DNA of 33,193 nt from positions 1 through 33,193 of the forward strand of contig JBFGLM010000048.1 of NCBI GenBank assembly GCA_041576165.1, read 5' to 3'. Origin of the DNA: Acidimicrobiia bacterium. GTDB taxonomy: Bacteria > Actinomycetota > Acidimicrobiia > Spongiisociales > Spongiisociaceae. The notes under the pieces were generated by a model. The model searched no databases, had not been told where the DNA came from, and saw only the letters and a program-made list of their open reading frames with translations. Of this stretch, positions 1 through 33,193 are shown in pieces. Positions within the stretch are counted from its first letter, which is position 1. Every line of letters starts with the position of its first letter. The position numbers and the translations under genes were made by a program.

Positions 1-203
1 CGGCCAAACAGTGTGACCTCGACCACCGCATCCTCTACTCACATGGAGGGCCGACCACCACCGACAACCTCGGGCCGGTGTGCCCCCACGACCACGACCT
101 CCGCCACCGATACGGCTGGACCTACCAGCCCATCCGAAACGACGACTACCTCTGGACCAGCCCACTCGGCCACCAATACACCACCAGCGGCAAACCACCA
201 TGA
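1..203 (+). CDS. C-terminal fragment of an HNH endonuclease signature protein (DUF222/13E12-repeat type); 5'-truncated by the window edge
   Basis: Not in the ORF track. Frame 3 reads AKQCDLDHRILYSHGGPTTTDNLGPVCPHDHDLRHRYGWTY...LWTSPLGHQYTTSGKPP, stop TGA at 201-203. The CDLDH...GGxT...NL..C..H...H..GW and WTSPLG pattern is typical of actinobacterial DUF222-HNH proteins. Confidence 0.85.
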   Translation, partial: AKQCDLDHRILYSHGGPTTTDNLGPVCPHDHDLRHRYGWTYQPIRNDDYLWTSPLGHQYTTSGKPP

Positions 204-345
204 CCCAGCGCGCCGACCGGCGCCGCTGCTGAGCGACGATTGAACGGACACCCGGTACGTCCACACTGGGTGCCCGGTACCGGCCACGCCCGGGCACGTC
301 GGCACCGGGGGTAGCGTGGAATCAACAAGAGCCCGGAGGTAGACC

Positions 346-1554
346 ATGGCCCGGCCCGTCTTTGTCGTCGACTACGTCCGCACCCCATTCGGTCGCTACG
401 GGGGAGCACTGGCTGGCGTCCGCACCGACGACCTGGCCGCCGTGCCGATCCGAGCCCTGGTAGAGCGCAACCCAACTGTCGACCCCGAAGCGGTCGACGA
501 GGTGTTCTACGGCTCGACCAATCAGGCGGGTGAAGACAACCGCAACGTTGCCCGGATGGCGGTGCTGCTGGCCGGTCTGCCGGACTCGGTTCCCGCGTCG
601 ACTGTCAACCGCCTGTGCGGATCGGGGATGGAGGCCATCGTGTCGGGCGCCAGGGCCATCGCATTGGGCGACGCAGACCTGGTCGTAGCCGGGGGCGTCG
701 AGTCGATGTCACGAGCGCCGTTCGTGGTGCCGAAATCTGAACGGGCCTATCCCACCACGGCCGACATCGCCAGCACCACCCTCGGCTGGCGTCTGATCAA
801 TCCGCAGATGGAAGCGATGGGCCACACCGATGCGCTCGGCATCACTGCGGAGAATGTCGCGGAGCAATTCGATGTATCTCGTGAAGACCAGGACGGGTTT
901 GCAGTGCGGTCCCAGCAGCGGGCCGAGGACGCCATCAAGGCGGGGCGGCTCGGCGAGGAGATCGTGCCGGTCACGATCCCTCAGCGCCAAGGCCCGGACG
1001 AACTGGTCGATGTCGACGAGCATCCCCGCCCCGGGACAACGATCGAGAAGCTGGCCAAACTGCCGCCCGCCTTCAAGGAGGGGGGCACAGTGACCGCAGG
1101 CAACTCTTCCGGCATAAATGACGGAGCTGCGGCGCTCCTGATCGCCTCCGATGCCGCGGTCGAACGATTCAAGCTCACGCCGCTGGCCCGCTACGGAGGA
1201 GCAGCCACAGCCGGGGTGCCGCCCCACATCATGGGGATCGGCCCCATCCCCGCCGTGCAGAAGCTCGCAGAGCGGACCGGCCATCCGGCTGCGGGCGTCG
1301 GCGTCATCGAACTCAACGAAGCTTTTGCCAGCCAAGCCCTGGCCTGCCTGCGGGCGCTCGGTCTCGCCGACGACGCCGAGCACGTGAATCCCAACGGCGG
1401 TGCGATTGCGTTGGGTCACCCCACCGGCGCGTCCGGAGCGCGCATCACGGGCACTGCCATCAGGGAGATGCAGCGCCGCGACGCCGCCACCGCCCTGGCA
1501 ACCATGTGCATTGGCGTCGGTCAGGGGATTGCCTCGCTCTGGCACGCGGCGTGA
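346..1554 (+). CDS. Acetyl-CoA C-acyltransferase (thiolase), 3-oxoadipyl-CoA thiolase PcaF/PaaJ-like
   Basis: Catalytic motifs [19 protein letters not shown] and TMCIGVG. The [14 protein letters not shown] segment is typical of PcaF/PaaJ. GGAGGT SD upstream of the ATG. Confidence 0.92.
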
Positions 1555-1558
1555 GGCC

Positions 1559-1576
1559 GCCGGGCATTCGCCCGGC
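1559..1576. terminator. GC-rich hairpin between convergent genes (possible terminator)
   Basis: GCCGGGC-ATTC-GCCCGGC immediately after the thiolase stop; no U-tract. Confidence 0.35.
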
Positions 1577-1627
1577 TCGGAGCCCGGCGGGGTGGCTACA
1601 CCGAATCGGTCGCTGCCGGGAGCCCCC

Positions 1628-3292
1628 TCAGCCCGGCACGTCGATCACGACACCTGCGCCAGCCAGCGCGGCTCTCACTTCGCCGATGGCCACCTGCCGC
1701 GGCTGCACCCCCTGCTCTACTGAGAGTGCTGCCAGCATGCCGACGGCCTGGCCGCCGAGCAGCTCCGGTGCATGCATGCGGATCGAGGACGCCACCGACC
1801 GGTCCACGTTGCCGTTACGGGCCACTCCGACCAGGAAGCCGTCCACGTCGGCCGGGATGAATACCCACAACGGCGCGTCGTAGGGACCTAGCCTCGGGTT
1901 GATCACAGAATCCGTGATCCCACACTCCCCGTGATCGTCATCGGATCGATCACCGCCGATCAGCACGCTGTCCGGATACACATCGACCCCCCGCTCGACG
2001 ATGTCGGCACCCAGCATCACCTGCGGACCGGTGAGGCGCCGCGCCTCCCGTACGTAATATCCCGGCGGCATATGGCGCTCTATCTCGTCGGGTATCTCGT
2101 CGAGCCATACCAGGCGCAACGCATCTTGGTAGCCGAGATGAGACGCGACAGCCCAGTTGACTCTGCCCAGTTCCCAACGGTCGTACCACATGTAGAGGTA
2201 GGACTTGAGGGTGGCCATCCGCAGGGCATCATCACGGGCCGTGCCGCCGCGCACGGCCGCAGCCGGGACCGGGACGTCATTGGGCAGGTTGATTCCCGTA
2301 ACCGTGATCTCCGGCCGCTCGGAGTCGGAATCGAACCGGCGCGAGTCGGGCATTCCCCGATACCAGGTAGCCAGCGTTGGATCGATCGGGAATGTCAGGT
2401 CGCTCCAGCCGGTGAACTCGCTCTGGCCGTCCGGCGCCACCAGGCTGCGAAAGTCGTCCAACCACATCTCCACTGTGGAGGCCCCGACCGTCTGCGCCAC
2501 CACGTTCTTGGCGTCCTCGGGCACTGCCAGGCCGGCGGGCACCTCCGGGTACCAGCTCACGATCACTGCATGGGTCATGTCCTGCACACACGGCCCATCT
2601 CCACCGTCGCCGATGCCGTGAGCCGCGCCGGCTAGCGGGATCAGATCGCCGAATTCCGTTGCGTCGATGACGAGGCCCCGAAACCTGTCACCGGAGTCGG
2701 TCTCGACGCCGGACACCCGTCTCTCGTCATCGAACGTCACTCCGACGACACGATCCACCACAGTGCGCACGCCGGCCGCGGTCAGCATCATGTCCAGGAC
2801 AGAGCGAACGACGTGCGGTTCGGGACAAAACGTGTTGATGTTGCTGAAATAGCAAGCACTGACCGACCGGCCGAGCCGGGCATAGTGTTCGCGGACGGCG
2901 GCGAGCAGCTCCGCGTACAAGCCGGATTCGCGCAAGAGGTCGCGGGCCGGTCCGGACGCATCGTCGAATGAGGTGACACCTGCCGCACCGGCCTGACCGC
3001 CGACATAATCGAACGAGCTGAGCAGCACGACATTGTGGCCGCGCCGCCCCGCTTGAACGGCCGCTCCTACCGCGCCGAGACCGTCCCCGACCACGATCAC
3101 GTCGACTTCGATCACCGCCGGTTGAGTGGGCGGTGGCGCTGACGGCCGGGCAGGTTCGGTCGGTGGCGTGGCATCGGGCCCCGCCCCTTCGAACGTAGCC
3201 TGCGGTACGGGCTGGGTATCGGCGGCCCGCTCGGGCGGGCGGGCGCATGCGGTCAGCGTGGCTACGACGGCAATGATGAGCAGCCTTCTCAC
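1628..3292 (-). CDS. Lipoprotein FAD-dependent oxidoreductase (FAD_oxidored/PF12831-like)
   Basis: Start re-called at GTG 3292, giving MRRLLIIAVVATLTAC (signal peptide plus lipobox LTA-C). Then a Pro-rich linker, Rossmann motif DVIVVGDGLGAVGAA, and family motifs VIDATEFGDL, YVREARRL and ASSIRM...GQAVG. Confidence 0.75.
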   Translation of the reverse strand: MRRLLIIAVVATLTACARPPERAADTQPVPQATFEGAGPDATPPTEPARPSAPPPTQPAVIEVDVIVVGDGLGAVGAAVQAGRRGHNVVLLSSFDYVGGQAGAAGVTSFDDASGPARDLLRESGLYAELLAAVREHYARLGRSVSACYFSNINTFCPEPHVVRSVLDMMLTAAGVRTVVDRVVGVTFDDERRVSGVETDSGDRFRGLVIDATEFGDLIPLAGAAHGIGDGGDGPCVQDMTHAVIVSWYPEVPAGLAVPEDAKNVVAQTVGASTVEMWLDDFRSLVAPDGQSEFTGWSDLTFPIDPTLATWYRGMPDSRRFDSDSERPEITVTGINLPNDVPVPAAAVRGGTARDDALRMATLKSYLYMWYDRWELGRVNWAVASHLGYQDALRLVWLDEIPDEIERHMPPGYYVREARRLTGPQVMLGADIVERGVDVYPDSVLIGGDRSDDDHGECGITDSVINPRLGPYDAPLWVFIPADVDGFLVGVARNGNVDRSVASSIRMHAPELLGGQAVGMLAALSVEQGVQPRQVAIGEVRAALAGAGVVIDVPG

Positions 3293-3386
3293 GCCTCCAT
3301 TGTCTCCCACCTAGGTTGCGGCGGTGACGGGCGAAAGGCCCTCGGAATACAAGTCGGATCCCCCCGGGCCGGTGGAGCGGATGTCC

Positions 3387-5060
3387 TCAACGAACCAGCG
3401 GCTTGTACTTGATGCGGTGTGGTTCGACGGCCTCGTCTCCGAACTCGGCGCGCATGAAGTCCTCGTACTCGGAGTAGTTCCCTTCGAACCACCGCACCTG
3501 GCTTTCCCCCTCAAACGCCAGGATGTGGGTGCAGATGCGGTCGAGAAACCACCGATCGTGCGAGATCACGACTGCGCAGCCGGGGAACGCCACGAGGGCC
3601 TCCTCCAACGCCCGTAGGGTGTCGACGTCGAGGTCGTTGGAGGGCTCATCCAGCAGAATGACGTTCCCGCCGCGCCGCAGCATCTTCCCGAGGTGGACCC
3701 GGTTGCGCTCCCCACCAGACAGATCGCCGACCCTCTTCTGCTGGTCGCCTCCCTTGAAGTTGAGTGACGCGACGTAAGCCCGTGCGTTGACCTCTCGGTT
3801 GCCGACCTTGATGAGATCGTCACCGCCCGAGATCTCGTCGAATACGGACTTGTCTGCAGTTAGGGCGTCCCGGGTCTGATCGACGTAGGCGAGGTCGACG
3901 GTGGGGCCGATCTCGAGTACGCCGGCGTCGGGCTTCTCCGAGCCAGTCAGCATCTTGAACAGGGTGGTTTTGCCTGCGCCGTTGGCGCCGATCACACCGA
4001 CGATGCCGGCCGGGGGCAGAATGAAGCTCAGGTCTTCGATCAGAAGCCGGTCGTCGTATCCCTTCCGCAGCTGTTCGGCCACGATCACCTTGTCGCCGAG
4101 CCGTTGGGTGAACGGGACCTCCAGCTCCAGCTCGGAATCGCGTCCCGTGGTCTGCTCGGCCTCGGCTACCAGCGCCTCGTAGCGGTTCAGCCTGGCCCGG
4201 CCCTTGGCCTGTCGCGCCTTGGGGGACATGTGGACCCACTCCAGTTCCTGGCGCAGCGTCCGTTGTCGGGAAGATGCTTCGCGTTCCTCCTGTTCCAGAC
4301 GAGCAGTCTTCTGTTCGAGCCAACCGGAATAGTTGCCTTCGAAGGGGTAGGCATGACCGTTATCGAGCTCCAGGATCCACCCGGCGACATTGTCGAGGAA
4401 ATAGCGGTCATGGGTGACGGCCATGACGGTGCCGGGGTACTGCTCGAGGTGACGTTCCAACCAGGCAACGGACTCGGCATCGAGGTGGTTGGTCGGTTCG
4501 TCGAGCAGCAGCAGATCGGGTTTCTGCAAAAGGAGTCGGGCCAGCGCCACCCGGCGTCTTTCTCCGCCGGAGAGATGCTCGACGCCCGAGTCGCTCGGCG
4601 GCAGCCGCAGGGCATCCATGGCGACCTCGATCTGGCGCTCCACGTCCCAGCCGTCGACGGCTTCGATCTGTTTCTCCAGACGCGCTTGTTCCTCGCCCAG
4701 CTTTTCGTAGTCTGCCTCGGGGTCCGACCAACCGGCGAGAACCTCGTTGTAGTGTTCGAGGAGATCGCGCACCGGGCCCACGCCGTCCATGACGTTGCCC
4801 ATCACGGTCTTGGCGCGATCCAGCTCTGGTTCCTGGGGGAGCATGCCCACCGAGTAGCCGTTCATCAACTTGGCGTCCCCCGTGTAGCCGTCGTCCAGCC
4901 CAGCCATGATCCTCAGGATTGACGACTTTCCAGCGCCGTTGTGGCCGATCACACCGATCTTGGCGCCGTAGAAGAATGACAGCGAGACGTCCTTGAGGAC
5001 CCGCTTGTTGGGTGGATGGACCCGGTTGACCCGGTGCATCGAGTAGATGAATTCAGGCAT
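3387..5060 (-). CDS. ettA: Energy-dependent translational throttle protein EttA (ABC-F ATPase)
   Basis: Two ABC domains (GHNGAGKS and GANGAGKT; LSGGE; LLLDEP). EttA-typical N-terminus FIYSMHRV...LSFFYGAKIGVIG, inter-domain linker LEWVHMSPKARQAKGRARL and C-terminus PHRIKYKPL. Start re-called at ATG 5060. Confidence 0.95.
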   Translation of the reverse strand: MPEFIYSMHRVNRVHPPNKRVLKDVSLSFFYGAKIGVIGHNGAGKSSILRIMAGLDDGYTGDAKLMNGYSVGMLPQEPELDRAKTVMGNVMDGVGPVRDLLEHYNEVLAGWSDPEADYEKLGEEQARLEKQIEAVDGWDVERQIEVAMDALRLPPSDSGVEHLSGGERRRVALARLLLQKPDLLLLDEPTNHLDAESVAWLERHLEQYPGTVMAVTHDRYFLDNVAGWILELDNGHAYPFEGNYSGWLEQKTARLEQEEREASSRQRTLRQELEWVHMSPKARQAKGRARLNRYEALVAEAEQTTGRDSELELEVPFTQRLGDKVIVAEQLRKGYDDRLLIEDLSFILPPAGIVGVIGANGAGKTTLFKMLTGSEKPDAGVLEIGPTVDLAYVDQTRDALTADKSVFDEISGGDDLIKVGNREVNARAYVASLNFKGGDQQKRVGDLSGGERNRVHLGKMLRRGGNVILLDEPSNDLDVDTLRALEEALVAFPGCAVVISHDRWFLDRICTHILAFEGESQVRWFEGNYSEYEDFMRAEFGDEAVEPHRIKYKPLVR

Positions 5061-5137
5061 GTGGCCGGGGATGGTATCTCGCTTCATGCCCGGCCGGACC
5101 AGTCACCCGGGAATCAGTCGGCCGCTACGCTGTCGAG

Positions 5138-5380
5138 ATGTCATTCTGGGACAAGGTCAAGGCGTTCCTGGCCAGCGAGGCAAAGGACGTCAAGGAGGGC
5201 ATCGATGCCGTCCGCGACAAGTTGGACGCCGAGCTGACGAAACGCGAGCGGGAGTTGGAGGCGAGCCCTTCGGAGCGGATCGAAATGATGAAAGAAGAAA
5301 TGGACGCTACCGACAACGTTTTCGACCGCATCGAAGCCGATATCGACTCGCGGCTCGATCCCGACGCCGAGTCGGACTGA
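5138..5380 (+). CDS. Small acidic coiled-coil hypothetical protein
   Basis: 80 aa, helical and E/D/K-rich, fills the intergenic gap. A TACGCT -10-like hexamer lies 6 nt before the ATG. Confidence 0.7.
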   Translation: MSFWDKVKAFLASEAKDVKEGIDAVRDKLDAELTKRERELEASPSERIEMMKEEMDATDNVFDRIEADIDSRLDPDAESD

Positions 5381-5414
5381 CCGCTGCCCTCGCAATTCCT
5401 CGCATGTCGTCCGC

Positions 5415-5445
5415 TTGACTTCAACTTGAGTTGAAGTTGTAGGTT
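5415..5445 (+). promoter_or_regulatory. MerR-family (SoxR-like) promoter/operator
   Basis: -35 TTGACT (5415-5420), 19-bp spacer, -10 TAGGTT (5440-5445). A perfect dyad ACTTCAACT-TG-AGTTGAAGT (5418-5437) overlaps the -35 and spacer. Confidence 0.85.
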
Positions 5446-5452
5446 GCTGGGC

Positions 5453-5809
5453 ATGACCTTGGATCAGCAAACGACCGACATGCTGGCCCGTACCCGTACG
5501 ATCGATATGACCACGTTCGGGCGGCGCAGCGGTCGGCCGGCCCGCATAGAGATCTGGTGGTTTCGGGTGCTGGGGCGGTTCGTCATCACGGGCACGCCGG
5601 GCCCCCGCGACTGGTATGCGAACGTACTGGCCAACCCGGCAGTGATCATCCACGCCAATGGCGACGACTATCCGGGGGAGGCGACGCCCATCACAGATCC
5701 GGTCTTACGGGAAGCTGTTTTCACCGACCCACAGATTTCCTGGTATTCAACACAAGCTCAGCTCGACGATCTGGTGGCTCGCGCCCCGATGGTCGAGGTC
5801 CGATTCTGA
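5453..5809 (+). CDS. Deazaflavin (F420)-dependent nitroreductase/quinone reductase family protein (DDN-like)
   Basis: TTFGRRSG and DWYANVLANPAV motifs of the F420H2-dependent reductase family. ATG 5453 is 7 nt after the -10, implying a leaderless start. Confidence 0.8.
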   Translation: MTLDQQTTDMLARTRTIDMTTFGRRSGRPARIEIWWFRVLGRFVITGTPGPRDWYANVLANPAVIIHANGDDYPGEATPITDPVLREAVFTDPQISWYSTQAQLDDLVARAPMVEVRF

Positions 5810-5837
5810 CGATAGGCCCAGCCTTACGCTGGGTTTC

Positions 5838-6641
5838 TCACGCCAGGAGCAGCTTCTCGAGTCTCCGCCCGGCAACCGCCATGCCGGCTAGGCCCATCAA
5901 TACGAGGAAGCTGACATGGCCGAACAGCGACACGTCGAGGTTTGCGAGGGTCAACGCCCGGACCAGCTCGACGCCGTGATAGAGCGGCGAAATCTGCGTC
6001 ACGGTCTGCAGCCAGCCCGGGTACACGTCAAGTGGGTAGAAGGTGGCGGAGAAGAGGAACAGCGGCAGGGTCGCCAGCTGGATGAGATCAAAGTGCTGCC
6101 ACGATGTCATGAACGTGGTGGCCGCCATACCCACCGCGGCAAAGGCGAACCCGATGAGCACCGCGGCGGGCACGGCGAGTATCGCGAGCGGTGACGACGC
6201 CAGGCCCATGACGACCATGACCAGCATGAATCCCACCGCATACTGCACCCCGCGAAGCAGGGTCCAGGAGATCTCTCCGATGGCGACATCGCCCGGCCGC
6301 AGTGGTGTCGCCAGCATGGCGTCGTACACCTTGTCGTATTTCAGCTTGAAGAAGATGTTGAAGATCTCATAGACGGCGCCGTTCATGGCCGATGCCGCCA
6401 ACAGCGCGGGTGCCACGAAGGCGGCGTAGGAGATCGCCTCGTCTCCGGTCCCGACCGTGCCGACGATCTTGCCGAGACCAAGCCCGATGGAGAAGAGGTA
6501 GAAGATCGGTTCGAAGATTCCGGACAGAAAGACGGGCCAGAGACGCCGGTAAACGAGCAGGTTCCGCTCGATGATTCGCAGAGCTCGCGTCCCACCCAGT
6601 GACGGCGGGGCGATGCGGGCGATCAACGTCCCGGAGGTCAC
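5838..6641 (-). CDS. ABC-2 type exporter permease (NodJ/DrrB-like)
   Basis: About 6 hydrophobic segments; motifs FVAPALLAASAM, LATPL and FLFSATFYP. Start re-called at GTG 6641, overlapping the upstream stop (GTGA). Confidence 0.88.
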   Translation of the reverse strand: MTSGTLIARIAPPSLGGTRALRIIERNLLVYRRLWPVFLSGIFEPIFYLFSIGLGLGKIVGTVGTGDEAISYAAFVAPALLAASAMNGAVYEIFNIFFKLKYDKVYDAMLATPLRPGDVAIGEISWTLLRGVQYAVGFMLVMVVMGLASSPLAILAVPAAVLIGFAFAAVGMAATTFMTSWQHFDLIQLATLPLFLFSATFYPLDVYPGWLQTVTQISPLYHGVELVRALTLANLDVSLFGHVSFLVLMGLAGMAVAGRRLEKLLLA

Positions 6642-7411
6642 GGCTGCAGTCTCCTTGCGAAGTAGCGCACCGAGAGCGCCGTGCCCGCCACCACCCACGC
6701 GGCCAGGTAGGCCACGCTGATAGCCGGGTTGATCGCAAACGGCTGGTCGAGCGCCAGCCCACGGCTCATCTGCACCCCGTGCCATAGTGGAACCAGGAGC
6801 GCCACCGGCTGCATGAAGCCGGGAAGCTGGCTGACAGGGAAGAAGGTGCCCGAAAACAAGAAGAGCGGAGTGACCGCGAAACGGAAGAGCAATGCTATGC
6901 CCATTTCGTTGTCGAGCCATGCTGAATAGGCGGTGATGGTGGCAGCGAAGGCCAGGCCGGTGAGCACGGCGGCGGGAACTGCTGCCAGACCTGGGCCTGG
7001 GGCGAACGCACCGAAGGCGATTGCTACCAACGCGAAGGTCAGCGTGACCATGAACAGTCGAATCGTTACCCAAATCAGATGGCCGACCACGAGGTCGCGG
7101 ATCCCGACCGGTGTGGCCAGGGCGGCGTGGTAGGTCTTCATCCATTTGATGCCGGCCATCACCGGATACGAGCCCTCTCCGGCCCCTGTCAGCATGGCCG
7201 TCGCCGCGAGCAGGCCCGGTGCCAGGAAGGACAGATACGACAGGCCGTCGAGACTGCCGGCGTTGGTCGTGTCGACCAGCGATCCCAGCCCTAGGCCCAT
7301 AGCCGCGAGGAACAGGACCGGGTTCAGGAAGTTGCTGAACACCGATGCCTTCCACACCCGGCGGTACGTGCGGGCCTGGGTCTCGACGAAGCGCAACGAA
7401 CGGGCGACCAT
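6638..7411 (-). CDS. ABC-2 type exporter permease (second subunit)
   Basis: Paralogous to the downstream permease (FLAPGLLAATAM, LATPV, FLFSGTFFP); translationally coupled on both sides. Confidence 0.9.
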   Translation of the reverse strand: MVARSLRFVETQARTYRRVWKASVFSNFLNPVLFLAAMGLGLGSLVDTTNAGSLDGLSYLSFLAPGLLAATAMLTGAGEGSYPVMAGIKWMKTYHAALATPVGIRDLVVGHLIWVTIRLFMVTLTFALVAIAFGAFAPGPGLAAVPAAVLTGLAFAATITAYSAWLDNEMGIALLFRFAVTPLFLFSGTFFPVSQLPGFMQPVALLVPLWHGVQMSRGLALDQPFAINPAISVAYLAAWVVAGTALSVRYFARRLQP

Positions 7412-8334
7412 CAGTCGACGAGGGTTCGGCCCGTGAGGCGGAGGAACACATCCTCGAGGGTGGATCGGCGGACGAGCATCGACTCGGGCTCCAGCCGGCG
7501 CTCGGTTATCTCCTGGGTGGTGGCGTCAGCGTCGTCGGTGTACAAGAGAACGCGGTCGGGCAGCACCTCGACCCGTTTGGCGATGCCGTCCAGCCGCTCG
7601 ACCACTATTTCCTGCTCGCCCACCGGAAATCGAATCTCGAGCACCTCACGGGGCGCATGTTCTTGGATCAGGTCACGGGGTGAGCCCTCTGCGACGATCT
7701 TGGCCTTGTCCATGATCACGAGCCGATCGCACAGCTGCTCGGCTTCGTCCATGTAGTGCGTGGTGATGATCAGTGTCACACCATCCTGCTTGAGCCGGTA
7801 GAGCCGGTCCCACAGCAGATGGCGGGCCTGCGGGTCGAGGCCGGTGGTCGGCTCGTCGAGGATCATCATGTCGGGACGGTTGATCAGCGCCCGGGCGATC
7901 GTCAGCCGGCGCTTCATGCCGCCTGAGAGCGCCTGGACCTGGCCTTTGCGTCGGTCGGCGAGCTGCGCGAACTCGAGCAGCTCGGTCACCCGCACCCGCA
8001 GCTCTGTCCGGGGCAGATCGAAGTAACGACCGTAGATGGTCAGGTTTTCTTCGAGACTCAGCTCGTTGTCGAGCGTGTCCTCCTGGGGGACCACTCCCAG
8101 CCGAGCGCGAATTTGTGCTCCGTCGTGGGCTGGGTCGAATCCCATCACCGTCAGCGAGCCGGAGGTACGCGGGGATACAGCTCCGATCATTCGCATGGTC
8201 GAACTCTTTCCGGCCCCGTTGGGACCGAGGAAGCCGAACGCCTCGCCTGGATATACCTCGAAGTCGATGTTGTCGACGGCTACAAACGTGCCGAACGTCT
8301 TGGTGAGACCCCTGGCGCTGACGAGCGACTGCAT
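7411..8334 (-). CDS. ABC exporter ATP-binding protein (NodI/DrrA-like)
   Basis: Walker A GPNGAGKS, LSGGM signature, ILDEPTTGLDP, TTHY and a C-terminal TLEDVFLRLTG. ATG 8334 lies 7 nt after TAGGGT; the ORF track start of 8343 is an alternative. Confidence 0.93.
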   Translation of the reverse strand: MQSLVSARGLTKTFGTFVAVDNIDFEVYPGEAFGFLGPNGAGKSSTMRMIGAVSPRTSGSLTVMGFDPAHDGAQIRARLGVVPQEDTLDNELSLEENLTIYGRYFDLPRTELRVRVTELLEFAQLADRRKGQVQALSGGMKRRLTIARALINRPDMMILDEPTTGLDPQARHLLWDRLYRLKQDGVTLIITTHYMDEAEQLCDRLVIMDKAKIVAEGSPRDLIQEHAPREVLEIRFPVGEQEIVVERLDGIAKRVEVLPDRVLLYTDDADATTQEITERRLEPESMLVRRSTLEDVFLRLTGRTLVD

Positions 8335-8396
8335 CGGCGCCACCCTACTGACCCTCCGGTGGGCTCATGTCCGAATTACGTTCGCGGGTGGAACGC

Positions 8397-9458
8397 TCAC
8401 GCTGCGGTCAAGATCGCATCGAACACCGAACCCGACACGGGCACGCGGGTCATGGTCGACACCGCAGTGTCGAAGATGGTCAGATTCCCAGTGGTGGTGG
8501 TTATGACGATGAACCGGCCGTCGGGGCTCCAGCGCAACGCATCCGCGGCGACCCGTGATTCAGCGACTACTTCATCCTGGGCCACGATCCGCACGAGCCG
8601 CACGCCGCCGTCCTGGACGCTGAGTGCAATGCGGTTGCCCTCGAGCGGCCAGTCGAGACGCAGCAGGTTCCCGCTCGACGGCAGGTCCAGACTGGCGTCA
8701 CCGGTTGGGTAACCGACAACCGGATCGCTTCCTTCGCCGCGGCTGATGACGATGCCTCCGGTCGCACCTGCTCTATGGCCGATTGCGGTTCCGTTGTATC
8801 GGCGCAGCCCGTCTCCAAACTGGTCCATGACCAGCACCTCGAGCTGGCCTTCCAGTTGGTCCTGGACGTGCACGGCGACGCCCCAATCGCCAAATGCCTC
8901 GACCACTGCGCGGTCCGGCACCGTGGCGATCGATCTGAAGATGTATCCCTGCTCGGTCAGATCGCCCGCCCAGAGCTGGTGCAGTCCTCCAAGATGTCGA
9001 GTGGCGGCAATGCGACTCGGGTTGCTGTCATGCCAGGCGAAACCCGTGACGTCGGGTACGGCCAGGCTGAGATCGCTGGGAGGTCCGATCCACAGGTTGG
9101 AGCGGTTGCCATTTCCGATCGGTTCCATCGATGCAATGTGGGTGGCGTTGACGTTGAGGCGGCCGGCCGGCACGGTCAGGTCGGTGGAAATCGGAGCGAG
9201 CCGGGCCGCCGGCCATTGGACGTACCGGCTCCCGGTCGGAGCCTCGACGATGGCGTGAACTGTTCCGGTCAAGCCGGGAATGCGATCCCGCAGGGAGACA
9301 GGCGCCTCGGTGGTGGTGGTCACGATCTGTTCTTCCGAGGTCTCGAAGTCGCTGCCGAAAGCGAACGCGCCGATGGCCACCACGGCTACAAGCAGCGCTA
9401 CCCAAGGACCCCGCGTCCGCTTCGGTTGCTGTGGCGGAGCGTCGTAGGTGACACTCAT
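8397..9458 (-). CDS. Membrane-anchored hypothetical protein, probable beta-propeller (WD40/TolB-like)
   Basis: N-terminal TM helix, Thr-rich linker, and repeated W-x-x-x-G-type strands (WHDSNPS, WPLEGNRIA, WSPDGRFI). Confidence 0.6.
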   Translation of the reverse strand: MSVTYDAPPQQPKRTRGPWVALLVAVVAIGAFAFGSDFETSEEQIVTTTTEAPVSLRDRIPGLTGTVHAIVEAPTGSRYVQWPAARLAPISTDLTVPAGRLNVNATHIASMEPIGNGNRSNLWIGPPSDLSLAVPDVTGFAWHDSNPSRIAATRHLGGLHQLWAGDLTEQGYIFRSIATVPDRAVVEAFGDWGVAVHVQDQLEGQLEVLVMDQFGDGLRRYNGTAIGHRAGATGGIVISRGEGSDPVVGYPTGDASLDLPSSGNLLRLDWPLEGNRIALSVQDGGVRLVRIVAQDEVVAESRVAADALRWSPDGRFIVITTTTGNLTIFDTAVSTMTRVPVSGSVFDAILTAA

Positions 9459-9584
9459 GTCAGCAGGCTACCCCCTGCCGGCGTCTGCCATTTCCACGAC
9501 GGAGCGCCGAGTTCGGTTGAGAGCGGTGCTTTCACAGGGAACGACGACGAGCCGGGCCGGCGCGCCCGGCGCCTATCCCGGCTT

Positions 9585-10301
9585 TCAGGCGGCGTCGGTC
9601 TGGAGTGCGGTCAATGCGATCGTGATCATGTCATCAAACGTGCGTTCTCGTTCCTCCGCTGTGGTCTCCGCCTGCGTACGAAGGTGGTCTGACACGGTGA
9701 GGATTGCCAGGGCTCGGGCTCGCTCTGCCGCTGCGATGCCGTAGAGCCCTGCCGCCTCCATCTCAACTGCGAGCACGCCCATGCTGTCCCAGATTTCTGT
9801 CACGTTCTCGGTCGGGTTGTAGAACGAGTCGGACGAGTGCACGTTGCCCACGTGGTAGGGGCTTCCGTTCGCAGCCGCAGCATCCGCGGCTGCGCGGAGA
9901 AGTTCGAAGTCGGCGGTGGCGGAAAAGTCCCAGTTGTTGTAGCGCGCGCGGTTTGCCAGCGAGTCTGTGCTGGCACCGGTGGCGAGGACCACGTCTCGCA
10001 GGTGGACGTCGGTCGAGATCCCGCCACAGGACCCGACCCGGATCAGTCGTTTGACCCCGAAAAAGCGGATCAGCTCTGTGATATAGATGCTGGCGGAGGG
10101 TATGCCCATGCCCGTCCCCATCACGCTGACCGGCGTGCCTTCCCATGTCCCCGTAAAGCCGAGCATGTTGCGGACGTCTGTCACTTGCTTTACGTCACCT
10201 AGAAAGGTCTCGGCGATGAATTTTGCTCGGAGCGGGTCGCCCGGCAGCAGGATGGCCTCTGCGAAGTCGCCCGGTTCGGCATTGATATGGGGAGTGGCCA
10301 T
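9585..10301 (-). CDS. deoD: Purine-nucleoside phosphorylase, DeoD type
   Basis: MATPHINA...[49 protein letters not shown]. Confidence 0.96.
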
Positions 10302-10410
10302 GGGGATCCGTTCTGCTAGGTGCGGAGTGGACCATAGTTCGTCGCCCGAGGCTCGATGTACGGACCATGAAAGCGCGCGACACGGCCGGCTGCGCTGGCG
10401 GCGGATGACC

Positions 10411-10842
10411 TCAGTCGAGAATGTGATCTGCCGGACCGGGCGGGATGCTGCCGTCGACGGTATCGACCTCGGTCGTCACCCACGCCGGTGAAGGGTTGTC
10501 AGAAAGCAAATCTCCAGGAACCGTATCCACGAGTTCGATGCGTGCGATCTGGTTGCCAGCCGCCTCAAAGCTCATGAAGCCCACCACCACATAGCGTTCG
10601 TTCTGGTCCGGGACCCACATTGCTGCGACCGGGTCGAGCCCCAGCTCCGCCCGGGCGAGTGACAGCCACGGTGAGCGGAGGCGGAATTGTTCCAGGACCC
10701 CTACCGGGGTGTCGGCCCCCTCGACGATCCCCCGGATCTCGGCGCCGTCGGCCAGCAGCTCGTTCAATCCGTCAAAGTCGTGCGCATTGAAAGTCTCGAC
10801 GAAGGCGGTGACGAGATCTTCCGTGACGTGTTCGATGGTCAT
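10411..10842 (-). CDS. SnoaL/NTF2-like domain protein
   Basis: [26 protein letters not shown]-terminal helix pattern and C-terminal IARIEL strand. Start re-called at ATG 10842, after a GAGGA SD. Confidence 0.6.
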
Positions 10843-10904
10843 GGTCGTTGATCCTCGGCGTGTTGCGCGGACGTACCCGGGGCGGTGGTGAGGCAAACGT
10901 GGCA

Positions 10905-11093
10905 CTACTCGTTGGGGGCAATGCTCGAATCGGTCGAGTCATTCGCCGCCGGCCCCTCCGTGACATCGGTGAGTATCTGGTTGCGGGCGTCGGCCGGGAC
11001 CGTGGTCGACGGCGGGACCACATCATCCACTCCGGGTCCTGATGAGCACGCCGCCAAGGTGCCCACGAGCACTGCCACCAGGCGCCGCCTCAC
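10905..11093 (-). CDS. Small putative lipoprotein
   Basis: MRRRLVAVLVGTLAAC signal peptide and lipobox; GTGA overlap with the upstream gene's stop. Confidence 0.55.
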   Translation of the reverse strand: MRRRLVAVLVGTLAACSSGPGVDDVVPPSTTVPADARNQILTDVTEGPAANDSTDSSIAPNE

Positions 11094-11710
11094 AAGCGAG
11101 ACAGAACTGCGACAATCACGACGGCCACGATGATTGCTCCCCAGCTGAGCAGGATGCGCAGCCGCTTGCCTTTGACATTCTCCTCGTGCTCGGCGAGGAC
11201 ATCCCTGGTGCGGAGCTCGAGCTCCAGTCGTTCGACCTCAGCGGCGTCGATCTGGTCCTGCAGTCGCCGGGCGAGCGCCAGCTCCTCCTCATCGAGGTAT
11301 TGCTCGTCCACCTTGAGCAGCTCGGCTCTCGATCGGGCCGTGTCATAAAGGGCGACTGCCTCCTGCGCTCGCTGCAGGTGGCGCTTGGTTGCCACCATTC
11401 GCTGTTCCCGCCACTTGCGCGCTCCCTCGAGCTGGACCTCGCTGCCCCGGGCCAGCTCGTTGGGGAGGAGCTGCAGCAGCGCCGCCGTACGCGGGTGGCG
11501 GTCGATGGCCAGCAGGTCAATGAAACGGTTATCACGGGCCAGCCTTTGTATCTCGCTGGCAAGCAAGCGAGCCTCCTTCTCGGCCTCGGCCCGCTGTTCA
11601 GCGAGTCGGCGCCGAAGGGACGATTGTGTGGCCGCGTCCGCCGCGGCGAGCAAGGCCTCGGCCCGGCCGAAATCGAGTGCTTCAAGCGCCGCGTCGAACG
11701 TATCGCTCAC
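11090..11710 (-). CDS. Hypothetical helical protein with C-terminal TM anchor
   Basis: A/E/L/R-rich helical sequence ending in a hydrophobic segment; TACGCT 7 nt before the GTG. Confidence 0.7.
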   Translation of the reverse strand: MSDTFDAALEALDFGRAEALLAAADAATQSSLRRRLAEQRAEAEKEARLLASEIQRLARDNRFIDLLAIDRHPRTAALLQLLPNELARGSEVQLEGARKWREQRMVATKRHLQRAQEAVALYDTARSRAELLKVDEQYLDEEELALARRLQDQIDAAEVERLELELRTRDVLAEHEENVKGKRLRILLSWGAIIVAVVIVAVLSRL

Positions 11711-11751
11711 AGCGGAGAGCGTACTGCCGCCGGGGGGTATTGAGGCGGCGT

Positions 11752-12177
11752 TCAGAGGCCCTTGCGGTCGAGATCGGCGTATCTCCGTGCAACGGTCTTC
11801 AGGATCTTCAACGCCACCTTCGGTTGCGACGACATGAGTGACGAAAACTCTCGTGCATCCATCACCAGCAGGTTGGTCGGAGCCGTCGTAACCACCGTCG
11901 CGTTACGAGGCAGGTGCTCGAGAATCGACATTTCGCCGACAATGCTGCCGGCCCCGATGTCGGCTACCTTCCGGCCGTTGCGCCGGACGACGGCTCCTCC
12001 GTCCAGCAGGACCATCGCCTCTCGGCCCACCTCACCCTGAGAGGCGATGGTGTGCCCGCCCTCGACGCTGGTTTCGGTGGTGAGGGAGGCAACGGCCTCG
12101 AGCTCCTTCTTCGAAAGATCGGCGAACAGCGGCACCGCTGCCAAGGCCTTTAGCTTGTCGGATTTACGTATCCGCAC
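11752..12177 (-). CDS. Stand-alone cyclic nucleotide-binding domain protein
   Basis: VPLFADLS, QGEVG and the phosphate-binding cassette GEMSILEHLPRNATV; no HTH; GGAGG SD. Confidence 0.88.
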   Translation of the reverse strand: MRIRKSDKLKALAAVPLFADLSKKELEAVASLTTETSVEGGHTIASQGEVGREAMVLLDGGAVVRRNGRKVADIGAGSIVGEMSILEHLPRNATVVTTAPTNLLVMDAREFSSLMSSQPKVALKILKTVARRYADLDRKGL

Positions 12178-12281
12178 TATCGAGCCTCCATCGACGTCAG
12201 AACGATCCTATCCGGCGCCGGATCTCCGAGGCGCCCCCGGCATGTTTCCGCGCAGGGTCGGTGCCATCATGTGGCCAACTC

Positions 12282-13277
12282 ATGACCCGAGCGCAGCGCC
12301 TGTGGATTGGACTCTGGATGGTGACCGGCACGATCGTGCTCGGAACCGTCGGTTATGTACTCGTGGAGGGTCAGGATCTGCTCGGCGGTTTGTATCTGAC
12401 GATGATCGCCGTCTCTACCGCCGGTTTCGCCGAGCCGGAAGGCGGCTTCAGCCGAGCCGGACAGGTGCTCACTATCGGACTGCTTTTCGTCGGTGTCGGG
12501 TCGGTGTTCTACACCGGCGCCGTCGCCCTGGAAGTGATTGTGGAGGATGTGCTGGGTGGTGCGGGCCGCCGGCGCCGTGAGCGGAGAAAGGTCGACCGGA
12601 TGCAGGATCATTACATCGTCTGTGGCTTCGGGCAGGTTGGTCGGGACGTGTGGACCCAGTTGCCAAACGACCGGACCATCGTGGTCGAGAATAACGAAGA
12701 TGCTGTCGAGGTCGCCCAGGCCGGCGGAGCTACGGTCGTTCACGGAGACGCCACTCACGACGATGTGCTGGAGGCGGCCGGCATCCATCGAGCCGAAGCG
12801 CTGATCGCCTGCGTCAAATCCGATTCCGACAATGTCGCGATCGTGCTGTCGGCCCGATCGTTGTGCCCTGAGCTGCGGATCATTGCTCGGGCGACCGAGG
12901 CCGGATCAGGTCGCAAACTCGAGCTGGCCGGGGCCGACCGTGTCGTCGCCCCCCAGGTGGTCGGAGCCGAGCGGCTCGCCGCGCTCGCGCTGCGACCAGA
13001 CCTCACCGAGTTTGTTGACATTGCCACCGGACAGGCGCTGGTGGAGTTTCGTATCGAGGAGATCCAGGTTCCGCTCAACTCACCCCTGGTCGGCCGATCG
13101 ATCCAGACCAGCGGCATTCGCGACCAGAGCGGTGTTCTGGTGCTGGCGATCAAACAACCTGCCGGACAGGTGCTCGTCAGCCCGCCGGCCGACTTCGACA
13201 TAACCGGCGGCCAAACGCTCGTTTGTATCGGCACTCAGGAACAACTCCGAGAAGCGATCGCTTACATCGCACCTTGA
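12282..13277 (+). CDS. Two-TM potassium channel family protein with TrkA-N (RCK) and TrkA-C domains
   Basis: TM1, pore region (LYLTMIAVSTAGFAE) and TM2, then RCK motifs HYIVCGFGQVG and GDAT...AGI..A, LAGADRVV, and a C-terminal TrkA-C. Start re-called at ATG 12282. Confidence 0.88.
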   Translation: MTRAQRLWIGLWMVTGTIVLGTVGYVLVEGQDLLGGLYLTMIAVSTAGFAEPEGGFSRAGQVLTIGLLFVGVGSVFYTGAVALEVIVEDVLGGAGRRRRERRKVDRMQDHYIVCGFGQVGRDVWTQLPNDRTIVVENNEDAVEVAQAGGATVVHGDATHDDVLEAAGIHRAEALIACVKSDSDNVAIVLSARSLCPELRIIARATEAGSGRKLELAGADRVVAPQVVGAERLAALALRPDLTEFVDIATGQALVEFRIEEIQVPLNSPLVGRSIQTSGIRDQSGVLVLAIKQPAGQVLVSPPADFDITGGQTLVCIGTQEQLREAIAYIAP

Positions 13278-13303
13278 GTGAGGGCGGTGTGCTGCCGTGC
13301 CCG

Positions 13304-13843
13304 TCACGCATCCTGGGCAAGCAGCAGAATCGCCATCACGCTCATGGAGTCGGTGATGTCACCGCAGCGCACCATGTCGACGCATCGGCGGAACGGGACG
13401 CGGCGAACCTCCAGCACCTCGGTCGGGTCGGGATTGGGGACAGTTTCGGTGAGGCCGGTCGCGAGGTACAGGTAGGCCACCTCGGAGGTGATGCAGTTGG
13501 ACAGGTGGAGCTCACCAGCGAGCGGCCGCCAATCGGCCGCCATGAGCCCTGCTTCCTCTTCCAGTTCGCGCTTTGCAATCTCCAACGGATCGTCGTATCG
13601 GGGTCCGCCGCCTTCGACGATCTCCCACGAGTACTGCTGGATCGGATACCGATACTGCCCGACCAGGTACACCTCATCGTCGGGAGTCATGGCCACCACG
13701 CCGGTGGCGATTCGGGTGTCCACGACGCCGTAGATACCGGGCGTCCCATCAGGCCGCAGCACTTGGTCCTCGCGCACCGAGATCCATGGGTTCTCGTAAA
13801 CCCGGCGAGTGGAAATCGTTGTCCATGGATTGTCGCTAGCCAT
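13304..13843 (-). CDS. Nudix hydrolase (ADP-ribose pyrophosphatase-like)
   Basis: Nudix box ...GG...AKRELEEEAGL, with VYENPWISVRED and LVGQYRYP. Confidence 0.9.
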   Translation of the reverse strand: MASDNPWTTISTRRVYENPWISVREDQVLRPDGTPGIYGVVDTRIATGVVAMTPDDEVYLVGQYRYPIQQYSWEIVEGGGPRYDDPLEIAKRELEEEAGLMAADWRPLAGELHLSNCITSEVAYLYLATGLTETVPNPDPTEVLEVRRVPFRRCVDMVRCGDITDSMSVMAILLLAQDA

Positions 13844-13895
13844 CTCATTCCTTCCCTGGCAACGGCAGACCGGGTCTCCGGCCGACGGCGCTCTC

Positions 13896-15428
13896 TCAGT
13901 GCAACGGGCCCGTGGCGGACTCTGCGGCTTCGATCACTGTCCCGGCTGTGATCATCTCTGTTGCCGTGGCCAGCTCCGGTGCCAGCTGGCGGTCACGTGT
14001 GAGGCTCGGGATTCGCTCACGAACAGCAGCCAGTACCGCAGCCGACGCCGGGCCCGGTCCGAGCGGTGTCCGCAGCTCGAGCGCCTGGCAGGCTGCCACC
14101 AGCTCGACGGCGAGGATGCGAGCGAGGTTGGCAGCTGCCAGCCGCAACTTGCGTGCCGCCGCCCAGCCCATCGATACATGGTCCTCTTGCATGGCAGAGG
14201 TCGGCATCGAGTCGACGCTGGCCGGCGCCGCCAGGCGGCGGTTCTCTGCCACCATCGATACCGCCGTGTAGTGGGCAATCATCAGCCCTGACGAAACACC
14301 GGGATCGTGGGTGAGGAACGGCGGGAGCCCGTGGGAACGGGCCGGGTCCAGCATTCTATCGGTGCGTCGCTCAGAAATCGCGCCCAACTCTGCGACTGCG
14401 ATTGCGAGGAAATCGCAGGCGAACGCCACCGGCGCCCCATGGAAATTTCCGCACGACTCGATTGTTCCAGTCGGAGTCACGACCGGATTGTCGATCGCGG
14501 CCGCCAGTTCGTGGTCGGCTACCACCCGGGCGTGGACGATCGTGTCACGGGCTGCGCCGTGCACCTGGGGGGTGCAACGGAGTGAGTACGCATCCTGCAC
14601 TCGGGGATCGCCATCTCGGTGCGAGGCCACAATCGCGGATCCGGCCATGACGGCCGTGAGGTTGGCGGCGCTGTCCGCCTGGCCGGGATGCGGCCGCATT
14701 CGCACCAGATCCTCCCGGAATGCCTGGTCGGTGCCGAGCAACCCTTCGACGGTCATGGCGGCAACGACGTCGGCGGTTCGGACCAGCGTGATCAGGTCGC
14801 TCAGCGACAGCACCAGCATGCCGAGGATGCCGTCGGTGCCGTTGATGAGCGCAAGCCCTTCCTTCTCGAGCAGTTCGAGAGGCTCGATGCCTGCGTCTCG
14901 TAGCGCCTCGGCGGCCGGCTGCGCCCGGTCGTCGACCATCACCGAACCCTCGCCCATCAAAGCAAGGCCCACGTGCGCGAGCGGGGCGAGGTCACCGGAT
15001 GCACCGAGGCTGCCGTACTCGGGCACCATGGGTGTGATCCCCGCGTTCAGCAGATCCAGGATGCGCTCGGCTACATCCGGCCTTGCTCCCGAGAATCCCA
15101 TCGCGAGGGATCGAGCCCGCAACGCCATCATCGCCCGCACCACCTCCGCTTCGACCGGAGGACCCATCCCGGCAGCGTGGGAACGGATCAGCGAGACTTG
15201 CAGCTCGCGCCGGCGGTCCTGGGGGATGTAGGTGGTGGCCAGCGCACCGAAACCAGTCGAAACGCCGTAGGCCGGGCGTTGGGTCGCGGCGAGCTCCTCG
15301 ACGATGGCCCGCGATCTGCGCATGGCGCCACGAGCTTCCGGGCCGAGCGAGACCTTCGCTCCCCGCCGCGCCACCGCGATGACGTCTTCCCGCGTGATCC
15401 CGGTTGCTTGCAGCGTGATGTCTGTCAT
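13896..15428 (-). CDS. hutH: Histidine ammonia-lyase
   Basis: MIO-forming GASGDLAPL, YGVSTGFG, LIRSHAAG, KEGLALING, QDAYSLRC, QEDHVSMG. Confidence 0.97.
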   Translation of the reverse strand: MTDITLQATGITREDVIAVARRGAKVSLGPEARGAMRRSRAIVEELAATQRPAYGVSTGFGALATTYIPQDRRRELQVSLIRSHAAGMGPPVEAEVVRAMMALRARSLAMGFSGARPDVAERILDLLNAGITPMVPEYGSLGASGDLAPLAHVGLALMGEGSVMVDDRAQPAAEALRDAGIEPLELLEKEGLALINGTDGILGMLVLSLSDLITLVRTADVVAAMTVEGLLGTDQAFREDLVRMRPHPGQADSAANLTAVMAGSAIVASHRDGDPRVQDAYSLRCTPQVHGAARDTIVHARVVADHELAAAIDNPVVTPTGTIESCGNFHGAPVAFACDFLAIAVAELGAISERRTDRMLDPARSHGLPPFLTHDPGVSSGLMIAHYTAVSMVAENRRLAAPASVDSMPTSAMQEDHVSMGWAAARKLRLAAANLARILAVELVAACQALELRTPLGPGPASAAVLAAVRERIPSLTRDRQLAPELATATEMITAGTVIEAAESATGPLH

Positions 15429-16009
15429 TCGGTTCTTTCGGCCGGTTCGGTCGCAGCAATGACCGGTTCGATTCGCCGAAGGTACTCGTCATGCTGGTAC
15501 GTCATGAAGTTTTCCCAGGTCGCCATTGTTGTCGGATCGTGCATGCGGTCGACGATCAGCTTGCCGGCGAGGTGATCGAGTTCGTGCTGCACGGTGCCGG
15601 CGCTCAGACCGCGATACACCTGGGTGAAGGGTTCTCCGTGCCGGTCCCTGGCCGACACCCGAACGTGCATGAACCGGTGGAGGTCGCCCCGGATCGGGAC
15701 GCTCAGGCAGCCCTCGTTGTTGAGGAACGTCACACCATCGATCGCTTCGATCTCGGGGTTGACGAGCACGGTCAAGGGGATGGGGGGCTTATACGGGTAG
15801 CGGCGGTTGCGGACGACTTCGAGGATGCAGATGCGCAGATTGACGCCGACCTGGTTGGCGGCGATGCCGGCACCGTCGGCATCGCGCATGGTGTCGATCA
15901 TGTCGTCGATGAGTTGCTGCACGGCCGGCGAGGCGAGATCGTCTTCGGCAATATCTGCGCCGACCGTCCGCAGCACCGGGTCACCGATCTGAGAAATCGT
16001 CCGGATCAT
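15425..16009 (-). CDS. def: Peptide deformylase homologue embedded in the hut operon
   Basis: All three PDF motifs are present: GAGIAANQ, EGCLS and QHELDH. ATGA overlaps with both hutI and hutH. Confidence 0.92.
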   Translation of the reverse strand: MIRTISQIGDPVLRTVGADIAEDDLASPAVQQLIDDMIDTMRDADGAGIAANQVGVNLRICILEVVRNRRYPYKPPIPLTVLVNPEIEAIDGVTFLNNEGCLSVPIRGDLHRFMHVRVSARDRHGEPFTQVYRGLSAGTVQHELDHLAGKLIVDRMHDPTTMATWENFMTYQHDEYLRRIEPVIAATEPAERTE

Positions 16010-17223
16010 TCGTCACCCCGCTCGTACACTCGCCGGCCACCCAACCAAACCTCGCGGCAGAGCGGACGGCCCAGCCAGTAGGAGAGGGCAGCGGGGTCGT
16101 CCGTGTCCCACACCGCCAGGTCGGCTCGTTTCCCGACGTCGATGATGCCGGTATCGGTCAAGCCCAGGGCGGCGGCCGCGTGGCGGGTGGCGCCGGCGAG
16201 TGCCTCGGTCGGAGTGAGCCGGAAGCGGGCCGCGGCCAGCCACATCGCCGTTGGAAGGGACCCCACCGGTGACGTCCCGGGGTTCAGATCAGTCGAAACG
16301 GCGATCGGCACGCCGGAACGGCGCATCTCCTCGATCGGGGGGAGATGAGGTTCGTTGAGGAATGTCGAAGCCCCCGGGATGACAACCGCCACCGTACCGG
16401 CTGCAGCCAATGCTTCTACTCCCGCCGCAGAAGTGTGTTCCAGATGGTCAGCCGACAGAGCCCGGTACTCTGCAGCAAGGGCCGCGCCGCCCTGGTCGGA
16501 CAGCTGGTCGGCGTGGAGCCTCACCGGCACAGCCGCGGCTTTGGCCGCCTCGAACACACGCCGGATCTGGTCCCGGTTGAACGCAATACGCTCCAGGAAC
16601 CCGTCGACCGAGTCGGCCAACTGCTCCTCGACCGCTCGCGGGATGATCTCGCGGCACACGATGTCGATATACCGGTCGGGATCGCCGGCATGTTCCGGTG
16701 GGATGGCATGCGCCGCCAGGAGGGAGGTAACCACGCGTACCGGGAGCGCGTCGGCCAGGCGGCGGGCCACCCGCAGCATCTCCAGCTCATGATCGGTCGT
16801 CAGTCCGTAGCCCGACTTGATCTCCACCGTCCCCACCCCGCTCGCCAGCAGGTCGCGCACCCGCAAAGCGGCCGAGTCGAACAATTCACGGGCTGATGCC
16901 TCCCGGGTCGCCCGCACGGTCGAGACGATGCCTCCACCGGCCCGGGCGATCTCTTCGTAGCTGGCGCCTTGCAAGCGCCGTTCGAATTCGCGCACCCGGT
17001 TTCCGCCGAACACGAGGTGCGTGTGACAGTCGATCAGCGCCGGGGTGATCAGCGCACCGGCGCGATCCACCACGTCGGTGGCGTTGACGTTTTCGGGAGG
17101 TCCGATGTGGACTATGGAGCCCTCCCGAATTCCGACGGCAGCTCCCTCCACCAGCCCATACGGGCTGGCACCTTCGCGCATGGTGGCTACCCGGGCGCCG
17201 GTGATGGCAAGGTCGACGTTCAT
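16006..17223 (-). CDS. hutI: Imidazolonepropionase
   Basis: DCHTHLVFGG, EIARAGGGIVSTV, EIKSGYGL, HADQLS, SADHLE, STDLNPGTSP. Start re-called at ATG 17223 (ATGA overlap with hutF). Confidence 0.96.
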   Translation of the reverse strand: MNVDLAITGARVATMREGASPYGLVEGAAVGIREGSIVHIGPPENVNATDVVDRAGALITPALIDCHTHLVFGGNRVREFERRLQGASYEEIARAGGGIVSTVRATREASARELFDSAALRVRDLLASGVGTVEIKSGYGLTTDHELEMLRVARRLADALPVRVVTSLLAAHAIPPEHAGDPDRYIDIVCREIIPRAVEEQLADSVDGFLERIAFNRDQIRRVFEAAKAAAVPVRLHADQLSDQGGAALAAEYRALSADHLEHTSAAGVEALAAAGTVAVVIPGASTFLNEPHLPPIEEMRRSGVPIAVSTDLNPGTSPVGSLPTAMWLAAARFRLTPTEALAGATRHAAAALGLTDTGIIDVGKRADLAVWDTDDPAALSYWLGRPLCREVWLGGRRVYERGDE

Positions 17224-18554
17224 GACGTGACCGCTTGGATGGCTGCCCGCAACCCGGTCGGGCTGTGACCGGACACGTTGTGGCCGTCTCGCACGACGGC
17301 GCGCCCACCTACCACCACGTCGGTCACGCACCCGGCGCCGGCCCCGAAGAGGACCCCGGCGATTCCGTCGGCCGGATCGAATCCGACCACCCCTCCAAGA
17401 TCAACACTGATGAAGTCCGCCGGGCTTCCTGGCGCCAGCGGGTCATGGTCGCCCCAACCGAGGGCCTTCAGGCCGTTCATCGTTCCCATGGACATGAGCG
17501 CCTCGGGAGCATGGATGCCCCGCCGACCGAGCCGGAGCCGGTCGTTGAGCTCCACGGCCCGAGTCTCGTCGAAGGGGTCCACCACCGCGTGGCTGTCACA
17601 CCCGATGCTGAGTTGCACCCCGGCGGCGCGCAATTCGGCGGCCGGTCCGATCCCGTCACCGAGATCCCGTTCGGTGGTCGGGCAGAGACAGACGCCGGTG
17701 CCTGAGCCCGCGTACAGCTCAATATCACCCTCGAGCAGGTGCGTGGCATGCACGGCCACGGCGTGGGGACCCAATACCCCGGTGTCGGCCAGCAGGCGGG
17801 TCGGGCTGACCCCGTGTTGGGCGAGACAGGCATCGTTCTCAGCCGGCTGTTCGGAAACGTGCACGTGCACCGGCGCCTCCAGCTCGGCGGCGACTTTGGC
17901 AACCGTCGGCAGGTCGGTGGCGGCAACCGCACGAACGCTGTGGGCCGCCACGCCGATCCGGGTGAGGGGCCGGTCCGCAGCAGCATTGCGGAGGTCGCGC
18001 ACCCGGTTCGCCCACCGGCCGATGGAGCCGTCCGAAAACCGCAGCTGCTGCGGATTCGGAGGCGCCCCGTCAACCCCGGCAGTCAGGTAGCAAGTGTCCA
18101 AGAGCGTCAGTCGGATTCCTGCTGCCGCGGCCGCTTCGAGTACGGCCCGACCCATCGCATTGGAGGCCTCGTAAGGGTCACCGTTCGTCTGATGATGGAC
18201 GTAGTGGAACTCGCCGACGGTCGTGAATCCCTGCCGCAACATCTCTGCGTAGACCTCGGAAGCCAGCCGGCGGTAAGAGGCCGGCGCAAGCCGCCCGGCC
18301 ACTGCATACATGAGTGCGCGCCACGCCCAGAAGTCGCCCCGCCCGGAGTGGGTCTTGCCGCGCATCGCCCGGTGGAAGGCATGCGAGTGAGCGCTCACGA
18401 ATCCGGGCAACAAGATGCCGGGAAAGCGCGATGCACCGGTGCCACCGGCGCCCGCCTGCGCGTCGGTGATGATTCCATCGGCGACCTCCAGCCCAACATC
18501 CGCTACCAGGCTCGGCCCACCCAGCCACCCGAGCGGTGCGTGCCAGCGAGCCAT
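17220..18554 (-). CDS. hutF: Formimidoylglutamate deiminase
   Basis: HSHAFHRAMRG, DFWAWR..MY, EFHYVHH, AAHSVRAV, HVHVSEQ, VHATHL, CPTTERDLGDG. Confidence 0.94.
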   Translation of the reverse strand: MARWHAPLGWLGGPSLVADVGLEVADGIITDAQAGAGGTGASRFPGILLPGFVSAHSHAFHRAMRGKTHSGRGDFWAWRALMYAVAGRLAPASYRRLASEVYAEMLRQGFTTVGEFHYVHHQTNGDPYEASNAMGRAVLEAAAAAGIRLTLLDTCYLTAGVDGAPPNPQQLRFSDGSIGRWANRVRDLRNAAADRPLTRIGVAAHSVRAVAATDLPTVAKVAAELEAPVHVHVSEQPAENDACLAQHGVSPTRLLADTGVLGPHAVAVHATHLLEGDIELYAGSGTGVCLCPTTERDLGDGIGPAAELRAAGVQLSIGCDSHAVVDPFDETRAVELNDRLRLGRRGIHAPEALMSMGTMNGLKALGWGDHDPLAPGSPADFISVDLGGVVGFDPADGIAGVLFGAGAGCVTDVVVGGRAVVRDGHNVSGHSPTGLRAAIQAVTS

Positions 18555-18557
18555 CGC

Positions 18558-20213
18558 TCACCCAGTCGCCATCGGCAAGTCGACACCCCGTTCCCGGGCG
18601 ATGGCGTGCGCCCGGTCGTAGCCGGCGTCGGCATGGCGCATCACCCCGGTGCCCGGATCGGTCGTGAGCACCCGGTCGAGCCGTTCGTCGGCAAGTTCGG
18701 AACCGTCGGCCACGACGACCATCCCGGCATGAATCGAGCGCCCGATTCCCACCCCGCCGCCGTGGTGGACGCTCACCCAGGTGGCGCCGCTCGCCGCGTT
18801 GACGAGCGCATTGAGGATCGGCCAGTCGGCGATTGCGTCCGACCCATCGGCCATCGCCTCGGTTTCACGGTAGGGCGATGCGACTGATCCTGAGTCGAGA
18901 TGATCCCGCCCGATCACGATCGGGGCGGTGAGCTCTCCGGAGCGCACCATCTGGTTGAAGCGAAGGCCGAGCCGGCGCCGCTCTCCGTAGCCGAGCCAGC
19001 AGATCCGAGCCGGCAGCCCTTGAAACGCCACCCGCTCGGATGCCATCTGGATCCAGCGTGCCAGGCCGGGATCGTCGGGAAACTCCACGAGCACTGCCTG
19101 GTCCGTGGCTGCAATGTCGGCCGGATCTCCGCTCAGGGCCACCCAGCGAAATGGCCCTTTCCCTTCACAGAACAGCGGGCGGATGTACGCAGGTAAAAAG
19201 CCGGGATAGTCGAACGCGCGCTGGAACCCGCCGAGCTGGGCCTCGGTGCGCAAGCTGTTCCCGTAGTCGAAGACCTCGGCTCCCCGGTCAAGGAAGCCAA
19301 CCATCGCCGAGCAGTGAATTGCCATGCTTGCCCGAGCTCGGCGCACCAGTTCGCCTGGATCCTCGGTTGCCATGCGAGCCGCCGCTGTGGGCGTCAGATC
19401 GTTGGGAACGTACGACATCGGATCGTGAGCCGGGGTCTGGTCGGTGACGATGTCGGCTGGGAACTCCAACTCCAGGAGACGGGGCACGAGATCGGCTGCG
19501 TTGCCGATGACCCCGACAGAAAGCGGCCGACGCTCGTCCCGGGCCACGACGCAGCGGGCCACGGCGTCCTCGAGCGATCCGGCCAGCTCATCCAGATACT
19601 TTGTCTCGAGACGGCGGCGGGCTCGGTCAGCGTCCACCTCGATGCAAAGCGCAACACCTTCGTTCATGGTGATCGCCAGCGGTTGGGCGCCACCCATGCC
19701 ACCCAGGCCGGCGGTGACCGTGATGGTTCCCGCCAGGGAGCCACCAAAGCGCTTCTCCGCAATGGCACGAAAGGTCTCGTACGTGCCCTGCAGAATGCCC
19801 TGGGTGCCGATGTAGATCCATGAGCCCGCGGTCATCTGCCCGTACATGGTGAGTCCGGCCGCTTCGAGGCGGCGGAATTCATCCCAATCAGCCCAGTCGG
19901 GCACGAGGAGCGAGTTCGCCAACAGGACTCGCGGCGCCCATTGATGCGTACGGAACACGCCGACGGGCTTTCCCGATTGAACCAGCAACGTCTCGTCGTC
20001 GTCCAAGCGCTGCAAGGTCGTCACGATGGCGTCGAAGGCCTGCCAGGAACGCGCCGCCCGGCCGGTGCCCCCGTACACAACGAGGTCATCCGGTCGCTCA
20101 GCCACCTCGGGATCGAGGTTGTTCATCAGCATCCGCATGGCAGCTTCCTGCCCCCAGCCCTTGCACACGAGTTGGTTGCCTCGCGGCGCACGAACGATGC
20201 GCGGCGCGCTCAT
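18558..20213 (-). CDS. hutU: Urocanate hydratase
   Basis: [53 protein letters not shown]. Start re-called at ATG 20213, after an AGAGGAG SD. Confidence 0.97.
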
Positions 20214-20518
20214 GTCACGCTCCTCTGCCTCGATGGGGATCTGCGGCACGGTACGCCGGCCGTCCGAGACGGGTGGCGGCGGTTGCGGGAACGAAGGCGG
20301 GGCCAGACGCTGGAGCGGCCCGGCCCGAGCCACGGTTCACGCCAGCTGCTCACGTCCCATCCACCATCCAGCGCACTTCAGCCGCTCAGCTCCTCCGCCG
20401 GGGGTCAGATCTGCTCCCAGCCTGGTGTTAGAGCCGCAGCCTATCGCGCGGTCCTCGAGAGAGCGGCGTGAGCTCACGCCGCGGCCACCGAACACCGGAG
20501 CCGGTGAGCAGTCCCTCC

Positions 20519-21124
20519 TCAGTTGTGCCGGCTGGTGCGGGAGCGTCCGGCTGTGAGCAGTTCTTGATCGAACAGCTGGCGGAGTCGCCGCAACGCTCGC
20601 TGCCGGGTCGGGCCCAGGCTGCCGATTGGCCGGCACAGAACGGTTGCCGCCCGGTCGTAGTCGACCTGGCCGTTGAGCACCAGCGTGTCGAGGATCAGCT
20701 GGTCATCCGGCCGGAGCCGCTCCCAGGCTCGGTTCATGGCAGCTCTCGCTTCTCTGTCGACCAGGCACTCGTCGGGAGCAGACTCGTGGATTGATGCTAC
20801 GTCGAACGTCAGGGGCGCTGTGCGGCGTTGTTTGCGAATCACCGCCAGAGCCTCGCGGCGGGCCGTCGTCACCAGCCAGGAACGGACCGCACCTGGATCC
20901 CGGATTTCCTCGATGTGTTCGTACAGTCGTAGCCAGACGGCCTGGCCGACGTCCGCCACCTCGGAATCGGAAAGGCGCATGCGACGGGCGACCGAGAATA
21001 CAAGTCGCTCGTGCGAACGGTACATCTCAGACCAGGCCGAGGCTGAACCGCGTCGGCATCGATCGACCAGCTCGAACAGCAGGTCCTTGTGGTGGGGTGC
21101 GTGCTGATTGGTGGCTGCCGCCAT
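20519..21124 (-). CDS. ECF-family RNA polymerase sigma factor
   Basis: Region 2 (DVGQAVWLRL...SWLVTTARREAL) and region 4 (YDRAATVLCRPIGSLGPTRQRALRRLR). ATG 21124 follows a TGAGGA SD. Confidence 0.88.
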   Translation of the reverse strand: MAAATNQHAPHHKDLLFELVDRCRRGSASAWSEMYRSHERLVFSVARRMRLSDSEVADVGQAVWLRLYEHIEEIRDPGAVRSWLVTTARREALAVIRKQRRTAPLTFDVASIHESAPDECLVDREARAAMNRAWERLRPDDQLILDTLVLNGQVDYDRAATVLCRPIGSLGPTRQRALRRLRQLFDQELLTAGRSRTSRHN

Positions 21125-21151
21125 CGCAGTCCTCAGTGACGAGACGACGCC

Positions 21152-21183
21152 ACCATGCCAGAGCGCTCTCAAAAAACGCTCAA
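21152..21183 (-). promoter_or_regulatory. Putative SARP-binding direct repeat and -10 element for the ECF sigma gene
   Basis: Minus strand reads TTGAGCG-N4-TTGAGAG-N8-CATGGT (21183-21177, 21172-21166, 21157-21152): 11-bp periodicity and 8 nt to the -10. Confidence 0.6.
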
Positions 21184-21187
21184 AGCG

Positions 21188-23944
21188 CTACAAGCTGAGG
21201 CTGCGGGCTATTGCGAACGCGTCGACTCCATCTTGGATGTCGTGGCCCAGCTCCCGGTTCAGGCGCTCTAGGTGGAATACCCGGTCTAGATCATTCGCGG
21301 CCAACCCGAGCTCGGTGTTGATTGCATGGTGCGCCGCCAGGGCTCGGCGTGCGCCGGCGGGATTGGATTCGTCTAGGTCGAGCGCGGCGAAGACGAGCAG
21401 GAGCTCGGCGACCAGCGCTCGATGCCCCACTTCGAGTGCCGCGCGCAGACCGCGCCGCGCAACCCGGCGGCTGTGCGACAGGCGGCCACGGCGCTCTTCA
21501 ATTGAGGCGAGGCGGTAAAGACTCAGAATCTCGATGCTTCGGTCGCTTCCTCGCTCGGCGAGATCGACCGCCTCATCGGCTAGCTCGGCTGCTTCATCGG
21601 GTCGGCCCGCCAAATGAGCATGAGCCGCCAGCATCGCGAGAGCGTGCGCAGCCGATGACGCATCGGACGCATCCCGAAAAGCGTCCGCAGCGTCCGCCAG
21701 CAGCCGGCCGGTCGCAGAGTCAGACGTCCCGTCGAGAAGGCTCGACTGGGCGAGGAGGAGATTGGCCCGGGCGACCGCCGGCAGGTCACCGACGCTGGCG
21801 GCGATGGCGCGCGCGGCTTCGAATTCGGCTCGAGCGTCCTCACCTGCGAACTGGTGGCCGTGTCCGAGCTCGATCAGCGCCCGGGCCTGCGGCCCCTCGA
21901 GGTCATGCCGCTCTGCCATGGCATGGGCGTGGGACGCGGCGTCGATTGCCTCTGCGTATTCGCCGCAGCGCTGTGCAACACGCGCATGGAGGAGGTGCAG
22001 CTCGACCAGGGCTTCGGATCCGTCAACGGGGGCGGACACGGCTCGCCGGAGCCAGACGAGAGCTTCCCCCAACCAACCGGGGAGGTTCATCCAGACCGGG
22101 ACAACCAGCTGGAGAATCCGCATCATGTCATCCCACCGGCCCAGCTGCATCGCCCGCGACATCGCGGCTCGACATGCCGGCTGCTCCGTTTCTGGTGCGT
22201 GGCCGGCTTGGTCGTTGCCGACTGCCCAGGCAATGATGCGTTCGTCAAAAATCGACCGGTGTGGCTCGGCATCGAGGAGCCCGCTTGCGGCCAGGCGAAT
22301 CGAATCGACGATGCGGTACTGAGCCGGCCCGGCCGGCGCCGGAATGATGTGGATCAGCCCGGCGTCATCGAGCCGTTGGATCGACGCGACCCCAGAGGGC
22401 CCGAGCAGGGCCCGAGCCACCCCGATCCCGAACATCCCCGGGATGCCGGACAGCAGGATCAAAGCGTCACGCGCGGGCCCGGTCAGGTCACCAGTCGGGC
22501 TGGGAGGGTCGCCAAGCGACCGGCCGGCCAGCGTCGCCAGATCAGTGGTCCGCAGCCGGGCGGCGGCCAGCTCGATCTCGAGTGGCACGCCGCCGGTCGC
22601 GGCCACCGCGTCGGCCAGGAGCTGTGGGTCGGCACGGAGGTCGTATCCCGGCCGCACAGCCCCGGCCCGCTGGATGAACAGGCTGACCGCCGCCAGGCTC
22701 GCCATCGTTTCGGGATCGGAGCCGCTGCGCGGAACGGGTAGGGGTCGGACTTCCGACACAGGCACGCCGGCCAATGGCGTCCGCGCAGTCGCCAGCACTG
22801 TGACCGGTTGCGCCCACAGCCAGTCCGCCGTCGCGGGGTCGATGTTGCGGGGTGGCTCAACGCCATCGAGTACCAGCAGCGAGGACATTGCCTCGAACCT
22901 TCGCTCGAGCGAGGCGCGTATATGGCCATCAACCGGTGTTCCCATCGCCGCAGCAATTGTCTGGAGCGCCAAACCCGGTTCGGTCACGCTCTCCAGATCC
23001 ACCCACCAGACCCCGCCGGCAAACTCATCGATGAGTTCAGCGGCGACCGTTCGCGCAATCGCTGTCTTCCCGACACCTCCGGGTCCGGTCAGCGCGACAT
23101 GCTCCTGGGCGCGCAACCTCGAAAGCGCTGATCGCAGTTCGGCGTCGCGCCCTATCAGCGAGTGTTGGGCCCGATCCAGATTCGTCCGGAGGGTTCCGAC
23201 CGGTCGGCCTAACGTCGGGTCCTGATTCAAGATCGCGATCTCGAGCTCTTGCAAGGCCGGGCAGGGGTCGATCCCACGGGCCTCTCGCAACCGGATCCTC
23301 AGCTCATGAAACGCGGCGAGCGCTTCCGACTGTCGACCGGCCCGGTACAGCGTGACCATCAGGAGCGCAGCCAGTGACTCGCGGTCCGGATGTTGCTCGA
23401 ACAGCGCCCTCAGCTCGGGCAGCGCTGCGTCCGGATCGAGCTCTGCCCGGGCCCGCGCTCGCGTCTCCTCGGTATGGACGTGGAGTTCTTCGAGGCGCTC
23501 GATCTCCTGGCGGACCGCATCGAGGTGTTCCACATCCACATACGCCGGACCGCGCCAGACGTCCAGCGCCGCCGTCAATTGCTCAGCGGCGCCCTCTGCG
23601 TCAGCCAGCCGGAGACGCTCGCCGCCCTGGCGGCTCAGCCGCTCGAACTCCGAGACGTCGACGTCCACGGTTTCGCGGTTGATCCGATAGCCGCCGCCCT
23701 CACCGATGATCGATGAGTGTCCCAGGATCTTGCGCAGGTTGGAGATGTGGGACTGCAGCGTGTGCTTGGTCGATGGTTTCGCGTCCTCCCGCCAGACCTC
23801 ATCAACGAGGCGATCCGCCGAGACGGTGAGTCCGCCCCGCACCAGCATCACCGACAAGACACCTTTGGCCACCACGCCGCCTACCGATGCGCGCTCTCCG
23901 CCCCGCACGACATCGATGGCGCCGAGCACCCGAACGGCTACCAC
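21188..23944 (-). CDS. AfsR/SARP-family regulator (OmpR-type wHTH + BTAD + STAND NTPase + TPR-like helices)
   Basis: VRVLGAI, LQSHISNLRK and GGYRI; BTAD segment WRGPAY...HPDRE...LYRAGRQSEAL; Walker A GPGGVGKT, Walker B LLVLD, GVPLEIELAAAR; Ala-rich helical repeats; AAGAGGAGG SD. Confidence 0.92.
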   Translation of the reverse strand: MVAVRVLGAIDVVRGGERASVGGVVAKGVLSVMLVRGGLTVSADRLVDEVWREDAKPSTKHTLQSHISNLRKILGHSSIIGEGGGYRINRETVDVDVSEFERLSRQGGERLRLADAEGAAEQLTAALDVWRGPAYVDVEHLDAVRQEIERLEELHVHTEETRARARAELDPDAALPELRALFEQHPDRESLAALLMVTLYRAGRQSEALAAFHELRIRLREARGIDPCPALQELEIAILNQDPTLGRPVGTLRTNLDRAQHSLIGRDAELRSALSRLRAQEHVALTGPGGVGKTAIARTVAAELIDEFAGGVWWVDLESVTEPGLALQTIAAAMGTPVDGHIRASLERRFEAMSSLLVLDGVEPPRNIDPATADWLWAQPVTVLATARTPLAGVPVSEVRPLPVPRSGSDPETMASLAAVSLFIQRAGAVRPGYDLRADPQLLADAVAATGGVPLEIELAAARLRTTDLATLAGRSLGDPPSPTGDLTGPARDALILLSGIPGMFGIGVARALLGPSGVASIQRLDDAGLIHIIPAPAGPAQYRIVDSIRLAASGLLDAEPHRSIFDERIIAWAVGNDQAGHAPETEQPACRAAMSRAMQLGRWDDMMRILQLVVPVWMNLPGWLGEALVWLRRAVSAPVDGSEALVELHLLHARVAQRCGEYAEAIDAASHAHAMAERHDLEGPQARALIELGHGHQFAGEDARAEFEAARAIAASVGDLPAVARANLLLAQSSLLDGTSDSATGRLLADAADAFRDASDASSAAHALAMLAAHAHLAGRPDEAAELADEAVDLAERGSDRSIEILSLYRLASIEERRGRLSHSRRVARRGLRAALEVGHRALVAELLLVFAALDLDESNPAGARRALAAHHAINTELGLAANDLDRVFHLERLNRELGHDIQDGVDAFAIARSLSL

Positions 23945-24150
23945 GAGCCTGCGTCCTCCTCTTGGGACCCATTATCGCGACCCAGGCTCGGGCTGGGGGA
24001 GTCTGTCTGGTGCGCGCCTGATGGTGGCGGGCGTGTGAAGCAATGCAGCCGTCGCAGCTGTCGTGCACCGCAATCAGCTCCTTGACTCCGCCGGCCGGAA
24101 GGCCCGCAGACGCGATCTATCGCCGGTACTGTGTCCTGAGGAGGTGGCTC

Positions 24151-24717
24151 GTGCCGAACATCAGTTATCCGAAGCTAGACGATCTAGCTCCGGAGGACCG
24201 AGAGATCATCGAATACGGGAGCTTGCACTCGACCCCTCGGCCGGAGAGCCAGACGATCCGCGCCCATGTGCCGGCCGTGTTGCATGCTTTCACCAACGCG
24301 TGGCGAGCGACGTTTCTCAACGGTGTGCTCGACCATGAGGTCAAGGAGCTATGCCGCGTCTACGTATCCAAGTCGATCGAGTGTGATTACTGAGGCGTTC
24401 AGCGATCCGTCCAGGCTGGACGGAAAGGCCTGACGGAGGAGCATTACGACGATCTGCTCCGGTTCGAAGACTCGGACCGGTACTCACCCCGGGAGAAAGC
24501 TGCCCTGCGATACACCAGCGCCATCCTCTGGGATGCGGGGATTGCCGATGAGGAGCTCTGGATAGAGCTCCACGCGCATTTCACCGAGCCAGAGCTCGTT
24601 GAACTCGGCTTTTTCGTTGCGCTGACCAGTGGTCAGCAGCGGTGGATAAAAACGCTCGGGATTGGACACCATGAAGTCTTGGGCGAGACCGAGGTGGGCT
24701 TGGCTCCTTCGGTGTAA
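24151..24717 (+). CDS. AhpD/carboxymuconolactone-decarboxylase-like protein, probable selenoprotein (C-D-Y-U, in-frame TGA at 24391-24393)
   Basis: GAGGAGGT SD, then GTG 24151. The frame reads ...VLDHEVKELCRVYVSKSIECDY*GVQRS...LLRFEDSDRYSPREKAALRYTSAILWD...DEELWIELHAHFTEPELVELGFFVAL... to TAA 24715-24717 with no other stop. The TGA falls at the second Cys position of the AhpD CxxC motif. Confidence 0.85.
24394..24430 (+). promoter_or_regulatory. Candidate bacterial SECIS element
   Basis: 12 nt after the TGA there is a perfect hairpin TCCGTCCA-GGC-TGGACGGA (24406-24424) with a G-led apical loop. Confidence 0.7.
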
Positions 24718-24803
24718 CTGCGCGTCCGCTTCCGGGTACCAGGACCTTCGAATAGGGGCATTCCCCCATAGTCAGAAGGGCACGCTGGATTCACAATCGT
24801 GAT

Positions 24804-25268
24804 GTGGAACCGGCAACGGCCAAGGTCAATCCAAATCGTGTGCTCCTCCTCATCGGAGCCGGCATAGCAGCACTTATTGTGGCTGTTCTGGCACTCAGCG
24901 CGGTTCGACGGGACCATCATCCGGAGCCTGGTACACCGGATGCCACCGTTGCGACCTACCTCGAGGCCATATTCGAACGGGACCATCAAGCAGCAGTCGC
25001 GCATTGGACGGAAGAGATCGGTGCCGATTGTTCTCGGGTTGACCTGACTCGGGCTTGGATCCCCCAAAACGTCAGAGCCGTTCTGGTCGCAACCCGAATC
25101 GATGGGAACACCGCCCAAGTCGACGTCGAGATGACGGATGCGTCCGGTGGGTTGCTGTTCGAGCACGAGTTCCAGGAGACCTTCTGGCTGACCCGTACCG
25201 GCGAGGGCTGGTTGATTTCCGAGATTCCCTGGCCCCTCTACGCATGCTCCGAAAGGATCGACCCATGA
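24804..25268 (+). CDS. Membrane-anchored hypothetical protein
   Basis: N-terminal TM helix, then PDATVATYLEAI...GWLISEIPWP (NTF2-like appearance); ATGA-coupled to the next gene. Confidence 0.7.
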   Translation: MEPATAKVNPNRVLLLIGAGIAALIVAVLALSAVRRDHHPEPGTPDATVATYLEAIFERDHQAAVAHWTEEIGADCSRVDLTRAWIPQNVRAVLVATRIDGNTAQVDVEMTDASGGLLFEHEFQETFWLTRTGEGWLISEIPWPLYACSERIDP

Positions 25269-26980
25269 TCGCCGCTCTCGTGCCGCTACTTGTGATCGGA
25301 GGGCTCATTGCGCTCGTCATCCGCGTCGTCGGCCGTCGCACGGCACAGACGGGAGAAGCAACCAGTGTCACCGTGCGCCGGTTCTTCCACTACGCGCTCA
25401 TGTACGGCGTGTTGGTCGTGGTAGCCATTGGCGTCAGCGGGCTGCTGGCTGAGATCATCCCCGCCCGAGGGATCGAAGTGCGCCGTGATCCCGTGGTGCT
25501 GGCCCGCTCGCTCGCGTTCGTCATTGTGGGCTCTCCCACCCTCGCCGGCCTCGGGATGTGGACCCAGCGTTTGCTCGATCGGGAGCCCCGGGAACGCGCT
25601 TCGTTCGGCTGGGCCTTCTACTTGACGGCTTCGCTGCTGAGCGCCCTCGTCGTGGCCGGCTGGGCGGCATTCGAGGCTCTCGGGTGGGTATTTGGGTTCG
25701 AAGATTTCGATCGGGAGTCATGGGCCCGGGCGGTCGTGTGGACTGTGGTCTGGGCTGGCCATTGGTGGCTTTCGATACGGGCCGGTCATCCCCCCCGCCT
25801 GCGCTTGGAACGTCTCGCCGGATCGGCCGCCGGCTTGATCGGCGTCGGAACCGCGCTGGGAGTGGCGCTGACCGCAGTTCTGGCATCGCTGTATGACGCC
25901 ACGGTTGAGGCGCCGGTGATCGTGCCCCTTGCGGACGGACTTGGTCGAGGCGGGGCGGGCGTGCTGGTCGGGGGCCTGATCTGGTGGTGGTACTGGCATC
26001 GCGGCGCGGTGCAGTTCAGCCGCGATACGCTGTGGCACGCCTACGTCCTGCTCATCGGGGTCTTCGGGGGGCTCGCCACAACCGTCGTGTCCGGCACTTT
26101 GGCGCTGTACACGGTGCTCGAGTGGTTCATCGGCGATCCGTCTGCCGCGACCGCGGCCGCTCAGTTTGACTCCGTTCCGGCCCAAGCGGCTGGTGTCATC
26201 GTCGGCGCCGGGCTCTGGTTCTACCACCGGGCCGTCCTGCGGGTGGCCGGCGCAACCGGACGCACGGACGTCGACCGGATCTATGACTACTTGATCGCTG
26301 GGATCGGGCTGCTGGCTGCGCTGGGAGGTGTCACGACATTGCTCGTTGCCGTGATCGACACGGTGCTGCCCGCGCCGGCTGTCGAGTTGGGAGCCTCGGC
26401 ACGCAACACACTGCTGGCCGCTATCACGCTGTTGGTGGTGGGCGGTCCGATCTGGTGGACCTTCTGGTCTCGTATCCAGGGTCTGATCCGGAAAGAATCA
26501 CGTGGCGAACAGACCTCCCCGATCCGACGGGTGTACCTGTTCGTTTTGTTCGGAATCGGCGGAGTGGCGGCGCTGATCAGCCTTCTGGTCGTCATGTTCG
26601 TTGCTATCGAGGACCTGATCGAAGGCAGGTTCGGCGCCGAGACAGTGAGGGACCTGCGTATTGGCTTGTCGATTGTGCTCACGGTGGGAGCGACGGCCGG
26701 GTACCACTGGAGCGTGTTCGGCCGCGATCGGGAGGTCGAGCCGGAGGAGCCCCCCGGGGTGAGGTCAGTCGTGCTGGTCGACCGCAACGGCGCAGCCCTG
26801 GCCGCCGCCATCTCTGACCAGTTCGGGGCGCGAGTCAGGCAGTGGCATCGCTTGGACGACCACGCCCCCGTCATCGACCCCGACGCCGTACTGCGAGCTC
26901 TTGCCGAGGAACGGTATCCCCATGTGCTGGTGCTGTCAGGGCCGGGAGGAGTCGAGATAGTGCCGTTCGAAGAGGACTGA
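25265..26980 (+). CDS. Multi-pass membrane protein, DUF5671-like repeats
   Basis: Start re-called at ATG 25265. Repeated helical-hairpin units beginning R-x-Y-x-Y/F and ending W-x-x-H/Y-W (RRFFHY, HAYVLL, RIYDYL, RVYLFV; WAGHW, WWWYW, WWTFW, GYHW), then a short soluble tail. Confidence 0.7.
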   Translation: MIAALVPLLVIGGLIALVIRVVGRRTAQTGEATSVTVRRFFHYALMYGVLVVVAIGVSGLLAEIIPARGIEVRRDPVVLARSLAFVIVGSPTLAGLGMWTQRLLDREPRERASFGWAFYLTASLLSALVVAGWAAFEALGWVFGFEDFDRESWARAVVWTVVWAGHWWLSIRAGHPPRLRLERLAGSAAGLIGVGTALGVALTAVLASLYDATVEAPVIVPLADGLGRGGAGVLVGGLIWWWYWHRGAVQFSRDTLWHAYVLLIGVFGGLATTVVSGTLALYTVLEWFIGDPSAATAAAQFDSVPAQAAGVIVGAGLWFYHRAVLRVAGATGRTDVDRIYDYLIAGIGLLAALGGVTTLLVAVIDTVLPAPAVELGASARNTLLAAITLLVVGGPIWWTFWSRIQGLIRKESRGEQTSPIRRVYLFVLFGIGGVAALISLLVVMFVAIEDLIEGRFGAETVRDLRIGLSIVLTVGATAGYHWSVFGRDREVEPEEPPGVRSVVLVDRNGAALAAAISDQFGARVRQWHRLDDHAPVIDPDAVLRALAEERYPHVLVLSGPGGVEIVPFEED

Positions 26981-27006
26981 ACGACCAGGTCAGCGCAAGG
27001 CCGGCT

Positions 27007-27885
27007 TTAGCCGTACGCGGCGGGATCGGATTCGAACGCTTCCTGGCAGCCTGCGGCGCAGAAGTAATGGCTGGTGCCGTCGTATTCCGTGACGAAGCGG
27101 GCAACACGAGGATCGACGTCCATGCCGCACACCGGATCTGTTGCCATCTCCGGTGCCGCGACATCGACTGGAGAGCCGACTCCACCCGCCCGGAACCTCA
27201 CCAGTTCGGCAAGAACCGAGACGGCGATCTCGCGGTGTTCGGTGTGACCGAGGTCCACGCCGGCCGGCGCATGAAGCCGGGCGAGCGCCTCGTCCGGCAC
27301 ACCTCGAGCCCGCAGCCACTCTTTCACTGTGGAAGCCCGTTTCTCGGAGGCCACCAGGCCCACGTACGCGGCGTCGGTGGCGAGCGCGGTTTCCAATGCG
27401 GGCTCGTCGAAATGGCCCTGGCTTGCAACCACGACGTAGTCGCGCGCGGTTACGCCGACCATCTCAGGGCCGTCGTACGCCACGGCAGACCAGTCCAACG
27501 CAGTGACCATCTGCGCCAGCGCGGCCGTCAGCGGTGAGTCCCCGACGATGTGCACTCGGGGGTTGGGCAGCATCGGTTCCACCAGCACCTCCATCGCCCC
27601 TTCACTGGAGCATGCCATGGGCACCACGATCACACCAGGCCGGTCGTCGGTGGCGCCCAACACCAGCAATCGGGCTCGACCATCGGCGAGCGCAGCCAGC
27701 GCCTGTCGCACGAGCGTCGGCTGGGCGCAGGCACCCCCGACCCAGCCCTCCACGGTTCCGTCTGGATGGATGATCGCCTTGGCTCCGGTCTTCCCGGAGG
27801 ACGGACCCCGTACCCAGGTCACACTGGCAAGCACGAACGCCCGCCCCTCCGCCATCAACCGGGCGACGCGGGCCAGAACGCTCAC
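27007..27885 (-). CDS. XdhC/CoxF/CoxI-family Mo-cofactor chaperone fused to a C-terminal YHS domain
   Basis: FVLASV...GWVGGAC, YVGLVASEKR, LHAPAGVDLG...EIAVSVLAEL, then DPVCGM...YFCAAGC..AF..DP..Y. Start is GTG 27885 or 27903. Confidence 0.88.
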   Translation of the reverse strand: MSVLARVARLMAEGRAFVLASVTWVRGPSSGKTGAKAIIHPDGTVEGWVGGACAQPTLVRQALAALADGRARLLVLGATDDRPGVIVVPMACSSEGAMEVLVEPMLPNPRVHIVGDSPLTAALAQMVTALDWSAVAYDGPEMVGVTARDYVVVASQGHFDEPALETALATDAAYVGLVASEKRASTVKEWLRARGVPDEALARLHAPAGVDLGHTEHREIAVSVLAELVRFRAGGVGSPVDVAAPEMATDPVCGMDVDPRVARFVTEYDGTSHYFCAAGCQEAFESDPAAYG

Positions 27886-27925
27886 GGCGGTTCCCCCCAC
27901 CACGAACGAGGGTGGGAGGCCCGCT

Positions 27926-30285
<2,360 letters not shown>

Positions 30286-30289
<4 letters not shown>

Positions 30290-30756
30290 GTGTTGCCTCC
30301 CCGCATCGTTGCCCCGGCCGCCTGGATCGCTTTGACGATGTTCATGTATCCCGTGCAGCGGCAGATGTTCCCGCTTATGGCCCAGCGCACCTCCTCGTCG
30401 CTGGGGACGGGATTGTCCTCCAGCAATGCGGTCCCAACCATCATCATGCCCGGCGTGCAGAAGCCGCACTGGAGGCCGTGGTTGTCCTTGAACGCGGCCT
30501 GGATCGGGTGCAACTCTCCGTTCTTCAACCCCTCCACGGTGCGGACTTCACGGCCGTTCGCCTGCACTGCAAACACCGTGCAGGACTTCACCGGCCGGCC
30601 GTCGAGCAGCACGGTGCACGCGCCACACGACGTTGTGTCGCATCCGATATGGGTACCGGTCAGCCCGAGCTCGGAGCGGATGAAGTCGACCAGGAGCATG
30701 CGCGGTTCTACGTCGCTCGACGCAGATGCGCCGTTGATGGTCACGGTGACTTCCAT
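30286..30756 (-). CDS. coxS: CO dehydrogenase small (2Fe-2S) subunit
   Basis: [12 protein letters not shown]...[20 protein letters not shown]. Confidence 0.95.
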
Positions 30757-31631
30757 CAGGTTTCTCCTCTCGCGGTGACCAGAGCTGCGGCAAATCCGCG
30801 TCTGGTGTATTCGGCGACGACTGCCCGTTTGTATTCGGCCGGTCCCCGGACGTCCGATTGGGGATCGCAGGTGCGAGCGGCGATGTCGGCCGCCTCGGCG
30901 AACAGCTCCGCAGTGGGTTCCTGGCCGATCATCATCTGCTCAGCCTCCACCACCTTGGTGTTCTTAGTGGCGACTGAGGTGAGTGCCAGCCCCGCGGTGG
31001 CCACCTGCCCGGCCTCGGTGAGGGCGAGGTGGGTAGCGACACCGACGGTGGCGTAGTCGCCGATCTTGCGCTCCAGCTTCAAGTACGTCCCGCCCGACCG
31101 GGGCGGATTCTTCGGTACCCGCAGCTCGGTGACCATCTCACCCGGTTGGAGCGAGTTGGTGAAGAAGTCGACGACAAAGTCCTCGATCGGGATCTCGCGC
31201 TCGCCCGAGCTGGATCGGGCCACGACGGTGGCGCCGATGGCCAGCATCACCGAGTTCCAGTCGCCTTCGGGGTCGCAGTGGGCAACCGAGCCGGCAACCG
31301 TTCCCCGGTTCCGCACAAGCGGATCAGCGATCCACGGCGCGGCCGCTGCCACGAGGTGATTGCCCGCGGCGATCGCGTCCGACGTGGCCACGTCGGCGTG
31401 GCGGGCGAGCGCACCTATGGCTATGTCGCCGTTGCCGTTTGTGACGTACGACAGTTCCTCGATCTGGTTGATATCGACCAGGTGCGCCGGTGAAGCCAGG
31501 CGTAGCTTCATCATCGGGATGAGGCTCTGTCCTCCGGCCAGCACCCGACCCTCTTCGCCGGTGTCAGCCAGAATTGCCAGGGCTTCCTCCAAGGTTGCGG
31601 GTGCCGAGTAGTCAAAAGCGGGTGGATACAT
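30756..31631 (-). CDS. coxM: CO dehydrogenase medium (FAD) subunit
   Basis: [51 protein letters not shown] before ATG 31631. Confidence 0.93.
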
Positions 31632-31783
31632 CCCGCATACCTCCTCGCTGGATCTATCGCCGAACCTAGCCAACGCGCCCTGCCCCGCGTCGGCTGAGAT
31701 GGGTAGTGGCTGACATTGCCAGCTGAGCCGCGCCGGGAGCACTAGCCGGAGGTGCCGCCGTCGGGCCGGTTAGTGGTGAGTGG

Positions 31784-32689
31784 CTAGAGCGAGGGCAGGC
31801 CGATGAGGAATCCGACAACCAGCATGACGCCGCCGCCGATCAGGAGGCGGCTGTCGCTGAGTGCCGCCGGCAGCTTGCGCGTGTAGCTCGGGTCCGCCAT
31901 CCCGGCCCCGCCCGCCAGACATGCCGCCAGTCCCGTGAGCACGAGCACAGTTGCGACGACCTCCGGGATCAGCAGAGTCAGCAGCGCCCCCACGGCCACA
32001 GCAACGCCGGCTCGTCTAGCGCCGGCAGGGATTGACCGCCACCGCTCCGCCAGCCGGGACGCTACGCCGGGTCCCCTAGCGCTGGGTTCGGTAAAGGCCT
32101 CCCCGAATATCTCCTTCGTGAGGTCGATCGGTACGGGGGTGCTCGCCTCGACGAACCTTCCCGGCAGCGGGTTGGCCTTGGCCGACTCGATCGCATCCGC
32201 CAATGGGCTTGTTTCCGGCCCCACAGCAGGCCTTGTTCCGTCTGACGTGCGGTTTTCGTGGCCGTCGAACGGCCAGGCGCTTGGTTGGGGCGGTTCGACG
32301 GGCGGGAGAGGTGCGCTCCGCCGGGATTTGGCAGCTGGCTGTGCCGGAACCCTATCGGGATAGGCCGGCGGTGCGACCGTCGCGTTGACGGTCGGTTTCT
32401 TGACTGGCTTCTGGCGGCGACGCAGGAAGCGACGTTTCGGAGCCTCATCGGTGGCGGCTTCCACCGCGTCGCTGAAGCCGTACCGATCGATCGGGCGGAC
32501 GACGAGTGACTCGCCGTCGACTGTCAGCAGAATCCCGTCACGCCGGTGTGTGAGATCGATCTTTTTCGCCGGCCACCGGCCGATCTCCTGGCCTCCCGAG
32601 CTGATGGTGACCCGTCCGGCAGCCACCTCGAAGGTCGCCTCCAGCTCACTGGTGTCATCAAGCAGATGGAATGTTCCTTGAAACAGCAT
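31784..32689 (-). CDS. Hypothetical membrane protein (N-terminal beta domain, Pro-rich linker, C-terminal TM helices)
   Basis: 301-aa ORF filling the gap, co-oriented with its neighbours, with a hydrophobic C-terminus. Confidence 0.65.
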   Translation of the reverse strand: MLFQGTFHLLDDTSELEATFEVAAGRVTISSGGQEIGRWPAKKIDLTHRRDGILLTVDGESLVVRPIDRYGFSDAVEAATDEAPKRRFLRRRQKPVKKPTVNATVAPPAYPDRVPAQPAAKSRRSAPLPPVEPPQPSAWPFDGHENRTSDGTRPAVGPETSPLADAIESAKANPLPGRFVEASTPVPIDLTKEIFGEAFTEPSARGPGVASRLAERWRSIPAGARRAGVAVAVGALLTLLIPEVVATVLVLTGLAACLAGGAGMADPSYTRKLPAALSDSRLLIGGGVMLVVGFLIGLPSL

Positions 32690-32817
32690 GCAGTTCTTGG
32701 CTCCCGGCGATCAGGGCACGTCCCCCTCTGTCACTGCCCAGCGAGTCTTTGCGCTTCCAGTAAGTATGGAGCCGTCCGTGCGCTATGCACGGCCGGATGG
32801 AAGCGCGGTGAGCTCGG

Positions 32818-33193
32818 TCACGAGCTGCACGAGAGCATCGAGCAACCGGGCCGCTCGCGCGCCCAGTCCGGGCGTCTCCCTGCGAAACTGTCCTTGCCGG
32901 GCTGATCGGCGTAGGGATGCCGCAGGACAGCCGCCAATTCCTCCAGCAAGTTTGTATCGCCCGTCTCGGCATCGTCGATCACTAGCTGCGCCAGGTAGTT
33001 TCGTAGCACATACTTCGGATTCACCGCGTGCATGCGCGCTCTGCGTTCGTCCGGACGGTATCCGTCGTGGCGAGCTCGGGCGGCGTAGGTGCGCAACCAT
33101 TTCGCGGTCCGGGCAACGCCATCTGCGTTTGGGAGCGTGTAATAGGCTTCGGTAAACCCGGCAACCAACGACTCGTCGTCACGGGCCATCGAG
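32818..33193 (-). CDS. selO: Protein adenylyltransferase SelO/YdiU, C-terminal part (5' end outside the window)
   Basis: MHAVNPKYVLRNYLAQ..I..AE.GD...L..L..PY..Q and the terminal PGCSMLSCSS are characteristic of SelO/YdiU. Confidence 0.9.
   Translation of the reverse strand, partial: SMARDDESLVAGFTEAYYTLPNADGVARTAKWLRTYAARARHDGYRPDERRARMHAVNPKYVLRNYLAQLVIDDAETGDTNLLEELAAVLRHPYADQPGKDSFAGRRPDWARERPGCSMLSCSS

Follow-up and report, generated by a model that had tools for sequence, protein, structure and literature searches.

Proteins of the peptide deformylase (PDF) family are routinely taken as nascent-peptide deformylases (EC 3.5.1.88), are annotated automatically as 'peptide deformylase' and serve as targets in the search for antibiotics. 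Free N-formyl amino acids are poor substrates for canonical PDFs. In histidine utilization, HutH, HutU and HutI lead from histidine to N-formimino-L-glutamate, which HutF deiminates to N-formyl-L-glutamate. Downstream of HutF stands the Pseudomonas-type HutG (EC 3.5.1.68; PF05013, TIGR02017, COG3741), a family unrelated to the PDFs. HutG2, a formiminoglutamase of the arginase family (COG0010, TIGR01227), belongs to a four-step pathway that also ends at glutamate; it acts on N-formiminoglutamate without HutF. A further candidate, an M20-family protein (COG0624) of Streptomyces hut clusters, was proposed for the missing step in hutF-positive Actinobacteria that do not have hutG. The M20 protein of Streptomyces avermitilis appears in Table 3 of PMC3223725 as an 'alternative N-formylglutamate deformylase' with no deformylase activity detected. 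Deformylation of N-formylglutamate is a recognised gap, marked as such once the M20 candidate had turned out to be inactive, in the available part of PMC3223725. Only two HutG types are given in the available part of PMC5343134, in which the word 'deformylase' does not occur.

The locus described here carries a PDF gene in the position where a deformylase would be needed. It lies within a window of 33,193 nucleotides (the whole stretch of DNA that was analysed) from a bacterium of the class Acidimicrobiia. Open reading frames and family scans of the window show a hut operon on the minus strand, with the genes in the order hutU, hutF, hutI, def and hutH:

18558-20213, minus strand: hutU, urocanate hydratase (TIGR01228, 914 bits; urocanase N, Rossmann and C domains)
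17220-18554, minus strand: hutF, formimidoylglutamate deiminase (NF006681, 577 bits, cut-off 362; TIGR02022, 438 bits, cut-off 413)
16006-17223, minus strand: hutI, imidazolonepropionase (TIGR01224, 425 bits)
15425-16009, minus strand: def, the hut-linked PDF paralogue P0001 of 194 amino acids (PF01327, 142 bits), a candidate N-formylglutamate deformylase
13896-15428, minus strand: hutH, histidine ammonia-lyase (TIGR01225, 654 bits; NF006871, 686 bits)

The hutU frame is open back to 20333, with the likely start at the ATG at 20213, and the hutU stop is separated from the hutF start by 3 nt. The junction sequences of hutF/hutI, hutI/def and def/hutH each have the stop and start overlapping as ATGA; at the first of these the ATG of hutI, at 17223, shares bases with the stop of hutF. 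Both def junctions are spanned by a 1592-nt contig from a public sequencing run (X1), which may be the source sample, and the def/hutH junction is also spanned by a 468-nt contig from a run of a separate study (X5). Pfam scans of 24 window ORFs, the largest ones included, were negative for FGase, arginase-family and M20 genes. An earlier note, made by reading the window alone, had given this gene order, the overlaps of def with both neighbours and the absence of hutG; all three are borne out, the overlap extends to hutF/hutI as well, and no known HutG family was matched. That note had gone on to read the def product as a formylglutamate deformylase. The comparisons below indicate that P0001 is quite probably a non-orthologous N-formylglutamate deformylase.

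P0001 is a member of the peptide deformylase superfamily (PF01327) by sequence, fold and motifs. It passes the PDF family cut-offs of PF01327 (142.2 bits, cut-off 22.8), NF001159 (142.5, cut-off 125) and TIGR00079 (108.8, cut-off 103.95), and Pfam and NCBIfam scans gave no match to the FGase models. The motifs GAGIAANQ, EGCLS and HELDH, reported in the earlier note as intact, are so. Residues G46-Q53, E99-S103 and H142-H146 align with E. coli G43-Q50, E88-S92 and H132-H136, and alignment to PDFs assigns Cys101, His142 and His146 as metal ligands and Gln53 and Glu143 as catalytic residues. P0001 shares with known PDFs all three motifs, a Cys-His-His metal site and the Gln and Glu used in catalysis. 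The AF2 model has a PDF fold (pLDDT 94.7, pTM 0.91), and its best Foldseek matches are 5kob, 1sv2 and 5hgw (E about 1e-20, rmsd 0.9-1.1 Å), with target-normalised TM of 0.93-0.96 and 37-42% identity to the solved PDFs. These matches are PDFs with an enlarged CD loop, from Leptospira interrogans (LiPDF, 1sv2) and Burkholderia (5kob, 5hgw), and the CD-loop insertion is of similar length in P0001. No CD-loop information on LiPDF was found in PMC4264029. An extended C-terminal helix of its own, spanning residues 165-187 and always bearing Trp165, sets the P0001 clade apart from known PDFs.

The passed cut-offs, the intact motifs and the close fold match are what would be seen in an ordinary PDF paralogue acting on fMet-peptides, carried in the hut operon as a passenger or providing extra PDF capacity during histidine growth. 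Extra copies are also common; 2-3 PDF-family matches were present in 4 of 5 gammaproteobacterial genomes examined. Against this improbable reading stands first the gene content of the genome itself. The hut-linked gene is not the only def: a separate housekeeping copy lies on contig C8 in the order priA-def-fmt-rsmB. The P0001 gene, a second copy within a catabolic operon, differs in its genomic site from the def beside fmt. Second, the S1' residues that bind methionine have been replaced throughout the clade.

In E. coli PDF the S1' pocket is lined by I44, I128, C129 and their neighbours, with AtPDF Ile130 taken as the counterpart of E. coli I128. The available part of PMC3101196 describes the Ile of motif 1 (E. 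coli I44), together with AtPDF Ile130, as lining a hydrophobic S1' pocket. An alignment of 82 rows was made, of which 30, P0001 included, form the clade (SH-aLRT 99) and 52 are other PDFs. I44, I128 and C129 correspond in the clade to Ala47, Gly/Cys/Ala138 and Thr139 (A47, G138 and T139 in P0001), with Ala47, one of the three small residues at 138, and Thr139 each present in 30/30 clade rows. The hydrophobic methionine pocket expected of a PDF acting on fMet-peptides is not found in this clade. Every one of the 30 clade rows has Y73 and T139, and none of the 52 others has either. K74 is likewise present in 30/30, and a second tier of gammaproteobacterial sequences has Arg in its place. Where Tyr73 and Lys/Arg74 are fixed in the clade, sister PDFs carry Asp/Glu followed by Ala. 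The residue preceding EGCLS is Asn or Tyr in the clade and Trp in related PDFs. The full signature in P0001 reads A47, N52, Y73, K74, N98, G138, T139 and W165. The earlier note had suggested looking for basic or polar substitutions in the S1' pocket; the alignments show small and polar ones there, and a basic residue conserved in the clade.

No variation at the metal ligands, Gln53 or Glu143 is seen in the 82 aligned rows or in a 40-row alignment (A1), which argues for retained catalysis. That a PDF-like protein has lost catalysis or taken on a regulatory role, such as sensing a ligand or partnering HutF or HutI, is a general possibility for paralogues, and the C-terminal helix with its Trp165 could be taken in its favour; given the invariance of the active site, such a role is very improbable.

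The clade gene is linked to hut genes in distant genomes. Of 80 loci fetched (29 clade and 51 non-clade), hut genes lie within 6 kb at 24/29 clade loci versus 0/51 non-clade PDF loci; at the other 5 of the 29 no hut gene was present in the flanks. The association of def with hut genes is far beyond chance by these comparative counts. The linkage is kept across two phyla in differing gene orders, among them hutU-def-hutF-hutI, hutF-hutI-def and hutH-def-hutI. A passenger would not keep its linkage through several rearranged orders in two phyla. Just two of the 80 loci have fmt as a neighbour, and neither belongs to the clade. By physical linkage and by co-occurrence across lineages, the clade gene is a member of the hut operon. 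Among ten non-actinobacterial genomes reached through the loci, hutF was not found above its cut-off in four that may be incomplete (G403, G406, G409 and G410). A PhyH-family dioxygenase recurs next to the clade gene at some gammaproteobacterial loci. All of the best 120 of 6388 relatives (E <= 1e-30) carry the name 'peptide deformylase' in their source records.

Long gene calls matching P0001 were also seen, 15 of 21 of which join the PDF to HutU, HutF or HutF-HutI. These were not counted as Rosetta-stone proof because several show HutU alignment gaps that fit frameshift errors; frameshifts in long-read assemblies may have produced the fused calls. At one locus (L018) hutU is split by a frameshift.

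No bona fide HutG was found in the organism's own genome by family scans that included TIGR02017, so the possibility raised earlier of a hutG elsewhere in the genome did not materialise. Three genes were considered for that role and rejected. The sole FGase-family gene of the genome, on contig C60, scores 27-28 bits with TIGR02017, far below the cut-off of 278.75, and has a QEGLA/DUF1704 partner. The only arginase-family gene, on C7, encodes an agmatinase. A 'Zn-dependent hydrolase' gene on C30, the single one of the M20 hydantoinase type, lies away from the hut genes and has only 31-36% identity to the hut-linked M20 of two relatives.

The distribution of the clade was examined in 400 genomes of the class, using a threshold of at least 175 bits (the next-best score was 118). 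The clade is carried by 48 of the 400 and hutF is present in 47 of these 48; among the 334 genomes that lack hutF, a single one has the clade (G094). In 44 of the 48 carriers def lies within 3.1 kb of hutF, directly adjacent to it in 32, a linkage that a passenger gene would not keep. All 48 have at least two PDF-family matches; that carriers retain a separate PDF copy, beside fmt in the organism's own genome, again speaks against an ordinary PDF. HutG over cut-off was found in 0 of 401 genomes, 67 of them hutF-positive. Neither the clade nor HutG is present in 19 of the 67 hutF-positive genomes. Near hutF in these 19 no consistent candidate for a third deformylase was found: the neighbours include an M20 gene in 2 and an Amidohydro_2 gene in 1, the rest being unrelated genes (PD40, Dus, VanY, methyltransferase) or of no family, and hutF is at a contig end in 6.

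HutG does occur in the unrelated gammaproteobacterial order of genome G401, of which 121 genomes were examined and 68 are hutF-positive. hutF is present in 24/24 clade carriers of this order, and the clade gene lies within 3 kb of hutF in 14 of the 24. The 68 hutF-positive genomes divide into 23 with the clade and without HutG, 1 with both (G459), 33 with HutG and without the clade, and 11 with neither. HutG is found in 33 of the 44 hutF-positive non-carriers versus 1 of the 24 carriers (Fisher p = 1.3e-8 for clade versus HutG among hutF-positive genomes, uncorrected for phylogeny). The two families are complementary, occurring together in only 1 of the 57 hutF-positive genomes that have either. 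The clade tracks hutF and, in the genomes where HutG is available at all, hardly ever overlaps with it, the pattern of co-occurrence and anti-correlation that the earlier note had proposed looking for. A passenger would not occur in 24 genomes that are all hutF-positive with just one of them having HutG. The genomes that have hutF and neither enzyme imply a further deformylase or else a pathway able to end at N-formylglutamate, and this could hold here too.

It is also conceivable, though unlikely, that the protein is a hut-pathway hydrolase with another substrate, acting on N-formimino-L-glutamate directly or on a formylated compound from histidine, imidazole or ergothioneine catabolism. Formimidoyl and formyl groups are isosteric. 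At the locus of the closest relative (L012), hutF-def neighbours an EgtB-like gene and an M20 peptidase, and hutH, hutU and hutI are all absent from the 6 kb around it; the recurrent PhyH-family dioxygenase would fit as well. However, the co-occurrence is specifically with hutF (47/48 and 24/24), whose product is N-formylglutamate; hutF would be redundant beside a direct formiminoglutamase; and the enzyme excluded is the FGase-type HutG, which acts on N-formylglutamate. The operon position, the co-occurrence with hutF, the exclusion of HutG and the changes in the pocket make N-formylglutamate deformylation the most likely role. The earlier note's prediction of that role is supported; each computational check that the note had named as able to refute it was run and none did so. 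No paper proposing a PDF as N-formylglutamate deformylase was found in the literature on formylglutamate, hutF/hutG and histidine utilization, in keeping with the earlier note, which knew of no description of the role.

In the mechanism proposed for N-formylglutamate deformylation, a PDF-fold metal-dependent amidohydrolase would have been recruited to histidine catabolism. The paralogue is predicted to hydrolyse the formyl amide of N-formyl-L-glutamate to give glutamate and formate, supplying the reaction of HutG (EC 3.5.1.68) that is missing from its own genome. The PDF catalytic machinery (Cys101, His142, His146, Gln53 and Glu143) would be retained, and the methionine S1' pocket would be widened and made polar by Ala47, Gly/Cys/Ala138 and Thr139. 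Tyr73 and Lys/Arg74, in the CD-loop insertion, may bind the carboxylate of the free amino-acid substrate, and the same pair may close the groove that otherwise holds the remainder of the peptide. The paralogue is predicted to act on a free N-formyl amino acid, in contrast to the nascent peptide on which a PDF acts. The ATGA overlaps suggest translational coupling, by which synthesis of the paralogue would be tied to that of hutF, hutI and hutH. The M20 candidate of Streptomyces differs from the PDFs in fold and is absent from this operon; HutG2 likewise belongs to a different family from P0001.

Taken more broadly, it is likely that a distinct PDF-fold clade has left protein maturation to become the N-formyl-L-glutamate deformylase of hutF-type pathways in Acidimicrobiia, Thermoleophilia and several uncultured gammaproteobacterial lineages, replacing the unrelated HutG and filling the gap that the M20 candidate had failed to fill, with the Tyr-Lys/Arg pair switching specificity from fMet-peptides to a free acidic amino acid. 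If true, the clade would clearly exemplify recruitment to a new function and the displacement of a gene by a non-orthologous one. The five-step hut pathway would then have its last step closed in lineages where no HutG was found, and the label 'peptide deformylase' that the clade bears in public records would need correcting. For metabolic reconstruction, the residues Ala47, Asn52, Tyr73, Lys/Arg74, a small residue at 138 and Thr139 provide a signature and a testable rule. For enzymologists, the clade would be a natural example of a PDF whose specificity has been re-tuned.

The window carries five head-to-tail genes, all on the minus strand:

18558-20213, minus strand: hutU (TIGR01228, 914 bits)
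17220-18554, minus strand: hutF (NF006681, 577 bits, cut-off 362; TIGR02022, 438 bits, cut-off 413)
16006-17223, minus strand: hutI (TIGR01224, 425 bits)
15425-16009, minus strand: def homologue encoding the 194-aa protein P0001 (PF01327, 142 bits; NF001159, 142.5 bits, cut-off 125)
13896-15428, minus strand: hutH (TIGR01225, 654 bits)

The order hutU-hutF-hutI-def-hutH, with def coupled to both neighbors by ATGA overlaps, had been claimed in an earlier note and was borne out by family scans and junction sequences. Stop and start codons overlap as ATGA at three junctions (hutF/hutI, hutI/def and def/hutH), and a 3 nt gap separates hutU from hutF. Public sequencing data also cover the def junctions. 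A 1592-nt contig of public sequencing run X1, which may be the source sample of the window, spans both, and a 468-nt contig of run X5, from a separate study, contains the def/hutH junction. In the Pseudomonas-type hut pathway HutF forms N-formyl-L-glutamate, which HutG (EC 3.5.1.68) converts to glutamate and formate (as described in passages of PMC5343134). Pfam scans of 24 window ORFs, the largest included, found no FGase- or arginase-family gene, in keeping with the claimed absence of hutG, and no M20 gene or HutC/GntR-type hut repressor. The missing hut step is an acknowledged gap.

Immediately upstream of hutU, in the same orientation, come a 217-aa sigma-70 region-2 (ECF-like) protein (20519-21172, minus strand) and then a 918-aa regulator that combines SARP/BTAD, AAA_16/STAND NTPase and TPR domains (21188-23944, minus strand). 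A 641-aa protein (25055-26980, plus strand) has three DUF5671 stretches and otherwise no family match. A molybdenum hydroxylase cluster of three genes (27007-31742, minus strand) encodes a 298-aa XdhC-like protein carrying a YHS domain at its C-terminus, an 847-aa molybdopterin-binding large subunit and a 328-aa FAD-binding subunit.

The source genome, G000, is a metagenome-assembled genome (MAG) of 5.1 Mb in 161 contigs, 96.5% complete and 7.5% contaminated; the closest relatives are Acidimicrobiia MAGs. The window is contig C48 of this genome, which has exactly two PDF-family genes. The second def, 40% identical to P0001, lies on contig C8 between priA and fmt-rsmB (fmt: TIGR00460, 209 bits) and is the housekeeping copy; P0001 is therefore a paralogue and not the sole def. 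No FGase-type or arginase-type HutG was found in the assembly. Thus two of the observations that the earlier note had named as counting against its interpretation were not made, within the limits of a genome that is 96.5% complete.

Three other genes of G000 were considered as HutG and rejected. The only FGase-family gene, on contig C60, scores 77 bits with PF05013 and 27-28 bits with the HutG equivalog TIGR02017 (cut-off 278.75). It adjoins no hut gene; its ORF overlaps by about 100 nt a QEGLA-motif/DUF1704 ORF (TIGR02421, 270 bits), the pair occupying 239-2205 (minus strand) of locus L003, and the role of the pair is unrelated to hut. The sole arginase-family gene is an agmatinase (TIGR01230 above cut-off; TIGR01227 158 vs 229 bits). 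The one M20 hydantoinase-type hydrolase, on C30, has unrelated neighbors and is 31-36% identical to the hutF-adjoining M20 proteins of two relatives. P0001 itself belongs to none of the HutG/FGase, arginase-type HutG2 and M20 families.

A locus scan with one genome per species returned 80 loci, which were annotated by tblastn with the Hut proteins of the window. In a maximum-likelihood tree of the PDF rows, P0001 and 29 loci form a 30-row clade (SH-aLRT 99). Hut genes were present in flanks of up to 6 kb in 24 of the 29 clade loci vs none of the 51 non-clade PDF loci, so that the linkage proved to be conserved in relatives. All 20 Actinomycetota rows (Acidimicrobiia and two Thermoleophilia) are hut-linked, as are five of nine Pseudomonadota rows; the single Haliangiales row is not. 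The gene orders include hutU-def-hutF-hutI, hutF-hutI-def, hutF-hutH-def-hutI, hutI-def and hutU-def, and the linkage has therefore been retained despite rearrangement. In only two of the 80 loci, both outside the clade, does fmt adjoin def. All carriers found come from uncultured MAGs, and the source names among those listed all read "peptide deformylase". The five exceptional clade loci, with no hut gene in the flanks, have unrelated neighbors. One alternative is that P0001, a member of the PDF superfamily by fold and motifs, is an ordinary PDF and a passenger in the hut operon; given the housekeeping copy on C8 and the conserved hut linkage, we consider this alternative improbable.

Of 21 long gene calls that hit P0001, 12 are HutU+PDF, two PDF+HutF and one PDF+HutF+HutI. 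The joined PDF-Hut calls, of 370-1021 aa (within P0128-P0145), confirm the adjacency on further contigs. In several of them the HutU alignment is interrupted by gaps suggestive of frameshift errors, and the joined calls may be artefacts of such errors and not true fusions. A PhyH-family Fe(II)/2-oxoglutarate dioxygenase is a second recurrent neighbor of the hut-type PDF, adjoining it in two gammaproteobacterial loci (L034, 5064-5909; L037, 3012-3872) and joined to it in three long gene calls (P0127, P0131, P0132). The stretch G408:C10:307040-314064 (L034, L113, L114) has two hut-type PDF copies about 6 kb apart, both 76% identical to the query, flanking a Mutator-family transposase. In L012, the locus of the closest relative (PDF 67% identical), the neighbors of hutF-def include an EgtB-like protein (DinB_2 + FGE-sulfatase) as well as an M20 peptidase (2321-3640, 8060-9400), and hutH, hutU and hutI were not found within 6 kb; this neighborhood may be linked to ergothioneine or hercynine metabolism. 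The HutI of the window is 49-55% identical to that of Pseudomonadota loci L024, L029 and L039 (Gammaproteobacteria and Poriferihabitaceae MAGs) and only 36-40% identical to that of most Acidimicrobiia/Thermoleophilia clade loci (compared among L013-L032). The identities thus define two HutI types, and part of the operon may have been exchanged.

Co-occurrence was analyzed in G000 and 400 more Acidimicrobiia genomes, sampled evenly. Scores against P0001 have a bimodal distribution: 48 genomes reach at least 175 bits, the carrier threshold, the best score below it is 118, and no housekeeping copy exceeds 88. Each of the 48 carriers has two or more PDF-family matches. HutF (NF006681) occurs in 67 of the 401 genomes (66 above cut-off, including G000, plus G038, where it is split in two) and in 47 of the 48 carriers, the exception being G094; only one of 334 genomes without hutF has the clade. 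By coordinates, 44 carriers have def and hutF on one contig no more than 3.1 kb apart, and in 32 of these the genes are directly adjacent (gap <100 bp); in G294, G375 and G215 the two are on separate contigs. Four genomes flagged unpublished (G254, G212, G275, G389) have neither clade nor hutF and therefore count in denominators only. HutG (TIGR02017) was above cut-off in none of the 401 genomes (best 46 bits). Thus the canonical post-HutF enzyme was found in no sampled genome of the class, and no anti-correlation is measurable within it.

Such a relation could be measured in the gammaproteobacterial order that holds three of the clade-bearing MAGs. Among 121 genomes, carriers were defined by at least 168 bits, coverage to residue ~190 and a check of signature residues. 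The 24 carriers all have hutF, so that clade and hutF co-occur in this order as in the class. HutG is above cut-off in 33 genomes, all with hutF, and fragmentary in three more. The 68 hutF-positive genomes comprise 23 with the clade and no HutG, 33 with HutG and no clade (32 above cut-off, one fragmentary), 11 with neither and one, G459, with both; the hutF of G459 is truncated. The anti-correlation for which the note had proposed a test takes the form of a near-exclusion (Fisher's exact p = 1.3e-8, which overstates independence because phylogeny is uncorrected). Fourteen of the 24 carriers have def no more than 3 kb from hutF; the remaining ten have hutF without HutG, except G459. Five further non-actinobacterial genomes reached through loci have no HutG above cut-off, and four have a second PDF.

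Neither enzyme was found in 19 of the 67 hutF-positive class genomes (loci L092-L110), as in the 11 of the order. In the 19, hutF is at a contig end in six, has an M20 gene beside it in two and an Amidohydro_2 neighbor in one (L100); no consistent alternative deformylase was found beside hutF in the rest. Therefore either another enzyme exists or the pathway can stop at N-formylglutamate, and these genomes may have a further N-formylglutamate deformylase. Further exceptions are G094, where the clade occurs without hutF, and G403, G406, G409 and G410, whose completeness is not given and in which hutF is not above cut-off. A second alternative is that P0001 is a hut-related hydrolase acting on another substrate; in view of the co-occurrence with hutF and the near-exclusion with HutG, this alternative appears unlikely.

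An AlphaFold2 model of P0001 (40-row alignment; pLDDT 94.7, pTM 0.91) superimposes on solved PDFs 5kob and 5hgw (Burkholderia) and 1sv2 (Leptospira interrogans) with an rmsd of about 1 Å. All three PDF motifs (GAGIAANQ, EGCLS, HELDH) are preserved, as claimed, and align to E. coli G43-Q50, E88-S92 and H132-H136. None of the 82 aligned rows departs from the metal ligands C101, H142 and H146 or from Q53 and E143; a non-catalytic role is very unlikely.

Signature residues of the clade (30 clade rows vs 52 non-clade rows; P0001 numbering; E. coli numbering from K-12 def)
A47 (E. coli I44): Ala in 30/30 clade rows; non-clade mostly Val
N52: 28/30 clade rows; non-clade mostly Pro
Y73 and K74 (CD-loop insertion): each 30/30 clade rows; 0/52 non-clade
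N98 (preceding EGCLS): 29/30 clade rows; non-clade mostly Trp
Position 138 (E. coli I128): Gly/Cys/Ala in 30/30 clade rows; non-clade mostly Arg or Val
T139 (E. coli C129): 30/30 clade rows; Val in 46/52 non-clade rows
W165: 30/30 clade rows; 0/52 non-clade
C-terminal helix (residues 165-187): longer in the clade

The S1' pocket, in which the note had proposed to look for basic or polar substitutions, has the changes I44 to A47, I128 to Gly/Cys/Ala138 and C129 to T139; the basic residue K/R74 is in the CD loop. E. coli C129 presumably lies in this pocket, and I128 is taken to be the equivalent of AtPDF Ile130. A second gammaproteobacterial tier (12 genomes) has Arg at 74 and Tyr at 98 and retains A47, N52, Y73 and T139, as well as a small residue at 138; position 74 therefore keeps its positive charge. 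Ten lower-scoring PDFs checked in the same order have P52, W98 and V139 and lack Tyr 73, a basic residue at 74 and a small one at 138. According to passages of PMC3101196, formyl-methionine fits the hydrophobic S1' pocket of PDF; its shape changes upon ligand binding through the motif-1 Ile (AtPDF Ile42, E. coli Ile44), Phe58 and Ile130; and the CD loop, enlarged and mobile in LiPDF, participates in active-site closure. A docking study lists Ile44, Leu125, Cys129, His132 and Arg97 as active-site contacts (part of PMC4964514). Judged from sequence, the clade pocket may have become more open and polar to suit a glutamate side chain, and Tyr73 and Lys/Arg74 may bind a carboxylate of the free amino acid.

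Every computational test that the note proposed supports a recruited PDF, and P0001 is probably an N-formylglutamate deformylase, an activity predicted from these comparisons. It would hydrolyze N-formyl-L-glutamate to glutamate and formate by standard PDF chemistry, in which the metal activates a water and Glu143 serves as general acid/base; its specificity would be set by the altered pocket residues and Tyr73/Lys/Arg74. Unlike a functional housekeeping PDF, it lacks the hydrophobic S1' pocket and a def-fmt role. No report tying a PDF homologue to N-formylglutamate or the hut pathway was found in a search of main texts that covers only a minority of subscription journals. P0001 would do the job of HutG from outside the HutG family, and what is new is the predicted pairing of the known PDF fold with the known N-formylglutamate deformylase reaction.

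Follow-up and report, generated by a model that had tools for sequence, protein, structure and literature searches.

The question raised by this locus is whether an in-frame TGA closes a short gene or is read through as selenocysteine (Sec) within a longer one. In the window, by which we mean the whole 33,193-nucleotide stretch of DNA that was analysed, a frame opens with GTG at 24151, runs for 80 codons ending in I-E-C-D-Y, meets a TGA at 24391–24393 and then continues for 107 sense codons to a TAA at 24715–24717. An earlier note on this DNA had proposed a hidden selenoprotein of the AhpD/CMD type at this site, and its account of the Shine–Dalgarno sequence, the GTG, the 80 codons, the TGA, the 107 codons and the TAA proved correct throughout; the hairpin is likewise as it described, a perfect 8-bp stem with a GGC loop that begins 12 nt past the TGA. 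The features of the locus, in order of position, are as follows.

23945–24139, no strand assigned: intergenic region between a divergent regulator gene and the selenoprotein gene, presumed promoter site.

24140–24144, plus strand: Shine–Dalgarno-like GGAGG with a 6-nt spacer to the start codon, read directly.

24151–24717, plus strand: predicted coding sequence of an AhpD/CMD-fold selenoprotein, complete, 188 residues, with GTG start, Sec at codon 81 and TAA stop.

24382–24393, plus strand: putative redox motif Cys78-Asp-Tyr-Sec81 (C-x-x-U), from the sequence and its translation.

24391–24393, plus strand: UGA predicted to be read as selenocysteine, codon 81, from orthologue codons, database homologues and contigs of other runs.

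24406–24424, plus strand: predicted SECIS apical hairpin of 8 bp with loop GGC, from the sequence and its conservation across TGA loci.

With TGA rendered as U, the frame translates into 188 residues with a single recoded codon, U81, and the codon for Cys78 (TGT, 24382–24384) is followed by GAT, TAC and the TGA itself. The list of open reading frames made under genetic code table 11 holds only the 5′ part of this frame (24043..24393, 116 aa). It contains no open reading frame of at least 40 aa in that frame within 24394–24717, and thus, as the earlier note had supposed, no usable start for a second half that might be expressed as a separate 3′ gene. Of 11 close loci, 10 have a possible start codon (ATG, GTG or TTG) exactly 80 codons ahead of the TGA, which confirms GTG 24151, and not the upstream ATG at 24043, as the start codon. 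A scan of 23900–24900 detected neither a sigma-70-type promoter nor an intrinsic terminator, and the promoter is presumed to lie within 23945–24139.

The translated protein passes the gathering threshold for membership in the Pfam CMD family (PF02627; AhpD/carboxymuconolactone decarboxylase superfamily) with 38.9 bits (cut-off 23), and the match, which covers residues 41–122 and profile positions 1–82 of 84, runs across the TGA. A database search returned 3001 homologues, of which the best 120 were examined; these are 183–325 residues long (mostly 183–207) and cover 89–100% of the query. At the column of codon 81, the best 120 of the 3001 carry Cys in 108 cases and Trp in 10, with two not resolved by the pattern used. 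In an alignment of 21 sequences (A1) the same column holds only C or W, residues E66, C78, Y80, Q84, R85 and S86 do not vary, and conservation reaches the C-terminus. The protein thus resembles its homologues both before and after the TGA, and the residue most often found opposite the TGA is Cys, both of which the earlier note had put forward as checks on its proposal.

The minority of Trp forms is informative as to how such genes are annotated. These homologues carry the same flanking signature as the window protein (C-x-Y-W-G-x-Q-R-S-V) and stem from gene calls made by JGI and ENA on metagenomes, in most cases on short contigs (those listed are mostly 1–4 kb). We infer that they represent TGA codons for which metagenome gene callers, working on short contigs, chose a model in which TGA encodes Trp. 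The expectation that standard gene callers would truncate genes of this kind therefore stands in part: truncation does occur, but it is not the only outcome, since 10 of the best 120 homologues have the TGA rendered as Trp.

At the nucleotide level, the codon itself was compared across orthologous loci. An orthologue search of 61 genomes (60 relatives and the window's own) yielded three orthologues with 77–81% identity (L023, L024 and L025) that carry TGA at the identical codon, while those with 55–66% identity (L026–L033) carry TGC; L026 comes from an unpublished genome (G032), and no result depends on it alone. The single TGA counted for the orthologue in genome G012 is its stop codon, and that gene is a Cys form. 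A scan with one genome per species added the best 80 of 585 relatives to the four loci of the genome search (the window's copy included), and across these 84 loci codon 81 is TGA in 64 and TGC in 20, although the TGA share is inflated because the ranking favoured loci similar to a query of the Sec form; two of the TGA loci are duplicates, leaving 63 distinct. More distant CMD paralogue families in the relatives have TGA at the same column too. The nearest orthologues (78–81% identity) occur in metagenome-assembled genomes (MAGs) of Acidimicrobiia, and the actinobacterium-like host suggested earlier can accordingly be narrowed to an Acidimicrobiia-like one.

On a quick tree of 83 rows with SH-aLRT support, three changes suffice to explain the Sec/Cys label, against a mean of 18.2 for shuffled labels. 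The window gene belongs to a clade of 11 rows that are all Sec forms and mostly from Acidimicrobiia, and the adjoining clade consists entirely of Cys forms, also from Acidimicrobiia. Sec rows over the whole tree carry 10 phylum labels, though labels of MAGs can be wrong.

The hairpin downstream of the TGA pairs 24406–24413 with 24417–24424 around the loop GGC at 24414–24416. When the 8-bp stem was examined at fixed positions in the 64 TGA loci, all eight pairs could form in 28, seven of eight in 35 and six of eight in one, whereas the 20 TGC loci form between none and five of the eight pairs at the same positions. In the ungapped alignment A2, 92.9% of cells in the upper helix are paired, and seven of the eight stem pairs can form in 57 or more of the 63 distinct rows. 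Both partners have changed in four of the eight pairs, as at columns 24/38 (CG in 45 rows, GC in 9 and UA in 9). Covariation scores 0.184, whereas shuffles average 0.113 and 0 of 500 attain the observed value; sliding the partner arm gives at most 0.072. Some of the compensations combine an amino-acid change on one arm with a synonymous change on the other, a pattern suggesting that the RNA itself is under selection. The first base of the loop is an invariant G in all 64 TGA sequences, and the paralogous CMD families with TGA have a hairpin at the same offset built from other arm sequences. The hairpin is thus conserved and covarying in TGA forms and absent from Cys forms. A lower SECIS stem (alignment columns 11–16 with 43–48) was also considered and rejected, with 59% of its cells paired.

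Taken in the window's own RNA, the hairpin is far less distinctive. The minimum free energy fold there is another stem, longer than the hairpin, at −22.5 kcal/mol (−18.6 kcal/mol when the hairpin is enforced); it begins at the hairpin's 5′ base and contains a bulge and a loop of 9 nt. The pairs of the hairpin reach an ensemble probability of about 1%. A 66-nt stretch folded with a z-score of −2.26, and 5 of 200 shuffles did as well. Across the genome (65% G+C), 157 TGA codons in long open frames are accompanied by a comparable hairpin, most of which are noise, and no Rfam family reached its gathering score anywhere in the window. Given the modest z-score, the different minimum free energy fold and the 157 comparable sites, the hairpin alone proves little; it is the comparison of orthologues that lifts it above chance. 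The form bound by SelB may be the short hairpin or the longer stem.

The machinery that such decoding would call upon is present in the assembly, a MAG of 161 contigs with 96.5% completeness and 7.5% estimated contamination. A search for selA, selB, selC (the gene for tRNA-Sec) and selD, which the earlier note had proposed as a check, found all four over curated cut-offs: selA twice (422.9 and 421.9 bits), selB twice, each copy adjoining a selA, selD once (397 bits), and tRNA-Sec twice (79.9 and 72.9 bits, with the anticodon tca assigned to both by ARAGORN). The selD gene has one in-frame TGA of its own, at G-A-G-U-x-C-K. The duplicated components amount to two divergent Sec gene sets within the MAG.

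Several explanations that dispense with selenocysteine have to be set against these results. The simplest is that an AhpD-like gene was killed by a nonsense mutation; under table 11 the frame does stop after 80 codons, and the list of open reading frames holds only that part. A pseudogene of this kind is hard to reconcile with the recurrence of the same TGA in 64 of 84 orthologous loci under 10 phylum labels (the share inflated and the labels fallible, as described above), or with a covarying hairpin that goes with the TGA and is missing in Cys forms. Selection on the two parts of the gene argues against it as well: in 55 pairs drawn from 11 close loci, the 80 codons ahead of the TGA have a median dN/dS of 0.101 and the codons behind it one of 0.095. 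These values are rough, since most pairs show saturated dS and those without a value were left out of the medians, but they indicate purifying selection that is equally strong on both sides, and not the relaxation of the 3′ half that a dead gene would lead one to expect. We consider a pseudogene exceedingly improbable. Nor do we give any appreciable weight to an error of sequencing or assembly, for all that the source is a fragmented metagenome assembly (with the contig number and contamination given above). Contigs from four other runs, belonging to three studies, cover 24391–24393 with no difference listed there (X2, 24055–24586; X3, 24000–24716; X5, 24267–24420; X6, 24000–24417). Elsewhere, X5 is listed with 24366 A>G and X3 with 24679 T>C, and there are no further listed differences. 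X5 and X6 come from studies distinct from the one to which the possible source sample belongs, and the codon is shared by orthologues. None of the runs listed for this DNA held RNA.

A third possibility is that an alternative code or near-cognate read-through makes the TGA a codon for Trp or some other standard amino acid. The 10 Trp forms among the best 120 homologues would fit, as their sources translated them; against this, 108 of those 120 have Cys there, as the second Cys of a CxxC redox motif, and the genome holds the complete Sec machinery. In addition, the frames of 7 of the 11 close orthologues terminate at TGA, from which it follows that this lineage does use TGA as a functional stop. 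Reassignment to Trp seems to us next to impossible on these grounds. We are therefore highly confident that this is a genuine Sec-decoding selenoprotein gene, with the hairpin at 24406–24424 as its predicted SECIS; that its product functions as an AhpD-like reductase is less certain.

Were the gene decoded as we propose, a ribosome arriving at the UGA at 24391–24393 would meet the mRNA hairpin at 24406–24424 as a SECIS, which would recruit SelB with GTP and Sec-tRNA(Sec), and selenocysteine would be inserted as residue 81. This is the established bacterial mechanism of Sec insertion, applied here by inference. Sec81 and Cys78 would then form a C-x-x-U selenol/thiol redox pair at the position of the AhpD-type CxxC. 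Most likely, to judge from its family, the protein is a small selenol-based oxidoreductase, which would reduce a peroxiredoxin-type partner or act directly on peroxide or disulfide substrates. Sec81 probably occupies the attacking position, an assignment based on the second Cys of Mycobacterium tuberculosis AhpD, which we take to be the nucleophile of that enzyme.

The predicted fold fits an AhpD-type protein. The AF2 model is all-helical with a mean pLDDT of 80.6, though it is unreliable at the active site, with pLDDT below 50 at residues 79–84 and also at 175–188. In a Foldseek comparison the top match is 2prr, an ‘alkylhydroperoxidase AhpD core, peroxidase-related protein’ (TM 0.71 over 185 columns), and further fold matches include Atu0492, Pseudomonas aeruginosa AhpD (PA0269) and the debrominase Bmp8. 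By sequence profile the protein matches PA0269 (2ijc) with an E value of 3e-10. C78-D-Y-U81 aligns with the C-A-Y-C of PA0269, placing Sec at the second position of the CxxC in the two-helix catalytic motif that the protein has in common with M. tuberculosis AhpD and PA0269 (PDB 2o4d, 2ijc, 7xw1). The proton relay of PA0269 comprises Glu36, Cys48, Tyr50, Cys51 and His55, according to the available text of the PA0269 paper (PMC3141380), and four of these find equivalents at equal spacing in Glu66, Cys78, Tyr80 and Sec81, with Glu66 lying 12 residues N-terminal of Cys78. Glu66 and Tyr80 would thus correspond to the Glu and Tyr of that relay. The five-residue AhpD relay (Glu, Cys, Tyr/His, Cys, His) is nevertheless incomplete here: the profile alignment sets Arg85, four residues C-terminal of Sec81, opposite PA0269 His55 (M. 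tuberculosis His137), and this Arg is invariant in Sec and Cys forms alike. The protein further differs from AhpD and PA0269 in having Sec in place of the second Cys, in the lack of an ahpC nearby, and in some 40 additional N-terminal residues, which the 190-residue ‘peroxidase-related’ proteins such as 2prr also have.

The Arg-for-His replacement makes the AhpD-like function less certain, as the relay His is called invariant in AhpD-like structures in the text of the PA0269 paper available to us (PMC3141380). It is possible, if on the unlikely side, that the gene encodes a real selenoprotein that is not an AhpD-type peroxiredoxin reductase and performs other chemistry, such as a Bmp8-like reductive dehalogenation or the reduction of some other small substrate. 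The invariant Arg would suit such a protein, and Bmp8 (PDB 6ohi, 6ohj) is among both the sequence and the fold matches, sharing the CMD fold with a TM of 0.73 and a profile E value of 8.1e-09; the identity to Bmp8 is only about 20%, however, and nothing among the neighbouring genes hints at halopyrrole metabolism. The four relay positions that do match PA0269 and the ‘peroxidase-related’ AhpD-core proteins at the head of the fold matches argue against a departure of this kind, and we find nothing positive for any particular alternative substrate.

Gene neighbours could be read in favour of other chemistry as well. Neighbourhood Pfam matches include no ahpC or peroxiredoxin gene nearby. The divergently oriented gene on the minus strand (21188–23944, from open reading frames and Pfam) encodes a BTAD/NB-ARC/TPR regulator, and the other neighbours encode an ECF-type sigma factor, a DUF5671 membrane protein, XdhC and a molybdenum hydroxylase, together with hut genes. 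When stop-to-stop frames of at least 90 aa in the flanks of 83 loci were clustered, no conserved neighbour emerged, a weak negative given the high G+C. The two largest clusters are the gene's own antisense frame and its own 3′ part, and, apart from such gene-overlapping frames, no neighbour is found in more than 18 of the 83 loci, the window not being among those 18. An AhpD-like reductase, most likely though less certain than the Sec decoding itself, remains our preferred reading of the product.

Selenoproteins of this kind have been in print since 2005, and the earlier note was right to call them known, mostly from metagenomes. The available text of the Sargasso Sea survey of that year gives 27 AhpD-like sequences with CxxU (PMC1088965), and that of the 2008 GOS survey gives 299 sequences of AhpD-like 1 (COG2128, CxxU) and 70 of AhpD-like 2 (Pfam CMD) (PMC2398784). 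AhpD-like selenoproteins are also known from complete genomes (PMC1794560). A 2026 review, in the part of its text available, places the family under TIGR01926, PF02627, NF041047 and NF041238 (PMC13188914), and BSepDB has a family page for AhpD-like selenoproteins, as excerpted in PMC13326102. The gene described here resembles these, as far as the available texts describe them, in its C-x-x-U on an AhpD/CMD fold with Cys in most homologues, in a SECIS hairpin directly past the UGA and in its mostly metagenomic occurrence.

Curated models fit the protein less well than these likenesses might suggest. TIGR01926 (peroxid_rel) aligns over residues 4–171 of 188, yet the score of 30 bits falls short of its cut-off, 81.8. 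The best NCBIfam match is NF053654 (GroundWater_YciW, ‘YciW-related (seleno)protein’; E 6.4e-11, residues 36–171), a selenoprotein-aware model of the same superfamily, of which the gene is clearly no member (42.3 bits against a cut-off of 310). The homologues bear the JGI product name ‘alkylhydroperoxidase family enzyme’, which we take to be the COG2128 product name. The predicted SECIS, for its part, is like the bacterial elements of the Escherichia coli fdhF type in being a stem-loop some 11–12 nt past the UGA with a G in the apical loop. Unlike the fdhF type, its conserved part is a stem of 7–8 bp with a 3-nt loop and no conserved bulge or lower stem; in Ktedonobacterales forms the loop is 5 nt. 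Judged from its sequence, the gene is related to the known AhpD-like selenoproteins and is predicted to work as they do, while lying outside every curated selenoprotein model tested; the published sets may nevertheless contain members of its subfamily.

The subfamily signature E-x11-C-x-Y-U-G-x-Q-R-S, in which the relay His is universally Arg, raises the more far-reaching idea of a distinct, predominantly Sec-containing AhpD-fold subfamily outside every curated selenoprotein model. This would fit the His-to-Arg signature, the 10 phylum labels (with the caution about MAG labels) and the almost invariant SECIS across phyla, but we regard it as rather doubtful. If true, it would point to repeated horizontal transfer of the gene together with its SECIS, and a chemistry or partner other than AhpC recycling. 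Short of that, the kind of selenoprotein is already known, and what makes this one of interest is chiefly its bearing on annotation and the Arg that replaces His in its active site. The gene and many of its orthologues are at present truncated, dropped or given Trp at the catalytic residue, and the protein collection that we searched contains the Sec forms only with the TGA wrongly translated as Trp (the 10 of the best 120). The family signature together with the hairpin offers a simple rule for recovering them, and a genome-wide scan for TGA plus hairpin is useful only to pick candidates that also have redox motifs.

The same genome has SelD, a candidate FdhA, at least three or four CMD-type genes with CxxU, and thioredoxin-like (Trx-like) and UGSC-like candidates. 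The present gene adds to the evidence for an Acidimicrobiia-like organism with a sizeable selenoproteome.

The genome assembly to which the window belongs (G000; C-numbers denote its contigs) carries selenocysteine (Sec) machinery as two divergent sets, with the two SelA copies sharing 54% identity and the two tRNA-Sec genes matching at 75 of 91 bases:

C24:55512-58621, selA-selB of one set
C100:605-3619, selA-selB of the other set
C1:33376-33466, tRNA-Sec
C145:1292-1382, tRNA-Sec

Such doubling could reflect true duplication or a second organism in the bin. A single selA exceeded the cut-off in each of five relatives. One of the two sets lies on small contigs (8.9 kb and 3.2 kb) and contamination of the assembly is estimated at 7.5%, which makes admixture of a second organism likelier than duplication. 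In selD (C1:171385-172317, minus strand) one TGA lies in frame where the G-A-G-U-x-C-K motif normally has its U, so SelD of this genome is itself a selenoprotein.

Three additional CMD/AhpD-type genes of the assembly have TGA in frame where the CxxC motif has its second Cys, each with a hairpin after the TGA motif, and a Cys-form paralogue is also present:

C19:24283-24792, minus strand, CMD/AhpD-type gene, C-N-Y-TGA-G
C15:34926-35327, minus strand, CMD/AhpD-type gene, C-E-Y-TGA-T
C93 near 1905, minus strand, CMD/AhpD-type gene, C-H-Y-TGA-V
C15:9949-10440, Cys-form paralogue, 45% identity

Beyond this family, a crude genome scan for TGA plus hairpin yielded sites with redox-type motifs that are likely further candidate selenoprotein genes, four of them thioredoxin-fold-like:

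C58 near 21375, plus strand, FdhA-like, …C-N-R-T-TGA-H…
C1 near 208964, plus strand, thioredoxin-fold-like, W-TGA-P-x-C
C49 near 20073, plus strand, thioredoxin-fold-like, W-TGA-P-x-C
C110 near 2726, plus strand, thioredoxin-fold-like, W-TGA-P-x-C
C3 near 117754, plus strand, thioredoxin-fold-like, W-TGA-P-x-C
C8 near 28279, minus strand, D-TGA-G-x-C
C52 near 19752, plus strand, D-TGA-G-x-C

The two D-TGA-G-x-C candidates resemble the 'UGSC-containing' family of the GOS study (PMC2398784).

Within the window itself, the conserved hairpin (the predicted SECIS) has a competing fold: its 5′ arm could instead base-pair further downstream, forming an alternative stem at 24406-24437 (11 bp with a single C bulge and a loop of 9 nt) that is predicted to be ~4 kcal/mol more stable. 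This stem is not conserved. In the comparison of orthologous loci it recurs in full only at L089, and at L067 and L073 the minimum free energy structure differs from the short hairpin in other ways.

In public gene predictions from metagenomes, orthologues of the Sec form have Trp at the Sec position (C-x-Y-W-G), apparently through translation of TGA under a TGA=Trp model; among the best 120 matches, these are P0002, P0018, P0027, P0033, P0035, P0052, P0053, P0067, P0074 and P0081. In the quick tree, two homologues fall in clades at odds with their contig labels, pointing to mis-binning or recent transfer: L059, labelled Kiloniellales (Pseudomonadota), lies within the Acidimicrobiia Sec clade, and L122, labelled Saprospiraceae (Bacteroidota), within an Acidimicrobiia Cys clade.

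The surroundings of the selenoprotein gene (window 16006-23944 and 24804-31742) include:

two amidohydrolases and urocanase (histidine utilisation)
ECF-type sigma factor
BTAD/NB-ARC/TPR regulator, 918 aa, in divergent orientation to the selenoprotein gene
DUF5671 membrane protein
XdhC with a fused YHS domain
molybdenum hydroxylase, large and FAD subunits
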